Source of the DNA: an uncultured bacterium
GTDB lineage: Bacteria; Verrucomicrobiota; Kiritimatiellia; RFP12; UBA1067
Assembly (NCBI GenBank): GCA_902776615.1
Contig: CACYQU010000006.1
Span: 7,757 to 71,756, forward strand
Length of the DNA stretch: 64,000 bases
Reading direction: 5' to 3'
Translations under genes and position numbers: made by a program
Notes under the pieces: generated by a model
The model's input: only the letters and a program-made list of their open reading frames with translations
Told to the model about the DNA's origin: nothing
Database searches by the model: none
Shown here: one piece after another, positions 1 to 64,000 of the stretch
Layout of the letters: each line of letters begins with the position of its first letter
Numbering within the stretch: the stretch's first letter is position 1

Positions 1-57
1 GACACGGAAGGCCGCGTCGATTCGTTCAAGAAGCGTTACGCGAAGTTCGCCAAGTAA
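1..57 (+). CDS. rpmE: 50S ribosomal protein L31, last 18 codons (gene starts upstream of window)
   Basis: Frame-1 translation DTEGRVDSFKKRYAKFAK-stop resembles the conserved L31 C-terminus (GRV..F.KR); lies directly upstream of prfA. Confidence 0.55.
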   Translation, partial: DTEGRVDSFKKRYAKFAK

Positions 58-60
58 GCT

Positions 61-1140
61 TTGCTCGATACAGGGAAGATAAAAAGCGTATTGGGTCGTT
101 TGGCGTCCGTCGAGTCGGACCTGAGCGACCCATGTGTTTTGTCCGACGCGAAGCGCTACCGCGCCGCGTTGCGCGACCATGCTTTTCTCAAGAAGCTTGA
201 AGCTTCCTACGCGGCTTACGAGAAGACGCTGTCGGACATTTCGGGGAACGAGGCGCTTCTGGACGATCCCGATTTCAAGGACGAGGCCGCTGCAGAGATA
301 GATGCGCTCAAGGCCAGGATTCCCGAGCTGGAGCACCGGCTTCTCGGTGCGCTTCTGCCGCCCGATCCGCTTGAACCCCGAAACGCGGTGATGGAAATAC
401 GCGCGGGGACCGGGGGAGAAGAGGCGGCTTTGTTCGCGGGCGACCTTTTCAGGATGTATTCGCGCTACTGCGAGGCGCACGGCTGGAAGGTGTCGGTCAT
501 GCATTCCAACGCGACATCGCTGGACGGATACAAGGAGATCGTCTTCACCGTCATCGGAGAAGGGGCGTTCGGGCGCTTCCGGTTCGAGTCGGGCGGCCAT
601 CGGGTGCAGCGCGTGCCGGAAACCGAAGCGCAGGGGCGCATACACACTTCCGCCGCTACTGTCATTGTTTTTCCTGAGGCGGATGAAGAGGACGAGCTTG
701 ACATCCCCGAAAAAGACATAAGAATCGACCTTTTTTGCGCAGGCGGCGCAGGCGGGCAGCATGTGAACAAGACCGAGAGCGCCGTTCGCATGACACATAT
801 CCCTACGGGGCTCGTCGCAGTCTGCCAGGACGAACGCTCGCAGCAGCGCAATCGCGAAAAGTGCTTCGCCACGCTGAAGGCGCGAATCCTCGATCTGCGG
901 CGGCGTGAAGAGGAGGCGAAGCTCGGGGCGGACCGTTTGACTCTGCGCGGTTCGGGCGACCGGTCGGAGCGCATCCGCACGTACAATTTCCCGCAGAACC
1001 GCATGACTGACCACCGCGTCGATCTTACCCTTTATTCGCTCGACCGCATCATTGAGGGCGACATGGATGAACTTCTCGACGCGCTTGTGCGCCGTGACCT
1101 CGACCAGCGCATAGCAGCCGCTCTCGCCCGCGCTTCATAA
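61..1140 (+). CDS. prfA: peptide chain release factor 1
   Basis: 359-aa ORF with GGQ motif (GGAGGQHVNKTESAVRMTHIPTG) and RF1-type P-x-T context RVQRVPETEAQGRIHTS; TTG start. Confidence 0.95.
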   Translation: MLDTGKIKSVLGRLASVESDLSDPCVLSDAKRYRAALRDHAFLKKLEASYAAYEKTLSDISGNEALLDDPDFKDEAAAEIDALKARIPELEHRLLGALLPPDPLEPRNAVMEIRAGTGGEEAALFAGDLFRMYSRYCEAHGWKVSVMHSNATSLDGYKEIVFTVIGEGAFGRFRFESGGHRVQRVPETEAQGRIHTSAATVIVFPEADEEDELDIPEKDIRIDLFCAGGAGGQHVNKTESAVRMTHIPTGLVAVCQDERSQQRNREKCFATLKARILDLRRREEEAKLGADRLTLRGSGDRSERIRTYNFPQNRMTDHRVDLTLYSLDRIIEGDMDELLDALVRRDLDQRIAAALARAS

Positions 1141-1175
1141 ACGCGCGCCGTTTCCATTTTCAGTTTGAGCGTGGA

Positions 1176-1230
1176 CGTACCGCTTCAACGTACCGCATCA
1201 ACGGCGGCACGGTGGAGAATATGGTATAAT
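1176..1230 (+). promoter_or_regulatory. candidate promoter/operator of the DUF4160-DUF2442 pair
   Basis: Tandem 13-bp direct repeats CGTACCGC(T/A)TCAA at 1176-1188 and 1189-1201, then extended -10 TGgTATAAT at 1222-1230; AAGGAG RBS at 1250-1255 before ATG 1263. Confidence 0.4.
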
Positions 1231-1262
1231 AAATGATTTGAAAAGTCTTAAGGAGTGCAAGC

Positions 1263-1544
1263 ATGGCAAAACTGGCATCATTTTTTGGCATCATCCTTTC
1301 AATGGAAAAGGAGGATTGCGAGCGTCACAAGAGCGCTCATGTACACGCATGGTATCAAGGCCATGCCGCATCTTTTGATGCACGGACGGGAAGGATGCTG
1401 GCCAAGGGCAAGAATGGTTTCCCGCGCAGGCAGGCGGGATGGATCAAGACGTGGATCGAGATTCATACCGACGATCTTTCTGCGGCATGGGAGATGCTTC
1501 GGCGAGGAATTACGCCGCCTGAGATTGCTCCGCTTTCGCGCTAA
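1263..1544 (+). CDS. DUF4160 domain protein
   Basis: 93 aa; FFGIILSMEKED..HK.AHVHAWYQGHAASFD...LPRRQ...WIEIH..DL..AWE pattern is typical of DUF4160 small proteins. Confidence 0.85.
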   Translation: MAKLASFFGIILSMEKEDCERHKSAHVHAWYQGHAASFDARTGRMLAKGKNGFPRRQAGWIKTWIEIHTDDLSAAWEMLRRGITPPEIAPLSR

Positions 1545-1556
1545 GGAGGTCATGAT

Positions 1557-1820
1557 ATGGAGCAGTTGCACTATGTGACAGAGGCAAAACCTTGCGGCGG
1601 ATATAACGTGAGGGTCCGTTTCGACACGGGGGAGAGCGGCGTGTTCGACTGCGAGTACCTGACCGCCGATCCTTATTGGCATCGTCTCACGGACGAGAGG
1701 TTCTTCAACACGGTCCGGGCCGATTATGGCACAATCGTATGGGATGACAACATAGACGTTGCGCCTGAATCCGTATGGGAACGAAGTGTGATTGCCGGCA
1801 AATCGAGTGTGAAAATGTAG
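1557..1820 (+). CDS. DUF2442 domain protein
   Basis: 87 aa; V.EAKP.GGY.V.V.F..GE.GVFD...YL....F..L.D...F..V....GTIVW.....D.APE pattern typical of DUF2442; 12 nt after the DUF4160 gene. Confidence 0.85.
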   Translation: MEQLHYVTEAKPCGGYNVRVRFDTGESGVFDCEYLTADPYWHRLTDERFFNTVRADYGTIVWDDNIDVAPESVWERSVIAGKSSVKM

Positions 1821-1923
1821 GGCGAGGCGTCACCCCTAGCGACATTGCTACGCAATGCTCGCTGCTCTCGGGGGATACCGCAGAGCCGCAAAGGAACAGA
1901 AACGATTTGAAAGGAATGCTGAA

Positions 1924-4900
1924 ATGACAAAGAAACTGATGATGATGGCTTTTGCGGCGGTTGCCGCGGCGTTCGGCGCATGGGCCGAGACGGAAACGGT
2001 CGGCGGCTACACGTGGAGGTACCAGATCAACGGCGACACGGCGAAGATTTTTTACAAAGGTTATTCGTATCCTGCCATCTCGCCCAAGCCTACTGGTGCC
2101 GTGACGATTCCCTCTACGCTCGGCGGCAAGCCCGTTACGAGCATCGGGGATTCTGCGTTCTTCCGTTGCAGCGGGCTTACGAGCGTTACGATACCTGACA
2201 GCGTGACGAGCATCGGGGATTATGCGTTCGAGGGTTGTAGCGGGCTTACGAGCGTGACGATACCAGACGGTGTGACAAGCATCGGATCTGATGCGTTCTA
2301 CGGCTGCAGCGGTCTTACAAGCGTTACGATACCAGACTCGGTGACTAGTATCGGGAATCATGCGTTCTCCTATTGCCGTAGTCTTACGGGCGTGACGATC
2401 GGCAACGGCGTGACGAACATCGGGTATTCTGCATTCTATGGTTGCAGCGGGCTTACGAGCGTGACGATACCTGACAGTGTTACGAGCATCGGGGAGGCTG
2501 CGTTCTACGATTGCAGCGGACTTACGAGCGTGACGATCGGCAACGACGTGACGAGCATCAGGGATTGGGCATTCCGAGGCTGCAGTGGGCTTACAAGCGT
2601 TACGATACCGAATAGTGTGACGAATATCGGGGAATGTGCGTTCTGCAACTGCAGCGGGCTTACGAGCGTGACGATACCCGACAGCGTGACGAGCATCGGG
2701 TCTTCGGCGTTCCCTGGCTGCAGTGGGCTTACGAGCGTGACGATCCCTGACAGCGTTACGAGCATCGGGGAATGTGCGTTCTCTGGTTGCAGCGGGCTGA
2801 CGAGCGTGACGATACCTGACAGCGTGACGCGCATCGGGGATTATGCGTTCTCCGACTGCAGCGGGCTGACGAGCGTGACGATACCGCAATACGTGTGCAC
2901 CAATAGATTGTCATCAGTGTTTTCATCTGCATATCAGTCCATCACCAATGTCGTCATTTCGGATAGCGTGACGAGCATCGGGGATAATTCGTTCTACGGT
3001 TGCAGCGGGCTTACGAGCGTGACGATACCCGACAGCGTGACGAATATCGGGGAATGTGCGTTCTACAACTGCAGCGGGCTTACGAGCGTGACGATACCCG
3101 GCAGCGTGACGAGCATCGGGGCTGTTGCGTTCTGGGACTGCAGCGGTCTTACAAGCGTGACGATAGGCAACGGCGTGACGACCATCGGGGTTCAGGCGTT
3201 CGACGGTTGCAGCGGGCTTACGAGCGTGACGATCCCGGACAGCGTGACGAGCATCGGGTCTTCTGCGTTCACGGGTTGTAGCGATTCGCTTTTCGACACG
3301 ACCACAATACCCGGCGTGGTGTTGGTGGATGGTTGGGCGGTTGGAAACACGGGCTCGCTTTCCGGAGACTTGAATCTGGCTGGTGCTCGCGGCATCGGAG
3401 GCTCTGCGTTCTTGTTGTGCAGCGGTCTTACGAGCGTGATGATCGGCAACGGCGTGACGAGCATAGGGGAAGGGGCGTTCTCCGATTGCTATGGGCTTAC
3501 GAGTGTGACGATTTCCGACAGCGTGACGAGCATCGGGAAAGGGGCGTTCTCCGTTTGCGACGGGCTTAGGAGCGTGCATATAACCGATCTTGCGAAATGG
3601 TGTAACAGTTCGTTTGGCGCATGCTTCTGGAATGCATCATACAGTCTCTATCTTAATGACGAGAAGATTTCGGATTTGATTATCCCCGACAGCGTGACGA
3701 ATATCAGCAATTCTGCGTTCTCTGGTTGCAGTGGGCTTACGAGCGTGACGATGCCAGACAGCGTGACGAGCATCGGGGAACGGGCGTTCTACAACTGCAT
3801 AGGGCTTACTAGTCTGACAATCGGCAACGGCGTGATGAGCATCGGGCGGGGTGCGTTCTCCGGCTGCGGCGGGCTTGCGAGCGTGGCGATCCCGAACAGC
3901 GTGACGAGCGTCGGGGATGGGGCGTTCGATGGTTGCAGTAGGCTGACGAGCGTGACGATACCTGACAGCGTGACGAGCATCGGGTCTGAGGCGTTCTACG
4001 GCTGCAGCGGGCTTACGAGCGTGACGATACCGGACAGCGTGACGAGCATCGGGAATTATGCGTTCCAAGATTGCAGTGGGCTGACGAGTGTGACGATACC
4101 GGACAGTGTGACGAACATCGGGAATTATGCGTTCTACAACTGTACGAATGTGACGGATGTTGCTATTCCGGGGTGGAAATGCAGCATACCATTTGGTGCA
4201 GTGACAAATCTTATTATCAGCGATGGCACTGCGAGTATCCGCGATTCTGCGTTCTTTGGCTGCAGCGGGCTTACGAGCGTGACGATACCCGACAGCGTGA
4301 CGAGCATCGGGGATTATGCGTTCCGCGGCTGCAGCGGGCTGACGAGCGTGACGATTGGCAACGGCGTGACGAGTATCGGGTATGGTGCGTTCGATGGTTG
4401 CAGTAGGCTGACGAGCGTGACGATACCTGACAGCGTGACGAGCATAGGGTATTCTGCGTTCTCCGGTTGCGTGAACGTTATAAGTCTGACTGCGCCATAT
4501 TTTCCGTCAGGCTTGAATAAAAGCCAACCAATGAGCGTGACGATACCTGACGGCGTGACGAGCATCGGGGAAGAGGCGTTCTACGGCTGTAGCGGGCTTA
4601 CGAGCGTGACGATACCCGACAGCGTGACGAGCATCGGGGGATATGCGTTCTGCGATTGCAGTGGGCTGACAAGCGTGACGATCCCGAACAGCGTGACGAG
4701 CATTGGGTTAGAGGCGTTCTACGGCTGCAGCGGGCTGACGAGCGTGACGATACCGCAATATGTTCTTGACAGGCAAATCCATAATGTGTTTTCACCATGC
4801 TCGTCAATTACAAATGTCGCGTATTCTTCGGTCATAACAAATATCGGGGATTATGCGTTCTACGGCTGCAGCGGGCTTACGAGCGTGACGATACCTGACG

Positions 4901-7900
4901 GCGTGACGAGTATCGGGGGTTCTGCGTTTTACGGTTGCAGCGGGCTTAGGAGTGTGCATATTACTGATCTTTCGAAATGGTGCAGCAACTCGTTTGGTGG
5001 ATGCTTCGGGAATGCATACAATCTCTATCTTAATAACGAGAAGATTACGGATTTGATTATTCCTGCCAGCGTGACGAGCATCGGGTCTTCTGCGTTCTCC
5101 GGCTGCAGCGGGCTGACGAGCGTGACGATACCTGACAGCGTTACGAGCATCGGGTCTGGTGCGTTCGAGGGTTGTAGCGCTTCGCTTTATGACACTGCGA
5201 CGATTCCAGGAGTAAGGCTGGTGGATGGTTGGGCGGTTGGGAACACGGGCTCGCTTTCCGGAGACTTGAATCTGACTGGTGCTCGCGGTATTGGGTCTTC
5301 GGCGTTCTCCGGCTGCAGCGGTCTTACGAGCGTGACGATCCCGAACAGCGTGAATAGTATCGGTGCTGAAGCATTCAGTGGTTGCACTGGATTGACAAGT
5401 GTGGAAATACCATCTTCGGTAAGGAGGATTGGAGAGCATGCGTTCTACAATTGCAAGTCAATAACGAGTCTGAAATTGCCTGATGCCGCGTCTGATATAT
5501 CGTTCTCGGCGTTCGAGGGTTGCACGGGACTGTCCGGCGAGGACATTCCAGATCTTGGTGTTCCAGCGGCAAAGGAATGGGGGTTTGTCTCTTACGGCGG
5601 CGAGGCTCTGATTGTCGGAAGGGATATGGAGGAGACTCCGCATCCGGTGTTCCTGCCTGATCCTTGGATTGAAGTCGAGGCTGGTTATGCCTTTATATAT
5701 GCAAATTATTCAAGCGCGATTCCATCTGACACAAGCGGCGCGGTTTCCGTTCCGTCGATGGTCGGCGGGCTTCCCGTCACGACAATCGGAAAGTATGCGT
5801 TCTGCACTTGTAGCAATGTGACTGCGATAACCATTCCCGCAACCGTCAAACACATCGCAGCCGGAGCATTCAACGCTTGTAGAAGACTCGAAAAGATATC
5901 TGTTGCGGCGGGTAACTCTTCGTACAAGACGGTGAACGGACTGCTTCTTACCGCCGACGGAAAGCGCGTTGTGGCTGCTCCGCGCAAGATCGCGTCGGCT
6001 ACGATTCCGGCTGGTGTCGAATACATCGACGATTACGCATTATTCGGCTGTGAAAATATCACGGAAATCTCGATTCCGGAAGGAGTTGTCGGCGTCGGGG
6101 CAAAGGCATTCCTTGGGTGCAGATCGCTCTCGCGCGTATCACTGCCGGCATCCTTTAACGGATTCTTCTGTATGTATCAGTATTACGGGTTTTGGGAGAC
6201 TGAAAACAGCGACTGGGATTACGAAACAGACGAGCCTGAAGAATACAGATGGACATGGATTGGCGATGAATGGTATGAAGAGCTTGAGATGGAGGATTTC
6301 TACTCTTATCATCCATGGCAATGGGGAGAGGTCGTCAGACATACGGGTTACATCGCATCGTTCGGGTGTTGTGAATCATTGCAATCTATCGAAGTGGCGA
6401 CCGGAAACAAGATATATAAATCCGTTGACGGCGTTCTTCTACGCAGAGATGATGACGCGGTTGTGTGCTGTCCTGGCGGGTTGAAGTCTGCAACCATTGC
6501 GCCTTCAACGACAAAGATTGGCGAGTATGCTTTTTACGGGAACATGGCCTTGAAGGAAGTGGTGTTTGGCGGAAATGTAAAGTATGTGGACAAGGAAGCG
6601 TTTTGCGGATGCATATCGTTGACAAATATAGATTTCGGTGTGTGCGTATCGGATAGCCGCATAGTGTTTTACGGGGGTGCTCATTTCGCATGGTGCACAT
6701 CGCTTGAGAGCATCGCTCTGCCGGATCGAATGCTGAACTATCCAGAATCCATGTCAAGCGGAGGGAAGGGATCTGAGAATGAGACATTTGACGATATGCT
6801 ATATGCGGCAATCCCAGATTGGATGCTCGGACATTGCCATAAACTTAGAAACATCATTCTGCCTGATACGATCAAAGGAATTGGCGAATGTGCGTTCGCG
6901 TCATGCTGGGAACTGGAGAGAATTGCCATACCAGCCAGTGTCGAATGGTTGTCCGAAGGCGCATTTCAATGGTGCGAAAGACTGCGGAACGTTGAATTCA
7001 AAGGGAAATCGGCTGAAACAGATCTAGATGTTTTTTTAGAAGAGCGGTTTGGCTTTGATTCTAAGAGCTGGGAATTCGAAATGATTTTCCGGCTAACACC
7101 TTGGTTGTTGTCTTTTACTCCATTTGAGCTTTATGTCGAGAACGGCATTCTTCTCGGATTTCAGGGATGCTGCCCAGAAGAGTTGACGATACCAGACGGA
7201 GTGACGGAGATCGGCGACAGTGCTTTCGATTACGATGAGAATTTGTCAGTCATTGGACTGAAGAGGATTACGCTTCCCGCTGGACTCAAAAGAGTCGGGA
7301 AATGGGCGTTTTTTTGGGCTGGGCTGGAGGAAGTCGTGCTTCCGGAGGGTGTGACGGAACTTGGTGAGGGCGCGTTTCTGTCCTGCACAAACATGACCTC
7401 GCTGTCGCTGCCGCAGTCGTTGTCTGTTTTGAGCCCGTCGGCATTCCGCAACTGCGGTTCGCTCCGCGAAATCGTCATTCCCAAGAACATTGCGGAGTTT
7501 GGCGAGCGGGCGCTTGCGTATTGTGTCGGACTCGAAAAGATCGTATTTAAGGGTAATGCGCCCAAATACGGAGAAAACGCCTTCCTGAAAATCAATCCTA
7601 ATTGCACGGTATATGTCGTGCCCGGTTCAACTGGGTGGGATGTCTCAATTCCAGGAGAATGGAACAGAATGCGAATCGAGTATGCAGCAAACGGCGGAGA
7701 TGAGTCAGGATACGGTGGCGGTGCGACACCGGAAGAGCCGACGCCGGAGCCAGGGCCTGAACCCACGCCAATGCCAACACCGACTCCAACACCGACGCCG
7801 ACACCTGAGCCGACGCCAACTCCGGAACCGACTCCGACACCTGAGCCGACGCATGAGCCGACGCCGGAACCTACTCCGACGCCGGAACCTACTCCAACAC

Positions 7901-8511
7901 CAACACCGACTCCAACACCTGAGCCGACGCCTGAGCCGGTGGTTGTGCCCCAACTGCACGAAGACGCGGTTGTAGAGGGTGCGGCGCCGACGGTGGCGAG
8001 CGAGTATAATGGCTACTTGTACGACGAGAAGAGCGGGGCTGTGAAGGGCACGATTCAGGTCAAGATCGGCAAGCCCGGCAAGAAGGACGGCAAGGCCATG
8101 GTTAAGGATGGCCCGACGGAGATCGATCTTGTCGGCAAGGGCGCGGAGGATTGCAGTGTGATGCTCGGCGCTTACGGAATCATCGGCTACTACGGTGCGT
8201 ACGTCATCGACGGTGCGCGTAACATATTCTCGTCGAAGGACAAGGGTGATCTTGCGGATGCGAAAGACGCTCTCGACAAATGCCTCGGGTCGAGGATGGT
8301 CATTTGGGACGGCGGATCCGTCAGTGTCAGCATTGCGGCGAAGGGCAAGGTCAAGGTAAGCGGAACGCTCGCCAGCGGCGCTAAAGTCTCCGCAACCGCT
8401 GTGCTCCTGGTAGGCGAGGAGTGGAACTGCGTCTCTGTTGCCGCGCCGAAGGCGAATCTCTCGTTCGTGCTGTGGCTTTCGCGCGACGGCAAAACCACTA
8501 TATCTGCCTAA
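1924..8511 (+). CDS. giant secreted leucine-rich-repeat (BspA-like, LRR_5 type) surface protein with Pro/Thr-rich linker
   Basis: Start chosen at [21 protein letters not shown] signal peptide. Dozens of ~23-aa repeats [19 protein letters not shown] follow, then divergent LRR_5-like repeats, a PT-rich linker and a beta-rich C-terminal region. Confidence 0.9.
2150..5430 (+). repeat. intragenic array of ~69-nt (23-aa) LRR units, including a ~1.9-kb segmental duplication
   Basis: GGCTGCAGCGGGCTTACGAGCGTGACGATACC-type units recur throughout. Longer blocks are duplicated: [23 protein letters not shown] at ~3310-3400 and ~5220-5300, and [15 protein letters not shown] at ~3570 and ~4950. Confidence 0.85.
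7729..7950 (+). repeat. low-complexity Pro/Thr/Glu linker coding repeat (PTPEPTPTP...)
   Basis: Translation [69 protein letters not shown]; 6-nt periodic CCGAC(G/T)/CCAAC(A) DNA. Confidence 0.9.
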
Positions 8512-8803
8512 TGGCGTTCCTGTGACGAAGAAGGGGACGAAGTGGACTTTGCCCAAGGTCGGCAGAATCACGATGAAGAAAGGCGTCATCGACGTCTCGA
8601 AGGCGGGCGAGAACCCGTCCGGACTGAAGCTCACGTACAAGTCGTTGGACGGCACATTCAAGGGATTGTTCAAGGTCTATGCCGAGAACAAGGGCAAACT
8701 GAAGGCAACAACCGTCAATGTGACCGGCTTCCTGCTCAATGGCATTGGTTTCGGCACTGCGACAATCAAGAAGGTTGGCTCGGTATCGATTAGAATCGAG
8801 TAG
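8495..8803 (+). other. out-of-frame C-terminal continuation of the LRR protein (frameshift, pseudogene or assembly indel)
   Basis: The +1 frame reads [102 protein letters not shown], which is protein-like and continues the beta-rich domain. It has no own start or RBS. The junction is at the A4 run 8491-8494. Confidence 0.5.
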
Positions 8804-8813
8804 CCGTACTGCA

Positions 8814-8951
8814 GAGGCAATTGCAAAACCACGCGAATTCGGCGGGCTGACCCCAGCCCGCCGCGGCGGCGTGAGGTCACGCACCCCTGCATCCGCTCCG
8901 CGGACAGCCTTCGGCTGGGGGATATGCCCTACCAGGTTTTGCAATTGCCTC
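8814..8951. repeat. 138-bp element bounded by perfect 17-bp inverted repeats (MITE-like or large RNA stem-loop)
   Basis: GAGGCAATTGCAAAACC (8814-8830) and its exact reverse complement GGTTTTGCAATTGCCTC (8935-8951). The interior holds the hairpins GGCGGGCTG-ACCCC-CAGCCCGCC (8841-8863) and CAGCC-TTCG-GCTG. Confidence 0.7.
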
Positions 8952-8999
8952 GTTTGTGTTTGCTTCACCGCCGCACTCGCGGCAGATGAAGATGTTTAT

Positions 9000-9230
9000 G
9001 GTGGCAGGTCTGGCCGCCAGAGGTGGCAGGTCTAGCGTCCAGAGGTGGCAGGTCTAGCCGCTGGAGGTGGCAGGTCTGGCCGCCAGAGGTGGCAGGTCTG
9101 ACGGCTAGAGGTGGCAGGTCTGGCGCGCAGAGGTGGCAGGTCTAGCCCCCAGAGGTGGCAGGTCTGGCCGCCAGAGGTGGCAGGTCTGGCCGCCAAGGGT
9201 GGCAGGTCTAGCGGCCAGAGGTGGCAGGGG
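9000..9230. repeat. tandem array 1: 22-bp unit x 10 plus one partial copy
   Basis: Invariant 12-mer GGTGGCAGGTCT starts at 9000, 9022, 9044, 9066, 9088, 9110, 9132, 9154, 9176 and 9198 (partial at 9220), an exact 22-nt phase. It is separated by degenerate 10-mers (GGCCGCCAGA, AGCGTCCAGA, AGCCGCTGGA, GACGGCTAGA ...). Confidence 0.95.
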
Positions 9231-9427
9231 AAGGCCCTACACCTGGGAGAGCGCATAACTGGGGGCGCGGGCGTCCCGCCCGCGACTAAGGAAGGTTTTA
9301 GATCTTCCATCTGAGCGGGCGAGACGCCCACTCTCCCAGTGATGCGCCCCTCCCAATCCGATGTCGACGCGGCGGCATCGCAATTTGCCCTTAAGGGGGA
9401 CTTCCATTACCCGTAAGGGGTAGTGCA

Positions 9428-9559
9428 CTTCACCCTTAGGGTAAGTTCACTTCACCCTTAGGGTAAATTCGCTTCACCCTTAGGGTAAGTTCACTTCACC
9501 CTTAGGGTGAGTTCGCTTCACCCTTAGGGTGAGTTAAAGAACCCCTTAGGGTAAATTCG
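9428..9559. repeat. tandem array 2: a different 22-bp unit x 5 plus one degenerate copy
   Basis: CTTCACCCTTAGGGT(A/G)A(G/A)TT(C/A)(A/G) starts at 9428, 9450, 9472, 9494 and 9516, with a degenerate copy at 9538. Each unit contains the 11-bp odd-centred palindrome ACCCTTAGGGT. Confidence 0.95.
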
Positions 9560-9631
9560 AGCCCCCCTTGGTCTGCCGTGGAGACTGCCCCGCCTGCATG
9601 TCTCGAACACCACATCCCGTGGCATTTTGGT

Positions 9632-9663
9632 AAAAAAAGCGGGGACTGTCCCCGGTTGTTTTG
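9632..9663. terminator. bidirectional intrinsic terminator inside the gene-free segment
   Basis: A7 tract (9632-9638), stem CGGGGA / TCCCCG (9640-9645 / 9649-9654) with loop CTG, then GTTGTTTTG. Confidence 0.55.
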
Positions 9664-9940
9664 AGCGCAATGACGCATTTTGGCAACAGCGCTATCGTAG
9701 ACGCACTCAACCTAAAAACGGCAGTAGGGGACGAATTTTTTCTCACACCCTTTAGGTGATGTTTTGCTTCAAGTAAATTTGATGCATAGTTAGTTGTATT
9801 CGCAAGATTCCGAGCATTCTCTGCGCTTTCGGACTCTCTGCGTGAGACATTCAACTGACGAATCTAGGTTAAACTGCCTGAATCCCGAAGAAACGATGCA
9901 CTTTCGAAAAAAGGCAGTGACCGCCAGGCGGATACAGCAG

Positions 9941-10125
9941 TATCCGCCAAACGGACACACGTGTATACGCCAAACGGTCACACGTGTATCCGCCAAACGG
10001 ACACACGTGTATCCGCCAAACGGACACACGTGTATCCGCCAAACGGTCACACGTGTATCCGCCAAACGGACACACGTGTATCCGCCAAACGGACACACGT
10101 GTATCCGCCAGGCGGACACAAACAG
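9941..10125. repeat. tandem array 3: 23-bp unit x 7 plus one degenerate copy
   Basis: TATCCGCCAAACGG(A/T)CACACGTG starts at 9941, 9964, 9987, 10010, 10033, 10056, 10079 and 10102. Each junction forms the 8-bp palindrome ACACGTGT. The array is bracketed by CCGCCAGGCGG at 9921-9931 and 10105-10115. Confidence 0.95.
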
Positions 10126-10343
10126 AAAACAACAATAATATAAACATAAACCCGAACAGAAAGGAATCGGGGTCGAGTTTGATTCGAAGAGATCCTGGCT
10201 CTGGAGAGCCGAAGATGCTAGATCAGCATATTGACGCGATGAGCGTCGATGAGCTCACAAAACCTGAGCGGAGGGGGAGCGGAGGGGGACCCCGCCGGGC
10301 CCTTGAAAAACGGGCTTTCGCGGCACCCCGGTGTAATTCATGG

Positions 10344-10373
10344 TTGCAAACGGCATGTGTTTTATGCTATCAT
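10344..10373 (+). promoter_or_regulatory. sigma70-type promoter upstream of the small ORF / NPP gene
   Basis: TTGCAA (10344-10349), 18-nt spacer, TGcTATCAT (-10 at 10368-10373). Confidence 0.45.
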
Positions 10374-10441
10374 ATTCGTAATGCCAAGCGCGGTTGTCGC
10401 GTTGAAGCAGTGTAACAACTAAACAAGAGTAAGGGATAAAA

Positions 10442-10573
10442 ATGAAAGTTTGCAAAGTTGCCATAAGGGGTGGGCGTTTTTGCGTAATTAGCGCAATGGC
10501 GTTCGCTCTTTCCATATTCACCGCTCGTGCAGGGCATGATGATTATTGTAAAGTAACACACAAACACAACTAA
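10442..10573 (+). CDS. possible 43-aa signal-peptide-bearing small ORF (below the ORF-track size cutoff)
   Basis: AAGGGA RBS 6 nt upstream. Translation is MKVCKVAIRGGRFCVISAMAFALSIFTARA-GHDDYCKVTHKHN. Its stop codon overlaps the AAAGGAG RBS of the next gene. Confidence 0.3.
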   Translation: MKVCKVAIRGGRFCVISAMAFALSIFTARAGHDDYCKVTHKHN

Positions 10574-10589
10574 AGGAGAATCGGTTGTA

Positions 10590-11564
10590 ATGAAGAAGGT
10601 TTATCTGACGGTTTCGCTGATGGCGGCGGCGGTCGCCGTCGTGACAGTCGGCTGCAAGTGCGAAAAGGTCTGCGGGGATGCTTGCGAGACGACGTGCGCC
10701 AAGGCGTGCGCCGCGAAGTGCGCACCGGTCGCGAAGCATGTCGTGCTTGTCGGCGTGGACGGATGCGGCGCGCGGTATATTCCGTGGGATGTTATGCCCA
10801 ACCTTAAGGCTCTGCGCGACGAGGGCGTTTACACGGTTGGCCGCTGCCACAGACCTACCGCTTCGGCGATCAACTGGAAGAGTGTTTTCAGCGGAGTTTC
10901 GCCCGAGATTCACGGTTTCACCAAGTGGAACAGCTCCTCGCCGTCGATCGAGCCGCCTGCGAGCGCATTCGACGCCGAGGGCCGCATCCCGTGCATATTC
11001 AGCGAAATACGCCGTCAGACCCCAGGCGCGTACACGGTAAGTCTCTTCGCCTGGGACGGAATCGGCAACTGCCACAACACGAACACGGTTAGTTTCACGC
11101 GCTGGTATGCCGGCAAGGGCGATGAATACCCCGTGCGCGACGCATCCGTCTTCGAGGAAGGGGCGCGCCAGCTCGCTAACGAGCCGACGCTCATGCTGCT
11201 CTATCAGGGCGGTGTCGACAACACGGGCCATAAATACAGCTGGGGAAGCCCCGAATACACGAACGCTCTCGTGCAGGTAGACGCGAATCTCGGCAAGTTC
11301 ATGACGGCCCTCAAGGGAACGGATATGTGGAAGGATACTGCCGTGATGTTCGTCGCCGACCATGGCGGCCTTGGCACTCACCACGGCGGAGTGGAGGATA
11401 TACGCGTTTTGGAGATTCCGTTCATTGTGAGCGGTCCGGCGGCCAAGGGGCTTCGCCTGCGCGAGCCGATGATGCTTGAGGATGTGTCGCCGACGATCGC
11501 GGCTCTCCTCGGCTACACGATTCCCGAAAGCTGGCGCGGACGCGCGGCGGCGGTCGCGCGCTGA
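10590..11564 (+). CDS. alkaline-phosphatase-superfamily nucleotide pyrophosphatase/phosphodiesterase (NPP-type) lipoprotein
   Basis: Lipobox VTVGC, then LVGVDGCGARY...MPNLKAL...T...PT.TA.NW.S..SG..P..HG, GGVDNTGHKYSWGSPEY and FVADHGG motifs typical of type I phosphodiesterase/NPP. Confidence 0.85.
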   Translation: MKKVYLTVSLMAAAVAVVTVGCKCEKVCGDACETTCAKACAAKCAPVAKHVVLVGVDGCGARYIPWDVMPNLKALRDEGVYTVGRCHRPTASAINWKSVFSGVSPEIHGFTKWNSSSPSIEPPASAFDAEGRIPCIFSEIRRQTPGAYTVSLFAWDGIGNCHNTNTVSFTRWYAGKGDEYPVRDASVFEEGARQLANEPTLMLLYQGGVDNTGHKYSWGSPEYTNALVQVDANLGKFMTALKGTDMWKDTAVMFVADHGGLGTHHGGVEDIRVLEIPFIVSGPAAKGLRLREPMMLEDVSPTIAALLGYTIPESWRGRAAAVAR

Positions 11565-11584
11565 TTGCGGAGGCGCGCTGAGCC

Positions 11585-12856
11585 ATGACGACACGGCGCG
11601 ATTTCTGCCGCGGCGCGGCCGCGCTTGGCGCGGCGTCGGTTTCCGGCGCTGCGCTATGCGATGTGCCGGAATCGCGTTGTTCGTGGAAGCCGGGGCATTT
11701 CCAGATTCACATGATCTTCACCGGGACATGCGAATCGCTCTTTCTGATTTTCCCGGATTCCACGACGCTCCTTCTTGATTGCGGAGACGCGGATCCCGTG
11801 AACTTCCAGTCGAAGAAGTTCGGCCCGGGCGCGATTGCCATTCCGCCGGAGGGCGAGCGCCGCGCGGGCGACAGCGGCGAACGGGTTGCGCGCTATGTGG
11901 AGAGCGTAAGCCCCAACGGACGCGACGTAGACTGGATGATGCTTTCGCACTTTCACGGCGACCATTCGGCAGGTTTCGCGCTTGCGGCGGAGAGACTCCG
12001 CTTTGCGCGCGCTATAGACCGCGGCTGGCCCGATTACGACAACCCTCTGCCTTGTCCGCGCGATCGCGCCTGGATGGGCGGTTCGCTGTTCCGCATGCGC
12101 GAACTTTACGCGCGGCTAAAGGAGCGCGACGGGCTTTCGGTCGAAAAGTTCCGCGTCGGCGCGAGGGATCAACTCCGCATGGTGCGCGATGGTGCCGCTC
12201 ACGAGGGGTTCCGCGTCTTCAACCTGTGCGGATGCGGAAAGATAGCCATGCCGGACGGTTCGATACACGATGTATACGGCGAAGAGCACGCGAGCCACGA
12301 TGTGTGCTTATACGACGAAAACGCAATGTCGCTCGGCTGCGTGTTCAGGTACGGCAAATTCAGCTTCTTCACGGCGGGCGATTTCACGGCGAGCGACAGG
12401 CGGAAGGGCAGATGGTGCGGCGAGAGCGAGAGCATCGAGCGTACACTTGCAAGAGCGTGCGGACCGGTGGATGTGGCCAAGGCCAACCATCACGCGGGGT
12501 GGTCGTGTCCGCAAGAGCTCGTCGCGGCGCTTCGTCCACGCTGGTGGCTTGCGCCTGTGTGGTGGAAGCTCCATTGCGACAAAGACACAATGAACCGTCT
12601 TTCGAGCCGCGAGGCATATGAAGGGCCGCGAACGATTCTGCCTGGCATGCTGCCGGGCGGCAGGCGCGAGCGCGACGCCGCCGAACCGTATCTCGCCGAC
12701 GTTCCGCCCGAGGTCGATACGCCTACGCACATCGTGGTCGACGTCCCGCCGGGAGGCGAGACTTACCATGTGGCGTGCCTGGACGCATCCGACGACCGCA
12801 TGCGCGTGAAGGCCGTGTGGCGCGCCGAGAGCGCGGAGCGTCCCCGCGAGCCGTAA
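11585..12856 (+). CDS. Tat-signal MBL-fold metallo-hydrolase
   Basis: N-terminal MTTRRDFCRGAAALGAA twin-arginine signal; MLSHFHGDHSAG (HxHxDH) motif. Confidence 0.85.
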   Translation: MTTRRDFCRGAAALGAASVSGAALCDVPESRCSWKPGHFQIHMIFTGTCESLFLIFPDSTTLLLDCGDADPVNFQSKKFGPGAIAIPPEGERRAGDSGERVARYVESVSPNGRDVDWMMLSHFHGDHSAGFALAAERLRFARAIDRGWPDYDNPLPCPRDRAWMGGSLFRMRELYARLKERDGLSVEKFRVGARDQLRMVRDGAAHEGFRVFNLCGCGKIAMPDGSIHDVYGEEHASHDVCLYDENAMSLGCVFRYGKFSFFTAGDFTASDRRKGRWCGESESIERTLARACGPVDVAKANHHAGWSCPQELVAALRPRWWLAPVWWKLHCDKDTMNRLSSREAYEGPRTILPGMLPGGRRERDAAEPYLADVPPEVDTPTHIVVDVPPGGETYHVACLDASDDRMRVKAVWRAESAERPREP

Positions 12857-12887
12857 CGCGAGGACGGAGGTTCTCCAAAAAAAGTGT

Positions 12888-12910
12888 GAACCTTTTTCGC
12901 CTAATCCGTT
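12888..12910 (+). promoter_or_regulatory. candidate ECF-type (GAAC ... CGTT) promoter of the sigma-fusion gene
   Basis: GAAC at 12888-12891 and CGTT at 12907-12910, 15 nt apart, about 35 nt upstream of the start codon. The spacing is slightly short of the usual 16-17. Confidence 0.25.
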
Positions 12911-12943
12911 ATTATCATATATGGGAACTAGGAATCTCCCATC

Positions 12944-14845
12944 TTGATGACAGTAGCGGAAGAGATCAAATCTGATCGCGAAACAGGCGCAAAAAAGCTT
13001 GAAAGCGAGTACAAAGCGGGGCTTATGGCTCTTGCCAGGTGCTTTTGTGCCGATGAATCCGACGCCGAGGAACTTGTCTACAGAACGTTTTCGAATGTCA
13101 TCGCCGGGATTGACGGCTATACGGAACAGTCGGCGTTCTTCGGGTGGATGTGCAAGATTCTCGTGAACTGCCATGCGAACGACGTCCGCCGCAAGTCCAA
13201 CGAAAACGAGGTAAGCGTGGGCGACGTCCCCGACTCGCCCGGCAGCGACGCTTCGGATGTTTTCAACTCAGTGGATGCGAACATTTTGCGCGAGGCGGTC
13301 GAGCAACTGCCTGCCCACCTGCGCGAGACGGTCGTGTTGCATTATTTCATGGATCAGCCACTCGTAAAGGTGGCCAAATTGCTGGCGCTGCCTGTCGGGA
13401 CGGTGAAGTCGCGACTCCACTATGCGCGTGTGATTCTCGGGCAGCGCCTTGGCGCAACGCTCAAGAAGCCCAAGGTTTTCGCGTCGCTATTGCTTGTCGC
13501 CGGGCTTGCGATAGGTTTGGTCGTTGGGCTTAATTTCGGCGAAAGGGCGTCTTTTAAGGCGACTGGCGACAAGGCGGCGACTGCGGCGGCAAGCGTTCGC
13601 AAAGGCGATGAATTCCTCGCGCAAGGCTCGGCCTATCTTGAGTCGAACGGCACGCAGGCCATAGTTCTCGACTACTGTGTAAACGCGAAGTCGCGCCTAG
13701 TCATCGATTTCCAGCTAATGTCCACCAATTCGTCGTGCCGCAAGGTATTCGGCGCGTTTTCGGACGGCGACAACAGCTACCGCGCGAGTCTCTGGTACAA
13801 CGGGCCGCGAAACATAGAGTTCAATATCGCAGGCAGCTGGCAGTCAACGCGCATGCGCGGCGACCTGGGTCGACATGTGGCGATGATCGACATTCCCAAT
13901 CGATGGCTCGCTTACGATGGCTGGCGTCAGCGTTTCAACGACGAAACGCCTGCATGGGGCGATGGCGCTTCGTATCCGCTGGCGCTTTTCGGCGAAAACA
14001 GAAGCGAAACGCCTACAAACATCCAAATGTGTGCGGCGGCGCGTGTATACGCGCTCGACATATACGAGAACGACGAACTCGTGCGCAAGTACCGCCCGGC
14101 GATCAAAGGCGGGCGCGTGGGGCTTTACGATTCCAAGACGGGGCGGTTTGCGGTTTCGCAGTCGCCGTTCGCGTATGGAGGCGACATACGGAAAATGCCC
14201 GACGATCCGAATTTGCAGTCCGACAGGACGCAGACGATCGCGCTGGACTACGCGATAAACGCCGATACGCGGCTTGAGGTTGACTACGCTCTCATGGACT
14301 GGACGCGCGGCGGTTCGACGCTTTTCGGAACGACCAACCCCGATCCTGACGAAGCCTTCCGCTGCATGTACTGGGTTTCGGGCGGCGGCAACATGCAGTT
14401 CAATGTCAACGGCTCGTGGATACCGAGTTTCAACGGCGCGGGCGTCGGGCGGCATGTGGCGGTTTTGGACTTCCCGAAAATGAGGGTCGAATACATGACG
14501 GGCGAAACGCCCGCGTTTGTCCGCGCGATACCGTCCGAAAGCGCGTTTACCGCTGCGCGCAAGCCTCTGCCGATAATGTTCTTCGGGGAGAATTGGGGCG
14601 ATCCGCTGTGCATCAACAACCACAACAACCGCACTGTTTCGATGAAGCTTTACGGCGTGAGGGCGTATGAGAAGGGCAGGCTTGTGCGCGACTACCGCCC
14701 GGCGCTGCGCGACGGCGTGCCGTGCCTGCACGACGAGATCACGGGCGCGTTCTGCACCGACCCGCGCGACCGGGCGCCGTTTCTGGCGTATAGCGGACAG
14801 ATCCCGCTGGACAAGATATTCGGGCTCATGATGGTTTTCAAGTAA
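12944..14845 (+). CDS. ECF (sigma-70 family) sigma factor fused via one TM helix to a duplicated extracytoplasmic beta-rich module
   Basis: Region 2 (ELVYRTFSNVIAGIDGY....FFGWMCKILVNCHANDVRRK), region 4 HTH (LPAHLRETVVLHYFMDQPLVKVAKLLALPVGTVKSRLHYAR) and a TM helix (VFASLLLVAGLAIGLVVGLNF). Two ~190-aa repeats follow, each ending (R/K).Y..(D/R).YE...LVR.YRPA...G....D..TG.F. The start may be ATG 12947. Confidence 0.85.
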   Translation: MMTVAEEIKSDRETGAKKLESEYKAGLMALARCFCADESDAEELVYRTFSNVIAGIDGYTEQSAFFGWMCKILVNCHANDVRRKSNENEVSVGDVPDSPGSDASDVFNSVDANILREAVEQLPAHLRETVVLHYFMDQPLVKVAKLLALPVGTVKSRLHYARVILGQRLGATLKKPKVFASLLLVAGLAIGLVVGLNFGERASFKATGDKAATAAASVRKGDEFLAQGSAYLESNGTQAIVLDYCVNAKSRLVIDFQLMSTNSSCRKVFGAFSDGDNSYRASLWYNGPRNIEFNIAGSWQSTRMRGDLGRHVAMIDIPNRWLAYDGWRQRFNDETPAWGDGASYPLALFGENRSETPTNIQMCAAARVYALDIYENDELVRKYRPAIKGGRVGLYDSKTGRFAVSQSPFAYGGDIRKMPDDPNLQSDRTQTIALDYAINADTRLEVDYALMDWTRGGSTLFGTTNPDPDEAFRCMYWVSGGGNMQFNVNGSWIPSFNGAGVGRHVAVLDFPKMRVEYMTGETPAFVRAIPSESAFTAARKPLPIMFFGENWGDPLCINNHNNRTVSMKLYGVRAYEKGRLVRDYRPALRDGVPCLHDEITGAFCTDPRDRAPFLAYSGQIPLDKIFGLMMVFK

Positions 14846-14872
14846 CACAAAAGAACAACAAAGGAGCAAAAC

Positions 14873-17716
14873 ATGCAACACAGGATAGGAATGAGGAGAA
14901 AGGGCGCGACATTGTTCGCGGCCGCATTCGCCACAGTCTGCTCGTTTGCAGGCGTGAAATACTGGGACAACCCGGAGTTCAAGGCCTTCGACGTGGGCGA
15001 CTACGTGCAGGACGGCCTCGTGCTCAACTACGACGGCATCCGCAACGCCGGCCCGACCGCCGACCATGACCCGAGCGCGACGACGTGGAAGAACCTCGGC
15101 TCCGGCGGCTCGGCATACGACATGACGAAGAAAGGCTCTCCCGTCTCATCCTACTGGACTGGTAACGGTTTCTATTTCGACAGCAAGACATGGTTCGTCA
15201 CGCCGAGCAAGGTGGCGCTTCCGAATGCATACGAAATTGAGACGCTCGTCGATGCGGAATACGCGAAGCAAACCGACATTGGATACATATTTTTCTCGAG
15301 CACCATATACCCACGTGCGGACGACGGAGGCTGGGCGTGGAGTTCGATTGCCATCAGAAAGAACGGCACCACATATAATCAGACGATCAACGGTAAGCAG
15401 TATTCGGCTAAATCCTGTTTTAACACTACTTCCGCCAACTCCGCGTACCGTCCATCTCTTATGGACACCTCGTACCAATACCTCACCGCACTCGCGAACA
15501 AAACCTATGTCAGTTTCTTCACGGGCGTGGAAGAAACTACCGACGTTCCCGGTCGCATCGGTCTCGCATCTGGCAAGACCGCACTTGGCTCGACATCCCT
15601 CTATTTTTACCTCGGCGGGCACAATACGAACGGCGGCGGCGAGACGTCCACCGGCGAGGGGCTCACCGGCACGATCCGCAACTTCCGCTACTACTCCGCG
15701 CCGCTTTCCCGCGAGCATCGCGTCTGGAACCGCGTGGTGGACGAGGCCCGCTACTTCCATCGTCGCGGTGCAATCCCCGTGACGAACGTCGTCGTCGCCG
15801 TCTCTGGCATCGTCGGCATCGCCGACGACCACTTCGCCATCGACGAGGATGGCTACACCTTCACCGCGCCCACCTCCCGCACCGTCGAGGGCAAGCGCTA
15901 CGCGCTCGGCGGCTACACGCTCGAAACGTGGAACGGCTCTGCATGGGTGGCGGATGGAGAAGGAACGCATACTGACAACGCGGTCGCGATCTCCGATGCG
16001 TCGGTGCTCGTCCGCATCACATGGCAGTATTCGCGCCCGGCCGGCGAGGGCCAGCTTGCGCACTACGACGTGAGCGACTACGTGACGGACGGGCTCATGC
16101 TCTTCTACGATGGCATCCGCAACCAAGGCGCAAACGCGCCACACGCCTACGACGCCACGACCTGGGTCAATCTCGGCAATGGTAGCGGCGACAGCCAGGA
16201 CTGGACGCTCGCAATCAAGCACAAGGTGACAAGCGGTGCCATAGGCTATTGGGCGGACGACGGCTACGAGTTCAAGGGCTTCAGTGATTTCCAGAAGACG
16301 GGCAACAGTTTCACCATCCCCGTCACGCACACGATCCAGACATTGATCGACGCTTCAATAGATGAACAGTATTGGACAAGCGCCCAGGCGTATGTGTATG
16401 CGACGGCGTGGGACAAGTCGTCTCTTGCGTTGAGAACCAAAGACGACAATCCCAAAGCGAATTCCTTCTACTGGGTCACGCAAAGCGACGGCTCGCGCAC
16501 CTACATGCTGAACAGCAGTGGCCGATATGATTACGCAACCGCCATTCAAGATGGCGATGCGAAAACGGCTGCGTTCTTCGCCGGCGTGACGCCCCCGGCG
16601 TCCGGCGGGCTTGCCGATGGATTCAAACAGTATGACTCGGCACTCACTTCCGCATCAGTGGCCAACATCTTCCTTGGCGGATACAATTCCGACAGCCATA
16701 TGTTTACCGGCAAGTTCAAGTTCTTCCGATATTACCCGAACAAGGCGCTATCCCCAACCGAACTTGCCAAGAACCGCAAAGTCGACGAATACCGCTACTT
16801 CGGACGCTACGTCGTCACGAACGTCCTCGTGCAATCGACCTACTCCTACCTCGAAGGCTACGACAAGAGCGGCCCCTACGAGGTGGTTGACTCCTACACC
16901 TTCACCGCGCCGGAGAGCGTGACGGCGGCGAACGGCATCACCTACGCCTGCGACGGCTACACCGTCGAGACGCAGGATGGTATCGGCTGGGCGGCGCTTA
17001 CTTCCGGCACCGGCAATTCCTACCTCTACAACACCTCCGCCGGAACCGTCCGCCTCACCTGGAAGTGGAAAGCTACTAAGGGTGTGCGCACTGCTGCGGA
17101 TTACTCGCTGGACGATCTCTCACAGGCGGGTCTTGCGCTCCACTACGACGGCCAGCTAAACCAGGGCGTCGGTGTCGCCCGCTCCACGACCTCGACGAAG
17201 TGGATCAACCTCGGCTCGCGCCCGGGCATGGACCTCAGCCGCGCCACAGCGGGAAGCGACACCTCAAAGCATGGCCACTGGGGCGACAACGGCTATGTAT
17301 TCACCGGGCTTGCGCAGTTCAACAGCGCCGCCGGGCTTCAGTGGGCGACAACCTTCTCCGCACAGGCGCTCGTAGATGCGAAGCACTCCGACAACACGCA
17401 CAAGGACGGCAACTACATCGCCGCAACTACATGGAAGATGTTCGGCATGCAGATCTACGGCGCGAATAGTGTCGGGCGCTTCAATGTGCAGGGCACGTCC
17501 GATATCGACAAGTGCCCGCATTTTGAGACCGCAACCGGCATTGACTACATGACCGCCATCCACGACGCCGAGACGAAAACCGCGCTTGCCTTCCAAGGCA
17601 CGAAAGCTCCGACAGGCGGCAGCGCGGCGGACGGCTATATGCACTTCAACACCTTCAACGGCATTGAGAACAACCAGTTCCGTCTCGGCGGCTGGGGCGG
17701 CGGGACCGCGTGCTGA
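14873..17716 (+). CDS. secreted triple LamG-like (concanavalin-A-type lectin) repeat protein, N-terminal 947 codons (interrupted by a frameshift)
   Basis: AAGGAG RBS and a signal-like N-terminus. Three copies of (Y/L)...GL.L.YDG..N.G......T.W.NLG...D......W...G(Y/F).F.G are each followed by an ...RYF linker and a ~85-aa beta module (VTNV.V...Y.F.AP....G..Y...GYT.E......W......). Confidence 0.85.
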   Translation: MQHRIGMRRKGATLFAAAFATVCSFAGVKYWDNPEFKAFDVGDYVQDGLVLNYDGIRNAGPTADHDPSATTWKNLGSGGSAYDMTKKGSPVSSYWTGNGFYFDSKTWFVTPSKVALPNAYEIETLVDAEYAKQTDIGYIFFSSTIYPRADDGGWAWSSIAIRKNGTTYNQTINGKQYSAKSCFNTTSANSAYRPSLMDTSYQYLTALANKTYVSFFTGVEETTDVPGRIGLASGKTALGSTSLYFYLGGHNTNGGGETSTGEGLTGTIRNFRYYSAPLSREHRVWNRVVDEARYFHRRGAIPVTNVVVAVSGIVGIADDHFAIDEDGYTFTAPTSRTVEGKRYALGGYTLETWNGSAWVADGEGTHTDNAVAISDASVLVRITWQYSRPAGEGQLAHYDVSDYVTDGLMLFYDGIRNQGANAPHAYDATTWVNLGNGSGDSQDWTLAIKHKVTSGAIGYWADDGYEFKGFSDFQKTGNSFTIPVTHTIQTLIDASIDEQYWTSAQAYVYATAWDKSSLALRTKDDNPKANSFYWVTQSDGSRTYMLNSSGRYDYATAIQDGDAKTAAFFAGVTPPASGGLADGFKQYDSALTSASVANIFLGGYNSDSHMFTGKFKFFRYYPNKALSPTELAKNRKVDEYRYFGRYVVTNVLVQSTYSYLEGYDKSGPYEVVDSYTFTAPESVTAANGITYACDGYTVETQDGIGWAALTSGTGNSYLYNTSAGTVRLTWKWKATKGVRTAADYSLDDLSQAGLALHYDGQLNQGVGVARSTTSTKWINLGSRPGMDLSRATAGSDTSKHGHWGDNGYVFTGLAQFNSAAGLQWATTFSAQALVDAKHSDNTHKDGNYIAATTWKMFGMQIYGANSVGRFNVQGTSDIDKCPHFETATGIDYMTAIHDAETKTALAFQGTKAPTGGSAADGYMHFNTFNGIENNQFRLGGWGGGTAC

Positions 17717-18045
17717 CCGAGGAGGAACTGATCCGCAACCGCAATGTCGACGCGGTGCGCTACTTCGGCGAGCTGGCTGTGACGAATGTAGTGGTGTCGC
17801 TCAACGGCGTCGAGACCGCCTGCAAGGTTGAAGGTTCATACACCTTCGACGCATCCGGAGAGACTGTCGGCGGCAAGAGAGTCGTCGGTTATTACACAGA
17901 GGAGCTTGGCGCCAACGGCGAGTGGACTAACAAGAAGTGGAATAACGGGACTGAATACACCTATACCGAAGCGACCGCCAATGGCAAGACGATCCGTCTT
18001 ACCTGGAGCGGCCCGCGTCCAGGCATGATGATTATCGTTTGGTAA
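17710..18045 (+). CDS. C-terminal 111 codons of the same LamG protein in the -1 frame
   Basis: LTEEELIRNRNVDAVRYFGELAVTNVVVSL...TIRLTWSGPRPGMMIIVW completes the third repeat exactly as in repeats 1 and 2. Adding one G to the GGG run at 17702-17704 restores one frame (..LGGWGGGDRVLTEEEL..). Confidence 0.8.
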   Translation: MLTEEELIRNRNVDAVRYFGELAVTNVVVSLNGVETACKVEGSYTFDASGETVGGKRVVGYYTEELGANGEWTNKKWNNGTEYTYTEATANGKTIRLTWSGPRPGMMIIVW

Positions 18046-18081
18046 CAGATAAATCGCATGAACTGCGAAATATGACAGAAG

Positions 18082-18108
18082 GGCACCCAGCGATGGGTGC
18101 CTTTCTGT
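18082..18108 (+). terminator. intrinsic terminator after the LamG gene
   Basis: GGCACCCA (18082-18089), loop GCGA, TGGGTGCC (18094-18101), then TTTCTGT. Confidence 0.7.
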
Positions 18109-18160
18109 ATGCCGAATCTCCCTCAAAAACCTTGGTGAAAAACTTTTTTCAGGTTGGTGG

Positions 18161-18190
18161 TTGAATGTCGGACATGAAATATGATATACT
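18161..18190 (+). promoter_or_regulatory. promoter of the tRNA-Gly/Leu/Ser cluster
   Basis: TTGAAT (18161-18166), 18-nt spacer, TGaTATACT (-10 at 18185-18190). Same architecture as the tRNA-Cys promoter. Confidence 0.55.
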
Positions 18191-18209
18191 ATGTCCCGTT
18201 CGTCTGTAA

Positions 18210-18283
18210 GCGGGCGTAGCTCAATGGCAGAGCTCCAGCCTTCCAAGCTGGCTACGAGGGTTCGATTCCCTTCGCCCGCTCCA
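18210..18283 (+). tRNA. tRNA-Gly (anticodon UCC)
   Basis: GCGGGCG acceptor pairs with CGCCCGC; anticodon loop CTTCCAA; GGTTCGATTCC T-loop; encoded CCA. Confidence 0.95.
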
Positions 18284-18293
18284 TGGTCGGCAC

Positions 18294-18379
18294 GCCAGGG
18301 TGGCGTAATGGCAGCCGCGGCAGACTCAAAATCTGCTATACGCGAGTATGTGCGGGTTCGAGTCCCGCTCCTGGCACCA
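18294..18379 (+). tRNA. tRNA-Leu (anticodon CAA), class II
   Basis: GCCAGGGTGGCGTAATGG D-arm typical of tRNA-Leu; anticodon stem-loop GCAGA-CTCAAAA-TCTGC; long variable arm; GGTTCGAGTCC T-loop; CCA. Confidence 0.95.
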
Positions 18380-18403
18380 GTGCTTGAGACGAACGATGCG
18401 ATT

Positions 18404-18493
18404 GGAGGGGTGTCCGAGTGGTCGATGGTGCAACCTTGGAAAGGTTGTGTGGGGGCAACTCCACCGGGGGTTCGAATCCCCCCCCCTCCGCCA
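18404..18493 (+). tRNA. tRNA-Ser (anticodon GGA), class II
   Basis: GGAGGGG acceptor; anticodon stem-loop CAACC-TTGGAAA-GGTTG; long variable arm; GGTTCGAATCC T-loop; CCA. Confidence 0.95.
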
Positions 18494-18534
18494 GTTTTAT
18501 ATGCAGTCGCCGCCATGAAAGGATCAATGTAGGT

Positions 18535-20385
18535 ATGATAAGAGTTAGGGTGTTTTTGGCGTTTGTTGCAAGCGTCGCGCTTTATGCGCATGCCGAGGGT
18601 ATGTTGACCGAGGCGAATTCACAGGTCATAAAGGAAGTCTCGTTGGAAACCGAGTTCGTCGTATGCGGCGGTGGATTGAGCGGACTCTCTGCGGCGGTTT
18701 CTGCCGCGCGCCATGGAACGAAGGTTGTGCTCATCCAGGCGCGGCCAATGCTGGGCGGCAATACGTCGAGCGAAATGCGGATGGGCATCATGGGCGCCTA
18801 CAAGGATGAGAACAAAGAGGCTGGAATACTCGAAGAACTTCAGCTGAAGAACTTTTACTACAATCCTCTCATGCGCTATACGCTTTGGGATGACGTGATG
18901 TATTCGACGGTTGTGCAAGAGCCGAACATCACTCTTCTCCTGAACACGTGCGTGGACGGAGTTGTCATGGACGGCGAGCGTATCGCTGCCGTCAAAGCGT
19001 GGAACGGCGATGCATATACGCGCTATCTCATCAAGGGCCGTCAGTTCGCGGATTGCACGGGCGACGGGATTCTGCGGCTTTCGGGCGCAAAGTTTCGCCA
19101 TGGCCGCGAGTTGCCGTCCGAATTCAATGAGACGTATCTGGAGGAGGGCGGCGATGCCAAGACGATGGGCAGTTCGATTCTGCTGCAGCTGCGCCGCACA
19201 AAGGAGCATCGTCCGTTTGTGCCTCCGCCATGGGCCCACAAGTACACCGACGAAGACTTCGCCCATCCTGACGAGCCCCTGCCGCCCGGTGCCATGCGCG
19301 TCAACTACAAGCGTCCTTTCCCGGAAGGCAACAACTTCTGGTGGATTGAGTTCGGCGGTGAGCTGAACACGATCCACGACGCGAACGACATACAGTTTGA
19401 GCTTAAGAAGATCGCCTACGGCGTGTGGGCGTATATCAAGAATCATCCGGATGGACGCGCGAAGAACTACGAGTTGGACTGGATAGGTTCGCTTCCCGGC
19501 AAGCGCGAGTCCACGCGCTTCATCGGGCCGCACATCCTCACTCAGGGCGATGTGCTTTCGGGCGGACACTTCGAGGATGTTGTCGCCTACGGCGGCTGGA
19601 AGCTTGACGACCACCATGTGGCGGCATTCAACAGCAAGACGCATTCCTCGGTGGAGTACGAGTGCCCCTCGCCGTTCGGCATTCCGTTCGACTGCCTATA
19701 TTCTGTCAATGTGCCGAACCTTATGTTCGCCGGGCGCGACATCTCGGCGACGCACATGGGGCTTTCGTCCACGCGCGTAATGGCGACATGCGCCATGCTC
19801 GGGCAGGCGGTGGGTATTGCGGCGTCCATGCTTGTCGATTATGGCATCGACCCTGCGCAACTGCGGCGCGAGCGCATTGCAGAGTTGCAGACGAAGCTTG
19901 AAGACGACGACTGCATGCTGCCGTTCAGGTGGCGCAAGGTTTCGCCGCTGACGGCAGAAGCCAAGTGCTCAGACGAAGTGACGGCGCTCAAGAATGGCAT
20001 CGACCGCAATTACGCCGGAGAGGATAATGGCGTTTGGCTGGACGCCGGCGACGAAAAGATCGTCTATACGTGGGAAGAGCCGCGGCATATCGCCGGCGCA
20101 CGGCTGATTTTTGATTCCAACATGACGTTCACCGGCAAGCGCATGCGCAAGCTGGAGATGACGACAACGCCCGCGAAGATGCCGGCGATGCTGGCCAAGG
20201 GCTTCCGGATTGACGCCCGCGTCGGCGGCGGGTGGAAGACTGTCTATCGCGACGGGCTGAACATTTTGCGCTTTCGCAAGGTGGCGTTTGGGCCTGTGGA
20301 CGCCGATGCGCTGCGCCTCGTAGTGACGGAAACGTGGGGCGGACCGGGCGAGAAGGCTCATGTCTTTGCGCTTGATGCGCTGTGA
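18535..20385 (+). CDS. secreted FAD-dependent oxidoreductase (FAD_oxidored type) with C-terminal beta-sandwich domain
   Basis: Start trimmed to ATG 18535, after tRNA-Ser. Signal peptide MIRVRVFLAFVASVALYAHA; dinucleotide fold FVVCGGGLSGLSAAVSAARHGTKVVLIQARPMLGGNTSSEMR. Paralog of 47819-49777. Confidence 0.85.
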   Translation: MIRVRVFLAFVASVALYAHAEGMLTEANSQVIKEVSLETEFVVCGGGLSGLSAAVSAARHGTKVVLIQARPMLGGNTSSEMRMGIMGAYKDENKEAGILEELQLKNFYYNPLMRYTLWDDVMYSTVVQEPNITLLLNTCVDGVVMDGERIAAVKAWNGDAYTRYLIKGRQFADCTGDGILRLSGAKFRHGRELPSEFNETYLEEGGDAKTMGSSILLQLRRTKEHRPFVPPPWAHKYTDEDFAHPDEPLPPGAMRVNYKRPFPEGNNFWWIEFGGELNTIHDANDIQFELKKIAYGVWAYIKNHPDGRAKNYELDWIGSLPGKRESTRFIGPHILTQGDVLSGGHFEDVVAYGGWKLDDHHVAAFNSKTHSSVEYECPSPFGIPFDCLYSVNVPNLMFAGRDISATHMGLSSTRVMATCAMLGQAVGIAASMLVDYGIDPAQLRRERIAELQTKLEDDDCMLPFRWRKVSPLTAEAKCSDEVTALKNGIDRNYAGEDNGVWLDAGDEKIVYTWEEPRHIAGARLIFDSNMTFTGKRMRKLEMTTTPAKMPAMLAKGFRIDARVGGGWKTVYRDGLNILRFRKVAFGPVDADALRLVVTETWGGPGEKAHVFALDAL

Positions 20386-20528
20386 CGGCGGTCTCATTTC
20401 CACTGGGCTTCTTCATGACATTTCGACACGCTTCGTCCCGGATTCTCCGGGATGATCGTGATACGACGTCGTGTCAATTGACTGTTGCGCATCTGCTGAG
20501 GGTTTGGTAATATATTACACGGTAGGAC

Positions 20529-21950
20529 ATGAAGAAAATGAATGTACAGAGACGCTCTTTCATCGCCGGATTGGCAACATTGGGGATTGCACCGTCCGTT
20601 TTGTCGAACGACGCGCCGGCGCTTGTGCGGCATGATGTTGTTGTTGTCGGCGGAGGACCTGCCGGTGTTTGTGCGGCGATAGCTGCGGCGCGGCATGGCG
20701 CCGATGTTCTAGTTGTGGAGCAAGGCAACTGTCTTGGCGGCATGGCTACCCAGGGCCTTGTCGGACCTTTCATGACCTGTTACGACACAACGGGCGAAGT
20801 GCAGCTCATAAAAGGAATCTTCGATGAAATCGTCCGTCGCATGGTGTCCATCGGCGGTGCGATACATCCGAGCGAAGTCCGAAAGGGAACCTCGTTCGCG
20901 GCATGGCACACTGTGGGGCATGATCATCTGACGCCATTCGAGCCCGAAGCCCTTAAATTCGTTCTCGACGACATATGCGCGGAGTCTGGCGTGAAGGTTC
21001 TCTACCATGCCACATTTACAGCGCCAATGATGGAAGGGAACCGCATCTCCGGCGTGGAGGTTTTCACCAAAGCGGGATTCAAGCGTATTGGCGCTTCGGT
21101 TGTCATCGATGCTACGGGCGATGGCGACGTGGCGTTCCGAGCGGGTGCGCCGTGTGAACTAGGCGATACCGAACGCGCCTGCGCGATGCAGCCAGCTACG
21201 ATGTTTTTCCGCATAGGCAATCTGCCCGAGACCGCAGTGGAGGCTGTGCGCGCAAAATATCCGCAGGACAACCGGGCGTTCATGACATTGCTGAAACAGG
21301 CCAGGGCGGACGGAAGCTGGAGCATTCCCCGTCCGCACATAAACATATACCGTGGAGTGAAGAGCGACGAGTGGTTCGTCAATGTGTCGCGTCTTACGGG
21401 CGTGGACGGCACGGAGCCTGAAAGCCTGTCCAATGGCGAAACGCAGGGGCGCAGGCAGGTGCGCGAAACAATCGCCTTTTTGCGCAAGTATGTGCCTGGC
21501 GCGCAGGATTTGCGCCTGCTGTCCACGGCGTCAACGCTCGGTATTCGCGAGACGCGCCATGTTCAGGGAGAGTATGTGCTCGGGAAGGACGACATACTTG
21601 AGGGGCGGCGACCTTCCGACAGCGTTGTTCTGTGCTCCAACTCGATCGATCTGCACGGCGGTGCCGGCAGATCGGGCACTTTGTATATTGCCGTAAAGAA
21701 CGGCACGTCATACGGCGTGCCATACCGTTCGCTTGTTCCGCAGAAGGTGGAAGGTCTGCTTGTCGCCGGGCGTTGCGTTTCGGCGACATCGGTTGCGGCG
21801 GCCGCAATTCGCGTTGTGCCGCCGTGCATGGCGATGGGGCAGGCCGCCGGAACTGCGGCTGCGATGGCGGTGGCTGGTAGTGTCGCGCCTCGCGGTGTGG
21901 ACGCGGCGGCGCTCGTCGCCACGCTTCGCGCAGACGGAGTTGCGATATGA
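20529..21950 (+). CDS. Tat-signal FAD-dependent oxidoreductase
   Basis: QRRSFIAGLATLG twin-arginine signal; VVVVGGGPAGVCAAIAAARHGADVLVVEQGNCLGGMAT Rossmann motif. Confidence 0.85.
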   Translation: MKKMNVQRRSFIAGLATLGIAPSVLSNDAPALVRHDVVVVGGGPAGVCAAIAAARHGADVLVVEQGNCLGGMATQGLVGPFMTCYDTTGEVQLIKGIFDEIVRRMVSIGGAIHPSEVRKGTSFAAWHTVGHDHLTPFEPEALKFVLDDICAESGVKVLYHATFTAPMMEGNRISGVEVFTKAGFKRIGASVVIDATGDGDVAFRAGAPCELGDTERACAMQPATMFFRIGNLPETAVEAVRAKYPQDNRAFMTLLKQARADGSWSIPRPHINIYRGVKSDEWFVNVSRLTGVDGTEPESLSNGETQGRRQVRETIAFLRKYVPGAQDLRLLSTASTLGIRETRHVQGEYVLGKDDILEGRRPSDSVVLCSNSIDLHGGAGRSGTLYIAVKNGTSYGVPYRSLVPQKVEGLLVAGRCVSATSVAAAAIRVVPPCMAMGQAAGTAAAMAVAGSVAPRGVDAAALVATLRADGVAI

Positions 21951-22013
21951 CGGAGGAGCGTGGCGACAAGTGCAATGAACGCGTATAAACACAAATGTTC
22001 AAGGGCTAAGGAA

Positions 22014-23960
22014 ATGAAGTCGATGATGAAGCGAATCGCATTGATTGCCGCTGGAGTGGCTGTTGGATTGGCTGTTGCTTGCGAGGGCGCCGGGTTTCGT
22101 CCGCCGAGCGTGCCGATTGTGTCGTGCGATCCTTTTTTCTCGGTGTGGTCGCCGTCCGAAGACCCAACATTGGCGGACACGGAAAACTGGTTTGGCGCGA
22201 AGCAGCCGATTAAAGTGTTCGTGGAGATCGACGGGACGCGGTGGCGGCTTATGGGCGCGAAGGCCGATCTCGGACGGCGCGACAGGGCGGCGGACGTTCC
22301 GGCGCTGAAGTGTGTCGGTTGCGAGGTGCGTCCGCTCACATCCGTATTCCGCTACTCTGACGGACGCCACGAAGTAGAGTTGTCTTTCATGACGCCGAAA
22401 ATGGCCGACGACCTTGATGTGTTCACGCGTCCTGTCACTTATGGAACGGTGCGTGTTTCGGGCGCAGAGAACGTGCGAACGTTCGTAGAGATTTCGCCGG
22501 CGCTCGCCACCAACGACGACAATGCGGAGATGGTCACGAACAGACTCTCGGTGTCGGGCCTGGACGCTGTCGCGATTGGTCGCAAAGAGCAGCAGCCTCT
22601 TTCGATGAAGGGCGACTGCGTCCGCTGCGACTGGGGATGGGCGTATCTCGTGAATCCCGTCTCCGAAGGGGCGGAAAGCCACTTCATTCTGGCTTACGAT
22701 GACATTGCGGGGCTGATGTTCCTCGACGAGACGCTTCCGGCGTGGTGGAGACGCGAGGGAATGTCGTTCGAGGCGATGCTTGCCGCGGCAGAGGCGGAAT
22801 ACGCGGCGCTCGTGGAAAAAGCAGATGCGTTTGACGTTGGCATGACGAAACGCATGACGGCGGTCGGCGGCGAAAAGTACGCCCAGCTGTGTGCGCTCGC
22901 CTACCGACAGAGCTTTGCGGCATGTCAGGTGGTTGCTGCGAAGAACGGCCATCCGCTCATGTTCTCGAAGGAGAACACATCCAACGGCTCAATGGGAACG
23001 GTGGACGTCTTCTATCCGCAACTGCCGCTGCTTCTGTTGGAGTCGACGGTTCTCACGCGCGCATCGCTAGAGCCGATAATGGTATATGCGGCAAGCGGAA
23101 GGTGGCAGTTCGACTACGCGCCGCACGACGTCGGAACGTATCCGCTCGGCAACGGGCAGACATACCACATGACCGACCGCAAGACCGGTCAGATGCGCCC
23201 CGATGCGGACAGGATGCCGATAGAGGAGTGCGGCAACATGCTTATATCGCTGTGTGCGCTGGCTGTGGTCGAAGACTCGCCGTCGCTTGCCGGGGAATAC
23301 TGGGACCATGTCACGCGCTGGGTTGAGTATCTCGAGAGCTTCGGCTTCGACCCTGGTGAACAGTTGTGCACCGACGACTTCGCGGGCCATCTCTCGCACA
23401 ACGCAAACCTTTCGCTGAAGTCCATAATGGCATTTGCGGCGTATGCGCATCTTGCGGAGCTTCGCGGGCTGAAAGACGTGGCTGCGAAGTATCGCGCTCT
23501 CGCCGAGGATGCCGTGCCGCGCTGGATCAAGGCTGCGGAGGGCGGCGCGGCGGGAGGGTTCCGTCTGGCGTTCGACCGGCCTGGAACGTGGAGCCAGAAG
23601 TACAATCTCGTCTGGGATCGCGTGCTCGGCTTCGGGATCTTCCCGAAAGAAGTTGCGGAACGGGAGCTTGCGGCGTACAGGAAGCTCGCGCAACCGTTTG
23701 GACTCGCTCTCGACAACCGCAGCGAGTACACCAAGGCCGACTGGATATTCTGGACGGCGGCGCTTGCCGGAAGCCGTGCGGAACTCGATTTCCACACCGG
23801 CCTTGTGTGGCGCTACGCAGACGAAACCCCGGACCGCAGTCCATTCCCCGACTGGTACTTCGCGAACAATGCGCGAGTAAGGGGCTTTCTCGGGCGCAGC
23901 GTGATAGGTGGCGTGTTCATGCCTGCATACGCCGAGAAAGCCGCAGAGGAGAAGAAATGA
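22014..23960 (+). CDS. glutaminase-A-like (DUF4965/DUF5127/DUF1793-type) putative glycoside hydrolase, lipoprotein
   Basis: Start at AAGGAA-ATG 22014 (MKSMMKRIALIAAGVAVGLAVAC lipobox). N-terminal PSVPIVSCDPFFSVWSP and later VDVFYPQLPLLLL and CTDDFAGHLSHNANLSLKSIMAFAAYA blocks resemble this family. Recognition is from memory only. Confidence 0.65.
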   Translation: MKSMMKRIALIAAGVAVGLAVACEGAGFRPPSVPIVSCDPFFSVWSPSEDPTLADTENWFGAKQPIKVFVEIDGTRWRLMGAKADLGRRDRAADVPALKCVGCEVRPLTSVFRYSDGRHEVELSFMTPKMADDLDVFTRPVTYGTVRVSGAENVRTFVEISPALATNDDNAEMVTNRLSVSGLDAVAIGRKEQQPLSMKGDCVRCDWGWAYLVNPVSEGAESHFILAYDDIAGLMFLDETLPAWWRREGMSFEAMLAAAEAEYAALVEKADAFDVGMTKRMTAVGGEKYAQLCALAYRQSFAACQVVAAKNGHPLMFSKENTSNGSMGTVDVFYPQLPLLLLESTVLTRASLEPIMVYAASGRWQFDYAPHDVGTYPLGNGQTYHMTDRKTGQMRPDADRMPIEECGNMLISLCALAVVEDSPSLAGEYWDHVTRWVEYLESFGFDPGEQLCTDDFAGHLSHNANLSLKSIMAFAAYAHLAELRGLKDVAAKYRALAEDAVPRWIKAAEGGAAGGFRLAFDRPGTWSQKYNLVWDRVLGFGIFPKEVAERELAAYRKLAQPFGLALDNRSEYTKADWIFWTAALAGSRAELDFHTGLVWRYADETPDRSPFPDWYFANNARVRGFLGRSVIGGVFMPAYAEKAAEEKK

Positions 23961-24895
23961 CATCAAGAAGAGCGTTCATTGGAGGAATTGCGGCGGCAGG
24001 CGGACTTTCCGTCGTAAAGGCGGCTTCGGCGCCCGGCGCGCGGCAGATGCGGGGCGTGTTGGACGGGAATCTTGTCGCGTTCATATCTGACATGCATGTC
24101 AATGGACTGCGCAAGGAGGTGCCGACGCACTGTTATGAAGAGGAATGGCTGCGCAAGACGGTTTCGGCGATTCTCGCGCTCGAGCCGCTGCCGGCGAACG
24201 TCGTGTGCTTCGGCGACATCGCGTATCACTGGGGCCAGCCGGAGGACTACCCGCTTGCCGCGTCTATTCTGAAACCGCTTGAGGACGCAGGAATAAGGCT
24301 TACGCTCGGCCTTGGCAATCACGATCGGCGAGACAACTTTCTCGCACAGTGGCCTGAATACGTCACGACTTCTCCAGTTCCCGGGCGTATTGTCTCGAAA
24401 GTGGAGTTGCCGCATGTTGATTTGCTGATGCTTGATACGCTCAACGCCCTTGAGGTGGAGAAGTTCAAGAAGTCCAGGCCAGGCGATATGGATGATGCCC
24501 AGCGCGAATGGCTGCACGAGACGCTGAAAGCGGCGACGAAGCCGGTTCTTACCTGTGCGCACCACAAACCGAATGAGGATAAGGTGGCTCTGACGGGGCT
24601 GCTGACGGGCTCTGCCGCGTGCAAGGGGCACATTCACGGCCATTGGCACAAATGGGCACGAGACTTCATGCACAACGGCTGGGAACATCAGCATGTAAAA
24701 CCTTATGTCGGGCTTCCGTCGACGGGGCATTGGGGCGATATAGGCTTTGCCACGATGCGTGTTTTTCGCGACCGCGTGGAGATCACGAACCACCAGAGCG
24801 ATTTCTTCTTCACGGGAGGGCCGTGCGATGGCCAGCCCATGCGGAACGACATAGTAAAAGAACTTGATGGACAGAAGGTGACATTGAGAATCTAA
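23957..24895 (+). CDS. Tat-signal calcineurin-like metallophosphoesterase
   Basis: ATGA overlap with the upstream gene. SRRAFIGGIAAAG signal; FISDMHV, FGDIAY, LGNHD, CAHHKP and GHIHGHWH metal-site motifs. Paralog of 45960-46976. Confidence 0.85.
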   Translation: MTSRRAFIGGIAAAGGLSVVKAASAPGARQMRGVLDGNLVAFISDMHVNGLRKEVPTHCYEEEWLRKTVSAILALEPLPANVVCFGDIAYHWGQPEDYPLAASILKPLEDAGIRLTLGLGNHDRRDNFLAQWPEYVTTSPVPGRIVSKVELPHVDLLMLDTLNALEVEKFKKSRPGDMDDAQREWLHETLKAATKPVLTCAHHKPNEDKVALTGLLTGSAACKGHIHGHWHKWARDFMHNGWEHQHVKPYVGLPSTGHWGDIGFATMRVFRDRVEITNHQSDFFFTGGPCDGQPMRNDIVKELDGQKVTLRI

Positions 24896-24935
24896 CCACA
24901 AACAAGGCTGTACAACAGACAAAGGAAAAAACAAA

Positions 24936-26006
24936 ATGGCTACAATAGCAATAATAGGTTCGGGCATGATGGGCAGCGCGCTGGCGTTTCCCGCCCGGGA
25001 AAACGGGAACACCGTAAGGTTGGTGGGCACCCCGCTCGACAGAGAAATCATCGACGAGTGCCGCAAGACCAACCGGCATCCAAAATTCGCAAAGCACTTC
25101 CCGAAGGGGATTCCGCCTTTCCCGGCCGGATGCGAATTCTATCAGATCGAGGAGATGTCCGAGGCGTTGAAGGGCGTCGATTTCGTGATCGGCGGCGTAT
25201 CAAGCTTCGGCGTGGACTGGTTCGGCGAAGAGGTGCTGCCGAAGCTGCCGCCCGAACTGCCGGTTCTTTCGGTCACCAAGGGACTGATGGATACGCCCGA
25301 CGGCAGGCTGCTTACATATCCCGACGTATGGGAGTCTCGCCTTGCCGAGAAGGGCATCAAGCGCACGATTTGCGCCATTGGCGGACCTTGCACCAGCTAC
25401 GAGCTTGTCGCCCACGATCAGACCGAAGTTGCGTTCTGCGGAAAGGACATGGCGACATTGCGCATGCTCAAATCGGCGATGGCGACAGACTACTACCACA
25501 TTTCGCTCTCCACCGATGTTACGGGAATAGAAAGCGCGGTTGCATTGAAGAATGGTTACGCACTTGGTATTGCGCTTACGATCGGTCTCAATCAGAAGGC
25601 GTTCGGTCTCGATTCCGAGTTGCACTTCAACTCGCAGGCCGCGGTGTTTGGCCAGGCTGTCAAGGAGATGAAGAAACTTCTCGATCTGCAGGGCGCAGGC
25701 ACGCTCGAAAACCTCTGTGTCGGCGCAGGCGATCTCTATGTGACGGTCTACGGCGGCCGTACGCGGCTCGTTGGCATACTGCTTGGCCGCGGAATGAACA
25801 TCGACGAAGCCAAAGCGGAACTGAAGGGCGTTACGCTTGAGTCGCTTGTCGTCGCAGTGCGCGTTGCACGGGCGGTCAAGGTGCTCTGCGCCGACGGCAG
25901 GCTGGATGCGAAGGACTTCCCGCTGCTGATGCACATTGACGAGATACTTACTGACAAGAAGCCTGTTGCAATACCGTGGGAGACGTTCACATTCGAACGA
26001 GGCTGA
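24936..26006 (+). CDS. gpsA: NAD(P)-dependent glycerol-3-phosphate dehydrogenase family protein
   Basis: IAIIGSGMMGSALAF Rossmann motif, SVTKGL and IGGPCTSYELV blocks matching the GpsA family layout. Confidence 0.75.
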   Translation: MATIAIIGSGMMGSALAFPARENGNTVRLVGTPLDREIIDECRKTNRHPKFAKHFPKGIPPFPAGCEFYQIEEMSEALKGVDFVIGGVSSFGVDWFGEEVLPKLPPELPVLSVTKGLMDTPDGRLLTYPDVWESRLAEKGIKRTICAIGGPCTSYELVAHDQTEVAFCGKDMATLRMLKSAMATDYYHISLSTDVTGIESAVALKNGYALGIALTIGLNQKAFGLDSELHFNSQAAVFGQAVKEMKKLLDLQGAGTLENLCVGAGDLYVTVYGGRTRLVGILLGRGMNIDEAKAELKGVTLESLVVAVRVARAVKVLCADGRLDAKDFPLLMHIDEILTDKKPVAIPWETFTFERG

Positions 26007-26009
26007 CAG

Positions 26010-27353
26010 ATGAAGACGTCGAAATCGTTGAAGTGGTGGCAGTGGGAGACGCTCCTTGTTACGATGGGGGGCTATGCACTGTATTACGTGATCCGCAAGA
26101 ATCTTTCCATCGCAATGCCGCTTCTCGGCGATATTGGCGTAAGCAAGGTTCAGCTTGGCGCATTTCTCACTTGCGGGGGAATCGTCTATGGCGTGGGTCG
26201 CTTCCTGAACGGAATCGTCGCGGACAGAAACTCCGCGCGCAAGGTGATGTCCACCGGGCTTTTCATATGCTCGGCGGTCAACCTTCTGTTCGGCTTCAGC
26301 GATTTTGTCGTTTTGGGCGGAGCCGCGCCTGTCGTTTCCGGCGGGGCGGCGGCCGCCTCTGCGCTTGTCTGGACAATGGGAGTCGTTTGGATCGTCAACC
26401 AGTATTTCCAGGGGATGGGTGTTGGACCCTGCATAAAGACTCTCCCGAAATGGTTCCCTCCGGAAGAGCTTTCCACCAAGCAGTCTATATGGAATCTCTC
26501 GCACTCTGTCGGCGCAGGTGCGGTGTTCGCGCTTTGCGGGTGGTTGCTCATACCGTCGTTTCACTCGTGGCGGTTGTGTTTCGTCGTTCCTGCGGCCATT
26601 GCTGCGCTTGGTGGCGTCGCTGTGCTTTTCCTGTTCAAGGATGCGCCAGAGGATGTTGGACTCAGTCTGGGCGAGGCGGGGTCTGTTCCTTCGGCCAAGA
26701 CCAAAGATGCGGCTGCGCAAAAAGAGGATGACGGCTATCGAGCCTACGTATCGCGGAATGTGTTTCGCAACCCGAACGTGTGGATAATCGCCATAGCGGA
26801 TTTCTTTGTCTACACGGTGCGCTTTGCCGCGTTGGACTGGGGTATTGTGCTTCTCATGGAGACCAAAGGTCTTTCCCTTGCGTCGGCGACAACATTGTGC
26901 TTTGTGTTCGAGATATTGGGCGGCAATCTTGGAATGGTCGTGGCGGGCTGGGCGACAGACCGTTTCTTCGGCAGCCGTGCCCATCGCACAAGTGTCATAT
27001 GCATGGCTGGCGCGGCGCTTGCGCTTCTGGCGTTCTGGCGCGTGCCGGCGTCGGCTCCGTTCGTGCTCAAACTTCTGCCGTTCATGATGGTAGGCTTCTT
27101 CATATACGGTCCGCAGGCTCTTCTGGGAGTTGCCACTACCCAGCAGGCCACTCCGCGAGCGGCGGGTGTCGCAGGAGGTTTCGTGGGTATCTTTTCGTAT
27201 GCGTCAACAATCCTTTCCGGCATAGGCTTCGGATTCGTCGCACAAAACTGGGGATGGAACGCCGCGTACGCGACTGTGCTTTCCGCGGCTGTTATCGGAG
27301 GTGCCGTGCTAACGCTTATGTGGAGCGCGCCGGCTTCTCGACAGCCTGCATAA
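26010..27353 (+). CDS. glpT: MFS organophosphate:Pi antiporter (GlpT/UhpC family)
   Basis: WWQWETLLVTMGGYALYYVIRKNLSIAMP....G.SK..LG........YGVGRFLNGIVADR is the characteristic OPA-family N-terminus. About 12 TM segments; 3 nt after gpsA. Confidence 0.75.
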   Translation: MKTSKSLKWWQWETLLVTMGGYALYYVIRKNLSIAMPLLGDIGVSKVQLGAFLTCGGIVYGVGRFLNGIVADRNSARKVMSTGLFICSAVNLLFGFSDFVVLGGAAPVVSGGAAAASALVWTMGVVWIVNQYFQGMGVGPCIKTLPKWFPPEELSTKQSIWNLSHSVGAGAVFALCGWLLIPSFHSWRLCFVVPAAIAALGGVAVLFLFKDAPEDVGLSLGEAGSVPSAKTKDAAAQKEDDGYRAYVSRNVFRNPNVWIIAIADFFVYTVRFAALDWGIVLLMETKGLSLASATTLCFVFEILGGNLGMVVAGWATDRFFGSRAHRTSVICMAGAALALLAFWRVPASAPFVLKLLPFMMVGFFIYGPQALLGVATTQQATPRAAGVAGGFVGIFSYASTILSGIGFGFVAQNWGWNAAYATVLSAAVIGGAVLTLMWSAPASRQPA

Positions 27354-27377
27354 ACAAAAGAAGCGAAACTCGGCTCT

Positions 27378-27412
27378 GCCGACACTGCATTCCGTGTCGG
27401 CCTCTTTCTGTT
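27378..27412. terminator. intrinsic terminator between convergent glpT and umuC
   Basis: GCCGACAC (27378-27385), 8-nt loop, GTGTCGGC (27394-27401), then CTCTTTCTGTT. A second 12-bp inverted repeat GCCGCAAAGAAC/GTTCTTTGCGGC follows at ~27436-27482. Confidence 0.6.
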
Positions 27413-27527
27413 GCTTCGGCAATGAAATATTGTGAGCCGCAAAGAACGCATAGTGCGCAAAGCCTTTGTGTTCTTTGCGGCCTTTGCGGCAGGAAACCAC
27501 TCTATTTGCTTGCCGCATCTATAAAGC

Positions 27528-28775
27528 CTAACGCACTGTCATCAACTCATCCCAGCGCGTCGTGGACCGCTTGGAGAGTTTCGTCCGCTTCATATGCCAC
27601 GTGCGCAGACCGACGCCCTCTGCGGCGGAGAATACCATTCCCTTGCCGTAGCGGGCGTTGAGTGCGTCCACAGCCTTGTAGAGACGCGACCTTTCAGTTG
27701 GCGCGGTTGTGTCAAAGAGGTCGGTCTGGCGCGGCGCACCGGGTTTTTCGAGTCCGAAGAATACGACTCCCGTCTTGCGGTATCGCAGGCCTGGCGTGAA
27801 AAGCGCGGCGACTTCTGGCCGAAAAGCCCGAAGCATCTCATTGGTGGCATCGGTGGGCGTGGGGAATGTCACCGTCCTGGCGACAAAATTTCCCCCTCCG
27901 CCTGACGCGAAAATCTGCGCGTAGATGTTCCCCCCTGCCGCGAGAAGTCCGTTACGGCGAAGTTTTGCCGCCGCTTGCGCGGCGAAGGAGGCGACCGACT
28001 CTTCAAGCGCGTCAAGCGTGGTTGCAGGGGTTCCGAATGAGCGGGAACAGGACACTGAGTCTGGCGTAGCATCGTAATCCTTGTCCTCGCAGCAGGGAAT
28101 GCCCCTGAGCTCCATCGCCGTCCGCAGGAGCGTCACGCCGCCGACGGAACGGATGGTCTCGTCTGGCGCGTCTCGGAGGTGCTTGGCGGTCAGGATGCGT
28201 TCGGCGCGGAGTTTGGGCGGCAGGCGGCGGCCCACGCCCCAGACCTCGTCTACGGGCAGGGAGGCGAGAACCTCCGTTGGATCCTCTGGCATTAGGAACA
28301 CACCATCGGGTTGTTTCTTGCCGATGTGGTTGGCGATCTTGGCGAGCGTCTTCGTGGGCGCGAATCCTACTCCGCAGGGGATGCCTACCCAGCGGAGTAT
28401 CTTGGCGCGGAGTCGGCGACCGTAGGCGGGGTAGTTCTCGGCGGCGGTCGTCGGCGGATAGATGAACGCTTCGTCGATGGAATACGGCTCCACATCCACG
28501 GCCTCATCGCGCAGGATTGAGATGATCCGCCGCGACATATCGCCGTAAAGCTCGTAGTTCGACGAGCAGAAGGACAGTTCGCCTGTCGCCTCGCGGCTCT
28601 TCAACTGAAAGTATGGCGTCCCCATCGGAATGCCGAGCGCCTTGAACTCGTTTGAACGGGCGACGCAGCATCCGTCGTTGTTCGAGAGGACGGCAACCGG
28701 ACGTCCCACGAGGTGGCGGTTGAACACGCGCTCGCACGACACGAAAAAGTTGTTTCCGTCGACTAGCCCGATCAT
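27528..28775 (-). CDS. umuC: Y-family translesion DNA polymerase V catalytic subunit
   Basis: MIGLVDGNNFFVSCERVFNRHLVGRPVAVLSNNDGCCVARSNEFKALGI is the canonical UmuC N-terminus. Confidence 0.9.
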   Translation of the reverse strand: MIGLVDGNNFFVSCERVFNRHLVGRPVAVLSNNDGCCVARSNEFKALGIPMGTPYFQLKSREATGELSFCSSNYELYGDMSRRIISILRDEAVDVEPYSIDEAFIYPPTTAAENYPAYGRRLRAKILRWVGIPCGVGFAPTKTLAKIANHIGKKQPDGVFLMPEDPTEVLASLPVDEVWGVGRRLPPKLRAERILTAKHLRDAPDETIRSVGGVTLLRTAMELRGIPCCEDKDYDATPDSVSCSRSFGTPATTLDALEESVASFAAQAAAKLRRNGLLAAGGNIYAQIFASGGGGNFVARTVTFPTPTDATNEMLRAFRPEVAALFTPGLRYRKTGVVFFGLEKPGAPRQTDLFDTTAPTERSRLYKAVDALNARYGKGMVFSAAEGVGLRTWHMKRTKLSKRSTTRWDELMTVR

Positions 28776-29170
28776 CTCTTCCCCGCGAACCGATGGATGC
28801 AGGCCGTGACCTTGCCGAAATAGTCGAGCTCCTGCCCTGGGCGGAGGCGAATGACCTGGTAAGCAGGGTTTGCCGGCTCAAGCCTGACGCCGTCCTTGTC
28901 GTGTCGGTAGGTTTTGACCGTGAAATCGCCGTCCACGCTCGCGATAATCACATCGCCGTCGGCGGGACGCAAGGAACGGTCTACCACCAAGAGGTCGCCG
29001 TCAGAGATGCCTGCGCCGATCATCGAGTCGCCCTGGACGCGCACGAAGTACGTGGCGGCTGGTCGCTTCACTAGAAGCTCATTGAGATCGAGTGGCGGTT
29101 CGAGATACTGTTCGGCCGGCGAGGGGAACCCCGCCACGACCGATCCGGAAACCTTAGCTTTCGTGCGCAT
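28772..29170 (-). CDS. umuD: S24 peptidase, UmuD/LexA-like
   Basis: GFPSPAEQY...YFVRVQGDSMIGAGISDGDLLVVDRS (Ser/Lys self-cleaving fold); 4-nt overlap with umuC. Confidence 0.85.
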   Translation of the reverse strand: MRTKAKVSGSVVAGFPSPAEQYLEPPLDLNELLVKRPAATYFVRVQGDSMIGAGISDGDLLVVDRSLRPADGDVIIASVDGDFTVKTYRHDKDGVRLEPANPAYQVIRLRPGQELDYFGKVTACIHRFAGKR

Positions 29171-29173
29171 GAC

Positions 29174-29356
29174 TTATTTTCTCTTGCCGTTAACTGAAAG
29201 TCCAGTAGAGTTCACCAGCTCTGCCAAAGTGATATCAGGCATCGACTTCATGACCGACATTGTTTTCTTGGTGGTTTTCTCGGTAGTCTCTGCAACGGCG
29301 ATCTCGGCGATCAGATTCATCGCCTTGCAAGGTGGAATGTGCTTTTCGGAGCTCAT
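29174..29356 (-). CDS. possible 60-aa protein upstream of umuD (function unknown)
   Basis: AAGGG RBS-like sequence upstream and only 3 nt before umuD. The C-terminal MPDITLAELVNSTGLS hints at an HTH. Weak. Confidence 0.3.
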   Translation of the reverse strand: MSSEKHIPPCKAMNLIAEIAVAETTEKTTKKTMSVMKSMPDITLAELVNSTGLSVNGKRK

Positions 29357-29464
29357 TGCTCGTTCACCCTTGTCTCAATTCGCCAACGGAGTTTCATTTG
29401 TGTGCATATTATATCATATCCTCGTTGAAACGGCAGACACCACTGGTACGCTCTACCTATCCCA

Positions 29465-29509
29465 CTATTCACTATCACCTATTCCCTATTTTGATGGTGG
29501 AGGTGAGGG
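29465..29509 (-). repeat. displaced copy of the tmRNA 3' end plus downstream flank (att-like direct repeat, distal copy)
   Basis: On the minus strand it reads CCCTCACCTCC-ACCATC-AAAATAGGGAATAGGTGATAGTGAATAG. The same string occurs at the real ssrA 3' end (30948-30986) apart from the 6-nt ACCATC insertion, which restores an ACCA end. Confidence 0.75.
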
Positions 29510-29528
29510 AAATAAAACTACAGCCCGA

Positions 29529-29557
29529 GAAAATAGGGACCGTCGCTCCCTATTTTC
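29529..29557. repeat. perfect 11-bp inverted repeat hairpin built from the AAAATAGGGA motif
   Basis: GAAAATAGGGA (29529-29539), loop CCGTCGC, TCCCTATTTTC (29547-29557). Confidence 0.8.
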
Positions 29558-29733
29558 GCAAACAGTCGTTTTATTTCCGCCATCTGTCATTCGGAAACTC
29601 TTAAATTATATCATATTTCCTTCCGAAACGGGGCGATAAACTCCTGACGGACGGAAACGAACTCTGCCCTATTCCCTTTCTGAAAATAGGGACCATTGAT
29701 TCTACGTCCACTTGCCCAATCACGAACCGCACC

Positions 29734-30441
29734 TCAATCTACCTCATCGGCTGTCTTGAGTTTGCCTTTCCGAACGATCTCTCCATCTGGGTTTATCCAT
29801 ACGTCGTACCACCTTGCCCCCAATGGTTCCCCGTTCTCGTCGGAAAGGTACGTCTTCTTGTTCTTGACCAGGATCGTCCCATCCGGCTGCACGTTTGCGG
29901 TGTCGCCATCAATCAGAACTCGAAACGTGCGATTGTAAAGATCATAAGAACAAACGACGGAGTAAGTGAATGTGTGAGGATTACAGACCAACCAGAGATG
30001 CCGTCCGTCAGGAGAAAAACTTGCCTTGTAAACGTAGAAGGCATCTTTCACATCTTTTGCCCGGTCGGAATCCCACTTGGACATTCCGCCGGCTTCGCGC
30101 CAGTCGGAACCCGTGGTAAGCAACATGCGCCACTCCTCCGTTCCGTCCGCCTTGCGGCGACGCAGGAAAAGCGAATTGCGGTAAGGGTCCAACGATTCAG
30201 GTTCCCTTGCTTTATTGGAGGCGGAGTCCTCTGCCGTCTCTCCCGCAACAAGAGCAATCTCGCCCGACTCGTAGAGAAGTTCTGTTTCGCTCTGCACCGC
30301 CCGATACGGCGTTCCATGCATTGCAACTCGGTCGCCGAAGGGCGGCGCGGCAGGTTTCACGTTTGCATCCGGCGCATATTTGCATCCGACAACTGCCGCC
30401 AGCATTGCAAGGAGAAGAACCGTTTTCATTGCATTCATCAT
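29734..30441 (-). CDS. hypothetical lipoprotein
   Basis: MMNAMKTVLLLAMLAAVVGC lipobox; protein-like composition; no family recognised. Confidence 0.6.
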   Translation of the reverse strand: MMNAMKTVLLLAMLAAVVGCKYAPDANVKPAAPPFGDRVAMHGTPYRAVQSETELLYESGEIALVAGETAEDSASNKAREPESLDPYRNSLFLRRRKADGTEEWRMLLTTGSDWREAGGMSKWDSDRAKDVKDAFYVYKASFSPDGRHLWLVCNPHTFTYSVVCSYDLYNRTFRVLIDGDTANVQPDGTILVKNKKTYLSDENGEPLGARWYDVWINPDGEIVRKGKLKTADEVD

Positions 30442-30451
30442 CGGTTCCTTT

Positions 30452-30841
30452 CTAAAGCCGATTCACCTGCTTTTCAGTACCCGTACATAAGACGTTCTCC
30501 TTCGCCGTCTTGACACTGGCGGTGAGGAGCTTGATGAGTTCGGTGCAATCGGCGCAAAGGGAATCAAAGGCAGGCGACGGCTCGACAAGTTCACTGTCGC
30601 GGAGAAGCTCAAGCCAGTATTCGGTCTCGGCAGCTTCCTTGAGCGCGATCTGGAGTTTGGATGCAAAATCTGCCTTGCTTTGCGCATAGCGACTCTCGGC
30701 GATGTTCGCGCCGATTGAGGTTCCTGCCCGCAGCATTTGCTTTGCAATGACGGACTCCTTGCGCTCGCGCAGGTGTTTGTAGAGACGAACGATGCGGAGG
30801 GCAAAGGCCTTTGACTTCGTAAGCAAGATGCTTTCTTTCAT
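30452..30841 (-). CDS. four-helix-bundle protein (23S rRNA intervening-sequence protein / Avd-like family)
   Basis: KSKAFALRIVRLYKHL........AKQMLRAGTSIGANIAES......KADF..KLQIALKEA.ETEYWLELL is the family signature. Confidence 0.85.
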   Translation of the reverse strand: MKESILLTKSKAFALRIVRLYKHLRERKESVIAKQMLRAGTSIGANIAESRYAQSKADFASKLQIALKEAAETEYWLELLRDSELVEPSPAFDSLCADCTELIKLLTASVKTAKENVLCTGTEKQVNRL

Positions 30842-30900
30842 GGTGTGTACTTTTCTGCTTGTCGGTTCAGGTTACAGTTTATAGTGAACAACGAATAGTT

Positions 30901-30975
30901 TCCAAAATAGGGAATAGGTCATTGACGGTCCATTCACCACCTATTCACTATTCACTATCACCTATTCCCTATTTT
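30901..30975 (-). terminator. ssrA terminator hairpin (15-bp perfect stem)
   Basis: AAAATAGGGAATAGG (30904-30918) and CCTATTCCCTATTTT (30961-30975) are exact reverse complements. On the minus strand the stem ends in a U4 run. Confidence 0.5.
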
Positions 30976-31324
30976 GGAGGTGAGGGGAGTCGAACCCCTG
31001 TCCGAAACGGCATCACCCGAGCTTCTACGCGTGTATTGCGCCATTGATCTCGGACGCGGTATGCCGACGCACGGGCTTATCCGCATCCATCCGTTCGATT
31101 CGGCACCCTTAAGCGAGCGAGCGGAGCCCCCCTAAGCGTGGCCTGCTAGATGATGCCTAGGCGCTCAGCAGACATCGGCGCTTCGACACGGCGGCCAAAT
31201 TTAGGCGGCCATTTTGTAGCTGTTGTTCGCAGTTACTTGGTGTTCCCGTTTTTTAACGTGGCCAACGAGAATCCACGACGCGCTACCCGACCTCAACTCG
31301 TCCCGTCGAAACCGGATCACCCCC
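30975..31324 (-). ncRNA. ssrA: tmRNA (transfer-messenger RNA)
   Basis: The minus strand starts GGGGGTGATCCGGTTTCGACGGG and ends GGTTCGACTCCCCTCACCTCC-A. The acceptor has G1-C72 pairing and a G3:U70 wobble. Tag ORF GCG AAC AAC AGC TAC AAA ATG GCC GCC TAA encodes ANNSYKMAA. CCA is not encoded. Confidence 0.9.
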
Positions 31325-31343
31325 ATTTAGGGCTGTGGCGCGT

Positions 31344-31366
31344 AGTATACCATAATTTGATATACT
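31344..31366. promoter_or_regulatory. back-to-back extended -10 boxes for ssrA (minus) and rlmN (plus)
   Basis: AGTATACCA (31344-31352) is TGGTATACT on the minus strand, 19 nt upstream of the tmRNA 5' end. TGaTATACT (31358-31366) lies on the plus strand, 8 nt before the rlmN ATG. Confidence 0.45.
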
Positions 31367-31374
31367 ATGCATCC

Positions 31375-32406
31375 ATGAAGCCTGCTTGGAGCATACTGCC
31401 TGAAGAATGGAAGGGCATACTGTCGGAAAAAGGCCTGCGCGCGTTCCGTGCAGACCAGATTCTGCATTCACTCTATCGCGACTATATTACGGACTGGGAT
31501 CAGGCCACCACGCTCCCCAAGGATTTCCGTGAGGCTTTGAAGACGGAGTTTCCCCTGACAAGCGCGGAAACGCTGGATGTGTCGGAATCGTCGGACGGCA
31601 CGAAGAAGCTTCTCCTCGGTTTTGCGGACGGCAATTCGGTAGAGACCGTGCTCATCCCGGCGACCGGACGTTTTACGCAATGCATCTCGACCCAGGTGGG
31701 ATGCGGAATGGGATGCGCTTTCTGCGCAAGCGGTGCGCAGGGCGTCGTTCGTTCGCTGACGGCGGATGAAATCGTAGCCGAATACATGGCCGGTCGCCGG
31801 CTGGGCGAGATAACCAACATAGTCGTGATGGGCATGGGCGAGCCGTTCGCCAACTACGACGAGACGATGCGCGCGCTAAAGCTGATCAACGCCGGGAAGG
31901 GGCCCAACCTCGGCGCGCGACACATAACGCTTTCGACTTGCGGCGTCGTTCCTGGTTTCGCGCGCCTTGCATCTGAAGGAATCCAGTTCGAGCTTTCCGT
32001 CTCGCTTCACGCTCCGAACGACGAACTGCGTTCGCGGCTCATGCCGGTGAACCGCCGCTGGCCGCTTGACGAATTGCTTGCGGCGTGCGCCGACTACACG
32101 ATACGCACCAAGCGCATAATAACTTTCGAATATACGGTCATAAAAGGAGTGAACGACTCGCGCGAATGCGCCGAGGAGCTCGCCCGCCAAGTGCGCCGCG
32201 TGCCGATGGCGAAGGTCAACCTGATTCCTCTTTCGCCGGTTTCCCACCGCCCAGACTTCAAGACGCCGGACGATTCGACCATGTTGATGTTTTTGGATGT
32301 TCTCATGAAGCGCCATGTGCAGACAATGCTAAGGCGCTCGCGAGGCAAGGATGCCGACGCTGCATGTGGGCAATTGAAGCTGCGCCACAGGAGCGGCGGA
32401 ATATGA
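31375..32406 (+). CDS. rlmN: 23S rRNA/tRNA (adenine-C2)-methyltransferase, radical SAM
   Basis: Start trimmed to ATG 31375 because the upstream part of the track ORF overlaps ssrA. LRAFRADQILHSLY, radical-SAM cluster CGMGCAFCASG and MGMGEPFANYD are present. Confidence 0.9.
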   Translation: MKPAWSILPEEWKGILSEKGLRAFRADQILHSLYRDYITDWDQATTLPKDFREALKTEFPLTSAETLDVSESSDGTKKLLLGFADGNSVETVLIPATGRFTQCISTQVGCGMGCAFCASGAQGVVRSLTADEIVAEYMAGRRLGEITNIVVMGMGEPFANYDETMRALKLINAGKGPNLGARHITLSTCGVVPGFARLASEGIQFELSVSLHAPNDELRSRLMPVNRRWPLDELLAACADYTIRTKRIITFEYTVIKGVNDSRECAEELARQVRRVPMAKVNLIPLSPVSHRPDFKTPDDSTMLMFLDVLMKRHVQTMLRRSRGKDADAACGQLKLRHRSGGI

Positions 32407-32421
32407 TATAATAAAACGACT

Positions 32422-33825
32422 ATGGAAACGGAAGAAAAACCGACACTCGACCTTGGGGCGATAGATTTCACTCCTGATTGGGCAAAGAGGGACGCTGGTG
32501 TCAGCGTCGGCCATGTTAGACCTGAACGCGAATCATCCGATCGCGGCGATGCCCGCGACGGCGCGCGCAAGCAGTTCGGAGACCGCAAGGTCTTCGACCG
32601 CAGACAGCAGCCGGGCGGCGCTGGACGCAGGCAGTTTCAGCCGGCGGAGCGTCCGAAGCCGCTTGACGCGGAGATCAAGATTCTTCCCGAGACAAAGGCT
32701 CTTGGCACCATAATCCGCAAGCTGCAGCAGGATTTCCACGCCTACAAGCTCAAGGATCTCGCGTATTTCTTCCTGGACAATCCCGGATCGGTACTTCTCA
32801 AGGTAACGCCGCGCGCGGCCGAAGGCGCGGCCGCCCGCGTGTTCCACCAGTGCAAGGCGTGCGGTTTTGCCACGACTGGCGAAGACGAGCTTGTCGAACA
32901 TCTGCTGTCGGCCCACCTTGCGGATTATTACGACGTCAAGGAGGTGGACCGCGAACCGCCCAAGGGCAATTTCAGCTGTGTGGCGAAATGCGGATTGTCG
33001 GGCGTCCTGCTTGGGCCGCCCAACATCCACGAGTTCAACGCGACCGTGCGCGAGATGATCCGCACGCGCTACCCGAACATGACGGAAGATCAGTATCGCG
33101 CCCGCATCGAGATGGTGCGAGACCCTGAGGCGATAGAGGAGTGGCGCAAGAGCGCGGTCAAAAAGACCGTGTTCGTTGCAAAGGGTTCGGGCGAAGGCGC
33201 GGCCGAGCTTACGCGCGAGCAGGCCGAGGCCGAGTTTCGCCGTAACATAATGCCTTCGCTTCTCGATACCCCCAAGAATCTGATGATAACAGCCGAAGCG
33301 GCGCTCAAAAGCCCCGTGAAGCCGCTGGTTTGGGCAGTGAGAGATGCTCTTGAGGCCGAGCGCCGCGCGCCATACAACATGTGTTTTGCGCTACGCGGAG
33401 CGTTCCACCACAGGAAGCTCAAATTCTTCCGCGCGAACGACGCACGCGGCCCGGAGTTCGTGACCAGCGCCGATCTCAAGGAGTTCGACACGGCCCATGC
33501 GATACCCGAACTTGCGAAACTTGCAACATACATCGCCGACCATCCGTGCTCGCCACGCGTCGATCTGGTGACGGACAAGGAGACCGAAAAGCATCTCGTC
33601 TGGCTCGTTTCGACTGGCCATGTCGTCGCGTTCACGAACGGCGTGTATTCGGCGGTCGAGAAGTTCCCCAAGTACGGACCTCAGTGGCAGAAACGCAAGA
33701 GCGCGGCTCCGGTCCCTGCGCCAGCGCCAGAGGAAAGCGCCGCGCCTGTCGATGCGGCGCCCGTTGCACAAGAAGAAGACAAGAAGGAAGAATCCAAAGA
33801 TGAGACTCCCGCTCAGTTGGCTTAA
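32422..33825 (+). CDS. hypothetical protein with basic N-terminus and a C2H2-type zinc-finger-like motif
   Basis: 467 aa with protein-like composition. C144-x2-C147-x12-H160-x4-H165 (HQCKACGFATTGEDELVEHLLSAH). Its 3' end overlaps pheT by 26 nt. Confidence 0.7.
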   Translation: METEEKPTLDLGAIDFTPDWAKRDAGVSVGHVRPERESSDRGDARDGARKQFGDRKVFDRRQQPGGAGRRQFQPAERPKPLDAEIKILPETKALGTIIRKLQQDFHAYKLKDLAYFFLDNPGSVLLKVTPRAAEGAAARVFHQCKACGFATTGEDELVEHLLSAHLADYYDVKEVDREPPKGNFSCVAKCGLSGVLLGPPNIHEFNATVREMIRTRYPNMTEDQYRARIEMVRDPEAIEEWRKSAVKKTVFVAKGSGEGAAELTREQAEAEFRRNIMPSLLDTPKNLMITAEAALKSPVKPLVWAVRDALEAERRAPYNMCFALRGAFHHRKLKFFRANDARGPEFVTSADLKEFDTAHAIPELAKLATYIADHPCSPRVDLVTDKETEKHLVWLVSTGHVVAFTNGVYSAVEKFPKYGPQWQKRKSAAPVPAPAPEESAAPVDAAPVAQEEDKKEESKDETPAQLA

Positions 33826-36259
33826 CGAATATGTAAAGGTGGACGACATCGCGCCTGCGGAACTCGCCGAGAAACTCACTCGCGCCGGGCTTCAGGTGGA
33901 GTCGATAGAGACAGTCGGCGGCGCAAGGCTTTCCGACCTGATCGTCGTCGCCGAGGTCGTGGAATGCGAGGCGCATCCCAATTCCGATCATCTGCATGTG
34001 TGCAAGGTGACGGACGGCAAAGAGACATATCAGGTCGTCTGCGGCGCTCCGAACATGCGTCTCGGCATAAAGACGGCGTTCGCCAAGATCGGCGCAGAGA
34101 TTCCCGACTTTCTGGACAAGAACGGAAATCCGGAGAAAATCAAGAAGGGCAAGCTGCGCGGTGTGGAGAGCTTCGGAATGTGCTGTTCCGAAAAGGAGCT
34201 CCACATAGGCGAGGGCACTAGCGGAATCATTGAGTATCCGGCCGAGACCCCTGTCGGCGCACTGGTGCGCGATGTGGCAAAGCTCGAAAAGCCCGAGGTC
34301 GTTTTCGACATCGAGGTCACGTGGAACCGCCCCGACGCGCTTTCGGTCGTCGGCCTCGCACGCGAGTTTGGTGCGATACTCCATCGGGAGGTGAAGTTGC
34401 CGCCAGTCGACTTTGTCGAGGGCGATGTTGATGTGAACGATGAGGTGAAGGTCGTTGTCGAAGACGCCGCGAAATGCCCTCGGTACACTGCGCGCGTCGT
34501 GACGAGCGTTGAGGATGGCCCTTCGCCGGAGCTGATGGCGAAGCGTCTTGAACTTTGCGGCATGCGTTCTCTCGGGCTTGTCGTGGACGTGACGAATTAT
34601 GTGATGCTCGAGCTAGGCCAGCCGATGCATGCGTTCGATCACACCAAGCTCGCGGGGCGCACGATCGTCGTGCGTTGTGCGAAGGATGGCGAGACGATGA
34701 AGACTCTTGACGGCGTTGAGCGCAAGCTCGACCCGTCGATGCTGATGATTTGCGACGCGGCGCGTCCAAACGCCGTCGCCGGCATAATGGGCGGCGAGGA
34801 GAGTGAAATCGCATCCGGTACACGAACGGTGCTTCTCGAATCGGCTCTCTTCGACACTGCGTCCACAAAGTTCACTGCGACGAAGCTGGGGCTGGCCACC
34901 GAGTCAAGCTACCGCTACATACGCGGCGTCGACAAGGATCTCGCCGATTTCGCAAGCCGTCGCGCAGCGCACCTCCTGCAGAAGTACGGCAAGGCCGTCG
35001 TCGCGAAGGGCTTTGTCGATGCCGATTCGCGCGCAATGCCGCTGAACCCTGACGTGACGCTCGACTTCGAGCGAGCTCGCAGGCTTATCGGCATTCCGAT
35101 CGGCAATGATGTGATGGTGTACATTCTCAAGTCCCTCGGCCTCGTGCCCCGCGAAGAGAACTCCGGTCACTATGCTGGCGTGGGGAAGGTAGCGTTCGGC
35201 ATCCCGAGCTGGCGCTACGATCTTAGCCTCGAGGCCGACCTCGTCGAAGAGGTTGCGCGTCTCTACGGTCTCGACAACATACCCGACACGATGCCTTCCG
35301 CGCCATCGGTATCATCGCTGGACGACCGTCCGTTCCGTGCGAAGGCGCGCGTCAGGGAGGTCGCGACCGCGCTGGGATTTTCCGAGGCGATGCATTATTC
35401 CTTCCTTTCGGCGAAGGAATTGGACGACTTCGACGCGCGTGGAGCGTCCGCCAGGCTCGTCATACCCGATCCGGTCTCGGCGGAATATGGCGTCATGCGC
35501 GATTCCCTGCTGCCGCAGATGATGGGGTCTCTCGGGCGCAATGCGTCCCACCAGCTTGATACGGCGCTTCTTTTCGAGATTGGAAAGGTGTTTTCCCTCA
35601 AGGACGGCAAACCAGCCGAGGCAGAGCGACTATCGCTTGGATTCGTCGGCCCGGTCGGACGCGAGGCCCTGCGCACGCGCGCGGCCGTCTCGGAAGAGGA
35701 GGCGGTTCTTTGGATGAAGGGTGCGGTTGTGGAACTTATCGCCAAGCTGCATGCGGGACATCTCGAGTTCGCCGCGGCGGAGCACCCGGCCTTCGCGCCG
35801 GGCGCGTCTCTTGCCGTAAAGCTCAACGGGCGGCAGATCGGCGTTCTCGGTGCGCTTTCGGCCAAACTTCGCCATCCCTACAGGCTCACTACCCAGATGG
35901 CGCTTTGCGAGCTCGACCTCGCGCCGCTTCTCAAGCGCGTCGATGAACTTGGCAAGGTTTCGGCCGTGCCGCAGTTCCCGCTCGTGAGGCGCGATGTAGC
36001 GCTTGTCGCGGCAAGGGAGGTGACAAACGAGGCCATCGAGCGCGTCATCAGGAAGTGCGCCGGCAAGGAACTTGCGCGCATTGCGCTTTTCGACATATTT
36101 AGATCAAAGGACCTTAAAGACGGACGGCGCTCGCTTGCGTATTCGCTCGAGTTCCGCTCTTCCGAGAGGACCCTTACGGACGACGAGGTCGGAAAGACCT
36201 TCTCGCGAATCGTCGAATCCCTCAAGGCGACCGCGGGAATCGAAGTGAGGGAAAGCTAA
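33800..36259 (+). CDS. pheT: phenylalanine--tRNA ligase beta subunit
   Basis: Start at MRLPLSWLNEYVKVDDIAPAELAEKLTRAGLQVE, the canonical PheT N-terminus. tRNA-binding, B3/4, B5 and FDX-ACB-like C-terminal order; ~819 aa. Confidence 0.9.
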   Translation: MRLPLSWLNEYVKVDDIAPAELAEKLTRAGLQVESIETVGGARLSDLIVVAEVVECEAHPNSDHLHVCKVTDGKETYQVVCGAPNMRLGIKTAFAKIGAEIPDFLDKNGNPEKIKKGKLRGVESFGMCCSEKELHIGEGTSGIIEYPAETPVGALVRDVAKLEKPEVVFDIEVTWNRPDALSVVGLAREFGAILHREVKLPPVDFVEGDVDVNDEVKVVVEDAAKCPRYTARVVTSVEDGPSPELMAKRLELCGMRSLGLVVDVTNYVMLELGQPMHAFDHTKLAGRTIVVRCAKDGETMKTLDGVERKLDPSMLMICDAARPNAVAGIMGGEESEIASGTRTVLLESALFDTASTKFTATKLGLATESSYRYIRGVDKDLADFASRRAAHLLQKYGKAVVAKGFVDADSRAMPLNPDVTLDFERARRLIGIPIGNDVMVYILKSLGLVPREENSGHYAGVGKVAFGIPSWRYDLSLEADLVEEVARLYGLDNIPDTMPSAPSVSSLDDRPFRAKARVREVATALGFSEAMHYSFLSAKELDDFDARGASARLVIPDPVSAEYGVMRDSLLPQMMGSLGRNASHQLDTALLFEIGKVFSLKDGKPAEAERLSLGFVGPVGREALRTRAAVSEEEAVLWMKGAVVELIAKLHAGHLEFAAAEHPAFAPGASLAVKLNGRQIGVLGALSAKLRHPYRLTTQMALCELDLAPLLKRVDELGKVSAVPQFPLVRRDVALVAAREVTNEAIERVIRKCAGKELARIALFDIFRSKDLKDGRRSLAYSLEFRSSERTLTDDEVGKTFSRIVESLKATAGIEVRES

Positions 36260-36428
36260 GCTTTTTTCGGACGTGGGTCCTGTGTTGCACGCGGATTCAG
36301 CAGACATTTCTTCGACCGACATTTTGAAAAGGGGCTTCGGCCTTATGTTTGGAACGACGGGTTCCGGGGATTCTGTGCTACGGCAATGCGGGACTTCTTT
36401 TGACCTGGCATGAAAGGAGGAGTACAAC

Positions 36429-37274
36429 ATGAAAGCTAAGATTGTGCTGGCGATTGCGGCGGCGCTTGCCGTGCCGTTTGCCGAAGCGTCGTTCCAGCCG
36501 AATCCCAAGGGAGCGGTCAAGGCGCTGAAAGTGACGCGCGGCAAGCCTTTTAAAACCGGGTTGGTCTTCATCGACGGAAAGTACATTCCGCCGCCGTACA
36601 CCATTGAGCGATACGGTCTCGTGCTGCGGGTGAACAAGATACAGGCCACAAATCCGGTCATCCCCTGGGAGGAGTTCATAAAGACGCAAGAGGGCGTTAC
36701 CGTGTCGAAGACCACTACCGGCGGAACCTCAGATGCCGCAACCGATGCGCCCGAACCGGAGCCGGAACCCGAAATCCTTTCGGACGACGACGATCCGCTT
36801 GCCGATTTGTTCGACGACGAGCCGTCTTCCAAAAAGTCCTCCCCCAAGAAACCGGCGTACAAGCCGCGTCCGCGCAAACCGACGGTCGTCACGACCTATT
36901 CGTTCGACGGCGAGTTCGTGCCGAATGATACCACAAAGGCGCTTTTGGCGAAAATCAACCAGTCTCGCACTGAAGTGGACGCACTTTTGCGTCAGGGCGG
37001 CTTCGTGTGCTTCGGAGCCGACTACTCGCGTGTGACCGGTGACTCTGGAACATCGAAGATGCTGCTCATGAAGCTGCCCGATATGATGAAGACGTGCCAA
37101 AGCGCCGCCGCCCTCAGGCAGGCCATTCGCGCCAACGGCTTCACTTTCATTCCAGACGAGCTGTGCCGCGACCTCTACCAGAACCGCGTAGACTACATAA
37201 AGCTGTTTGAGAGGCAGAAGGCGGCAAAGGAAGAGGCCGAGATGAACGCATTGTATGGCGGACGCGGCTATTGA
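36429..37274 (+). CDS. hypothetical secreted protein with acidic/Pro-rich central linker
   Basis: GGAGGAG RBS; signal peptide MKAKIVLAIAAALAVPFAEA; no family recognised. Confidence 0.6.
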   Translation: MKAKIVLAIAAALAVPFAEASFQPNPKGAVKALKVTRGKPFKTGLVFIDGKYIPPPYTIERYGLVLRVNKIQATNPVIPWEEFIKTQEGVTVSKTTTGGTSDAATDAPEPEPEPEILSDDDDPLADLFDDEPSSKKSSPKKPAYKPRPRKPTVVTTYSFDGEFVPNDTTKALLAKINQSRTEVDALLRQGGFVCFGADYSRVTGDSGTSKMLLMKLPDMMKTCQSAAALRQAIRANGFTFIPDELCRDLYQNRVDYIKLFERQKAAKEEAEMNALYGGRGY

Positions 37275-37311
37275 CATGCACCATTTGACACAAGAAGGGA
37301 ACAAGAAAAAC

Positions 37312-38898
37312 ATGAGACCAGTCGTATTCATAATCCGTGACGGATGGGGTGTCAACCCCCGCGCGGACGGAAACTCAGTGTACGGCGCGAAGACGCCGGT
37401 TATCGACCAGATCAGGGCGCGTTATCCGCACTGCCTGCTGGACTGCTGCGGAGAAGCCGTCGGCCTGCCTGACGGCTATCAGGGCAGTTCCGAGGTCGGC
37501 CACCTCAACATGGGCGCGGGCCGCATCGTCGTCCAGGAGCTCAAGCGCATAGACGACGGCCTTTCGTCCGGCGAACTGTTCAAGAGCCCCAAGTGGCAGA
37601 ACCTAGTCGCCGAATGGAAGAAGAACAACTCCACCTTCCATTTCTTCGGGCTTTTGCAGGATGAGGGCGTTCATGCCCATCAGGAGCATCTCTTCAAGCT
37701 GATGAAGCGTGCGCGCGCCGAATTCCCGGAAGGGAAGATTGTCGTGCACCCGTTCCTTGATGGACGCGACACGCCGCCTCGCTCGACGCTCGAATACATC
37801 GCACGCCTCAAGACCGAGCTTGCATCTGTCGGCAATGCGACGATAGGTACGGCTATGGGCCGCTATTACGGAATGGACCGCGTCAAGAACTGGAAGCTCA
37901 CGAGCGAGGCGTATGAGTGCATCGTGGCCGCAAAAGGCAAGAAGTCCGCAACTGTCGAAGAGGCGGTCAAGGCCGAATACGAAAGCGGCAAGACGCCCGA
38001 CGGCACGCCGATGACGGACGAATACATCCCGTGCTACATAATCGGCGACTATTCCGGCATGAAGGATGGCGATGTGGTGATGCACACCAACTACCGCCAG
38101 GATCGCGCCATACAGCTGACGCAGGCGTTCGTGTGCGAAGACTATCCCGGCGAGCGGTCGGTGCGCCCGAAGGTGACATACCTCGGCTTCACGCGCTACT
38201 GGGACGAGTTCGCCGACTACCTGCTCGGCGCGATGGGGGCTGGCGGAGGCATGGACAACCTTCTTGGCGAAGTCGTTTCGAAAGCCGGCATCAAGCAGTT
38301 GCGCCTTGCGGAGACGCAGAAGTTTCGCCATGTCACAAGTTTCTTCAACGGCAAGTCCACGACGCCGAGCGAAGGGGAGGACCAAGTCGAGGTAAAAAGC
38401 CGCTTCGACCCTGCCACATTCGCGAGCCACCCCGAGATGGACGCATACAATGTCACCGACGAACTGCTGAAGCGCCTCGAGAACAACCCCTACGGCTTCA
38501 TAGTCGTAAACTATGCGAATTGCGATATGGTCGGCCACACCGGCGACCTGGCGGCGGCCACAAAGGCCGTGGAGGTCACCGACGAGTGCATCGGCAAGAT
38601 TCTTCCGCGACTTCTCGAACTTGATGCGCACGTGCTCATCTTCGCCGACCACGGTAACGCCGAGCAGATGGTGGACTACAAGTCTGGCCTGACGAAGACT
38701 TCGCACACGCTCAACCTTGTGGACTGCTTCTATGTGGCGAACGATGCGCCTGGCGTGAGGCTTACACCTCTTGCGAAGCTCTCCGCCGTGGCTCCCACCG
38801 CGCTGCAGATGCTCGGCATCCCGGTTCCGCCGGAGATGACAACGCCGTCGCTGCTCGCCGGCAAGGAGCCGTGGAGCAAGACGTCGCTCAACATCTGA
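37312..38898 (+). CDS. gpmI: 2,3-bisphosphoglycerate-independent phosphoglycerate mutase
   Basis: Start at MRPVVFIIRDGWG; GLPDGYQGSSEVGHLNMGAGR, NYANCDMVGHTGD and ADHGNAE motifs. Confidence 0.9.
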   Translation: MRPVVFIIRDGWGVNPRADGNSVYGAKTPVIDQIRARYPHCLLDCCGEAVGLPDGYQGSSEVGHLNMGAGRIVVQELKRIDDGLSSGELFKSPKWQNLVAEWKKNNSTFHFFGLLQDEGVHAHQEHLFKLMKRARAEFPEGKIVVHPFLDGRDTPPRSTLEYIARLKTELASVGNATIGTAMGRYYGMDRVKNWKLTSEAYECIVAAKGKKSATVEEAVKAEYESGKTPDGTPMTDEYIPCYIIGDYSGMKDGDVVMHTNYRQDRAIQLTQAFVCEDYPGERSVRPKVTYLGFTRYWDEFADYLLGAMGAGGGMDNLLGEVVSKAGIKQLRLAETQKFRHVTSFFNGKSTTPSEGEDQVEVKSRFDPATFASHPEMDAYNVTDELLKRLENNPYGFIVVNYANCDMVGHTGDLAAATKAVEVTDECIGKILPRLLELDAHVLIFADHGNAEQMVDYKSGLTKTSHTLNLVDCFYVANDAPGVRLTPLAKLSAVAPTALQMLGIPVPPEMTTPSLLAGKEPWSKTSLNI

Positions 38899-38904
38899 CG
38901 TAAT

Positions 38905-39975
38905 GTGGTCTGGAGGCTTTTAGCGACGATAACAGTGTCGGCTTTGCTGCCGACGCTGTCGTTCGCCATAGACGCCTCCGATCGCTACCGCAGCCCGCGC
39001 AATCCAGAGCGCCGCATAAGAAGCTCTACCGAGCTTATCGTGCTTCATACGACCGAAGCCGCCGAGCGCGGTTCTCTTGTCAAGCTGTGCGATCGCGGCG
39101 AGGCGCATTACTGCGTTACCGAGGCAGGAACCGTTTACAGGATCGTCGACCGCGATAGAGAGGCGTTCCATGCTGGGCGTTCGATGTGGAACGGCAAGGA
39201 GGATGTCGACAAGTTCTCCATCGGCATAGAGTGTGTCGGTCATCACGACAAGGCAATGCCCGAAGTTCAGATTGCCGCGATAAAGACTCTTGTCAAGGAA
39301 CTCCAGTCCATGTACAGGCTGTCCGACGACAAAGTAGTGTGCCACAGCCATGTCGCCTATGGAGCGCCAAACAAATGGCACAAGACGAAACACCGCGGCA
39401 GAAAAAGATGCGGCATGCTTTTTGCCATGCCGAGCGTCCGCGCCCGGCTCGGGCTTGCGAAGAGGCCTGCGTATGATGCAGACGTTAGGGCGAAACGGCT
39501 CGTCGTTGGCGACGACTATCTGCGTAAGGTTCTTTATGGCAGCGTCGATACCATGCGTTCTGCGTATGCCAAACCACCCGCAGCGCCGCAGACGAGTGGT
39601 TTGTTCAGCTGGTTCCGCCGTAAGAACACCCCTGCGGCGCCGGCGCAAAAGCCCACTCCTGCTGCGCAAAAGCCCGCGCCTGCTGCGCCAAAACCAAAGC
39701 CCGCGCCTGTCGCGAAAAAGACCTCTGTGGCGCCGAAGCCAAAACCTGCGCCGAAGATTTCCGCTGCAAAAGAGCCAAGTTCGGTGAAGGAACTTGTCGC
39801 GCGCGGGTATGTTTTGAAGGGGACTGTGGCAAAAGACGTAACAGCTTCCAAGATCGCGGGAGCGAAATGGAATTCTCCTGACACATACTACACCATTCGC
39901 AATAAGGTGATTCCAGGAAACAGGATTGACCAGGCGCACATAGAGAAGGGCATGTGCATCTGGATGAAGAAATAA
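38905..39975 (+). CDS. N-acetylmuramoyl-L-alanine amidase (Amidase_2/PGRP fold) with Pro/Ala/Lys linker and C-terminal domain
   Basis: LIVLHTTEA....HYCV...G.VYRIV....AFHAG.S.WNG.....FSIGIE.VGH and VCHSHVAYG motifs; GTG start; signal-like N-terminus. Confidence 0.8.
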   Translation: MVWRLLATITVSALLPTLSFAIDASDRYRSPRNPERRIRSSTELIVLHTTEAAERGSLVKLCDRGEAHYCVTEAGTVYRIVDRDREAFHAGRSMWNGKEDVDKFSIGIECVGHHDKAMPEVQIAAIKTLVKELQSMYRLSDDKVVCHSHVAYGAPNKWHKTKHRGRKRCGMLFAMPSVRARLGLAKRPAYDADVRAKRLVVGDDYLRKVLYGSVDTMRSAYAKPPAAPQTSGLFSWFRRKNTPAAPAQKPTPAAQKPAPAAPKPKPAPVAKKTSVAPKPKPAPKISAAKEPSSVKELVARGYVLKGTVAKDVTASKIAGAKWNSPDTYYTIRNKVIPGNRIDQAHIEKGMCIWMKK

Positions 39976-40006
39976 GGAAAAATGCGTTGCTTTGGTTTCG
40001 TTGCCT

Positions 40007-40627
40007 CTAGTTTTTCAGCAGCTCGCGGTGTATGGCGATTGCGACTGCTTCGGCACGGTTCGCCGCGCCGAGTTTTTCGTATATCTCGTTCAGGTGCTGC
40101 TTGATGCGCGTCTTGGAAAGCCCCAGTTGCCGCGCTATGTCGTCGTTGGAAAGTCCGCGCGTTATCGATTTCAGCACTTCCATCTGGCGAGGCGTGAAAT
40201 CCGGAATCCCGGCTGTGTCGTCAAGCGCCTGGCGTATTTCTGGCGAGAAGTGTGGCATTCCTTCGGCCGTATCGTGTATGGCGGCGACAAGTTCTGCGTT
40301 GGCGATGTTCTTTGTCACCGCGCCTGTCGCGCCGGCCGACACCGCGCGCGAAAGTTCCCTCGATGTCCCGAATGTCGTCAGTATCAGTATCTTCGCGTCA
40401 GGCATTACTTTGCGGATTGCAGCTGTCGCCTCCGCGCCATCCAGATCTGGCATCATGAGATCCATCACGATCACATCCGGCTTGAGACGCAGCGCCGCAT
40501 CTACTGCTTCAGCGCCGCTTTCCGCCGTGCCGCATACGGCCAGGTCTTTTTCCAGATCGAGTATCGCCGCAAGTCCCATCCTCACGATGGAATGATCGTC
40601 GACAATCATCACGCGAATCTTCTTCAT
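40007..40627 (-). CDS. NarL/FixJ-family response regulator (REC + LuxR-type HTH)
   Basis: IRVMIVDDHSIVR...DVIVMDLMMPDLDG..A receiver domain; LTPRQMEVLKSITRGLSNDDIARQLGLSKTRIKQHLNEIYEKLG HTH. Confidence 0.9.
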   Translation of the reverse strand: MKKIRVMIVDDHSIVRMGLAAILDLEKDLAVCGTAESGAEAVDAALRLKPDVIVMDLMMPDLDGAEATAAIRKVMPDAKILILTTFGTSRELSRAVSAGATGAVTKNIANAELVAAIHDTAEGMPHFSPEIRQALDDTAGIPDFTPRQMEVLKSITRGLSNDDIARQLGLSKTRIKQHLNEIYEKLGAANRAEAVAIAIHRELLKN

Positions 40628-42672
40628 AGCGGAATCTCCACAGTCGCGGCGGCGCCGCCGCCTATTTTGCTCTCCAGCTTCAGCGTCCCGTGCAGGCGAC
40701 GCGTCCGCTCCTTTATGCCCTGTAGGCCGAAATGCCCTTGCGACGGGCCTGGACGGCTCTCAACGTCGAATCCGCGTCCGTCGTCCCTGACCACAAAGCG
40801 CAGAAAGCCGTTCTTCAACTCGCCCGCTATGCGTACATTGCGCGCGTTGCCGTGCTTGACCGCGTTCACGCACAGCTCGCGTATGATCGAAAGCACATTG
40901 TGCGCGATGATGTCGGGAATGTGGTGTCGGCTCACGTGAAAGCGTATCGCCACTCCCGCGTCTTGCATGTGTGGACGCACCGTTTTCTCGATCGCGTCCT
41001 GAAGGTCCGGTTCGGCCAGAGTTTCGCTTCTTAGGTCCCGGAGGCAGCGGCGCAACTCTTCCCGGCACGAAAGAAGCGCCTTTTGCGCAGCCGCGATATA
41101 TCCCGCCGCCGCAGTCGCTTCATGCGGCAAAGTACGCTCTGCCGCGTCAATCTGGAACGATACGCCCGTGAGCGTCTGGGCGATTGAATCGTGCAGCTCG
41201 ACGGCGAGTCGCGTGCGTTCCTCGACTCGCAGATCGGCGGCTGCCGACTTCAGTTTCGTCTTGTACAGCTGTCTTCCGCGGCGTTCGACGAGGCGGCGTA
41301 GCGTGTGGTTCCACACAGCCGCAAGCGCAAGAGCCGCCGCGAGCACAAGCACAATCGCGAGCATTCGCCCTACCGTCCACCAAGGTGGGCCGGAGACGAT
41401 GTGCAGATCCGCCGGCGTTCGCGGCACGATGGTGAATCCTGCCGTGCGGGGGAATCCGCGTGAAACATCCGGGCTCGTATTGCGAACGCACGTGCCTGCA
41501 ACTTCCACAAAACTGCCTGGACCGACCGTATCCACATTCGGCGCGATTGCGCCGTAGTCGACGCGTATCAAGTGACCGCCATACTGCATTTCGAACACGT
41601 GCGCGTCCCTGTCCTCTCCGGCGACGCGTCCGCGTATGCACACGGCTCCTCCGCGTGCGCAGATGTCGCGCAAGACAACCTCCATGGCGAACCGTTCCGG
41701 CAGCGGACGCGGCGGATCGTCCGCGAGACGGCTTCCCGGCACGCGGCGGCATATTGCTTTGGCGAGGCTGATGATGAAGAGGTCCGTCACCGGGAATCCC
41801 GCCGCGGCGACGCTTTCGCCGAACTCCATATCGGCGGGCATCCTTAGCTCTGCGCCCACTATCTGCCCGTCGGCCGTCTTCAGCAGCAAGCGCCGAGCGT
41901 CGTCGTACACGGCGATGACATTCCCGACGACGCTTCTCATGCCCATTCGCGAAAGCGCCGACACCGACTTGTAACGCAATCCCTCGAGCGTCTTCTGCGG
42001 ATAGGACGGTATTCGCGGGGCGTCCAGCGGGTCTTCAACAGGCGGCGTTTCCACGATGATGTCATCGACGCTCGCTACCGTGAGCTGAGGCGTCTGGAAC
42101 TTTCTCTTGCCGCCGTCAGGCAGTACGGCCGCAATGCCCTTCGCCGCGACTGACGCACCGAGCAGACGACCGAGCGCCTCGTCGTCGTCCGAACAGACCG
42201 CCGCAAAAAACGGCGTCGAGTCTGTGCGCATGAGGAGGAATCGCCAGGCTGGGTCGATTTCATCGTGGACCACATCAGTCACGATGCCTCGCATGAGGAC
42301 GGTGCGTCCGTCAAAGGATTCGTCGCAGAGCTGTTCGGGGGAAGCCGGTACGGGCGAGGGGACTTCGCCGCGTCCGAGGTGCACCGCGCTTTCCATGAAC
42401 GCGCGCCGCCAGTCGAAGCCGTCCGCGCCGATATGCCCTTGCGCGACAATTCTGTCGCCGGACGCGACATCGAGGGAATTTGTCGCGCGCATGTATCCGT
42501 AGTCTGTGTCGTCCGCGACCCAATAGGAAGTGTGGCGCGCATCCGAGCGAATCACCGCAGTGACGGTGCATGTCACGGAAAAATATTCGCCGTCGTTCGC
42601 CTCACTCCACACGGCCTGTCGGAGCGCGGCGACATTTGCGATCGAAGCGAACAATATTGCTGCTGAAGTCAT
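40624..42672 (-). CDS. sensor histidine kinase (HisKA_3/NarX-DesK type) with ~440-aa N-terminal extracytoplasmic region
   Basis: TM helix WWTVGRMLAIVLVLAAALALAAVW; H-box RLAVELHDSIAQTLTG; HATPase_c (ELCVNAVKHGNA ... DDGRGF ... GLQGIKER); 4-nt overlap with the regulator gene. Confidence 0.85.
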   Translation of the reverse strand: MTSAAILFASIANVAALRQAVWSEANDGEYFSVTCTVTAVIRSDARHTSYWVADDTDYGYMRATNSLDVASGDRIVAQGHIGADGFDWRRAFMESAVHLGRGEVPSPVPASPEQLCDESFDGRTVLMRGIVTDVVHDEIDPAWRFLLMRTDSTPFFAAVCSDDDEALGRLLGASVAAKGIAAVLPDGGKRKFQTPQLTVASVDDIIVETPPVEDPLDAPRIPSYPQKTLEGLRYKSVSALSRMGMRSVVGNVIAVYDDARRLLLKTADGQIVGAELRMPADMEFGESVAAAGFPVTDLFIISLAKAICRRVPGSRLADDPPRPLPERFAMEVVLRDICARGGAVCIRGRVAGEDRDAHVFEMQYGGHLIRVDYGAIAPNVDTVGPGSFVEVAGTCVRNTSPDVSRGFPRTAGFTIVPRTPADLHIVSGPPWWTVGRMLAIVLVLAAALALAAVWNHTLRRLVERRGRQLYKTKLKSAAADLRVEERTRLAVELHDSIAQTLTGVSFQIDAAERTLPHEATAAAGYIAAAQKALLSCREELRRCLRDLRSETLAEPDLQDAIEKTVRPHMQDAGVAIRFHVSRHHIPDIIAHNVLSIIRELCVNAVKHGNARNVRIAGELKNGFLRFVVRDDGRGFDVESRPGPSQGHFGLQGIKERTRRLHGTLKLESKIGGGAAATVEIPL

Positions 42673-42710
42673 GACAGTGATATTTTACCACAAAACTCCG
42701 CCGCCGTGAC

Positions 42711-42726
42711 CTGTCCTTTAGGACAG
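42711..42726. promoter_or_regulatory. 7-2-7 inverted heptamer, candidate NarL-type regulator binding site
   Basis: CTGTCCT-TT-AGGACAG is a perfect palindrome. It lies 39 nt upstream of the kinase start on the minus strand and ~26 nt upstream of the extended -10 on the plus strand. Confidence 0.4.
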
Positions 42727-42748
42727 ATTGCGTGCTTGCATACCCTTG

Positions 42749-42757
42749 TGCTATAAT
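42749..42757 (+). promoter_or_regulatory. extended -10 promoter element of the 42820 operon
   Basis: TGcTATAAT at 42749-42757. Confidence 0.4.
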
Positions 42758-42819
42758 CTTTGCAGAATCTTACAAGTATTACAAGTACGAAACCAAACGT
42801 TCATACGAAAGGACTCCTA

Positions 42820-45800
42820 ATGAAACGACACATGCTCGCAACGCTCTTCGCAATGGCCTCGCTTTTCGCGTCCGCCGCCGCAACGGTGATAAATGTTCCG
42901 GCGAATGGCTCTCTGGAGCTGACGAGCGGAAACAACAAGGACAATACAATCATCGTCGCGGCTGGAGGAGCTACGATCACGTTTGCGAACGGAAGCGGAA
43001 ACAAGACGTTTTATCCGCACCTTGTCGTTTCTGGCGGCGTTGTGCGCGTCAGTTCGTCTGGATTTTCCCGTTATCGGTTCGTCTCTGGCGTCCGTGCCGT
43101 CGACGGAGGCTCGCTTGAAATCGTCGGCGTTTCAACGATAAGCATCGACCGCAAGACAATTCCAGACCCCACTGATATCATGCCGGCCACCGGCCCACTT
43201 TGCGACTTCGACAACGTAAGCTTCACTTCCGGTTCCGGCAAACTTGCGTTCAATTACAATGCCACCGTCCGCCGGTTGCCGAACTGCAAGATCGTCGTGG
43301 AGCCAGGCGACAGTGCGGTGCCCACGACGGTTGCCCTCGCAAGCACTGACTCTAACGCCGCCGCTGCGCTGCTTGATGCTGGCTCGCTTTGCCTTACCAA
43401 CTTCAACGCCATAGCGCTTACGGCGAATGCGCTTCCCGACAGATGCAATGTGCAGGTTTCACCAGGGCGAACTTTCAAGTTCGATCAAGGGAATCTTTCT
43501 GCTGATGGTTTGACCTTGACGCCTTCCTCCGGTGCGACAGGCCTCTTCAACATTGAGCTTCTCGGGCGTGGTGCGACGGTGTGCTTTGCAAATGATGGAG
43601 GAAAGAACATCCGATGCGAGTCAAACATCACAGGGCTTGGCGAAATTCTCTTCAAGCCGAATTCAGGAACTGTCATAACGCGCTTCCGCGGCATGGCCTA
43701 TACGGCGACAGATTCTTCGTCATTTTCAATTCCGGTTGACACGGCGAACGAGCCTGTTCCCACAGAGAGCTGGAAGTCAAAGGTTTCGCACTGGTTCGAC
43801 GCTTCTGACGAGTCGACGCTCGTACCGTTCTCGTTCGATCCGTCCGTCTGGGGCGGCAATTGGGTAAGCGCAAAAAACGAATTCGATGGGAATCAGCTTG
43901 TCATTGGCATGAAGGACAAGGTGGAGGGTTCTACTGTGTCGCTGTACAACAAGCGGCTATGGAGCGCAGGCGGGCGTTTCAGCGCGTCGCAATATCACCT
44001 TCAGGTCCTGCCGTATAGGGTAAAGGACGGTTTGAACGGTAAGACGTATTTGAGTTGCGGAAAGCGCGGTGTTTCATCCGATGGAGCTAAGTATGATTCC
44101 AACGGCAATCTCATATCATCAACCGAGAACCGCCGTCTCAAATTCTGGAGTTCCACGGCGATTGACGGCAGCACAGTTCCATCAGGTGACTATACCAAGA
44201 TCAGTGCATCTTATGCAATACTCGTTTTCGGTTCGCAGAACGGCGGGGGCGAAGCGGTAATCGGTACGGACGGCAATCAGGTGTCCGGGAACGGTTCGTT
44301 TGTCCGGCAGAGTGGAATCGACAAGGCATGGACTACCCGAGACGGTTATTCCATGCATGCTGATGGGCTTACTGTAAATCCGAAAAATGCAAAGCCGAAC
44401 GGCGGATGGCAGATTCTATCTATAGACATGTCGGCAACAAATACGCTGGTCAACGGTCTCGGGCCGATGGATGCCAATGCCAACGAAACCGACTGCGGCG
44501 GTCAGAACTACGCCGAAGTCATCTTCTTCTCCGAGAAGCCGACGACTGTCGAGCGCGCCGCCTGCGAGCGCTACCTTGCCGAGAAGTGGGGCCTCGAATC
44601 CTCTTATGCGCAGTGGGATGTCCCGTATGCGCAGCTTAGCGGCAGTTCTGGAACTGTAACCCTTTACGATGACGTCAGAACCACATACGACAGTGTGGAA
44701 AAGATAGCTGCGGAAGGTTCGTTCTCCGGCACAGTAATCATACCGTCCGGAAAGACGCTGGTCATTGAGAAGCCACTTCCACCTACAGAAGCGGATGTGT
44801 CGGAGACGAATCGCGTCGGATGGTACGACCCCGACTTTTCGGGTGCGGTTGTATACGATGCAACCGCGCTTGGACACGACGATTTGCTCTACGTACTTTA
44901 TGGCAGGACGTTGGTGGACTTGTGCACAGACGATAACGATATATGGTTCACGAGCGGATGGCGCGGAAATAGCGGGGCCGTCAACAATTTCGCACCTTCC
45001 GTCTCACGGTCTGCACGAGGTGCGCTTACAACCGGCCCTAAACGCAACTGGCTCAATTTCAAGGAAAGTTACGGGGATTCCCTCGGTAATATGATTCGCT
45101 CTCGCAAGGTAAGTTCGGGCGTAAACGGATCCATGTACGGCATGAAAGTCCGGCAGGGGTTCTTTGTCGTCGATACTTCGTCCGGAGGCGGTGACATATT
45201 CAATACAGATGCTACGTTTTCTAACGGCAAGATAAAGCCCCGCACCGACGGAAGCGACAGCAGCAAACCGATCTGGCGTGATGGTACGGTCGCTATGTCA
45301 GGTACATGGCTCGACACGGACGAGATCAACGGGGCGGAGCGAGGCTACAACGGCAGGGCAGAGGTTTTGTCTTTTGCTACCGAAAGCGAGACTTTGAATG
45401 TGGGGTATGTTGCAAACTACAATGGTTCTCATGCCGAGATTGTCGGTGAATTCATACTCTACTCCGAGCCTCTGGAGGATGCGGCACGGACGAAGGTGCA
45501 GGAGTACCTGATGTACAAGTGGTTTGGTGACCTGAACGGGAAGTACGCAGACTACTCCGGCGCGACTGTTACGGGCGCAGGTACGGTTAAGAGCCCGACC
45601 TTGCGCAACCTGCCGAAGTTCGGCAACAACTTCACGGGCGAACTAACCGGCGGCTCGCGGCTTGAGTTCAACCTTGGCGCGGAAGGCGTCGCCGATGCGT
45701 TGGCGATTGGCCGTGCGCTCGCGTTGGAGAATGGCGCGACTGTTACGGTGAATGTGAGCGGCAAGCCGGCAGCAGGCCATTATACTCTGCTGACTGCGAC

Positions 45801-45930
45801 GTCCATAACCGGCTCGGCGACACTTGACGTGAACGGTCTCCCGGAAGGACGCAGGGCTGTTCTGCATGTCGAAACGAGTGAAATCTGGCTTGAGATTCTT
45901 TCGCCAGGTCTTATGATCATCGTGCGCTGA
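42820..45930 (+). CDS. large secreted beta-helix/LamG-repeat protein
   Basis: Start at MKRHMLATLFAMASLFASAAA signal peptide. Two LamG-like modules each end in ER..CERYLAEKWGL / AR.KVQEYLMYKWFG. The C-terminus ends in SPGLMIIVR. Confidence 0.8.
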   Translation: MKRHMLATLFAMASLFASAAATVINVPANGSLELTSGNNKDNTIIVAAGGATITFANGSGNKTFYPHLVVSGGVVRVSSSGFSRYRFVSGVRAVDGGSLEIVGVSTISIDRKTIPDPTDIMPATGPLCDFDNVSFTSGSGKLAFNYNATVRRLPNCKIVVEPGDSAVPTTVALASTDSNAAAALLDAGSLCLTNFNAIALTANALPDRCNVQVSPGRTFKFDQGNLSADGLTLTPSSGATGLFNIELLGRGATVCFANDGGKNIRCESNITGLGEILFKPNSGTVITRFRGMAYTATDSSSFSIPVDTANEPVPTESWKSKVSHWFDASDESTLVPFSFDPSVWGGNWVSAKNEFDGNQLVIGMKDKVEGSTVSLYNKRLWSAGGRFSASQYHLQVLPYRVKDGLNGKTYLSCGKRGVSSDGAKYDSNGNLISSTENRRLKFWSSTAIDGSTVPSGDYTKISASYAILVFGSQNGGGEAVIGTDGNQVSGNGSFVRQSGIDKAWTTRDGYSMHADGLTVNPKNAKPNGGWQILSIDMSATNTLVNGLGPMDANANETDCGGQNYAEVIFFSEKPTTVERAACERYLAEKWGLESSYAQWDVPYAQLSGSSGTVTLYDDVRTTYDSVEKIAAEGSFSGTVIIPSGKTLVIEKPLPPTEADVSETNRVGWYDPDFSGAVVYDATALGHDDLLYVLYGRTLVDLCTDDNDIWFTSGWRGNSGAVNNFAPSVSRSARGALTTGPKRNWLNFKESYGDSLGNMIRSRKVSSGVNGSMYGMKVRQGFFVVDTSSGGGDIFNTDATFSNGKIKPRTDGSDSSKPIWRDGTVAMSGTWLDTDEINGAERGYNGRAEVLSFATESETLNVGYVANYNGSHAEIVGEFILYSEPLEDAARTKVQEYLMYKWFGDLNGKYADYSGATVTGAGTVKSPTLRNLPKFGNNFTGELTGGSRLEFNLGAEGVADALAIGRALALENGATVTVNVSGKPAAGHYTLLTATSITGSATLDVNGLPEGRRAVLHVETSEIWLEILSPGLMIIVR

Positions 45931-45959
45931 CCACGGAAGCTGTACAGGAGCTGGCGAAA

Positions 45960-46976
45960 TTGAAGTGTGACAGGCGATCGTTCCTCGCGCTTGCGGCCGC
46001 AGGGTTTGCAGGGTGCCTCACAGGCGACGACAGTTTGCCTGCGGCTGAGACCGCAGGCGCGGCTGATGGCGCGGCGGACGCGTCCGTCGGGAAGTTCGAC
46101 GAGAATCTGAGCATCATATTCTCCGACGCGCACGTGTGCGGAGAGGAGGCGCGCGCTGCGGAGTTCACGCCTAGGCGCCTTGCGGCGTTCGTCGACGAGG
46201 TGCTCGCGATGCGTCCGATGCCGAAGCGCGTTGTCCATCTCGGCGACCTCGCCTACCTTCACGGACATCCTGCCGACTATGCAGTCGCCAAGCCGATTCT
46301 CCAGCGGCTGGAGGACGCGGGCATAGAGCTTGTCTTCTGCATGGGGAATCACGACCGCAGAAGCGAGTTCGCCAAGCTCTGGCCGGGCCGCCTTGAAGCG
46401 TCGCCTGTGCAGGGGAAGTTTGTGTCGGTCACTTCGCTCGGCACTGCCGACCTGGTGATTCTCGACGGACTTCAGGGCACGGACGACCGCCTGCTTACCG
46501 ACATTGGGCCTGGAAACGGTCTCATGACGCCCGACCAGTTTGCGTGGATAAAGAAGAACCTCCCGAAGCGCGAGCGCCCGTTCTTCGTCGCGTCGCACTT
46601 TCCGGTCGACGACTTCAAGACGTCCGACAAGAAGCACGGACACCTCGGTCGCTGGCTCATAAAGAACGCCCCCATGTGCGTCGGCTATCTTTACGGACAT
46701 CTCCACCGCTGGCGTCCTGAGTGGATTCACGGTTCATGGAAGGAGCGCGCCACCCTGCGCACGCTTTGCATGCCGTCGAACGCGCTCTGGGGCGATATCG
46801 GATATGTGAAGATGCGTACTTTCGCGGATCGCGCGGTGTGCTCGCTTGAGTTGAAGGACTTCTTCTTCCCGGCCGAGCCGCGGGATCCAAACGACCGCGC
46901 CGCACCGTGGCGCGTGAAGATCGAGGAGACGCGCGGCGCGACATGCACATTCCTCTACGACAGACAGGGAGGTTGA
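45960..46976 (+). CDS. Tat-signal calcineurin-like metallophosphoesterase (paralog of 23957-24895)
   Basis: DRRSFLALAAAG signal; FSDAHV, LGDLAY, MGNHDRR, ASHFP and LYGHLHRW motifs; TTG start. Confidence 0.8.
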   Translation: MKCDRRSFLALAAAGFAGCLTGDDSLPAAETAGAADGAADASVGKFDENLSIIFSDAHVCGEEARAAEFTPRRLAAFVDEVLAMRPMPKRVVHLGDLAYLHGHPADYAVAKPILQRLEDAGIELVFCMGNHDRRSEFAKLWPGRLEASPVQGKFVSVTSLGTADLVILDGLQGTDDRLLTDIGPGNGLMTPDQFAWIKKNLPKRERPFFVASHFPVDDFKTSDKKHGHLGRWLIKNAPMCVGYLYGHLHRWRPEWIHGSWKERATLRTLCMPSNALWGDIGYVKMRTFADRAVCSLELKDFFFPAEPRDPNDRAAPWRVKIEETRGATCTFLYDRQGG

Positions 46977-46977
46977 G

Positions 46978-47787
46978 ATGAAAGCGTTCAGACTCGCCGT
47001 CGCCGCCATTGTCGCGGTGCTTTGCTTCGCCACCGCAGCTAGTGCGCAGACGTTCGCCGAGCGCCTTGCTGCACAACGTCCGTTCTTGATTGCCCATCGC
47101 GGCTGCCAGTCGCTTGCGCCGGAAAACACGGTCGCGTCGTTCGTCTGCGCCGCGCGGCTCGGGCTTGACGCCATCGAGACGGATGTGCACCTCTCGAAGG
47201 ACGGAGTGCTCGTATGCGCGCACGACGACGATCTCGTGCGCATGTTCGGCGTGGAGCGCAAAGTCGCCGACATGACTTTCGCCGAACTGCGGGAACTCGT
47301 TCCGGTGAAGGGGAAGGGACTCAAGGCGTGGCCTAAGGAGGTGCTTCGCATCCCGACCTTTTCGGAGTATCTCAATGTGTGCGAACGCTACGACAAGGTT
47401 CCGTTCATCGAGACGAAGGGCGATGTGGCCGTGGTGGATCCGGTTCTCAGGGAAGTGCGCCGGCGCGGACTGCAGAACGTCGCCGTCCTGTCGTGCATCC
47501 AGTTCGAGCACATCCGCGAGGCGAGGCGACTCGACAAGGAGATATTCGTTCATCACATTTTCAGCGAACCGCAGCTTCTCGACGAGCTGGCGGCGATGGG
47601 CAACGCGGGCCTTTCGTACAATTTCAAAGACCTCTCGGCGGTTCCGGATGGAATTGTCGAGTGTGTTCACGCCAAGGGCGTCAAGATGTGCCTTAGGGCG
47701 GGTGACACGCCGGAGGCTGTCGCGAGGATGGTTGCGATGGGACTGGACTACATTCCAACCAATGTAACTGTTCCGCTGAATCGGTAA
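46978..47787 (+). CDS. glycerophosphodiester phosphodiesterase (GDPD family), secreted
   Basis: Signal peptide, then FLIAHRGCQSLAPENTVASF..A...G.DAIETDVHLSKDGVLVCAHDDDL, the GDPD catalytic signature. Confidence 0.85.
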   Translation: MKAFRLAVAAIVAVLCFATAASAQTFAERLAAQRPFLIAHRGCQSLAPENTVASFVCAARLGLDAIETDVHLSKDGVLVCAHDDDLVRMFGVERKVADMTFAELRELVPVKGKGLKAWPKEVLRIPTFSEYLNVCERYDKVPFIETKGDVAVVDPVLREVRRRGLQNVAVLSCIQFEHIREARRLDKEIFVHHIFSEPQLLDELAAMGNAGLSYNFKDLSAVPDGIVECVHAKGVKMCLRAGDTPEAVARMVAMGLDYIPTNVTVPLNR

Positions 47788-47818
47788 GGCGGTTCGCGGG
47801 AAGAAAGGACACAGGCTT

Positions 47819-49777
47819 ATGGATTTCAACAGACGCAATTTTCTGAAGGGCATTTCGCTCGCAGCGTTTGCCGGTGCGGCGTCGCCAAGGCTCATGGCGG
47901 AGGGTACGACTCTCGCCCTGCCGGAGATGTCCGGCGGAAGGCTCAAGCCGGGCAGTCTGCAAGAGGTTGAGCACGAGGTCGATCTCTGCGTCGTAGGCGG
48001 CGGAATAGGCGGCATGCTAACGGCGATTTCAGCCGCGCGCCGCGGCGCGAAGGTTGCGCTCATGCACGACAGGCCGGTGCTCGGCGGCAACGCGTCCAGC
48101 GAGATACGCATGTGGATCTGCGGCGCAGGCACGCGCGTGAGGAACCTGCAGGAAACGGGCATAATGGAGGAGATCGCCCTCGACAACATGGCCCGCAATC
48201 CGTCGCGCAACTGGTCCATATGGGACGCGCTCCTCTACGAGAAGGTGCGCTTCGAGCCGAATATCGATCTCATCCTCAACTGCGCGTGCTGCGAGGCGAA
48301 GATGGACGGTGCGAGAATCGAGTCGGTCACAGGCTTCCAGCTCACAACCTACCAGCGGCACACCGTGCGCGCGAAGATATTCGCCGACTGCTCCGGCGAT
48401 TCCATCCTCGCGCCGCTTACAGGCGCGGCGTACCGCGTCGGGCGCGAGGCCAAGAGCGAGTTCGGCGAGGAGTTCGGAATCGAGAGCGCCGACCGCAAGA
48501 CGATGGGCTCCAGTCTGCTCATCCAGGCTCGCGAGACCGACCACAAGGTTGCGTTCACTCCGCCCGCCTGGGCCTACGATTTCCCGGACGACGAATCGCT
48601 CAACCACAAGCCCCACGACTGTCTCCTGAAGCCGCACACCAATTTCTACTGGATAGAGCTCGGCGGCGAGGCGAACACGATCGCCGACGCCGAGAAACTG
48701 CGCGACGAGCTTCTGAAGATCGCCTTCGGCGTGTGGGACCACATGAAGAACCACGGCGAGCATGGCGCAGACAACTGGGAGCTCGAGTGGATCGGATTCC
48801 TTCCCGGCAAGCGCGAAAGCCGCCGCTATGTCGGCGACTATACGCTTACGCAGGATGACGTCGAGAACGGCAGCAAACGGTTCGAGGATACCGTCGCCTA
48901 CGGCGGCTGGCAGATCGACAACCACCTGCCGGGCGGATTCTGGATGAAGTCCAAGGACGGCGCCCATCTCCAAAAGCGTCGGCTTACCGAACCTTACGCG
49001 ATACCCTACCGCGCGCTCTATTCGCGAGATGTCGAGAACCTGATGTTCGCAGGGCGCAATCTTTCCGCGACCCACGCGGCGTTCGCGTCCGCCCGCGTGA
49101 TGGGAACGATCGGACTGATGGGGCAGGCTGTGGGAACAGCCGCCGCGCTCGCGGTCGAGAAGGGCGTCATGCCGCGCGGCATCTACGCCGACAAGTCGCT
49201 GCTGAAGGAACTGCAGCGGCGCTTGATGGACGACGACTGCTTCCTGCCGCATCTGCGCCGCGAGATTTCCCCGCTTGCAAAGGCCGCAACGCTCACGGCG
49301 GACTACGGCGATGCGAGCGATCTTCTGAATGGCGTCGACCGCAGGATATGGGGACGAGACAACGGTTATTTCGGCAAGACAAACCAGGCGATTACCTTTC
49401 AGTTCGACAAGCCGACCTTCGTCGGCGGCTTCAGGCTTGTCGTCGACAGCGACCTTGACCGTGAGAACATTGACGGTCACCCCGACCTTCTCACGATACC
49501 GATGCCGTTGTTCAAGGGGCGTGGCTACGGCAATACGTCTTTCACGTTTCCGAGAACGGTACTCAAACACTTCCGCGTCGACGTGAAGGGCGCTGACGGC
49601 GAGTGGACTACGGCGTTCGAGACGAAGGACAACCACCAGCGGCTTGTGCGCGGCAGAATTGAGCGAGAGTGCCTTGCGGTGCGTCTGATGCCGCTCTCGA
49701 CCTGGGGCAGCGAACTCAAAGCCGAGACGTATGGTAGCGCTACCGCCCACATCTTCGCTTTTGAACCCACCGCCTGA
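47819..49777 (+). CDS. Tat-signal FAD-dependent oxidoreductase (paralog of 18535-20385)
   Basis: NRRNFLKGISLAAFAG signal; LCVVGGGIGGMLTAISAARRGAKVALMHDRPVLGGNASSEIRM; collinear with the 18535 protein through the C-terminal beta-sandwich. Confidence 0.85.
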   Translation: MDFNRRNFLKGISLAAFAGAASPRLMAEGTTLALPEMSGGRLKPGSLQEVEHEVDLCVVGGGIGGMLTAISAARRGAKVALMHDRPVLGGNASSEIRMWICGAGTRVRNLQETGIMEEIALDNMARNPSRNWSIWDALLYEKVRFEPNIDLILNCACCEAKMDGARIESVTGFQLTTYQRHTVRAKIFADCSGDSILAPLTGAAYRVGREAKSEFGEEFGIESADRKTMGSSLLIQARETDHKVAFTPPAWAYDFPDDESLNHKPHDCLLKPHTNFYWIELGGEANTIADAEKLRDELLKIAFGVWDHMKNHGEHGADNWELEWIGFLPGKRESRRYVGDYTLTQDDVENGSKRFEDTVAYGGWQIDNHLPGGFWMKSKDGAHLQKRRLTEPYAIPYRALYSRDVENLMFAGRNLSATHAAFASARVMGTIGLMGQAVGTAAALAVEKGVMPRGIYADKSLLKELQRRLMDDDCFLPHLRREISPLAKAATLTADYGDASDLLNGVDRRIWGRDNGYFGKTNQAITFQFDKPTFVGGFRLVVDSDLDRENIDGHPDLLTIPMPLFKGRGYGNTSFTFPRTVLKHFRVDVKGADGEWTTAFETKDNHQRLVRGRIERECLAVRLMPLSTWGSELKAETYGSATAHIFAFEPTA

Positions 49778-49806
49778 CAATTCGTGTCATCAGATCGAGG
49801 TTTGAT

Positions 49807-50895
49807 ATGATTATGAAGAATGGAATTCACATGATGGCGAAGAGTTGGCGAGCTGTGGCGGTTTCTGCCGTACTGGTGGGGCTGTCGGGATGCATAGCCA
49901 TCACCGACAGCGCTTCACCGGGTTGTGCGGCGCTGCCTTCCTGGCGCGACGACGCGCCCGCAAAAATGGAACTCCTCAAGTACGTCGCGGCAGCCACGGA
50001 CGAATCATCTTCAGGCTACATCCCGCCAGATGAACGAATCGCGGTGTTTGATTTCGACGGCACACTGTTCTGCGAGACGGCTCCGACTTATTTCGACTGG
50101 GCGCTTTTCGAGCACCGTGTTCTGGACGACGCATCGTACACGCCGACAGAGACCCAGGCGTCTGTGGCGCGCAAAGCGCGCGAGACCGGCGTCTGGCCGG
50201 GATTGAGCTTCGAACGCGAGCGCATGATGGCAGAGGCGTGGCGCGGTTTCACGCCGGATGCATTTGCCGAATATGTGCGCGCGTTTGCCGCCGAACCGCA
50301 GCCTGGGTTTGCAGGCATGAAGAGAGGCGAGGCTTTCTATCGTCCTATGGTGGAGGTAGTGCGGTTCCTTGTGGACAATGGGTTTTGCGTGTATGTGTGC
50401 AGCGGAACCGACAGGTTTATGATGCGTCCGGTTGTTGAAGACGGGCTTTCGCTTCCGCCGCGTCAGATCATAGGGTCCGACAGCGCAATCGCCGCGCGCT
50501 TGCAGGATGGACGCGACGGGCTTGAATACATTTACGACAGGGATGACGAAATCGTTCTTGACGGCGTCAGCCTGGTAAAGAACCTTCAGATGAACAAGGT
50601 TGTGGCGATCGAGCGCGAGATAGGCGCACACCCCGTGCTGGCGTTTGGCAACAGCATGAGTGACGCCAGTATGTTGAACCATGCTCTGCAGAACGGGCGG
50701 AGAAGGGCGCTTGCCTTCATGCTGCTTTGCGACGACATGTCGCGTGAATACGGAAACGCCTTAAGAGCGCGGAAAATGCAGTCCGCCTGCGGGAAGTACG
50801 GCTGGATTCCCGTTTCGATGCGGGATGACTGGAAGACGATTTACGGGCCCGGTGTGACGCGCGATCCTGCGCCGTTTGCGCACATGCGCCGATAG
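49807..50895 (+). CDS. HAD-superfamily hydrolase (phosphatase-like) lipoprotein
   Basis: LVGLSGC lipobox; motif I VFDFDGTLF; later CSGTDRF and GNSMSDASML blocks. The start could be a downstream in-frame ATG. Confidence 0.75.
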   Translation: MIMKNGIHMMAKSWRAVAVSAVLVGLSGCIAITDSASPGCAALPSWRDDAPAKMELLKYVAAATDESSSGYIPPDERIAVFDFDGTLFCETAPTYFDWALFEHRVLDDASYTPTETQASVARKARETGVWPGLSFERERMMAEAWRGFTPDAFAEYVRAFAAEPQPGFAGMKRGEAFYRPMVEVVRFLVDNGFCVYVCSGTDRFMMRPVVEDGLSLPPRQIIGSDSAIAARLQDGRDGLEYIYDRDDEIVLDGVSLVKNLQMNKVVAIEREIGAHPVLAFGNSMSDASMLNHALQNGRRRALAFMLLCDDMSREYGNALRARKMQSACGKYGWIPVSMRDDWKTIYGPGVTRDPAPFAHMRR

Positions 50896-50899
50896 GCAC

Positions 50900-50928
50900 T
50901 TGCATTCTGCCGGCGGATTCGGTATAAT
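50900..50928 (+). promoter_or_regulatory. sigma70 promoter of the small-basic-protein/prmA unit
   Basis: TTGCAT (50900-50905), 17-nt spacer, TATAAT (50923-50928). Confidence 0.5.
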
Positions 50929-50976
50929 ACACCCCAAATTTTCACCCACATAAGGAAGAAAGAAGAGGTTATCAAA

Positions 50977-51192
50977 ATGGGTACAGGTCGTACACTTCGC
51001 AAGGAATCGCATGTTCGTCCGTGCAAGACGCCCGCCGGCAAGGCGCGCAAGAACGCGTCGCAGCGCCGCCGTCTCGTCAAGTTCGGCATGGCGGAGGAAG
51101 ATGTCAAGCTCATGGGCGACGAGGCTGTTCGCGTTATGGTGCAGCGTCCTACGCTCGTGAAGAAGCTTGTCGCCAAAAAGGCGGCGAAGTGA
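50977..51192 (+). CDS. small basic hypothetical protein (71 aa)
   Basis: Purine-rich RBS (AAGGAAGAAAGAAGAGG) and a Lys/Arg-rich sequence; GTGA overlap with the prmA start. Confidence 0.5.
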   Translation: MGTGRTLRKESHVRPCKTPAGKARKNASQRRRLVKFGMAEEDVKLMGDEAVRVMVQRPTLVKKLVAKKAAK

Positions 51193-52085
51193 ACAAGGTA
51201 TATTGTTCCATAGCTGAACGCTTTGTAAATCCCCTCTTCGAAGTATTCGACGGGGGGGATTTCATTTTGTCGTCATACCGCGACATAGAGGAAAGCCTCA
51301 CTCAGGTTCAGATATTCTTTCCGGATCCGGAGCCTCCGCGAACAGTTGCGGACGATGTCGCCGAGGCGACGCGCCGCCTTGCAGACGCTCTCGGGATAGT
51401 AGGCGCCAAAGCCGAGATCATGTCGGGAACCGTGCCCGACGAAGACTGGAAGCTTTCATACCGTCGGCACTTCACGACGGAACGCATCGGTTCGCGGCTT
51501 GTTGTGCGTCCGCCATGGGAACCTTTGCCGGACGATGGAATTGTAGTCACGCTCGATCCTGGGCTTGCGTTCGGCACGGGCAAGCACGAAACAACGCGCG
51601 CATGCCTTGAGTACATCGACGAGCTCGCGTCGGAAGGCGGCAGCTTCCTGGACATGGGTTGCGGCAGCGGAATACTTTCGATAGCTGCCGTCAAGCTCGG
51701 CTATTCGCCTGTCGCGGGTTTCGACGTTGACGGCGACGCCGTGCAGGCTTCAATCGACAATGCTGCGGCAAATGGCGTAAAAGTGGATTTCTTCCGCCAT
51801 GCTCTCGGCGGCGCAAGAACCGACGAAAACGGCGATCCGGTTGCCGTAGGGGATCCTGGCCGGGCCTTGGGCGGCAGCTGCGACCTTGTGGCGGCGAACA
51901 TACTCGGTCCATTGCTCATACGCTATGCAGACGAGATCGTTCCCTTCGTCGGCAAGCGCATAATAGTTTCCGGCATATTGAGCACTTTGTATCCTGAAGT
52001 GCTGGACGCTTTCGCTTCGCGCGGCTTGCACGAGATATCGCATCGTACCATCGGAGAGTGGACGACCGGGCTGCTTTCCCGCTGA
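51189..52085 (+). CDS. prmA: ribosomal protein L11 methyltransferase
   Basis: GTG start chosen at 51189. W...YR..F....IG.RLVVRPPWE, LDPGLAFGTGKHETT and the SAM motif FLDMGCGSGILSIAA are present. Confidence 0.85.
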   Translation: MNKVYCSIAERFVNPLFEVFDGGDFILSSYRDIEESLTQVQIFFPDPEPPRTVADDVAEATRRLADALGIVGAKAEIMSGTVPDEDWKLSYRRHFTTERIGSRLVVRPPWEPLPDDGIVVTLDPGLAFGTGKHETTRACLEYIDELASEGGSFLDMGCGSGILSIAAVKLGYSPVAGFDVDGDAVQASIDNAAANGVKVDFFRHALGGARTDENGDPVAVGDPGRALGGSCDLVAANILGPLLIRYADEIVPFVGKRIIVSGILSTLYPEVLDAFASRGLHEISHRTIGEWTTGLLSR

Positions 52086-52117
52086 CCTCGCCGCTTTTAC
52101 GCGGGGGCGTGTGTTTT

Positions 52118-52126
52118 TGGTATAAT
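52118..52126 (+). promoter_or_regulatory. extended -10 element 8 nt upstream of the OMP start codon (leaderless candidate)
   Basis: TGgTATAAT at 52118-52126; ATG at 52135. Confidence 0.45.
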
Positions 52127-52134
52127 ACATACCC

Positions 52135-53541
52135 ATGAACACAACAGCGAGTTTAACGGCGGGCATCTCTTTTGCCGTGTGCGCCATGTGCGCTTCGGCG
52201 AATGATGCCTTGAGCGAATCATCATCAACCGCAATCGGCTTCGGCGCGGATTTCAGAGTTCGCCAGGAGATTATGGACAATATTCCCGGACTTCCCGGAA
52301 GCCCCGGCGTCTCCGAAGGAGGCCTGCTTCTGAAAGCGCCCAGAAGCGGATATCGCAATCACATGCGGTATCGTCCGCGCGTTTGGGGCGAAATCAAGAA
52401 CGAACAGTGGCGCGTGTACATGCGGCTTGCCGATGAGTTCCGCTGGAACGTTCGGCCCTACAGCAACAAAACAACCTTTCCGGACGAGGTTATAATCGAC
52501 AACCTCTTCATTGAGGCGAAGGATCTGTTCGACGGTTTCCTCGACTTCACCATCGGTCGTCAGGATCTTTACAACCTCTACGGCCTGGACCACGTGTTTG
52601 TCGACGGAACGCCCGGCGACGGCTCTAGAACGGTCTATACCGATATGGTGCGATTTGCGCTCAAGTTCACAGAGGACGAGCGGCTGGACATGTTCTTCCT
52701 TCACAACTGCGACGACAATCCGCTTCGTTGGGGAACCGAGCGCGGGCGCCACCGTTCGCTCTCCGGGCTTGGCGGCGGCGCAGAAGTTGAGATGGACGAC
52801 TGGGGCTGGGGCGGAGTATGGTCCGGCAAAGCCACGGAATGGCTTCCATACCAGATATTCGCCATGCAGAAGATAACCGAACGCTTCAGCCGCAATCACG
52901 TGCGCCATCCGTATACGAGGCGCGAGATGGTCGGCGTCAAACTCATGCCGCAGCTTACCGAAGAGCTGTCGCTTCAGCTGGAGGCGATGGGACAGATCGG
53001 ACGCAATGGCGATGACGACTGGCTGAGCGGCTGGAGTACATACACGGGTGTGAACTGGAAGAAGTCCGTCGAGAGCGGCTGGCGTCCGTTTGCGAGCCTA
53101 GGCTTGCACATCATGAGCGGCGACAAGCACGCGGCCGAGGAGGACGGCGGCCACCATGCATGGGATCCAATGTGGTCGCGCGGCGTGAACGATTCCGAGC
53201 TCATGCTGTACGGTACGCACTATGGCGCTGCGTGGTGGAGCAACATGATATACCTCAAGCTCGCTGGCGGCGTGGATTTCGGTCCGAAGCATCGGCTTTA
53301 CCTCACAACAGGCCCAATGTTTGCCGCGCGCGAGGACGGGATGGGCGGCGATGACGGGTCGTTCAAGGGCATGTTGAGCCAGGTCAGGTACGATTTCCCG
53401 CTGTGGAAGATGTCCGTGGCCCAAGGCAGAACCGTCGAACTGTTCGGGCATGCAATTGCGGAACTCATGAACCCGGGCGACTATTTCGCCACAGACAAGC
53501 CGGCGTGGTTCGTGCGCTGGCAGCTGGACTTCAAATTCTGA
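52135..53541 (+). CDS. outer-membrane beta-barrel protein (porin / alginate-export-like)
   Basis: Signal peptide; alternating-hydrophobic, aromatic-rich sequence; C-terminal ...RWQLDFKF ending in Phe. Confidence 0.7.
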   Translation: MNTTASLTAGISFAVCAMCASANDALSESSSTAIGFGADFRVRQEIMDNIPGLPGSPGVSEGGLLLKAPRSGYRNHMRYRPRVWGEIKNEQWRVYMRLADEFRWNVRPYSNKTTFPDEVIIDNLFIEAKDLFDGFLDFTIGRQDLYNLYGLDHVFVDGTPGDGSRTVYTDMVRFALKFTEDERLDMFFLHNCDDNPLRWGTERGRHRSLSGLGGGAEVEMDDWGWGGVWSGKATEWLPYQIFAMQKITERFSRNHVRHPYTRREMVGVKLMPQLTEELSLQLEAMGQIGRNGDDDWLSGWSTYTGVNWKKSVESGWRPFASLGLHIMSGDKHAAEEDGGHHAWDPMWSRGVNDSELMLYGTHYGAAWWSNMIYLKLAGGVDFGPKHRLYLTTGPMFAAREDGMGGDDGSFKGMLSQVRYDFPLWKMSVAQGRTVELFGHAIAELMNPGDYFATDKPAWFVRWQLDFKF

Positions 53542-53546
53542 CGCGC

Positions 53547-54950
53547 ATGCCAAATGCCAACATGGCGATGTCTACGCGTGTAGCGGGCGAGCTGCGCCAG
53601 ACGCAGACGCTCGCGCCGCACATGATGCAGGGACTGAAGCTGCTTGCGAAGTCCCTGCCGGAGCTTCGCGCCGAGATCGCCGCAGAGATGAGCCGCAACC
53701 CGGCGATTGAAGACGTAGACCATCCTCTCGAAACATCGCTGTCGGAGGTCGAGCGCCGCAGCGACGAGTCCTCGCCAGAGCCCGACTATCCCGAGGACGA
53801 CTTCGAGCCCGGACGCAATATAGACGAGGACGCCGCAGAACGCAGGCAGAGCTTCTTCGACAATCAGGTGAAGACCGAGACTCTCCAGGAGCACCTTCTT
53901 CTGCAGCTGCCGCTTTCCGACATACCGCGCGAGGACTGGCCTGTGGTGGAGACGCTTGTCGGCGATCTGGATGCGAGCGGATACTACAAAGGCTCGATTG
54001 CGGACGCCGAGATGGCGTTCGGCAGAAGCGAGGACGAGATAGTCGCGCTGCTGGCGAAGATCATGGAGCTTGATCCGCCCGGCTGCGGCGCCAGGACCGT
54101 GAGGGAATGCCTGCTTGCGCAGATGGACGCGCTCGACGACTCGCCGTACGAGGATGAGGTGCGCGCCATAATCGACAGGCATTTGGGCGACCTTGAGGCG
54201 GGGCGCATAGGCTCCGTCGAAAAAGATCTTGGCCTCACTCACGCCCAGCTCGCAGCCGCGCTGAAGGAGCTGCGCAGCCTTGACGGACGCCCCGGCAGAC
54301 AGTATCCGAGCGAACGCGAGCGCGTGGAGTATGTGAATCCGGAGGTGCACGCCGTCAAGCGGGGAGGGCGGTGGATAGCCGAGACGGACGAACGGTCGCT
54401 GCCGGAAATTCGCCTCTCGGCCGCGTTCAAGCGCATCTTGGAAGATCCCGGCCAGTCGGCGGAGACGAAAGCCTACGTCCGCGAACGCATCGCGGCAGCC
54501 GAGGCTTTCCGCGAGGCCGTGGCCCACCGCCAGCGGACGGTGCAATCCATAGCGCAAACGATATTCGACCGCCAGCATGAGTTTTTCGAGCATGGCTTTG
54601 GCGCGCTCAAGCCGCTTACAGAACTTGAGGTCGCCGAGGCTGTTGGCGTGCACGGCACAACTGTATCGCGAACCGTTCGGGACAAATACGCCGAAACGCC
54701 GTTCGGAACGGTAGAGCTTCGCCGTTTCTTCGTCACGGGCGTGAAGACGGCCGATGGGGAGGTTCTCTCGCAGGATGCGGTTATGGATAAACTCCGCGAA
54801 ATCGTCGAAGCGGAGAGCGCGTCCGCCCCGCTGTCGGATGAAAAAATCGCCGCAGCGCTGAAGAATGCGGGCTTTCCGGTTGCGAGGCGCACGGTTGCGA
54901 AATACAGGGACAAGATGGGAATACCTAGCGCGTCTGCGCGAAAACACTGA
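53547..54950 (+). CDS. rpoN: RNA polymerase sigma-54 factor
   Basis: N-terminal Gln/Leu-rich region (LRQTQTLAPHMMQGLKLL), HTH (EVAEAVGVHGTTVSRTV) and RpoN box ARRTVAKYR. The start is ATG 53547 or 53562. Confidence 0.9.
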   Translation: MPNANMAMSTRVAGELRQTQTLAPHMMQGLKLLAKSLPELRAEIAAEMSRNPAIEDVDHPLETSLSEVERRSDESSPEPDYPEDDFEPGRNIDEDAAERRQSFFDNQVKTETLQEHLLLQLPLSDIPREDWPVVETLVGDLDASGYYKGSIADAEMAFGRSEDEIVALLAKIMELDPPGCGARTVRECLLAQMDALDDSPYEDEVRAIIDRHLGDLEAGRIGSVEKDLGLTHAQLAAALKELRSLDGRPGRQYPSERERVEYVNPEVHAVKRGGRWIAETDERSLPEIRLSAAFKRILEDPGQSAETKAYVRERIAAAEAFREAVAHRQRTVQSIAQTIFDRQHEFFEHGFGALKPLTELEVAEAVGVHGTTVSRTVRDKYAETPFGTVELRRFFVTGVKTADGEVLSQDAVMDKLREIVEAESASAPLSDEKIAAALKNAGFPVARRTVAKYRDKMGIPSASARKH

Positions 54951-54962
54951 AAACACGGAGAA

Positions 54963-55038
54963 TGGTGGCGAGAAAGGGGATCGAACCCTTGACCTTAGGC
55001 TTATGAGTCCTGCGCTCTACCAACTGAGCTATCTCGCC
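54963..55038 (-). tRNA. tRNA with CAU anticodon (elongator Met; Ile2 not excluded)
   Basis: The minus strand reads GGCGAGATAGCTCAGTTGGTAGAGCGCAGGACTCATAAGCCTAAGGTCAAGGGTTCGATCCCCTTTCTCGCCACCA. Acceptor, D and T arms are good. The anticodon stem has mismatches at both ends. Confidence 0.85.
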
Positions 55039-55068
55039 TCAAACCCACTTTGGGGTCAACGGGTGCAT

Positions 55069-55098
55069 ATGATACCAAAAAAACGTCCGCTCCGTCAA
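55069..55098 (-). promoter_or_regulatory. promoter of tRNA-Met
   Basis: Minus strand: TTGACG (55093-55098), 18-nt spacer, TATCAT (55069-55074). Confidence 0.45.
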
Positions 55099-55111
55099 TA
55101 GCGAATTCTAG

Positions 55112-55147
55112 CCACCCTTATCCCGGAAATTTCCGGGATAAGGGTGG
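55112..55147. promoter_or_regulatory. perfect 36-bp palindrome between the two divergent tRNA promoters
   Basis: CCACCCTTATCCCGGAAA / TTTCCGGGATAAGGGTGG, 18-bp arms with no spacer, flanked by the inverted GTCAATAG / CTATTGAC that carry the two -35 boxes. Confidence 0.6.
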
Positions 55148-55160
55148 GTGGCGACCCCTA

Positions 55161-55190
55161 TTGACACGCGGAGGAAAATTATGATATACT
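55161..55190 (+). promoter_or_regulatory. promoter of tRNA-Cys
   Basis: TTGACA (55161-55166), 18-nt spacer, TGaTATACT (-10 at 55185-55190). Confidence 0.5.
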
Positions 55191-55205
55191 TCAACTCACT
55201 TGACC

Positions 55206-55279
55206 GGTGGGATGGCCGAGCGGTTAGGTCGCGGACTGCAAATCCGCTTACAGCGGTTCAACTCCGCTTCCCACCTCCA
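55206..55279 (+). tRNA. tRNA-Cys (anticodon GCA)
   Basis: GGTGGGA acceptor; anticodon stem-loop GCGGA-CTGCAAA-TCCGC; GGTTCAACTCC T-loop; CCA. Confidence 0.95.
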
Positions 55280-55287
55280 TTAAAGCG

Positions 55288-55845
55288 ATGATGATATTTT
55301 GGGGATTGTTACTGGGTCTTCCTGTCCTCGCCTTTGGCGGGGTTGCTGTTTATTCACCAGCTTTGCTTTCCAGGTTCATCGAATGGTTCAAGTCCTCTCG
55401 CTCCGTTGCTTTGGCACTTACGGTTTTGGCATGGTTTTGGACGGCTTACGAGTGTGACACGATAGGTATCGATGTCTTCGACATGATTTTGAAGCGTTTC
55501 CCGTTTCAATTGTGGATAATGGCAGGCGTGCTCAGTTGGCTTACGTTCATCTGGATGCCGGGCAATCTGCCTGTTCGGGCATTGACGGGCATTTTGATGC
55601 TCATTCCGGCCGAGCTGTTTAAGGCGACTCGCCCCATCTTGCCAGATGGCGGCTTTGCGGCTGTGCACATTTTTGTCGTAACCGCCTATATCGGTGCAAT
55701 CATAGGAATGTACGGCATGTTCTATCCGTGGCGCCTTGAAAAGGGCATGGGCCTTTTGCAGAATCGCCCTGCGCTGTTTCGGGTGGTCGGCGCGTTGTGC
55801 GTCGGATGGGGCGTTGCGATAGTTGCGGCTGGTTTTGTGGTTTGA
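55288..55845 (+). CDS. hypothetical integral membrane protein (about 5-6 TM)
   Basis: Hydrophobic 185-aa ORF ending 2 nt before the Na/Pi cotransporter gene. Confidence 0.6.
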   Translation: MMIFWGLLLGLPVLAFGGVAVYSPALLSRFIEWFKSSRSVALALTVLAWFWTAYECDTIGIDVFDMILKRFPFQLWIMAGVLSWLTFIWMPGNLPVRALTGILMLIPAELFKATRPILPDGGFAAVHIFVVTAYIGAIIGMYGMFYPWRLEKGMGLLQNRPALFRVVGALCVGWGVAIVAAGFVV

Positions 55846-55847
55846 TT

Positions 55848-57551
55848 ATGAAAGAAGTCGCGCTTATCCTGATTACGGTCTGCGGAGGCTTGGGCCTCTT
55901 CCTTCTCGGGATGAAGCATCTATCCGAGGGTCTTCAGGCCACTGCGGGCGGCAGTCTTCGAAAGTTCATGGCTCATGCAACCAGCCACAGGCTGGTCGGT
56001 GTAGGTACAGGCATCGTTTCGACGATGATCGTGCAGTCGTCCTCCATCATAACAGTGATGCTCGTCGGGTTTGTGTCGACCGCTCTGCTTACTCTGCCGC
56101 AGGCGTTCGCTGTTCTTGTTGGCGCGAACATAGGTACTACGGCGACAGTCTGGATAATCGCCTACGCTCCCGATCCGCAGGCAATCGGCTTCTTCTGTCT
56201 GGCGACAGGCGGCATTCTCTACTTCTTCCTTCGAGGCGAGAGGGTCCATCATCTAGGTCTTACGGCGATAGGTCTCGGTCTTGTGTTTCTAGGTCTGTAC
56301 TTCATGTCGAAGGGCGTTGCCCCGATACGTGAAAATCCAGATATCGCAGCCGTCTTCGCGCGGATGAGCGCCGAGAAGATGTCTGGCGTGTTTGTTATCG
56401 CTTTCGCGGCGATGCTGCTTACTGCCATTATTCAGTCGTCCGCTGCCACAATCGCAATCGCGATGGCGATGGCTACCCAGGGGCTCATAACGTACGAAGT
56501 CGCGATAGCCGTTCTTTTTGGCGCCAATGTCGGCACGACCGCGACGGGCTGGATCGCCGCGCTTGGCGGCGGCACTGCGGACGCGAAGCGTACGGCCCTC
56601 GCCCACACGCTCTCGAACCTTCTGGGTTCGCTCGTGCTTATATGGTTCTTCCCGCTTTTCGTCAAGATGGGCCAAACTCTGTTCCCCAGGTGGAACGTCA
56701 CGCAGACGACGCTCGTATCGGGCATTCCGACCCAGACGTTCGTTCACATGATGGCGCCGATTGCGGTTACGGACACTATTTTTGCGATATGCCGCGGGCT
56801 CATATTCCTGCCGATCGTGAAACCGTTCTGCCGCCTTATCGAACGCCTGGTTCCGCAACCCGCAGATGAAAAGCCGCATCTTTCCGCGCTGCACATAGGC
56901 GTTCGCCTTTCGCCCGTGATCGCCTGCGATCAGGCGCTTATGGAGGTGGATTTCATGAAGCAGTCCAATCTCGAGCTTCTTGATTGCGCTCGCAAGGTGA
57001 TTTCCGGCGCGACAGCGAACGACGAAGGCCCCGAGAAGCATATCGTTCACCGTGAAGACATTCTCGATAATGTACAGCGCGAAGTGACGGAATTCCTCGG
57101 CTCCATAATGTCGAAGCGCCTTTCGCGCGACGTGGCCGAGCGGGCTCAGCGTCTGCTGAGGCTTACGGACGAGTTGGAGTCGGTTTCTGACGAGTGCGCT
57201 ACCGTGCTTAAGGTCGTCAAGCGCCTTCGCGGACAGAATGAACACATGTCCGAGGCGTCTGTTGCGCTTCTGGTCGATGTGCACGATCGCGTGGCAGGCT
57301 TCGCGTGCGAGGTGACGCCGCTAATCCGCTCGCCGCGTCCCCCGATCGATGTCGCGTCGCTGCAGGCTCAGTCTGCCGCGTTGCACGATTTCATCCGCGA
57401 GTGCCGCCGTATCCAGCTTGGGCGCGTAGGACCTGAAGACCCGGGTTCTTCTGTGCGCGTCTTGGGCGAGCTGGACATAATCAACGCATATGAGCGAATC
57501 CGGGCCTATTATCTGAATATGGCCGAGACTCTCGCAGGCGGAAAGCGCTGA
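55848..57551 (+). CDS. Na/Pi cotransporter family protein with PhoU-like C-terminal domain
   Basis: Start at MKEVALILITVCGGLGLFLLGMKHLSEGLQ....G..LR. Duplicated QSSSA(T/I)I and GANVGTTATGW segments typical of NptA-like transporters. Confidence 0.85.
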   Translation: MKEVALILITVCGGLGLFLLGMKHLSEGLQATAGGSLRKFMAHATSHRLVGVGTGIVSTMIVQSSSIITVMLVGFVSTALLTLPQAFAVLVGANIGTTATVWIIAYAPDPQAIGFFCLATGGILYFFLRGERVHHLGLTAIGLGLVFLGLYFMSKGVAPIRENPDIAAVFARMSAEKMSGVFVIAFAAMLLTAIIQSSAATIAIAMAMATQGLITYEVAIAVLFGANVGTTATGWIAALGGGTADAKRTALAHTLSNLLGSLVLIWFFPLFVKMGQTLFPRWNVTQTTLVSGIPTQTFVHMMAPIAVTDTIFAICRGLIFLPIVKPFCRLIERLVPQPADEKPHLSALHIGVRLSPVIACDQALMEVDFMKQSNLELLDCARKVISGATANDEGPEKHIVHREDILDNVQREVTEFLGSIMSKRLSRDVAERAQRLLRLTDELESVSDECATVLKVVKRLRGQNEHMSEASVALLVDVHDRVAGFACEVTPLIRSPRPPIDVASLQAQSAALHDFIRECRRIQLGRVGPEDPGSSVRVLGELDIINAYERIRAYYLNMAETLAGGKR

Positions 57552-57577
57552 ACGGTTCCCATGTGGCGCGCCGCTTT

Positions 57578-58717
57578 TCAGGCGCGCATGGGCTTTAGGG
57601 GAATTTCGCGCGTGAACAGGCGCTTTGGCAGTTGGGTATAGGTAATATTGCCGTCAGAAGTTTCCTCTGCGGCAGCTCTCGAGTAGACGTTGAAAACAGC
57701 TTTGTCGGGGTGTATCTCGACTATGCTCCATGAAGCTTGGGCACCTGTTACCGTTCCGCAATTGACATCCGAAAGGCAGCCTGCCCTCCCTACTGGATAG
57801 CGCCCGTTGTGCTCGTGACCGTTGATAAACAGGTCGCAGCCGAATTTTTCGGCGAGGGCGAGGAGCCGTTTGCGGTTGTCGTTGAATTTGTTCTCCTTGC
57901 ATGCATCGATAATCGGACATGCGAAGTCTTCGCTCTTTGGAGCGATGGCCCAGTGCGAAACGAGGACGATATGCCGTATGGACGGATCGGCGGCAGCGGC
58001 CGCCATCTCTTTCTCAATGAATTCAATGGCTTCATCGGAAATGCGTGCGGTTGAGCGGAAGTGTCCCTTTGGCGCCGGAAGACCGACATAGCTGGCGAAG
58101 AATGTGATGAAACGCGTGTCGCCGCACTTGAAGGAGCACTCGCGGTAGAAATCCTCCACGGCAGTGTCGTGGTTGCCTTGGATGGCTATGACGCGCGAAT
58201 CGGGCCGCATGAAGGGAATCGGGCGCTGCACATAGTCCTTGGGAACGTTGCTCTTGCAGAAAAACGACTCGGGCGCGCGGAAGTCGAGGTCGGATATGTC
58301 GGTGCCTTTCGTGTTGCGGTAGATGTCGAGCGACTGGAGCGTGCGATAGTAGTTTGCGCGCTCGTCCTCCAGCTGCTTGCGGTGACTCATATAGCCCGTG
58401 TTGAGCTGATCGCCGCCGAATAGCGCAAACTGGATGTCGCGGCAGTATGGATCGGAGTTGATGAATTCGTAGGTTCTCGCGAGTGCTGCATGATTGCCCG
58501 GTTGCCACATCGTGTAGCGCGGTTTGCCTGCGAGCGCCCCGAAGTTCTCGATGAAATCGCTCTCGATGTGGTGATCGGTCATGAACAGGAACTTGAGCGG
58601 ACGATTCGAGCCTGTCTTGGGAGTGAATGCGGTCCGTTGCGGACATCCCGGCAGAATTCCGAAAGTTCCTGCGGCAAACATTCCGGCCACGAACTCGCGT
58701 CTGGTGCTTTTTCTCAT
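57578..58717 (-). CDS. Tat-signal metallophosphoesterase
   Basis: STRREFVAGMFAAGTFG signal; FLFMTDHH, GGDQLN, IQGNHD and INGHEHNG motifs. Confidence 0.8.
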   Translation of the reverse strand: MRKSTRREFVAGMFAAGTFGILPGCPQRTAFTPKTGSNRPLKFLFMTDHHIESDFIENFGALAGKPRYTMWQPGNHAALARTYEFINSDPYCRDIQFALFGGDQLNTGYMSHRKQLEDERANYYRTLQSLDIYRNTKGTDISDLDFRAPESFFCKSNVPKDYVQRPIPFMRPDSRVIAIQGNHDTAVEDFYRECSFKCGDTRFITFFASYVGLPAPKGHFRSTARISDEAIEFIEKEMAAAAADPSIRHIVLVSHWAIAPKSEDFACPIIDACKENKFNDNRKRLLALAEKFGCDLFINGHEHNGRYPVGRAGCLSDVNCGTVTGAQASWSIVEIHPDKAVFNVYSRAAAEETSDGNITYTQLPKRLFTREIPLKPMRA

Positions 58718-58762
58718 TTGTGGTTCCTCTTCTTTATGGAATGAAACGCAGTTGGCATTTGG

Positions 58763-60580
58763 TCATTCGCAGGCGAACTTGCGGTTCAACTCGCGAGTCG
58801 AGGTGAATATCATCACAGGCTTGCCGCGCGGGCAAACGTAAGGCATGCGGCATGCGGCGAGCTCTTCCACAAGCTTCACGGCACCTTCCTCGTTGAGAGC
58901 AAGCGACATGCCTGCGAACGATTTTGCGATAGAGCGGGCGATTAGCTCCTCTCGCCAGCGCGTGTTCGCCCGGCGCGCTGCGCCTTCGGCAAAATCGTGC
59001 GCGATGGTTGCGAGGATTGTGGCGGCCGAAAGTCCTTCGACGATTTGTGGTACGGCGTCAACCTTGAAAGTGTCTCGGCCGAACGGCTCCAGCCGGAATC
59101 CCATCGACTCTATGGCGGGCAGCGCCGCCGCAAGCCGTGCATAGTCATGTGGCGGGAGCTGTACCGTTTCAGGAATCAGAAGGGCCTGCGACACGTCGGA
59201 GGTCTGCAGGTTTTCGTATGCTATGCGTTCCCGCGCGGCATGCGGATTTACGGTGACGATTCCCGTGTCGGTCTCGATAAGCAGATACCCGGATGCTGTT
59301 ATCGCCAGGAAGCGAAACCACGCCCACGGTTTGGGGCGGTCTCCGTCCGCCGCGGCCAGAGGCAGATCCATCGCGAGTGGTGCAGGCGCAGGCTCTTTGC
59401 GCGGCGGCTGCGGAGCGGGGACGACTCTCGCCGAAGGAAGATGCGGCGCGTCCGCCTGAATTGCCTGTGCTGGCGCACGCGCGGCTTCGTGAACCGGTGC
59501 AACTGTTTCCTGCACAGGCTCCGCCTTGCAGACCGGCGAGGATGGAATTGCGGCGCGCGATGGCATTATAGCCCGCTCCACGGCGGATGCGATCGCCCGT
59601 TTGACCGACAGATTGTCCCTGAAGCGCACCTCGCGCTTCGTGGGATGTACGTTTACATCCACCTGAGAAGGCGGAAGGTCGATGAAGAGAATGGCCGCTG
59701 GCCGTGCATCACCTTGTCTGCGCGGGTAGGCTTCGCGCAGAGCATATGCAATCGACGACGAGGTCGCCGGGCGGCCGTTCACGAAAACGTATTGTTCGCG
59801 CCTTGTCGGCGTGGCCAGGCCGGGACGCTCGATATACCCGCTCACGCGCACGGCATTCGCCCGCTCGCCGCCGTCTTCCGCCTTCTGCGGCAGAACCGGC
59901 ACCATCGCATCCATGAATTCCGCGCCGAAGAGATCCCGCACCCTGTCTGCCGCAGTCGTGCTGGAGGCAAGGCGATACAGCTCGCGTCCGTCGACCGAAA
60001 GCGAAAATGCAATGGAAGGGTGGGCCAGGGCGTGTACGGTGAATATGTGCTTGACGTGGGCCTCTTCTGTGGCGTACGACCTCAGAAACTTGCGCCGCGC
60101 GGGAACGTTGCAGAAAAGATCCCTCACCTCTACGAGCGTTCCGGCGGGGCATCCCGCCGCGCGAATTTCGGCGATGGTGCCTGCGTTGACCTGCAGCATC
60201 GTTCCTTCGTCGCTCTCGCGGCGGCGCGTCGTGAGCGTGAATCGCGAGACGGACGCGATGGAAGGTATCGCCTCGCCGCGGAATCCGAGCGTGTCGATGT
60301 TCTCGATATCGTCCACGTCGCGGATCTTCGACGTCGCCTGGCGTTCCAGCGAAAGCACGGCGTCTTCCCTGCTCATGCCACACCCGTCGTCTTGCACGGC
60401 GACGAGTTTGCGTCCGCCCTGGACTACGGCTACGGAAATTTTCGACGCGCCGGCGTCTATGGCGTTTTCGACCAGCTCTTTTACGACGGAGGCTGGGCGC
60501 TCGACGACCTCGCCTGCGGCTATTTTGTTCGCCACATGCAGAGGCAGCACCCTTACATGTCCGTCGCGGTCAGAATTCAA
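58763..60580 (-). CDS. mutL: DNA mismatch repair protein MutL
   Basis: VLPLHVANKIAAGEVVERPASVVKELVENAIDAGA...DDGCGM GHKL ATPase N-terminus; C-terminal dimerisation domain. Start codon uncertain (TTG at 60580, no ATG nearby). It overlaps the ftsZ 3' end by 11 nt. Confidence 0.9.
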   Translation of the reverse strand: MNSDRDGHVRVLPLHVANKIAAGEVVERPASVVKELVENAIDAGASKISVAVVQGGRKLVAVQDDGCGMSREDAVLSLERQATSKIRDVDDIENIDTLGFRGEAIPSIASVSRFTLTTRRRESDEGTMLQVNAGTIAEIRAAGCPAGTLVEVRDLFCNVPARRKFLRSYATEEAHVKHIFTVHALAHPSIAFSLSVDGRELYRLASSTTAADRVRDLFGAEFMDAMVPVLPQKAEDGGERANAVRVSGYIERPGLATPTRREQYVFVNGRPATSSSIAYALREAYPRRQGDARPAAILFIDLPPSQVDVNVHPTKREVRFRDNLSVKRAIASAVERAIMPSRAAIPSSPVCKAEPVQETVAPVHEAARAPAQAIQADAPHLPSARVVPAPQPPRKEPAPAPLAMDLPLAAADGDRPKPWAWFRFLAITASGYLLIETDTGIVTVNPHAARERIAYENLQTSDVSQALLIPETVQLPPHDYARLAAALPAIESMGFRLEPFGRDTFKVDAVPQIVEGLSAATILATIAHDFAEGAARRANTRWREELIARSIAKSFAGMSLALNEEGAVKLVEELAACRMPYVCPRGKPVMIFTSTRELNRKFACE

Positions 60581-61676
60581 GGCTTATGTTCTTTCTGAGG
60601 AACGTCGGAACATCCAGATCCTCTCCGTTCCAGATTGTCGGTTCGGAATTGTTGAAGCGTCCCCGCCCGGTAGGCCCCGTGCTCAGTATCGCGCGCTGGC
60701 GGCGGCGGCGTTTTGCGGGCTCGCTGGTTTTCGGATCGTCCGCATCATCGTGCCTGGGCGATTCGAACAGCATCACCACGACGGATATTCGGCCCGAGAA
60801 GGTGTCGTCGTCGTTGACGGTCGCAAGTTCGAACGACGCCTTCTCGCCGAATGTTCCGCGCAGCCCTTCGGATATCGTGCCTATTTCGCTGAGTCTTAGG
60901 TCGTCGCCGGCGAGGACTCCGCATAGGATAGAGGCCACCTGTCCCGAGCCCGCCCCAAGCAGCGCCGAGCGTCGGATGGCGTCTACGATCTCCTCCGCGC
61001 GATTCTCGCCCTGCGCGCTGACGTAGGCGAATCGTCCGCGCCCCGCCCCGGCGACCAGGTGACGCACCCGTTCTGCGTCGAGCTTTATGTAGCCCGGCTT
61101 CTCGACAAGCCTCCAGAAGAGCGTCACGCCCGACGCGAGAGTGTCCACGGCGCGTCGCATGGCGCTTGCCATGTCATCGTCGCTGTCGCCGACGAGTTTG
61201 TCCAGAGGTATGAAGAAGCTGGCGCTCGCCGCCTCTTCGATGAGCGGCAATATTCCGCGTGCGTTGCGCTGGCGCGTTTCCCCCTCGAAGGCGAACGGAG
61301 TCGTGGCGAATACGCATGACGGAATGCCGCGATCGGAAAGATGCTTTACGGTCTCCAGCGTGGCGCCGCCGCCCGTTCCGCCGCCGAGCGCCGTGACTAT
61401 GACTGCCAGCCGCACTCCCTCGAGGGAGTCGTCGATCGCCTGCACCGAGTCCTCGGCCGCCAGCCGCGCGGCGACGACGTCTCCGCCGGAACCTCTTCCC
61501 GACAGCCTGTCGCCGCCGATGAGCACGAACTTTCCGTCGGCTTCGCCGGTTTTCGCGTCTGTGTCGGCCAGAACGTGTTTGAGGCTGTCGCCAAAGGCGC
61601 GCATCACGCCGCGCGCCATCGCGCAGCCTGCGCCTCCTACGCCGACAAGCAGCATTGATGAAGACGAGTCGCTCAT
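60570..61676 (-). CDS. ftsZ: divergent cell-division GTPase FtsZ
   Basis: Tubulin signature ALGGGTGGGAT; N-terminal LLVGVGGAGCAMA; C-terminal conserved peptide DLDVPTFLRK; position after ftsA with an ATGA overlap. Confidence 0.85.
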   Translation of the reverse strand: MSDSSSSMLLVGVGGAGCAMARGVMRAFGDSLKHVLADTDAKTGEADGKFVLIGGDRLSGRGSGGDVVAARLAAEDSVQAIDDSLEGVRLAVIVTALGGGTGGGATLETVKHLSDRGIPSCVFATTPFAFEGETRQRNARGILPLIEEAASASFFIPLDKLVGDSDDDMASAMRRAVDTLASGVTLFWRLVEKPGYIKLDAERVRHLVAGAGRGRFAYVSAQGENRAEEIVDAIRRSALLGAGSGQVASILCGVLAGDDLRLSEIGTISEGLRGTFGEKASFELATVNDDDTFSGRISVVVMLFESPRHDDADDPKTSEPAKRRRRQRAILSTGPTGRGRFNNSEPTIWNGEDLDVPTFLRKNISLEF

Positions 61677-62878
61677 TTGAACAGTCCCTTTAATATTCTT
61701 TCGAATCCGAAAACGGACTTTTCGGCGTAGTTGTGATGGGCGTATGCGAGCGCGCCGGCGATGGCCGCGAATGCGGCGGGGTTCGCCTCCTCGTCGAGTC
61801 CGTCGACGTAGATGGGCCTGCCTTTCCTGACGCTCATGCCGAGTTCGCGGCGGACGAGTTCGTCAAGGTCGCGCATGATCGCCCCGCCGCCTGTCAGCAC
61901 CACGCCGGCGTGCAGGCGATGGAGAAGGTCCTGCTCTTCAAGAGTCTCGCGAATCATGGCGAACAGTTCGCGCAGACGCGCGTTCACCACGGTGTCCAAC
62001 GCTACGCGCGACACTGTTCGGGATTCGAGAAGGGGCGAAGAGCCGGGTATCTTGACTCGTGCAGAAGCGGTTTCGGTCTTGCCGATTAGCGCCGACGCCT
62101 CGTTCTTCTTCAGATTCTCGGCCTGCGCCTGGGTCGTCTGGAACGCATGGGCTATGTCGTTTGTCACATGGTCGCCCCCCACGCCGATGACTCCTGCCGC
62201 GACGAGATAGCCGTCGCAGTATGCCGCATAGCCTGTGGAGCCTCCGCCAAGATCGAGCACAAGCGCGCCGTTTTTGCGCTCGTGCTCCTCCAGCACGGCC
62301 TCGGCCGCGCATGTCGTGGCGAAGAGGGGTTCGCGTATTTCGAGGTGTGCGCCGTCCGCGGCGGTTCTTGCGTCTTCGACGCGGTTTTTGTCGGCGTGGA
62401 TGTTCAGGGTGTCGAGCTTCAGTATCCGGCCTGTCATGCCGACAGGCGCCGAGATGCCGCCGAGATTGTCCAGCCCGTAGGCCTGGTCTGCAATGTCCAG
62501 CAGCTCGCGGTCTCTTGGCAGCGCCATCGACCTGGCGGACTCCGACACTTCCGCCAGATCGGTCTCCGTCACGCGTCCGTCGACGAGCGTGGAACCGGTG
62601 AACGGGTCGGCTTTTATGTGCTGGCCCGACACTACGAGGAATGCGTTTCCGATTGTTAGCTTGGTGCCCGCCTCTGATTGCTTGCGTTCGATTTCATGCA
62701 GCACGCCTTTCACGGACTGCGTCACTTGGTTGATGTCCAGTATCTGGCTTTTGCGTACGCCTGCGGACGGTATCTCGGCATGGCAAGTCACGCGCAGCCT
62801 TTCGCCGGTTTCGGCCTCTCCGACAGCGAGCACGGTCTTCGTGGTGCCGATTTCAAGAGCGGCGTATATGTTGCTCAT
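61673..62878 (-). CDS. ftsA: cell division protein FtsA
   Basis: Start trimmed to MSNIYAALEIGTTKTVLAVGE (ATG 62878, ATGA overlap with the ftsQ stop). Actin-fold phosphate motifs include LVLDLGGGSTGYA. Confidence 0.9.
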   Translation of the reverse strand: MSNIYAALEIGTTKTVLAVGEAETGERLRVTCHAEIPSAGVRKSQILDINQVTQSVKGVLHEIERKQSEAGTKLTIGNAFLVVSGQHIKADPFTGSTLVDGRVTETDLAEVSESARSMALPRDRELLDIADQAYGLDNLGGISAPVGMTGRILKLDTLNIHADKNRVEDARTAADGAHLEIREPLFATTCAAEAVLEEHERKNGALVLDLGGGSTGYAAYCDGYLVAAGVIGVGGDHVTNDIAHAFQTTQAQAENLKKNEASALIGKTETASARVKIPGSSPLLESRTVSRVALDTVVNARLRELFAMIRETLEEQDLLHRLHAGVVLTGGGAIMRDLDELVRRELGMSVRKGRPIYVDGLDEEANPAAFAAIAGALAYAHHNYAEKSVFGFERILKGLFK

Positions 62879-63708
62879 CGAATGATCTCCTTCTTGTCGG
62901 CGTAGATGTTGTTGGGATTGTCGAGGTCTCTGGCGTTCCACACCTTTGTGCCTGCGCCCAGCTCGCTGCGCATGGCGTCTCTCAGGTTCGCGAGCCGATG
63001 CATCAGGTCGCCGCGCGTGGCGTCCGTCGGATTCTCCAGCCCCGTCCATGCTATCTTCGCCGTCGAGTAGTCGCGGCCGAGGGTGGCCGTCAGATAGTCC
63101 GGCTTGGATATGTCCACCTCCAGTACGGCGAGTTCCTGGAGGTCGGGCTCGCGGCATGCCTCGATGAACCGCAGCGCGCCGAGGGCGCGTCCCTTCAGTT
63201 GCTTCCCTGGCTGGGTGCCCGGCGCCTGCCCCTCGCGTATCACCGGCAGCAGGCCCGTGCCTCGCCTGCACTGGAACACGACGCCGTCCGTGTCGACGAC
63301 CTTTCCCGTATCGCCTTTGTGCCCTCGCACGTTCATCCTCGCGACGGGTTCGCGCTCCTCTATGGATATCTCCACTCGGTTCGGCAGATGGCGCGTTATG
63401 GAAATGTCGCGTATCGCCGGATAGCGCGACAGCACCTCTGCGCGGCGCGCGGCGAAGTCTATTTCCGCGAGGTTCGCGCCTTTGCGCAGACCGAGCGCGT
63501 CGGCCACCACGTCGCCTTTCACGAGCTTGCCGTCGTGAACCGTCACCTGCACCGCGACATCCTCAAGCACGCATTGCTCGTGCCACAGTTCTTTCAGCGA
63601 CGCGTATGCGAAGGCAACGGCCGCGCCCGCCGCCGCGAGCAGCACGATCGCGACGGCAACCAATGCGCCGCGGCCTCCGGACTTCTTCTCGACAGAGTTC
63701 TTCTTCAT
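62875..63708 (-). CDS. ftsQ: cell division protein FtsQ (POTRA domain)
   Basis: N-terminal TM (ALVAVAIVLLAAAGAAVAFAYA), then a POTRA-like V.V.G......DV....GL..G.NL..ID......L...P.I....I.R..P..V.I.I.ER.PVA. Confidence 0.8.
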   Translation of the reverse strand: MKKNSVEKKSGGRGALVAVAIVLLAAAGAAVAFAYASLKELWHEQCVLEDVAVQVTVHDGKLVKGDVVADALGLRKGANLAEIDFAARRAEVLSRYPAIRDISITRHLPNRVEISIEEREPVARMNVRGHKGDTGKVVDTDGVVFQCRRGTGLLPVIREGQAPGTQPGKQLKGRALGALRFIEACREPDLQELAVLEVDISKPDYLTATLGRDYSTAKIAWTGLENPTDATRGDLMHRLANLRDAMRSELGAGTKVWNARDLDNPNNIYADKKEIIR

Positions 63709-63710
63709 GT

Positions 63711-64000
63711 CAGTCGTGCCTCGCCGATTGCAGTATGCGCTCGCAGACGCCGGCGAACGAAAGACCGGTCTTCATCCCGGCCTTGGGCACCAGCGAGTGG
63801 GATGTGAACCCGGGCGAAGTGTTGAGCTCCAGCACGTAGCACCTGCCTACCGGCGAAACGCGGAAATCCACCCGTGTCACGCCGCGGCATCCGAGCGCGT
63901 TGTATGCGTCGATGGCGATTTTCTGCAGCTTCCCGGCGGGGCAGCCGGGTATCTCCTTCGAGCCGTCCTCGCCGTAGAAGGGATATCTCGTCTCGCTGGA
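63711..64000 (-). CDS. ddl: D-alanine--D-alanine ligase, C-terminal ~96 codons (partial; not in the ORF track)
   Basis: Manual minus-strand translation gives ...AYNALGCRGVTRVDFRVSPVGRCYVLELNTSPGFTSHSLVPKAGMKTGLSFAGVCERILQSARHD-stop, the Ddl C-terminal signature. The stop lies 2 nt before the ftsQ start. Confidence 0.85.

Follow-up and report, generated by a model that had tools for sequence, protein, structure and literature searches.

What kind of feature occupies the DNA between an LRR gene and the NPP operon of an uncultured gut/rumen Kiritimatiellia bacterium, and how did three different tandem arrays come to lie there side by side? We studied positions 8804 to 10589 of a 64,000-nt window (the whole stretch of DNA that was analysed), which a sequence-only reading had described as a gene-free segment whose three arrays formed one architecture that no standard feature class explains. 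We conclude that the segment is quite probably a patchwork of mobile-element debris at an insertion site between the LRR gene and the NPP operon, in which 9355 to 10331 is a decayed, relocated copy of a replication module with a lambda-O-like initiator, and array 1, together with the palindromic elements H and X, is a separate satellite. Homology to intact relatives shows that arrays 2 and 3 come from one broken small replication module and that array 1 is independent of it. A class is thus at hand for what had seemed to lack one: the module appears to resemble lambdoid phages, whose iteron origin is contained in the initiator gene (PMC7466680), and what is present here is a decayed, relocated remnant.

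Composition of the segment

The listed features were all present where the sequence-only reading had placed them, far beyond chance as assayed by Tandem Repeats Finder and dinucleotide shuffles. When core counts in the window were compared with dinucleotide shuffles, the array 1 core GGTGGCAGGTCT gave 10 exact copies against 0.17 expected at ≤1 mismatch, the array 2 core 5 copies against 0.04, and the array 3 core 7 copies against 0.00. No array-linked core copies occurred elsewhere in the 64-kb window, the sole outside match being an array 1 core with 1 mismatch at 21746. Tandem Repeats Finder reported array 1 at 9000-9228 (period 22, 10.4 copies), array 2 at 9418-9559 (period 22) and array 3 at 9940-10120 (period 23); in register, array 2 extended over 9384-9559 with 8 phase-exact units, 5 of them perfect, and array 3 over 9917-10123 with 9 units. 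The terminal inverted repeats claimed for the first element were perfect (8814-8830 and 8935-8951), and within the proposed bidirectional terminator at 9632-9663 a hairpin at 9640-9654 fitted the terminator consensus on both strands. The AT-rich stretch noted beside array 3 was likewise real, the 45 nt after that array being 71% A+T against a local G+C content of ~55-57%, and the open reading frames across the arrays were, as claimed, repeat-generated. The description of the segment as gene-free held in that no intact gene survives, but not in full, as two genes have left recognisable pseudogene fragments, the initiator at 9664-9711 and 9869-10268 and the gene found ahead of NPP in relatives at 10442-10556.

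Table 1. Features of the segment and their counterparts in related contigs (L numbers)
Feature	Position	Strand	Remarks
Palindromic element H	8814-8951	.	138 nt; 17-nt perfect TIRs and structured interior; folding z = -7.5; dispersed, pieces in L015, L029, L004/L005
Conserved left flank, travelling with array 1	8952-8999	+	Common to L023, L027, L029, L032
Array 1	9000-9228	+	Ten 22-bp units plus a partial unit; invariant 12-nt core GGTGGCAGGTCT, variable 7-nt spacer; dispersed intergenic satellite
Palindromic element X	9244-9355	.	Long hairpin of ~110 nt, z -6.9; with array 1 in L027, L031, L032; flanks the replication module in L012, L015
Array 2	9384-9559	+	Eight phase-exact 22-bp units, dyad core ACCCTTAGGGT; five perfect units at 9428-9537; homologue of the array that precedes the geneA-geneB promoter in L012 (6 units) and in L014 (9 units)
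Promoter-proximal sequence of the module	9560-9631	+	L012 homology stops at ...GGCATTTTGGTA; -10 (TGGTATAAT in L012) lost
Hairpin cassette T (AAAAAAGCGGGGACTGTCCCCGGTTGTTTT)	9632-9662	.	Terminator-like on both strands; stands in place of the -10, geneA and geneB codons 1-49; same junction in L015, L016/L017
geneB remnant, codons 50-65 (SAMTHFGNSAIVDALN)	9664-9711	+	Part of the winged-helix recognition-helix region
Unrelated replacement segment	9712-9868	.	In the place of geneB codons 66-97; common to L016, L017
geneB remnant, codons 98-113 (KLPESRRNDALSKKGS)	9869-9916	+	Leads into array 3
Array 3	9917-10123	+	Nine 23-bp units, dyad core CCGCC-A(A/G)(A/G)-CGG; homologous to the 5-unit array inside intact geneB; putative origin iterons
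A/T-rich tract	10124-10168	+	71% A+T; identical in L012, L014, L015, L001; A-rich analogues in L018, L019; candidate DNA-unwinding element
geneB central (linker) coding remnant	10124-10268	+	P0113 homology stops at residue 199 (...DELTKP); C-terminal domain absent
G+C-rich hairpin piece	10271-10331	.	With cassette T in L016, L017; right edge of inserted material; L008 synteny starts at 10330
NPP operon promoter, sigma-70-like	10344-10373	+	TTGCAA, 18-nt spacer, TATCAT, with TG; host sequence, outside the debris
Remnant of the ~725-aa gene preceding NPP in relatives	10442-10556	+	Signal-peptide-like start and last 11 codons (PLVQGMMIIVK*, 10521-10556) kept

Other classes of feature were considered and dropped. 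Rfam gave no match at the gathering score in the segment and, at E ≤ 1, only sub-threshold hairpin noise, so that a structured RNA or protein-sponge RNA was given up; CRISPR-like, attC/integron-cassette and ParA/ParB readings failed for want of the unit sizes, motifs or partner genes.

The intact module and its putative initiator gene

A search of array translations against 5.8 billion proteins led to the open reading frames P0108 and P0113, in which an HTH_36 N-terminus runs straight into array 3. The intact module was found in L012, L013 and L014, contigs of related Kiritimatiellia, where lepA is followed by array 2, geneA, and geneB with array 3 and an identical A/T tract inside it; after the 22-bp dyad array come an extended -10 promoter, geneA (220 aa, of no known family) and geneB (289 aa; ~270-290 aa across copies). 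The geneB product of L012 (P0113) matched Pfam HTH_36, an N-terminal winged helix, at E 7e-6, a generic fold that points to DNA binding in general, and 14 PHROG families at E ≤ 0.02 (best 8e-10), all of them of DNA metabolism (replication initiation, O-like, DnaD-like loader, primosomal). Homologues at 31-38% identity span 97% of the protein, relatives at E ≤ 1e-10 form 149 clusters (50% identity), and the AlphaFold2 model has a winged helix, a disordered stretch at residues 103-204 (pLDDT ~33) and a confident helical C-terminal domain; the coverage, the clusters and the fold together indicate a genuine full-length protein. Within geneB, array 3 with the A/T-rich patch comes after the winged helix and before the helical domain, which is the oriLambda layout. 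We propose, with the same fair degree of confidence as the whole explanation of which this is a part, that geneB encodes a lambda-O-like initiator in which a disordered central linker joins an N-terminal winged helix to a helical C-terminal domain.

The array inside geneB varied in sequence together with the protein around it. L018 and L019, whose geneB is ~34% identical, have an array in the same place as L012, again of exactly five 23-bp dyad units but with different unit sequences (GTCGCC-CAC-GGCGAC and GTAGCC-CAC-GACTAC), each array being followed by a tract with a conserved ACAGAAAA start that is 58-67% A+T, compared with 71% over 45 nt in the window, L012, L014 and L015. The putative iterons thus co-vary with the initiator across three lineages, whose proteins are ~34% identical and whose three unit sequences differ while the place, the period and the number of units stay the same. 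L018 also has a 22-bp dyad array of its own upstream of geneA. In 18 of the 45 full-length geneB homologues the best internal self-offset of the protein was 23 residues, which equals three times 23 nt (two others gave 22), and P0121 and P0122/P0124 were short by exactly 23 residues, showing that intact genes vary by three units with the frame kept. The homologue in L033 has no internal repeats and carries 21-22-bp dyad arrays directly 3' of the gene. The strict 23-nt period of the putative iterons inside an open reading frame, where copy number changes in steps of three units, is a clear natural example of joint constraint at the DNA and protein levels.

The geneB product could instead be a transcription regulator, with all the arrays as operators for nearby promoters, a reading that we consider unlikely. 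Array 2 of L012 lies ~60-170 bp upstream of the TGGTATAAT -10 and a third array in L018 ~100 bp upstream of another TGGTATAAT; in addition, the HTH_36 fold is common to DNA-binding proteins in general, and the structural neighbours of geneB are mostly MarR and CodY regulators. A Foldseek search of the PDB returned generic winged-helix folds, for the most part of transcription factors and in a minority of plasmid RepA_N initiators (all E > 0.03), and a PDB sequence profile search only weak CodY winged-helix matches. However, all 14 of the 14 named PHROG matches are replication proteins, an array placed inside the gene of its own presumed regulator, with a conserved A-rich tract after it, has the layout of a lambdoid origin and not a known operator layout, and the 23-nt period and the count of five are conserved while the unit sequences diverge.

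An initiator of the lambda O type agrees with these observations, and the intact relatives had a winged-helix initiator, dyad repeats mid-gene (L012, L018, L019), a flanking AT-rich region and co-varying iterons. The lambdoid O gene with oriLambda shares with geneB the N-terminal DNA-binding and C-terminal interaction domains and the dyad iterons followed by an AT-rich region mid-gene, and the PHROG 'replication initiation O-like' families match geneB. In lambdoid phages (Stx P27, 933W) the number of iterons also varies between relatives and alters the length of the O protein (PMC7466680). Unlike those origins, the present one has five units with a strict 23-nt period, a length not divisible by 3, changes in three-unit steps in intact genes, an upstream partner, geneA, of unassigned fold, a second 22-bp dyad array upstream of the promoter, and a Kiritimatiellia host with no phage structural genes seen. 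No P-like or DnaC-like loader gene was adjacent to or downstream of geneB, and the surroundings of the module in these short contigs showed no gene for a helicase, loader, integrase or capsid. In a BLAST-level search of phage records geneB showed no similarity to lambda O: tblastn against 50,697 phage and 72,556 plasmid records found no relative, nor did an alignment search of IMG/VR, and two-unit exact scans of IMG/VR with all three arrays gave 0 matches. Searches with geneA and a 75-aa open reading frame (tblastn against the phage and plasmid collections), with geneA against Pfam, PHROG and NCBIfam (E ≤ 1), and with the C-terminal domain of geneB alone against PHROG yielded no match, that domain having no family match.

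Iteron theta plasmid origins (R6K gamma ori/pi, RK2 oriV/TrfA, pPS10 RepA) combine ~22-bp direct repeats, an A/T-rich unwinding element and a winged-helix initiator, and repeats near the rep promoter can autoregulate (PMC5043065, PMC10797057). The module shares with them the repeat spacing of ~22 bp by an A/T-rich element and the winged-helix initiator, and differs in having its iterons inside the gene, no Rep_3, TrfA or RepA_N match in Pfam and no DnaA box, TTATCCACA being absent from 8804-10589 even with ≤1 mismatch. Neither Pfam nor the tblastn search of 72,556 plasmids placed geneB in a plasmid-initiator family, RepA_N appearing only among the weak Foldseek matches. In SaPI/PICI islands the rep gene is closely followed on its 3' side by an AT-rich stretch with iterons on its flanks, and the SaPI Rep is a helicase-type initiator. 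The likeness to these islands lies in the arrays just 3' of the L033 gene and in the occurrence of the module in chromosomal islands with toxin-antitoxin, Abi and anti-repressor-type genes, the genes downstream of geneB being toxin-antitoxin genes or small open reading frames without assigned function; the differences are that geneB has no ATPase domain and that neither integrase nor packaging genes came to light. Plasmid centromeres with direct repeats upstream of the par operon (R1 parC, pB171 parC1/parC2, TP228 parH) resemble the module in that array 2 is phased and just upstream of a two-gene operon, with a second array on its 3' side, but geneA lacks a Walker or actin-type ATPase signature as well as any match in Pfam, PHROG or NCBIfam, no adjacent ParA/ParM-type NTPase with a centromere-binding protein was found, and the window flanks contain no par gene.

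The contig arrangements were mosaic, and no clean circular permutation of modules could be made out in the short contigs. The intact copies bring out an uncharacterised replication-module family of at least 149 protein clusters (50% identity, E ≤ 1e-10), with no member among the phage, plasmid and IMG/VR collections that we searched. To our knowledge, Kiritimatiellia are without genetic tools, and an intact module, such as L012 4591-6462, is therefore a candidate minimal replicon for vector building.

Decay and relocation in the window

We propose that, in intact copies, initiator dimers would bind the five iterons, which follow one another at about two helical turns, and so form a nucleoprotein complex that would open the adjoining A/T-rich tract, and the C-terminal domain of geneB would recruit the host helicase-loading machinery. 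Array 2 may serve as an operator or second binding array governing the module promoter, possibly via the geneA product.

The copy in the window (9355-10331) has been damaged twice and has lost the promoter -10, geneA, geneB codons 1-49 and 66-97, and the C-terminal domain, loss of the -10 TGGTATAAT following from the end of L012 homology at GGCATTTTGGTA. Only codons 50-65 and 98-199 of the initiator survive. The earlier statement that no rep gene is adjacent is thus true only superficially, as a 16-codon initiator fragment (9664-9711) and the central region remain and the rest has been deleted. The suggestion of an iteron-like structure was sound for array 3, which is homologous to the array inside the phage-type replication-initiator gene of intact relatives and is followed by the same A/T-rich tract; array 2 is the matching dyad array upstream of the promoter of that module. 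Three unrelated gene contexts, those of the window, of L015 and of L016/L017, share the same 5' truncation junction, and the L016 copy retains the last ~27 nt of lepA though it is not beside lepA. With the -10, geneA, parts of geneB and the C-terminal domain gone, the arrays in the window are orphaned cis-sites, which are most likely inert and drift in copy number by slippage, although they could be bound in trans if an intact geneB exists elsewhere in the genome. The window copy is broken and probably non-functional, and its biological weight is low; that such a remnant should occur in at least three contexts was unexpected and is a point against pure inertness.

Copy number, taken from short-read assemblies and therefore possibly imprecise, differed for all three arrays: array 3 had 9 units in the window, 6 in L001 and 5 in intact genes, array 2 had 8 in the window, 6 in L012 and 9 in L014, and array 1 had 3-10 across loci. 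The independent contig L001 is 99.8% identical to the window, with arrays 1 and 2 identical and array 3 three units shorter; close strains are therefore polymorphic in copy number with unchanged flanks, as in minisatellites (VNTRs).

It is conceivable, though in our judgement improbable, that the orphan arrays still act in trans, serving as a helper-dependent mini-origin or else titrating, as a decoy, the initiator of sibling elements that come in (incompatibility or exclusion), and were hence retained and even expanded. A truncated unit with one identical junction in three unrelated contexts, the growth of array 3 to 9 units with near-perfect cores, and the better preservation of iterons and A/T tract than of coding parts would all fit such a role. 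There is a precedent in the cloned oop-oriLambda fragment, which inhibits rep-lambda phages, an effect that needs the iterons ITN3-4 and oop transcription (PMC3349717). On the other hand, recent slippage predicts homogeneous units equally well, the difference in copy number between L001 and the window at 99.8% identity suggests neutral instability, no intact geneB is present in the 64-kb window, and the surroundings (H, X, T and array 1) look like general repeat debris. Still more speculative, and hardly to be expected, is that orphan origin arrays (iterons and A/T tract without initiator) were spread over Kiritimatiellia chromosomes by hairpin-cassette rearrangement and were kept and expanded from 5 to 9 units by titrating or handcuffing the initiator of incoming siblings; if this were true, they would be a chromosomal, incompatibility-based exclusion device. 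On the preferred reading of a decayed module, a seemingly unclassifiable non-coding architecture becomes annotatable, with array 3 as the marker of a pseudogenised lambda-O-like initiator with an internal origin, array 2 as the promoter-proximal array of the same module, and array 1, H, X and T as dispersed repeat families of gut Kiritimatiellia.

Array 1 and the wider distribution of the repeats

Contrary to the notion of a single architecture, array 1 is an unrelated dispersed satellite, and the arrays are combined and oriented differently in other contigs. Array 1 occurred in at least 9 JGI contigs and several ENA contigs beside differing neighbours (GH28/GntR, ribH, thioesterase, LysR, AAA ATPase), and in L008/L009 it lies at the NPP locus in the opposite orientation, without arrays 2 and 3. 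Array 1, H, X and T resemble bacterial minisatellites and REP/MITE-like palindromic elements: all are short, lie dispersed between genes and vary in copy number. Array 1 differs from minisatellites in that its 12-nt core is constant and its spacer variable, a pattern that one would sooner expect of repeats bound by a protein than of neutral slippage.

That the segment works as an origin, terminus or centromere of the host chromosome, as iteron-like arrays beside an A/T-rich patch might suggest, is extremely unlikely: cumulative GC skew, proposed earlier as a check, rose steadily across the segment with no inflection, neither a DnaA box at ≤1 mismatch nor a cluster of them was found in 8804-10589, and no dnaA, par or rep gene is nearby. 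In addition, close relatives are without these arrays at the locus (a ~725-aa gene abuts NPP in L004-L007, and L008/L009 have only the inverted array 1), the same sequences occur at other loci, and this lack of positional conservation already contradicts such a role. Assembly artefacts, raised earlier as a way in which the arrays might prove unreal, have a negligible probability. Contigs L002, L003, L008, L009, L017, L022 and L028 end at or near arrays, which shows that assemblers struggle with these repeats, but relatives of the segment are present in ENA and JGI, the independent ENA, Logan and JGI assemblies contain the same arrays with the same flanks, and intact open reading frames read through array 3 in frame.

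When GTDB species genomes were scanned for array 1, only a Nocardioides genome matched. The matches are real 22-bp arrays with the same core (GAGGTGGCAGGTCT; GAGGTGGCAGGT) and lie between ordinary convergent genes. The likeness of array 1 to these arrays of an actinobacterium may be coincidence; separately, the GAGGTGGCAGGTCT core at a 22-bp period in Nocardioides could, at a long stretch, point to a cross-phylum protein-binding satellite.

Arrays and palindromes of the segment

The three tandem arrays, the hairpin element, the terminator-like hairpin and the A/T-rich patch that the sequence-only reading described between the giant LRR gene and the NPP gene were all present where it had placed them; palindrome X was absent from its list. 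The array cores were strongly enriched in the window, with 10 exact copies of the array-1 core against 0.17 expected, 5 of the array-2 core against 0.04, and 7 of the array-3 core against 0.00. Beyond the arrays, the window held a single match to any core, to that of array 1 with 1 mismatch (21746). The arrays are real: independent assemblies contain the same arrays, which therefore are not artefacts of one assembly. The 138-nt element H folded far better than its shuffles (z −7.5).

Repeat and hairpin features, in window coordinates unless a related contig (L number) is named
Feature	Position	Description
Array 1	9000–9228	Period 22, 10.4 copies (Tandem Repeats Finder)
Array 2	9418–9559	Period 22 (Tandem Repeats Finder)
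Array 2, in register	9384–9559	8 phase-exact units, 5 perfect; degenerate units, 2 leading and 1 trailing
Array 3	9940–10120	Period 23, 7.9 copies (Tandem Repeats Finder)
Array 3, in register	9917–10123	9 units
Element H, inverted repeat	8814–8830 / 8935–8951	17 nt, perfect, bounding the 138-nt element
Palindrome X	9244–9355	Long palindrome, z −6.9
Cassette T	9632–9662; L012 6479–6493, 6553–6567; L016 8162–8192	Terminator-like hairpin, AAAAAAGCGGGGAC(A/T)GTCCCCGGTTGTTTT
Cassette T, L015 copies	9159–9184, 9237–9263, 9964–9990	

The intact geneA–geneB module

Most of the six reading frames of array 3 are open, and the arrays were therefore translated and searched against a collection of 5.8 billion proteins. 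Ten ORFs were returned, two of which (P0108 and P0113) have an N-terminal Pfam HTH_36 winged helix running straight into array 3; the window still encodes 16 residues of this winged helix at 9664–9711 (SAMTHFGNSAIVDALN). In three related contigs (L012, L013, and L014) the order is lepA stop codon, array 2 (6–9 units), an extended −10 promoter (TTTTTGGTATAAT), geneA, and geneB. GeneA encodes 220 aa of no family; geneB, 289 aa long in L012, contains array 3 (5 units) and an A/T-rich tract identical to that of the window. It matched 14 PHROG families at E ≤ 0.02 (best E 8e-10), every one of which carries a replication-initiation, O-like, DnaD-like loader or primosomal annotation. Conservation extends over 97% of the protein's length (31–38% identity), and its family comprises at least 149 clusters (50% identity) at E ≤ 1e-10. 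In the AlphaFold2 model a winged helix (1–100) and a helical C-terminal domain predicted with confidence flank a disordered stretch (103–204), the part that array 3 and the A/T tract encode. The phage, plasmid and IMG/VR collections that were searched gave no match to the family, which is undescribed there. In L014 a GH92/GH125 gene (1159 aa) lies between lepA and the module, with the last ~24 nt of lepA duplicated at its end (2635–2658 and 6119–6142); this looks like a cassette-type insertion.

Two more distant contigs, L018 and L019, carry geneA and geneB homologues of about 34–41% identity, each with exactly five 23-bp units at the same position within geneB. The unit dyads differ, being CCGCC-ARR-CGG in the window and L012, GTCGCC-CAC-GGCGAC in L018, and GTAGCC-CAC-GACTAC in L019, and in each the array is followed by a ACAGAAAA-type A-rich tract. 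A separate 22-bp dyad array (CCCC-GTT-GGGG) stands directly 5′ of geneA in L018, and a geneB homologue without internal repeats (L033) has 21–22-bp dyad arrays directly 3′ of the gene. Within the central region, 18 of 45 full-length family members had their best internal self-offset at 23 residues (3 × 23 nt) and 2 had it at 22, and three homologues were shorter by exactly 23 residues; intact geneB therefore gains and loses units in threes, keeping its frame. While their sequence diverges alongside the protein, the units keep their period, position, and dyad symmetry, a pattern expected of initiator–iteron pairs. We infer that the geneB protein binds these repeats and that they have origin activity.

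Of known systems, the lambdoid origin within the O gene comes closest, and geneB with its internal array is organised as such origins are. Both combine a winged-helix initiator, central dyad iterons (putative here), a flanking A/T tract, and initiator–iteron co-variation; unlike the lambdoid origin, the module has no adjacent P-like loader. Comparison with plasmid Rep_3/TrfA origins, par centromeres, oriC, CRISPR, and Rfam families did not reveal the defining features of any of these.

L018 has a third array directly 3′ of geneB (4817–4928; 21 bp × 5.3 copies, AAATTGACCGCCTCGTTTCCG); a TGGTATAAT promoter follows ~100 bp farther downstream and drives an ORF6N anti-repressor-like gene together with small ORFs. 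Its module neighbours a Schlafen/RecG-like gene, bAvd, and AbiE.

The broken copy in the window

Homology of the window to L012 runs from 9355 to 9631, ending inside the −10 element, and cassette T stands in place of the lost −10, geneA, and geneB codons 1–49. Codons 66–97 are replaced by an unrelated 157-bp segment (9712–9868), the C-terminal domain is missing beyond 10268, and the 64-kb window contains no further geneA or geneB sequence. The same T–geneB junction recurs in a defence island beside RelBE (L015) and in L016/L017, where a GntR operon lies on one side and a metallophosphoesterase gene on the other; the L016 copy retains the last ~27 nt of lepA, although lepA is not adjacent. The truncated copies therefore came from the lepA-adjacent site and were moved. 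In broken copies unit number is unconstrained: array 3, with 5 units in intact genes, has 9 in the window and 6 in L001, and in L014, whose protein ends prematurely at 172 aa, it has 7 units and a 1-nt insertion. What the window keeps of the module is no more than a remnant, most likely an inert one; that it acts in trans, as a helper-dependent origin or initiator decoy, we consider improbable.

Cassette T recurs where rearranged segments meet and in the gaps separating cassette-like genes, and it may be a terminator doubling as a recombination hot spot.

Array 1 and the genomic setting

Array 1 is a separate, dispersed repeat. A JGI metagenome scan found it in 9 contigs with 3–7 exact cores each (L021, L025, and L030 being chance two-core matches), beside neighbours as varied as GH28/GntR, ribH, acyl-ACP thioesterase, LysR, and AAA ATPase genes. 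Its left flank is usually that of window 8952–8999, and on its right lies palindrome X in some contigs and, in others, a 75-aa ORF with its stop codon towards the array. Among 71 units pooled from 13 loci, positions 1–12 were nearly invariant and 13–19 variable, which suggests a protein-binding array. In contigs L008 and L009 (NPP protein 96% identical), array 1 is the sole array upstream of NPP, reversed and directly behind the 75-aa ORF; the arrays therefore lack positional conservation even among close strains. The order and orientation of the three arrays, H, X, and T vary between contigs, and that they lie side by side in the window therefore reflects accidental accumulation and no designed architecture.

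In five contigs whose farther neighbours differ (L023, L008, L009, L027, and L029), the end of the 75-aa ORF (MKLTKTQIKEK...GIVEVA*; L023 262–489) lies 3 bp from array 1; the ORF had no Pfam, phage or plasmid match, and matched PHROGs of unknown function weakly. The actinobacterium Nocardioides sp. SYSU DS0651 has two 22-bp tandem arrays of ~6 copies each (L010 5488–5629; L011 966–1099), each in a gap between convergent ordinary genes, with the GAGGTGGCAGGT(C/T)T core and period of array 1, by either coincidence or a shared binding motif.

The window is chromosomal (release factor, tmRNA, and tRNAs are present) and belongs to a Kiritimatiellia bacterium of the gut or rumen. Cumulative GC skew showed no inflection across the segment, which has no DnaA box with ≤1 mismatch; the whole window has 14 scattered DnaA-box-like 9-mers (TTATCCACA, ≤1 mismatch) against 5.8 expected, a number reached in 0 of 100 shuffles. 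In L004–L007 (NPP protein 77–93% identical) a ~725-aa gene adjoins NPP, of which the window retains only a remnant (10442–10556), namely the start (10442–) and the last 11 codons (10521–10556); what is left is a 43-codon chimeric ORF in which a signal-peptide-like start is joined to a C-terminal remnant that is out of frame. In L008/L009 the same gene has suffered a different deletion, and L008 has a duplicate of the NPP promoter and leader (window 10332–10504) 5′ of a gene for a 1055-aa Laminin_G_3-like protein; the L008 positions concerned are 391–600 and 3063–3254. The giant BspA-type LRR gene (1855–8511) is frameshifted at about 8501; at its end the window lacks 124 bp found in L001 (143–267), with TAT microhomology at the junction, and given this loss its last ~100 codons (8438–8803) are out of frame. 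Either the deletion is real and pseudogenising, or the assembly is wrong here. At window 30518–31067 and 30975–31324, next to the genuine tmRNA (confirmed by Rfam at 158.6 bits), ARAGORN called a second, overlapping, permuted tmRNA*, which is probably a false positive.

Follow-up and report, generated by a model that had tools for sequence, protein, structure and literature searches.

The window analysed here is a 64,000-nucleotide stretch of DNA from a ruminant-gut Kiritimatiellae bacterium, in which a reading frame on the forward strand (12944..14845) is open for 633 codons counted from a TTG. The codon directly after the TTG at 12944 is an ATG (12947). A database protein, P0001, is 99% identical and has 632 aa; the start is therefore probably at 12947, giving a gene at 12947..14845 (+) for a protein of 632 aa, with the frame also open from the TTG. 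A single chain carries, from N- to C-terminus, an ECF sigma factor, a single transmembrane (TM) helix, a linker, two repeats of about 190 aa and a short hydrophobic tail. An earlier, sequence-only reading of this DNA had claimed a sigma factor, membrane helix and duplicated outer module in one polypeptide, and this was borne out by HMM searches, hydropathy, repeat comparison and a profile match to solved ECF sigma factors. We somewhat favour the view that the protein would be a signalling sigma factor that spans the membrane and is self-contained in a single polypeptide.

The ECF sigma factor occupies aa 1-175, where TIGR02937 (NCBIfam) matches aa 21-167 with a score of 55.5 bits (cut-off 42.9). 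In Pfam, Sigma70_r4_2 (PF08281; 34.8 bits, cut-off 25.7) and Sigma70_r4 (PF04545; 25.1 bits, cut-off 24.1) were above their cut-offs, and Sigma70_r2 (PF04542; 20.1 bits, cut-off 24) fell slightly short. When the sigma domains of the family were combined into a profile, it matched solved ECF sigma factors from end to end (positions 4-169). Region 2 was placed at aa 22-85 (13007..13198, +) by TIGR02937, the profile match and the just sub-cut-off PF04542, and region 4 at aa 114-170 (13283..13453, +) by PF08281 and PF04545, with the recognition helix GTVKSRLHYAR. Sigma-1.1 and sigma-3 regions are absent, as Pfam at E<=1 gave regions 2 and 4 only in a sigma part of about 175 aa. The proposal of sigma-70 regions 2 and 4 in residues ~1-175 thus stands, the N-terminus passing sigma-factor HMMs, and this part is a genuine ECF (group 4) member of the sigma-70 family. 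The fusion protein gave no Pfam match at E<=1 to the zinc-finger anti-sigma domain (ZAS; PF13490) and none to a FecR-family domain, and only 6-8 residues (LKKPK...) separate the end of sigma-4 from the TM helix.

As had been claimed for the segment after the sigma part, hydropathy finds only one hydrophobic helix in the protein, VFASLLLVAGLAIGLVVGLNF at aa 178-198 (13475..13537, +), with a peak of 2.8 and a GxxxGxxxG motif. The helix is Gly-rich and of type-II orientation, and its flanking charges (N-terminal +4, C-terminal about +1) fit a sigma domain on the cytoplasmic face. A TM helix lies at aa ~172-206 in all members of the sigma family, and in all 61 family loci it comes straight after sigma-4. 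It is followed by a juxtamembrane linker of 32 aa (aa 199-230; 13538..13633, +), which is little conserved, being 9-28% identical among orthologs beyond the two nearest relatives, P0001 and P0002 (97-100%). The linker is probably disordered, since the AlphaFold model has a pLDDT of only about 40 where the linker ends. Helix and linker may be regarded as only indirect features of a substrate of regulated intramembrane proteolysis. Without an anti-sigma domain, the tether is the only available inhibitor of the sigma factor.

The claimed two repeats of about 190 aa are real by internal comparison (33% identity over 198 aa, E=1e-29 in a single comparison). Naming the outer module by sequence failed, since Pfam and NCBIfam at E<=1 were silent outside the sigma part and the curated LamG families (PF13385, PF02210, PF00054) gave no match. 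The AlphaFold model (pLDDT 85.2, pTM 0.76) had its best Foldseek matches in laminin LG4-5, neurexin LNS and Gas6 LG (E 1e-10 to 1e-7, probability 1.0), with low TM-scores (~0.29) due to the superposition of two domains at once. The repeats, which the sequence-only reading could not name, can therefore be assigned from AlphaFold and Foldseek to the LamG/ConA-like lectin fold, and are modelled as divergent tandem domains of the jelly-roll beta-sandwich type, at aa 231-415 (13634..14188, +) and aa 423-620 (14210..14803, +). The modelled fold is lectin-like, which does not imply glycan binding; LamG domains have protein ligands too. The second domain is the most conserved part of the protein, with 72-74% identity in orthologs that are no more than 55% identical in the sigma domain, and the outer domain is under tighter constraint than the sigma domain. 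An exhaustive search showed the outer module to be its own sequence family, with 1,736 protein-cluster representatives, whereas a word-indexed protein search found few matches. The protein ends in a short hydrophobic run closed by K, FGLMMVFK (14819..14842, +).

Downstream, a 27-nt spacer with the Shine-Dalgarno sequence AAGGAG (14846..14872, +) forms an operon junction, which is kept in the orthologous loci L001 and L003. The second gene of the operon (14873..18045, +) encodes a secreted protein of three units, each a ConA-like lectin plus a small beta domain, and is split in the window into ORFs 14873-17716 (947 aa) and 17710-18045 (111 aa) by a ~46-nt deletion/frameshift near 17692-17704, located by tblastn. 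Its orthologs have 1074-1097 aa and invariably come after the sigma gene, and this cassette of two genes is kept in three differing genomic contexts. The second-gene protein has 525+ homologs, many with PF13385; a PDB sequence search gave no match, and its AlphaFold model (pLDDT 87) led Foldseek to the CBM40/lectin domains of sialidases, so that its lectin nature, as part of the claim of a lectin-type surface protein in this position, holds. The further claim that the next gene shares the C-terminal tail fails for the 14873-17716 ORF, which has no tail, and is right for the 111-aa ORF, which ends in PGMMIIVW. Neither BLASTP nor hhalign found sequence homology between the outer module and the second-gene protein, and their likeness is at the fold level only. 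The regulon seen in the window consists of two genes, the second one frameshifted.

No recognisable anti-sigma gene lies next to the sigma gene, in agreement with the sequence-only reading: the upstream neighbour encodes a metallo-beta-lactamase-fold protein and the downstream one the lectin-repeat protein. Near 63 related loci there was no conserved partner gene, whether anti-sigma or protease, as only the sigma gene and antisense shadow ORFs recur. Likewise, no protease gene was found near the sigma gene in the window or recurring in related loci.

A fusion of this kind could come from an assembly or annotation error, or from a decaying gene, with the sigma factor and the outer protein being separate products in reality. 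The frameshifted neighbour gene and one related locus, L044, where sigma, TM helix and linker form their own 276-aa ORF with a 4-nt overlap with a separate signal-peptide protein, are in line with this. However, ten full-length orthologs (56-99% identity) are each encoded by one ORF in separate ENA, NCBI and Logan assemblies, without an internal start or signal peptide; the ORFs of >100 family members are continuous, and all parts of the protein are under purifying selection. As the fusion is conserved across assemblies, an assembly artefact is very unlikely, and we consider the whole explanation by artefact or decay to be extremely improbable.

Every one of the 61 loci of the family comes from a MAG of ruminant-gut Kiritimatiellae, and a single MAG can hold as many as 12 paralogs; as far as sampled, the family is confined to these bacteria. 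No literature on Kiritimatiellae ECF fusions was found, and the family is a large, previously undescribed one. Its paralogs carry swapped outer domains, and the usual setting is an operon with secreted glycoside hydrolases. The downstream genes are tightly linked and encode signal peptides, and 7 of the 10 that were scanned encode GH5 (three genes), GH28 with GDSL, GH13, GH39 or an FGE-sulfatase-like protein.

Upstream of the sigma gene, a -35-like element, TGAACCTTTT (12887..12896, +), is kept in the orthologous loci L001, L003 and L005 despite diverged flanks, and a -10-like element, CCGTTATTAT (12906..12915, +), belongs to a family-wide -10 block resolved by a Gibbs sampler. Together they make up a predicted ECF-type promoter, TGAACCTTTT-N9-CCGTTATTAT (12887-12915), which is conserved in orthologs and in the family at large. 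It has AAC in the -35 and CGT in the -10, as expected for the cognate promoter of an ECF sigma factor, which as a rule precedes the sigma factor's own gene. The GAAC-N15-CGTT motif reported in the sequence-only reading is present at 12888-12910. In the form GAACC-N14-CGTT it occurs 5 times in the window against 3.7 expected, which is not above chance alone; it is the sole conserved island in ortholog upstream regions that have otherwise diverged. When given 54 non-redundant upstream regions of the family, the Gibbs sampler found ATCCG(G/C/T)TAT(T/A)AT in about 50 of them, 20-62 nt before the start codon, along with three -35 classes, and a TGAAC..CGTTA regex on the upstream regions of paralogs matched only 4 close relatives. 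From these comparisons the upstream element can be predicted to be a conserved ECF-type promoter.

In a comparison of 63 related loci, one residue of the sigma-4.2 recognition helix was seen to covary with the -35: proteins with S go with GAAC[CG] in a ratio of 15:1 and those with W go with CCAA[CT] in a ratio of 17:0, and the window gene has S and GAACC. The covariation of the -35 with the sigma-4 helix indicates that each sigma factor reads its own promoter, i.e. positive autoregulation. The idea that further GAAC..CGTT promoters might be found was not upheld, as the operon's own was the sole promoter of this type in the 64-kb window. A scan for sigma-70-type promoters and terminators around the operon gave nothing informative.

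The leading reading, to which we give a probability of roughly 0.6, is that the protein would sense outside the cell, be released by proteolysis and activate its own operon. On the assumption that tethering suffices, the membrane tether alone would hold the sigma factor off RNA polymerase and DNA. A glycan, or a glycan-bound partner, could bind the lectin pair, for which the distal domain would be the likeliest site, being strongly conserved, and this could make the linker accessible to a site-1 protease in the periplasm. The Gly-rich helix could then be cleaved within the membrane by a site-2 protease of the RseP type, and the freed sigma factor of ~20 kDa would turn on its own operon.

Another possibility, which we regard as unlikely, is that the sigma factor is never released and recruits RNA polymerase at the membrane like ToxR or CadC, mainly on its own operon. 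Transcription of the operon, coupled to translation and to insertion of the products, would keep it close to the membrane, and the outer domains would modulate activity through dimerisation or conformation. In favour of this, there is no anti-sigma domain, and therefore no classical off-state, and the window has no cognate promoter other than that of the gene itself; the operon encodes only membrane or secreted products, and the GxxxGxxxG helix-packing motif of the TM helix is kept in close orthologs. Against this, the TM sequence is poorly conserved outside the nearest relatives (19-52% identity), and the 6-8 residues between sigma-4 and the helix would leave little room for a holoenzyme of ~400 kDa together with DNA. 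Furthermore, where there are data on fused ECF sigma factors, it is truncation or proteolysis that activates them (PMC8999054, PMC5826349).

The C-terminal tail suggests a different role for the outer part, which could be a copy of secreted cargo rather than a ligand sensor, and could report on a pathway of sorting or export for which the tail is the recognition signal. Once the tail is engaged or processed by this pathway, the sigma factor would be freed, matching the synthesis of tail proteins to the capacity for placing them. Its motif, [hydrophobic x5-7][R/K]-COOH, ends 82 of 107 sigma-family proteins, 107 of 147 module proteins and 103 of 120 downstream-family proteins, so it is common to most of the sigma family (even the minimal members of 284-366 aa end in it), to most free lectin-repeat proteins and to the second operon product. 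The outer module itself is present 3-5 times per protein in hundreds of secreted proteins, and sigma modules are joined to various types of cargo, including the downstream-gene type in P0312. Most paralogs also retain a nested ribosome-binding site, ATG and signal peptide, absent from the window gene, from which the cargo could also be made in free form. We nevertheless consider a cargo reporter of this kind quite unlikely, as the analysis turned up no sorting machinery for the tail and none is known, no NCBIfam model of a known sorting signal matches it, and the two deepest orthologs, P0012 and P0013 (the latter encoded at L039), lack the tail with the remainder of the protein kept; the conservation of the second lectin domain suits ligand binding at least equally well.

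A combined scheme, which is put forward tentatively and is somewhat unlikely in our view, would have an anti-sigma-free ECF restrained by the tether only, with a captured secreted 'cargo' gene as its outer part. The nested start would give tethered and free copies, and signalling could occur by comparing or coupling the copies, or via a pathway that reads the shared tail as an undescribed sorting signal. The window gene would then be a derived form that has lost the nested start.

The preferred reading, of outside sensing followed by proteolytic release, has several known counterparts. ECF52/SCO4117 of Streptomyces coelicolor has an N-terminal ECF sigma factor, a ZAS, one or more membrane helices, a low-complexity linker and a carbohydrate-binding domain; ECF52 is confined to Actinobacteria, its positive autoregulation and its activation by proteolytic excision have been proposed, and one species encodes the outer module in an ORF of its own (PMC5826349; PMC8999054). 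The Kiritimatiellae protein likewise has sigma factor, TM helix and linker in one chain, followed by outward domains of lectin-type fold that may bind carbohydrate, and the split outer module is echoed at L044. Unlike ECF52, it comes from a different phylum, has only 6-8 residues in place of a ZAS, carries a LamG pair rather than the ECF52 CBM, and has a conserved C-terminal tail. ECF48 and ECF53 are also membrane-tethered ECFs with sensor extensions, for which proteolytic release has been proposed (PMC8999054; PMC5826349). IutY of Pseudomonas putida combines a FecI-like sigma factor with a complete FecR-like anti-sigma factor, signals from a TonB-dependent outer-membrane receptor, and has been demonstrated to be released by the site-1 protease Prc and by RseP (PMC5411451; PMC8999054). 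As in IutY, the sigma factor studied here forms one covalent chain with a membrane segment that crosses once and with a domain in the periplasm; in contrast, it has no FecR domain, and no receptor gene or other neighbour recurs in the 63 loci.

In SigI/RsgI of Clostridium thermocellum and in the ECF/anti-sigma pairs of Bacteroides PULs, a separate anti-sigma protein, which binds the sigma factor, carries the sensor, and SigI is not an ECF-type sigma factor. These systems share with the present family the many paralogs per genome, the varied outer domains of carbohydrate-binding type, the adjoining secreted glycoside hydrolases and the disordered linker, but here sensor and sigma factor are one chain without an anti-sigma domain. 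ToxR and CadC are winged-helix activators rather than polymerase subunits, and their cytoplasmic linkers are longer than the one here. Pro-sigma-K, a substrate of the site-2 protease SpoIVFB, carries a pro-sequence at its N-terminus and lacks a sensor outside the cytoplasm. All are membrane-linked, DNA-directed regulators like the present protein; ToxR and CadC take their cue from outside, and pro-sigma-K is controlled by intramembrane proteolysis.

The claim that a tethered sigma factor is unusual therefore does not hold in general, as tethered ECFs with sensors are known (ECF52, ECF48, ECF53, IutY), and it survives in the narrower form that sigma-4 is followed by the membrane helix with no intervening anti-sigma domain. 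The sigma-TM-sensor fusion itself is of a known kind, and the predicted novelty is narrowed to the absent anti-sigma domain.

ECF sigma factors are usually described as pairs of sigma and anti-sigma factor, and a large anti-sigma-free family would test whether membrane sequestration alone gates a polymerase subunit. The conserved sigma-TM cassette, swappable sensor and insulated -35 classes are appealing for the design of orthogonal transmembrane sensors, and the covariation of promoter and sigma-4 offers a map of which sigma factor drives which glycoside hydrolase operon. To our knowledge, little is known about gene regulation in the Kiritimatiellae, which are uncultured degraders of fibre and mucin. 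The family appears to be their equivalent of the polysaccharide-sensing sigma/anti-sigma pairs, and in the ruminant-gut Kiritimatiellae it seems to be the principal means of regulation in response to glycans.

The window ORF at 12944-14845 (plus strand) comprises 633 open codons, the first two being TTG-ATG, and ATG 12947 is the likely start codon because a database protein 99% identical to the product is 632 aa long. As had been read from the sequence without searches, an ECF sigma factor occupies residues 1-175: Pfam and NCBIfam HMMs recognised it, with TIGR02937 (NCBIfam) scoring 55.5 bits (cut-off 42.9), the Pfam sigma region-4 models exceeding their threshold and region 2 falling slightly under it. 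The sigma-domain profile of the family of related sigma-membrane fusions could also be aligned over its full extent (positions 4-169) with ECF sigmas of solved structure, among them AlgU-type sigma-H, SigW, SigH, SigL and sigma-E. The single hydrophobic helix expected after this domain was located at aa 178-198 (VFASLLLVAGLAIGLVVGLNF), the sole strongly hydrophobic segment of the protein. As four basic residues precede the helix and the flank after it is almost neutral, the positive-inside rule predicts a cytoplasmic sigma part, with the remainder outside. No anti-sigma domain is present in the protein, in which only 6-8 residues separate the sigma fold from the helix.

An artefactual fusion is made very unlikely by 10 full-length orthologs from ENA, NCBI and Logan assemblies (56-99% identity, 621-673 aa), all with the same continuous ORF, so that sigma factor and membrane module belong to one polypeptide, as first proposed, and not to two ORFs. 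The sigma gene and the 1074-1097-aa gene that follows it form a cassette in two long contigs, with surroundings quite unlike those in the window. In the most distant orthologs, identity was 72-74% for the distal repeat (LamG2), 55% for the sigma domain, 19-24% for the TM helix and 9-22% for the linker, and this uneven conservation argues that the outer part is under strong selection.

The outer 435 residues do hold the two ~190-aa repeats that the sequence-only reading had described, at aa 231-415 and aa 423-620 (33% identical, E=1e-29). It had also called the repeat unnameable, which held for Pfam and NCBIfam, where no model matched, and failed at the level of structure. An AlphaFold2 model, built from an alignment of orthologs and repeat pairs taken from other proteins, was confident and all-beta, with two sandwiches (pLDDT 85.2, pTM 0.76), and Foldseek matched it to laminin LG4-5 pairs, neurexin LNS domains, Gas6 LG pairs and the lectin domains of sialidases and galectins (probability 1.0, E down to 2e-10). 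The modelled fold thus identifies the module as a divergent LamG/concanavalin-A-like lectin domain, which occurs here as a tandem pair. An exhaustive HMMER search found 1,736 cluster representatives related to it at E<=0.001, mostly proteins of 700-1200 aa with an N-terminal signal peptide and 3-5 tandem copies.

Scanning one genome per species gave 61 sigma-family loci, up to 12 in one MAG and 7 in another, all in ruminant-gut Kiritimatiellae MAGs (some labelled 'Verrucomicrobia') except L065, a locus with a fragmentary 43-residue match on a contig labelled Mogibacterium. Every complete member has the TM helix directly after sigma-4 (aa ~172-206). The sigma domains are 50-68% identical, and the outer parts are wholly different, including the window-type module, LamG, BspA-type LRR, FGE-sulfatase, DUF2341 and others, for a total length of 284-1330 aa. 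The window also encodes, at 1855-8511, a 2218-aa protein in which BspA-type leucine-rich repeats (17 LRR_5 stretches) make up nearly the whole length; this repeat type forms the outer domain of many paralogous fusions. Beyond it, a 1.2-kb intergenic stretch (8956-10150) contains three distinct tandem arrays whose 22-23-nt units are partly palindromic, at 9000-9228 (10 copies), 9418-9559 (5-6 copies) and 9940-10120 (8 copies).

Of 54 paralogs, 46 have an in-frame Met, 60-90 residues past the TM helix, that opens a segment resembling a signal peptide, with a basic n-region, an Ala-rich core and AxA. GGAG, GAGG or AGGA lies 4-17 nt upstream of this Met in 41 of the 46, whereas the rate at other Met codons in frame is 7% (binomial p about 7e-42). 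The residues encoded there vary (QGE, KEK, EEQ, SGE and others), but the purine motif is retained, which suggests that selection acts on the nucleotide sequence. Because of the Met, signal-peptide-like segment and GGAG-type motif, these long ORFs, at loci within L005-L062 (e.g. L013, L015, L026 and L056), resemble an in-frame fusion of a sigma-TM-linker cassette to a complete secreted-protein gene, which is probably still translatable alone and would then supply the outer domain in a free, secreted form. Two variant arrangements agree with this reading. At locus L044, sigma-TM-linker is its own 276-aa ORF from 6001, overlapped by 4 nt by an ORF whose product has a signal peptide and the C-terminal tail described below, and in protein P0312 the cassette is joined to a homolog of the window's separate downstream gene. 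The nested start is missing from the window gene and its orthologs, with a degenerate relic in the two deepest, P0012 and P0013, and appears to have been lost.

The gene after a family sigma usually follows at a distance of <50 nt, and its product starts with a signal peptide. The 10 scanned encode GH5 (3), GH28 plus GDSL esterase, GH13, GH39, FGE-sulfatase-like proteins (2), a metallophosphoesterase with a beta-propeller and one product without a match. No other gene recurs near 63 family loci, so a hidden cis anti-sigma or protease partner is absent, in line with the lack of a separate anti-sigma gene noticed earlier. In the window, the downstream gene (14873-18045, plus strand) begins 27 nt 3' of the sigma gene, preceded by AAGGAG, and the junction is conserved. 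Its family comprises >525 Kiritimatiellae proteins of ~1075 aa, many matching Laminin_G_3; one of its three units, when modelled (pLDDT 87), resembles ConA-like lectin modules, among them sialidase CBM40 and a GH43 arabinanase binding domain, with no detectable sequence relationship to the sigma's outer module. Compared with its 1074-1097-aa orthologs, the gene lacks ~46 nt near 17692-17704; the frame shifts, the third lectin unit loses its final strands, and two ORFs remain, one of 947 aa and one of 111 aa. The cause may be genuine pseudogenisation or a mistake in the assembly. The neighbour with a shared tail that had been described is thus of lectin type and 27 nt downstream, while its last domain and tail are on the separate 111-aa ORF because of the frameshift.

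The tail consists of 5-7 hydrophobic residues, often with G/P in front, followed by R or K at the extreme C-terminus. It was found in 82/107 sigma-family proteins, 107/147 free module proteins and 103/120 proteins of the downstream-gene family, and ends most of the related database proteins P0014-P0392. The window has FGLMMVFK on the sigma (14819-14842), PGMMIIVW on the 111-aa fragment (18022-18042) and PGLMIIVR (45907-45927) on a 1056-aa protein (42760-45930) that has no Pfam match and is adjoined by a divergent LuxR-type response regulator and histidine kinase (40007-42672, minus strand). The tail, which none of the sorting-signal models in NCBIfam recognises, may be an undescribed sorting or docking signal. 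Its sharing also allows a 'cargo reporter' model, in which the tail would be sensed instead of a ligand, although we consider this improbable. Elsewhere, ARAGORN predicted two overlapping tmRNA candidates at 30518-31324 (minus strand) with different tag peptides, only the one tagged ...ANNSYKMAA looking conventional.

The GAAC..CGTT-type motif noticed upstream of the sigma gene proved to be the sole conserved island in otherwise diverged ortholog upstream regions (TGAACCTTTT-N9-CCGTTATTAT, 12887-12915), and it occurs only once in the window. A search for such a promoter had also been suggested ahead of 42820, and none of the sigma's class was found ahead of 42760-45930. Across the family, a Gibbs sampler recovered a -10-like block, ATCCG(G/C/T)TAT(T/A)AT, 20-62 nt before the start codon in ~50/54 non-redundant upstream regions, and at a fixed distance a -35 block of the classes TGAACC, CCAA(C/T)N and ACTATCC. 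The -35 class follows one residue of the sigma-4.2 recognition helix: GTVK-S-RLH occurs with GAAC[CG] in 15 cases and CCAA[CT] in one, and GTVx-W-RLH with CCAA[CT] in 17 and GAAC[CG] in none. Of the available evidence, this protein-DNA covariation is the strongest sign that each sigma would read the promoter before its own gene.

ECF sigmas with membrane-spanning, sensor-bearing C-terminal extensions are a known kind; IutY, a fused ECF, is freed by Prc and RseP, and proteolytic excision has been proposed for ECF52, ECF48 and ECF53 (PMC8999054, PMC5826349). By analogy with these, and starting from the observed architecture, absence of an anti-sigma, lectin fold, operon structure and cognate promoter, we propose, with a probability of about 0.6, that the membrane tether would hold the sigma inactive, ligand binding by the lectin pair would expose the unconserved linker to a site-1 protease, a site-2 protease would cut the Gly-rich helix, and the released sigma would switch on its own operon. 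Within this scheme, proteolysis is far less secure than the architecture and the autoregulation. An unlikely rival is a ToxR-like sigma that would work without leaving the membrane, possibly with an advantage at its own operon because that lies close to the membrane. The literature searched yielded no paper on ECF fusions in Kiritimatiellae. Unlike the known proteins, the window protein has no anti-sigma domain, comes from a different phylum, has a LamG pair as its outer domains and bears the tail, and its family has swappable sensors, nested starts and an operon link to glycoside hydrolases. Because of the paralogs' gene neighbourhoods, a glycan would be the most plausible input signal for the sigma family.

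Follow-up and report, generated by a model that had tools for sequence, protein, structure and literature searches.

Why do proteins encoded at separate places in one stretch of bacterial DNA end in almost the same eight residues, and does anything outside the cytoplasm read that ending? The window analyzed here (the whole stretch of DNA, 64,000 nucleotides from an uncultured bacterium of the Kiritimatiellia) holds three such endings: FGLMMVFK-stop at 14819-14845, PGMMIIVW-stop at 18019-18045 and PGLMIIVR-stop at 45904-45930. The initial annotation had placed them correctly, and had proposed that they are a new kind of short tag, for sorting or processing, on jelly-roll or LamG proteins. The features concerned, all on the + strand, are:

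10533..10556, +: possible relic tail, GMMIIVK-stop (pattern match; 22-codon ORF in a gene-free stretch)
12947..14845, +: ECF sigma factor, one TM helix and tandem LamG ectodomain, tail-ended (profile matches, sequence, AlphaFold)
14822..14842, +: sigma-fusion tail heptad, GLMMVFK (preceding F at 14819-14821; stop at 14843-14845)
14873..17716, +: N-terminal 947-aa ORF of a triple (LamG + Ig-like) repeat protein, with signal peptide, truncated by a frameshift
17648..17716, +: lesion, ~46 nt absent compared with orthologues in gaps of 27, 9 and 10 nt (DNA and protein alignment with L003 and L005; three-frame translation)
17710..18045, +: C-terminal 111-aa frame ending PGMMIIVW-stop (heptad 18022-18042)
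42820..45930, +: 1036-aa secreted protein with signal peptide, ending SPGLMIIVR-stop (heptad 45907-45927)
45960..46976, +: metallophosphoesterase with twin-arginine signal (PF00149), directly 3' of the 1036-aa gene

Tail-bearing genes of the window

The sigma fusion has 632 aa when read from the ATG at 12947 (a TTG precedes it at 12944). It matches the Sigma70 r2/r4 profiles PF08281, PF04545 and PF04542, has regions 2 and 4 only, and scores 55.5 bits against TIGR02937 (cut-off 42.9), which places it among ECF (sigma-70 group 4) factors. A single TM helix, KPKVFASLLLVAGLAIGLVVGLNF, can be read from the sequence, and the ectodomain beyond it is modeled by AlphaFold as two jelly rolls (pLDDT 83.8) that match laminin LG4-5 and neurexin LNS pairs in Foldseek (E ~1e-9, probability 1.0). 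The ending FG[LI]MMVF[KR] is kept in orthologues of 70-93% identity, and relatives of the ectodomain found by homologue search retain the tail. Its terminal position is lost in two orthologues of 64-66% identity, and the tail may thus be dispensable on the sigma fusion.

The second tail belongs to a broken gene. What had been described as a triple-LamG protein is an ORF that begins 27 nt 3' of the sigma fusion and stops at ...GGGTAC*, followed by a separate 111-aa frame that carries the tail; a deletion and a frameshift separate the two. The 10-nt gap of the lesion shifts the frame and thereby eliminates a conserved ...GTLKSIRYYDR strand. Intact orthologues of 1097 aa (L003) and 1074 aa (L005), each directly 3' of a sigma-fusion orthologue, terminate PGMKLVIR and PGLLIMLR, and in view of these Arg endings the terminal Trp of the window's copy may reflect decay.

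The 1036-aa protein combines a beta-helix-like N-terminus with a conserved C-terminal domain of 125 aa. It has no Pfam or NCBIfam match, and a fold search with its C-terminal model gave no significant match. Exhaustive HMMER searching turned up 419 relatives; of the best 150, nearly all are tail-ended: a strict regex fits 106 of these 150 representatives and most others are near-variants. The pairing of a tail gene with a metallophosphoesterase gene recurs on three other contigs (C42, C56, C63) and in L003. The proposed LamG or jelly-roll fold holds for the sigma-fusion ectodomain, is weakly supported, by faint PF13385 matches, for relatives of the triple-repeat protein, and drew no supporting match in the searches with the 1036-aa protein.

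It had also been claimed that nothing else in the window ends in this way. This is correct for intact genes, but a 22-codon ORF ends ...VQGMMIIVK-stop at 10533-10556. It may be the relic of a tail gene; tblastn found no similarity to tail proteins upstream of it.

Enrichment and general form of the tail

The initial annotation named two findings that would count against a tag: a proteome-wide scan without enrichment beyond the three proteins, and a tail that amounts to no more than the final strand of a domain shared by its carriers. The scan gave strong enrichment, with approximately 27 carriers against the three first seen, and the tail follows unrelated domains, as described below. With the expectation taken from the motif's internal frequency, the strict motif G[LMIV]M[LIMV][LIVM][LIVFM]x is terminal in 16 of the 19,155 six-frame ORFs of the 2.35-Mb genome where 0.039 are expected (Poisson P ~1e-36), and the core motif occurs 16 times at a terminus versus 7 times internally. 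A broader form, G-x-h-h-x-h-[R/K/Y]-COOH, is found at the end of 26 ORFs among the 2,676 that are 250 aa or longer (0.35 expected); a 718-aa ORF ending GGELVFVK (contig C63) fits this pattern too and was left out by eye as a non-member. The carriers have signal peptides and are exported proteins of sugar-binding type, several of them with PF13385 (LamG) matches, and they include the outer part of the membrane-tethered sigma factor.

The consensus first drawn from three sequences is specific to the bacterium's own genus, and homologue searches show it to be too narrow. More generally the tail reads G (or P/A/S)-x-x-h-x-h followed by R or K, less often Q, H, Y or E. In the sequence logo the hydrophobic positions are -2, -4 and -6; -4 and -2 are invariably hydrophobic, S or T is tolerated at -3, and the periodicity is that of a beta-strand. 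Arg or Lys is the last residue of 88% of external tails and 76% of tails in the same genome. Paralogues carry a second flavour, G-L-T-I-T-F-Y, and in one family (C56) 50 of 89 members carry the tail with G, most of the remainder with P/A/S.

Many tail genes lie in CAZyme clusters, among glycoside hydrolases. The neighbourhoods of homologues on long contigs again contain CAZymes and show no recurrent candidate reader; no gene lies consistently beside tail genes, and none of the few pilin-like genes (~9) is within 6 kb of one.

We found no description of the tail in the literature, and take it to be a genuine short tag, so far unpublished, for sorting or docking; the enrichment and the independence from any one domain support the initial proposal, while the sorting role itself is our interpretation. 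Specifically, we consider it somewhat more likely than not (roughly 55%) that the tail is an autonomous C-terminal tag by which a periplasmic reader captures exported glycan-binding proteins at, or directs them to, the cell surface, and that ECF sensors use the same tag.

Lineage distribution and relation to PEP-CTERM

The tail is enriched only in the host's Kiritimatiellia order. In a DNA-level survey confined to AGR/AAR codons, with several background matches in each genome, 18 genomes of this order gave 131 matches to the tail pattern compared with 43 to the control; other classes showed no excess over control. The exact L-M-I-I DNA motif, searched in 200 genomes of the class, is found almost only in the bacterium's own genome, but the species-specific tail that this would imply was rejected since the general form is widespread in homologue searches.

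The closest known signal is the PEP-CTERM / exosortase signal (TIGR02595; Haft et al., 2006, PMC1569441). Both signals occupy the extreme C-terminus of beta-helix or LamG proteins with signal peptides, and both run in the order Pro/Gly, hydrophobic residues, basic residue. In two distant homologues (L010, L015) the same C-terminal domain that elsewhere precedes the tail is followed by a canonical PEP-CTERM, with weak profile matches (E 4e-5 and 4e-3 per genome), so that homologous domains carry one signal or the other at the same position (TVIPEPGSLLLLGLGSLALALRRR versus EILSPGLMIIVR). Genomes of the host order have approximately 4 TIGR02595 matches each, on ORFs of 155-250 aa, compared with approximately 18 elsewhere in the class, where proteins of more than 900 aa are included. 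The bacterium's own genome has TIGR02595 on three small proteins only (contigs C14, C15 and C19), none of them tailed. These sequence comparisons suggest that, on large proteins of the host order, the tail has replaced PEP-CTERM at the place where related lineages carry it.

Exosortase itself is retained. The bacterium's own copy (C42:22966-24510, 511 aa) passes TIGR02602 (8TM_EpsH), its C-terminus resembles EpsI, and exosortase is present in 21 of 21 genomes (its own and those of genus and order relatives), in 7 of 7 further family and order genomes, and in two tail-positive genomes outside the host order (G001, G044). Five tail-lineage genomes (G204, G214, G215, G217, G001) combine a strong exosortase with no TIGR02595 match, whereas genomes outside the tail lineage that lack PEP-CTERM also lack a strong exosortase.

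One could ask whether the tail is a miniaturised PEP-CTERM that has lost its membrane core; the single exosortase-EpsI protein would bind it from the periplasm, cleave near the Gly and pass the protein on to its acceptor. The positional equivalence and the exosortase distribution argue for this, as do the PEP or EP that precedes some tails (APEPPGMMIIVR, NEPLGLMIIVR) and the location of the enzyme in the inner membrane, within reach of the tethered ECF sensors. Against it, the three canonical small PEP-CTERM proteins suffice to explain why exosortase is retained, the genomes without a PEP-CTERM match are MAGs of 71-92% completeness, and the exosortase gene is unlinked to tail genes on the contigs. 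The build also differs: PEP-CTERM is tripartite (PEP motif, hydrophobic helix of ~20 residues, basic cluster) and ~25 residues long, while the tail has 7 residues, no helix and one basic residue. As had been pointed out from the sequence, a hydrophobic stretch of five residues with a single R/K and no basic cluster is too short to cross a membrane, and neither could it present a motif laterally. In the logo PEP is not conserved (P only ~25% at -8 and -9, E without enrichment); the window's tail proteins match neither TIGR02595 nor PF07589 (NCBIfam); and the tail must end the protein exactly, which is foreign to PEP-CTERM. Taken together, we consider a miniaturised PEP-CTERM unlikely.

Tails on ECF sensors

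The initial annotation had suggested that the tail could couple to signalling, as it occurs on a sigma factor tethered to the membrane. This has gained support: a second ECF sigma gene in the genome is followed by a gene for a membrane-anchored, tail-bearing, anti-sigma-like protein, and a relative of the latter is sigma-fused and has retained the tail. A sensor of the C56 family retains a relic signal peptide. The presence of the tail on ECF sensors tethered in the inner membrane argues that its reader is accessible from the periplasm or the inner membrane.

C-terminal peptides are known to activate the site-1 proteases of ECF pathways, as in the YxF of outer membrane proteins (OMPs) with DegS and the WVF of MucE with AlgW. 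The tail could be a degron or stress signal that reports unexported proteins, and a trigger for cleavage of the ECF sensors; its reader would be a protease with a PDZ domain (DegS/AlgW or Prc/CtpA type) or, were the tail a mimic of the beta-signal, BamA/BamD. Its G-x-x-h-x-h core is that of a generic OMP beta-signal, the G-L-T-I-T-F-Y flavour is aromatic-ended, and the tail recurs on ECF anti-sigma-like proteins. On the other side, the carriers are soluble LamG and beta-helix proteins with no barrel or TM barrel strand, and the predominant end is Arg or Lys, not an aromatic residue, as had been noted for two of the window's three tails. A terminal aromatic residue with hydrophobic -3 and -5 is absent except in the minor Y flavour, and the hydrophobic register is off by one from the terminal-Phe rule. 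A degron on some 27 abundant exported proteins would also be costly, and the positional equivalence with PEP-CTERM favours sorting over degradation. In the DegS and AlgW systems the peptide tied to ECF sigma activation is on a separate signal protein, while here it is on the sensor itself. We regard a surveillance signal of this type as very unlikely.

Independence of the tail from the preceding fold

An equally poor prospect, in our judgement, is that the tail is purely structural, i.e. a cap, an edge strand or an element of strand exchange in oligomerisation that pairs with the preceding strand and has no part in sorting. The tail does always follow a beta-strand and a tight turn, it has beta-strand periodicity, its sequence is similar to that of the opening strand of the LamG repeats (DGLMLFYDG versus PGLMIIVR), and in the family of the 1036-aa protein it is part of the conserved terminal domain. 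However, the same heptad occurs in at least five unrelated C-terminal contexts (Ig-like module, LamG, beta-helix, jelly-roll pair and an 83-aa mini-protein), and where these modules are repeated, the internal copies fold with no such tail; repeat 1 of the sigma-fusion ectodomain, for instance, ends without a tail. It is also kept across homologues of only 26-50% identity.

The AlphaFold models point the same way. The tail is low-confidence coil outside the last domain in both models, beside last domains that score 85-96; these are models of monomers, and packing of the tail strand on its own protein in vivo stays compatible with them. In the sigma fusion the last 10 residues are coil at pLDDT <50, and in the 1036-aa protein EIWLEIL forms the last strand, with the tail as coil at pLDDT ~60. 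A structural strand would need neither an exact terminus nor an Arg or Lys end, and would leave the lineage-wide switch from PEP-CTERM unaccounted for.

The codons of the tail, the stop codons (all three are used) and the DNA 3' of them all vary, which argues for selection on the peptide; stop read-through and a longer hidden signal were rejected, as the in-frame sequence beyond the stops is unrelated. An artefact by chance, by a DNA-level repeat or palindrome, or by a truncated or recoded longer signal is effectively refuted by these same observations and by the enrichment: CTG ATG ATC ATC (L-M-I-I) does give a 10-bp palindrome, GATGATCATC, with GATC, but the palindrome-free GLLIIIK, GLILIVR and GMVILVK are equally terminal.

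A proposed docking tag and its possible readers

Returning to the autonomous tag, we propose that it is built from a short linker, often rich in Pro, a Gly (or Pro/Ala/Ser), five beta-periodic residues and an Arg or Lys with a free carboxylate, and that it marks exported, glycan-binding, adhesin-like proteins in the host order. After Sec export the tail would be unfolded, and a periplasmic reader would capture it by beta-strand addition and by recognition of the terminal carboxylate and the basic side chain, directing the protein to the cell surface or holding it there. The ECF sensors would probably dock at the same site, and the state of that site would be passed on to transcription of the adjacent tail-protein gene.

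As for the reader, the exosortase-EpsI fusion is a tentative candidate, and the tip of a type II secretion pseudopilus a still more doubtful one. A further version, which we consider a long shot, is that the heptad is an anchor-free linear code for export or docking, read through beta-strand augmentation at the secretion or sorting machinery of the inner membrane (the type II pseudopilus tip, or an exosortase with a soluble substrate), with the ECF sensors as built-in competitors that sense load and tune the lectin genes. If so, it would be a type of linear targeting signal new to diderms, together with a sigma circuit that senses secretion load.

Comparison with known systems

Models of known sorting domains in Pfam and NCBIfam found nothing in the tails. 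GlyGly-CTERM/rhombosortase and MYXO-CTERM/myxosortase signals have a GG or an invariant Cys with a TM helix and a basic cluster, and the T9SS CTD is a domain of 70-100 aa; the tail, with one Gly and neither Cys nor helix, has no NCBIfam match to any of them.

A functional precedent may be the plug of PilC/PilY1 in type 4a pili, a short C-terminal strand that is disordered alone, docks by beta-augmentation, and is required, and suffices, for placement on its partner (Denic et al., 2026, bioRxiv 10.64898/2026.09.18.752573). Like the plug, the tail makes up ~1% of a large, lectin-like, Sec-exported protein, and it is disordered in the monomer models of both the sigma fusion and the 1036-aa protein. 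Unlike PilC/PilY1, the carriers have no beta-propeller (no Pfam match) and no linkage to minor pilins, their tail sequence is different, and there are dozens of them per genome instead of one or two.

The sensors resemble ECF sigmas with fused extensions and the sigma-anti-sigma pairs of Bacteroidota PULs in that a single helix links the sigma factor to a sensor outside the cytoplasm. As in PUL-type systems, the adjoining gene is probably the one controlled and the sensor has a glycan-binding fold. The difference is that the sensor here is a copy of the secreted, tailed, lectin-like protein and has kept the sorting tail. This recurrence on ECF sensors provides a testable link between sorting and regulation. 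Since the tag marks glycan-binding proteins in polysaccharide-degradation loci, it would probably decide how substrate-capture proteins are displayed, as a functional counterpart of the surface lipoproteins of Bacteroidota, and its motif is a simple rule for annotating surface or secreted proteins in Kiritimatiellia MAGs.

To our knowledge, LPXTG, PEP-CTERM, GlyGly-CTERM and MYXO-CTERM are all tripartite with a membrane helix, and each has led to a dedicated processing enzyme. This rule would be widened by a helix-less tag of seven residues if, in a gut and rumen lineage that is abundant but uncultured, over 1% of the genes carry it, and the tag would point to a new reader.

A terminal heptad in strong excess

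The initial annotation had assigned similar C-terminal tails to three proteins, and an ORF listing places all three where they had been reported:

12947-14845, plus strand: sigma fusion, 632 aa (ECF sigma factor, one transmembrane helix, tandem LamG ectodomain), ending ...PLDKIFGLMMVFK
17710-18045, plus strand: 111-aa frame of the triple-repeat gene (three LamG + Ig-like repeats), ending ...SGPRPGMMIIVW
42820-45930, plus strand: 1036-aa secreted protein, ending ...EILSPGLMIIVR

The window corresponds to C6:7757-71756. Across the genome (2.35 Mb in 127 contigs, 58% G+C; homologues carry the NCBI name 'Kiritimatiellae bacterium'), 16 of the six-frame ORFs end in the strict motif G[LMIV]M[LIMV][LIVM][LIVFM]x, compared with 0.039 expected from its internal frequency (P about 1e-36); for a broader motif, among the 2,676 ORFs of 250 aa or longer, the figures are 26 observed and 0.35 expected. 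Six proteins carry a second flavour, G-[LTM]-T-[IFL]-[TS]-[FV]-Y. Where a proteome-wide scan had initially been proposed on the strength of three cases, the enrichment is strong and both flavours together mark about 27 proteins, more than 1% of genes. The second flavour, alternating and with an aromatic end, is found on contigs C11, C18, C30, C40, C42, C63 and C76; its LamG and beta-helix carriers are paralogous to proteins with the hydrophobic R/K flavour (compare ...KTLKFGSCEGLTISFY with ...KSLKFGCDKGLLIIIK).

Nearly all carriers are 570-2500 aa long with an N-terminal signal peptide; they also include an 83-aa mini-protein in which about 55 residues separate the signal peptide from the tail. 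Tail codons vary between copies, all three stop codons are in use and the downstream sequence is unconserved, so the peptide itself is under selection. The codon variation rules out a DNA repeat as the origin of the tails, and the stop usage and unconserved downstream DNA rule out a read-through product. We found no published description of the tail in the literature.

Tail-gene loci in the window

The triple-repeat gene, initially read as a triple-LamG protein, does have its tail at the reported position (ending in W, not R), but its frame is broken: at 17648-17716 it lacks about 46 nt that the intact orthologues in assemblies L003 and L005 have, and a 10-nt gap within the lesion gives a net frameshift. 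This leaves two readings of the window's copy, a pseudogene or an assembly error. Directly 3' lies a cluster of tRNA-Gly(TCC), tRNA-Leu(CAA) and tRNA-Ser(GGA) at 18210-18493; because the long ORF from 18418 overlaps tRNA-Ser, the FAD-dependent oxidoreductase must start further in.

A 22-codon ORF in a gene-free, repeat-rich stretch (10533-10556) ends ...VQGMMIIVK-stop, 34 nt 5' of a phosphatase/sulfatase-like gene at 10590. No similarity remains 5' of its GMMIIVK tail, and it may be the relic of a lost tail gene. A metallophosphoesterase (PF00149) with a twin-arginine signal lies directly 3' of tail genes in the window (45960-46976), on C42, C56 and C63, and at L003:12302-13423, in what looks like a recurrent two-gene unit. 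Divergent from the 1036-aa tail gene, on its 5' side, is a HisKA_3/HATPase histidine kinase (40624-42672, minus strand) with a large periplasmic N-terminal region, a possible local regulator.

The tail lies outside the fold

In this genome the tail follows at least five unrelated C-terminal contexts:

Ig-like module: ...TVEVTNEPLGLMIIVR
LamG + Ig repeat: ...IRLEWAPEPPGMMIIVR
beta-helix-type terminal domain: ...IWLEILSPGLMIIVR
jelly-roll repeat protein: ...GEAIRDGLMIILR
sigma ectodomain: the sigma fusion

The internal repeats of carriers provide a direct control for fold-dependence. Specifically, repeats 1 and 2 of the triple-repeat protein end ...VRITWQYSRPAGEG and ...VRLTWKWKATKG and continue into the next module, while repeat 3 closes with ...IRLTWSGPRP-GMMIIVW; of the two jelly rolls in the sigma fusion, the first ends ...PFAYGGDIRKM and the second ...PFLAYSGQIPLDKIF-GLMMVFK. 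The AlphaFold2 model of the sigma ectodomain (434 aa, 20-row alignment, mean pLDDT 83.8) has two confident jelly rolls and leaves the last ten residues as coil with pLDDT <50. In the 1036-aa protein, modelled over its C-terminal 330 aa, the terminal domain has pLDDT 85-96 with EIWLEIL as its last strand, and SPGLMIIVR is again coil. The tail is thus outside the shared fold, as the unrelated contexts, the internal repeats and both models agree, and it is not simply the last beta-strand of a shared domain, the refuting case named in the initial annotation. The sigma ectodomain matches laminin LG4-5 and neurexin LNS pairs in Foldseek (E about 1e-9), which bears out the earlier LamG call for the sigma fusion; for the 1036-aa protein, given the same label, the C-terminal model has no significant Foldseek match.

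Conservation and range

Searched exhaustively with HMMER, 1.84 billion representatives yielded 419 matches to the 1036-aa protein. Among the best 150 of these (pairwise identity at most 50%), 106 conform to G-x-h4-[RKWHQ]$, the remainder being mostly near-variants such as GISVSFR and GLKVIVR. At 26-32% identity, relatives of the sigma ectodomain have termini such as GACLIIR, GMVLIYR, GTLLLVR and GMVIIIK. Read inward from the C-terminus, the logo has R (68%), K (20%), then Q/H at -1; V/F/I/L at -2; I/L/V with some S/T at -3; I/L/V at -4; a variable hydrophobic residue at -5; L/T/M at -6; G at -7; and P at about 25% at -8 and at -9. Polar residues never occur at -4 and -2 and sometimes do at -3 and -5, which gives the tail the periodicity of a beta-strand. 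The Gly is not absolute, since P/A/S replaces it in many members of the family of a 749-aa protein on contig C56 (...PAPVPFVIIVR). The consensus first proposed (L/M-M-I/M-I/V) describes this genus but not the general form: its exact DNA pattern occurs in 15 copies here and in 0-2 per genome in 200 others of the class.

The taxonomic range was surveyed with a degenerate DNA pattern, G-x-h4-[K/R(AGR)]-stop, against a reversed control; Arg codons of the CGN type escape this pattern, and several matches per genome are background. Our genome has 20 matches vs 5 in the control, and 18 genomes of the same genus, family or order have 131 vs 43 (e.g. 18/1, 20/4, 15/1, 14/5). The pattern is not in excess of the control in other orders of the class, taken as a group, or in other classes of the phylum. 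Tails do stand on beta-helix family members in G001 and G044, which belong to other orders; the tag is thus centred on this order without being exclusive to it. At seven loci of G006, from the same class, a 24-mer (GGCGCGATCATTATTCTCAGGTGG, with near-identical copies) encoding G-A-I-I-I-L-R-W recurs at least seven times, and resembles a repeated element or a gene family more than it does a terminal tail.

ECF sensors keep the tail

Residues 1-175 of the sigma fusion are an ECF sigma factor, followed by one helix; because the sigma domain needs to be cytoplasmic, the two LamG domains and the tail would be periplasmic. Orthologues at 70-93% identity keep FG[LI]MMVF[KR], and two at 64-66% have ...DIFESMVARLPVTQKENSDEAHNL in its place. 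In two other assemblies an intact triple-repeat gene follows the sigma fusion by 26-28 nt (1097 aa, ending PGMKLVIR; 1074 aa, ending PGLLIMLR). The pair is kept while the flanking genes differ, which makes it a conserved two-gene module.

BLAST of the sigma part against the genome finds a second ECF sigma (35% identity) outside the window, on the minus strand of C56. Behind it, after 25 nt, comes the gene of the 749-aa protein, with a twin-arginine metallophosphoesterase next in line. In the 749-aa protein about 57 cytoplasmic N-terminal residues lead into a single transmembrane helix and a linker, after which come a relic signal peptide, identical to the N-terminus of secreted homologues, a LamG-like body and the tail GLMIIIK. 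The family takes three forms:

secreted, about 615 aa: begins at the signal peptide
anti-sigma-like, about 745 aa: G-tail in 31/32
sigma-fused, 884 aa (P0229): sigma, helix, same linker, body, RGTVLILR

Tailed secreted proteins have therefore repeatedly given rise to ECF sensors in this lineage, with the tail kept. Whatever reads the tail must therefore be reachable from an inner-membrane-anchored protein, which favours inner-membrane or periplasmic readers (exosortase, type II pseudopilus or platform, PDZ proteases) rather than one on the external side of the outer membrane.

Relation to PEP-CTERM

Our genome encodes one exosortase (C42:22966-24510), which passes the generic 8TM_EpsH model, fits no named exosortase subtype and is fused to an EpsI-like domain, and three canonical PEP-CTERM proteins, all small (181-195 aa). 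The PEP-CTERM model TIGR02595 gives a mean of 4.4 matches in 25 genomes of the order, almost all on 155-250-aa ORFs, vs about 18 in 19 genomes of other orders, including 900-2100-aa proteins; the tail-positive G001 and G044 have 0 and 1. The 125-aa terminal domain A3 has the tail Gly among its three invariant columns. Searching its profile in 80 genomes outside the order, we found it in G259 (another class) and G008 (another order), at weak E-values for the pair (4e-5, 4e-3), followed by ...LQLTATAIPEPATVGLGLGVVAFLSALTLRRRQ and ...GYLTVIPEPGSLLLLGLGSLALALRRRFVK respectively, each a full PEP-CTERM at the tail position. We read this distribution as suggesting that the heptad has replaced PEP-CTERM on the large proteins of the lineage, and it may derive from PEP-CTERM via loss of the helix core.

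The heptad could then be a miniaturised signal still read by exosortase. The enzyme is present in all 21 genomes examined (our own, genus and order relatives), in seven further family or order genomes, and also in G001 and G044. A strong exosortase without any TIGR02595 match is seen in five tail-lineage genomes (G204, G214, G215, G217, G001), and PEP-CTERM-less genomes outside the lineage have a weak exosortase match or none. However, most genomes have small canonical substrates, and those with zero matches are incomplete MAGs. Exosortases of the order are mostly 500-640 aa (the EpsI-like fusion) vs 300-380 aa in other orders, and G214 has four paralogues.

A proposed mode of recognition

The heptad is fold-independent, exactly terminal, conserved, strand-like, lineage-restricted and borne by exported proteins; it stands in for PEP-CTERM and recurs on ECF sensors. 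We propose that it would be captured as an added beta-strand, with its terminal carboxylate and basic side chain recognised. Less probable alternatives are a beta-signal or PDZ-degron and a purely structural strand. The tail-gene neighbours examined for a reader (CAZymes, a histidine kinase, metallophosphoesterases) include no recurrent candidate, and the few pilin-like genes of the genome are not linked to tail genes. Strand capture of the heptad would have a precedent in the PilC/PilY1 plug, a tail of 12 residues, disordered in isolation, that docks onto the minor pilin PilK and is both required and sufficient for placement (bioRxiv 10.64898/2026.09.18.752573).
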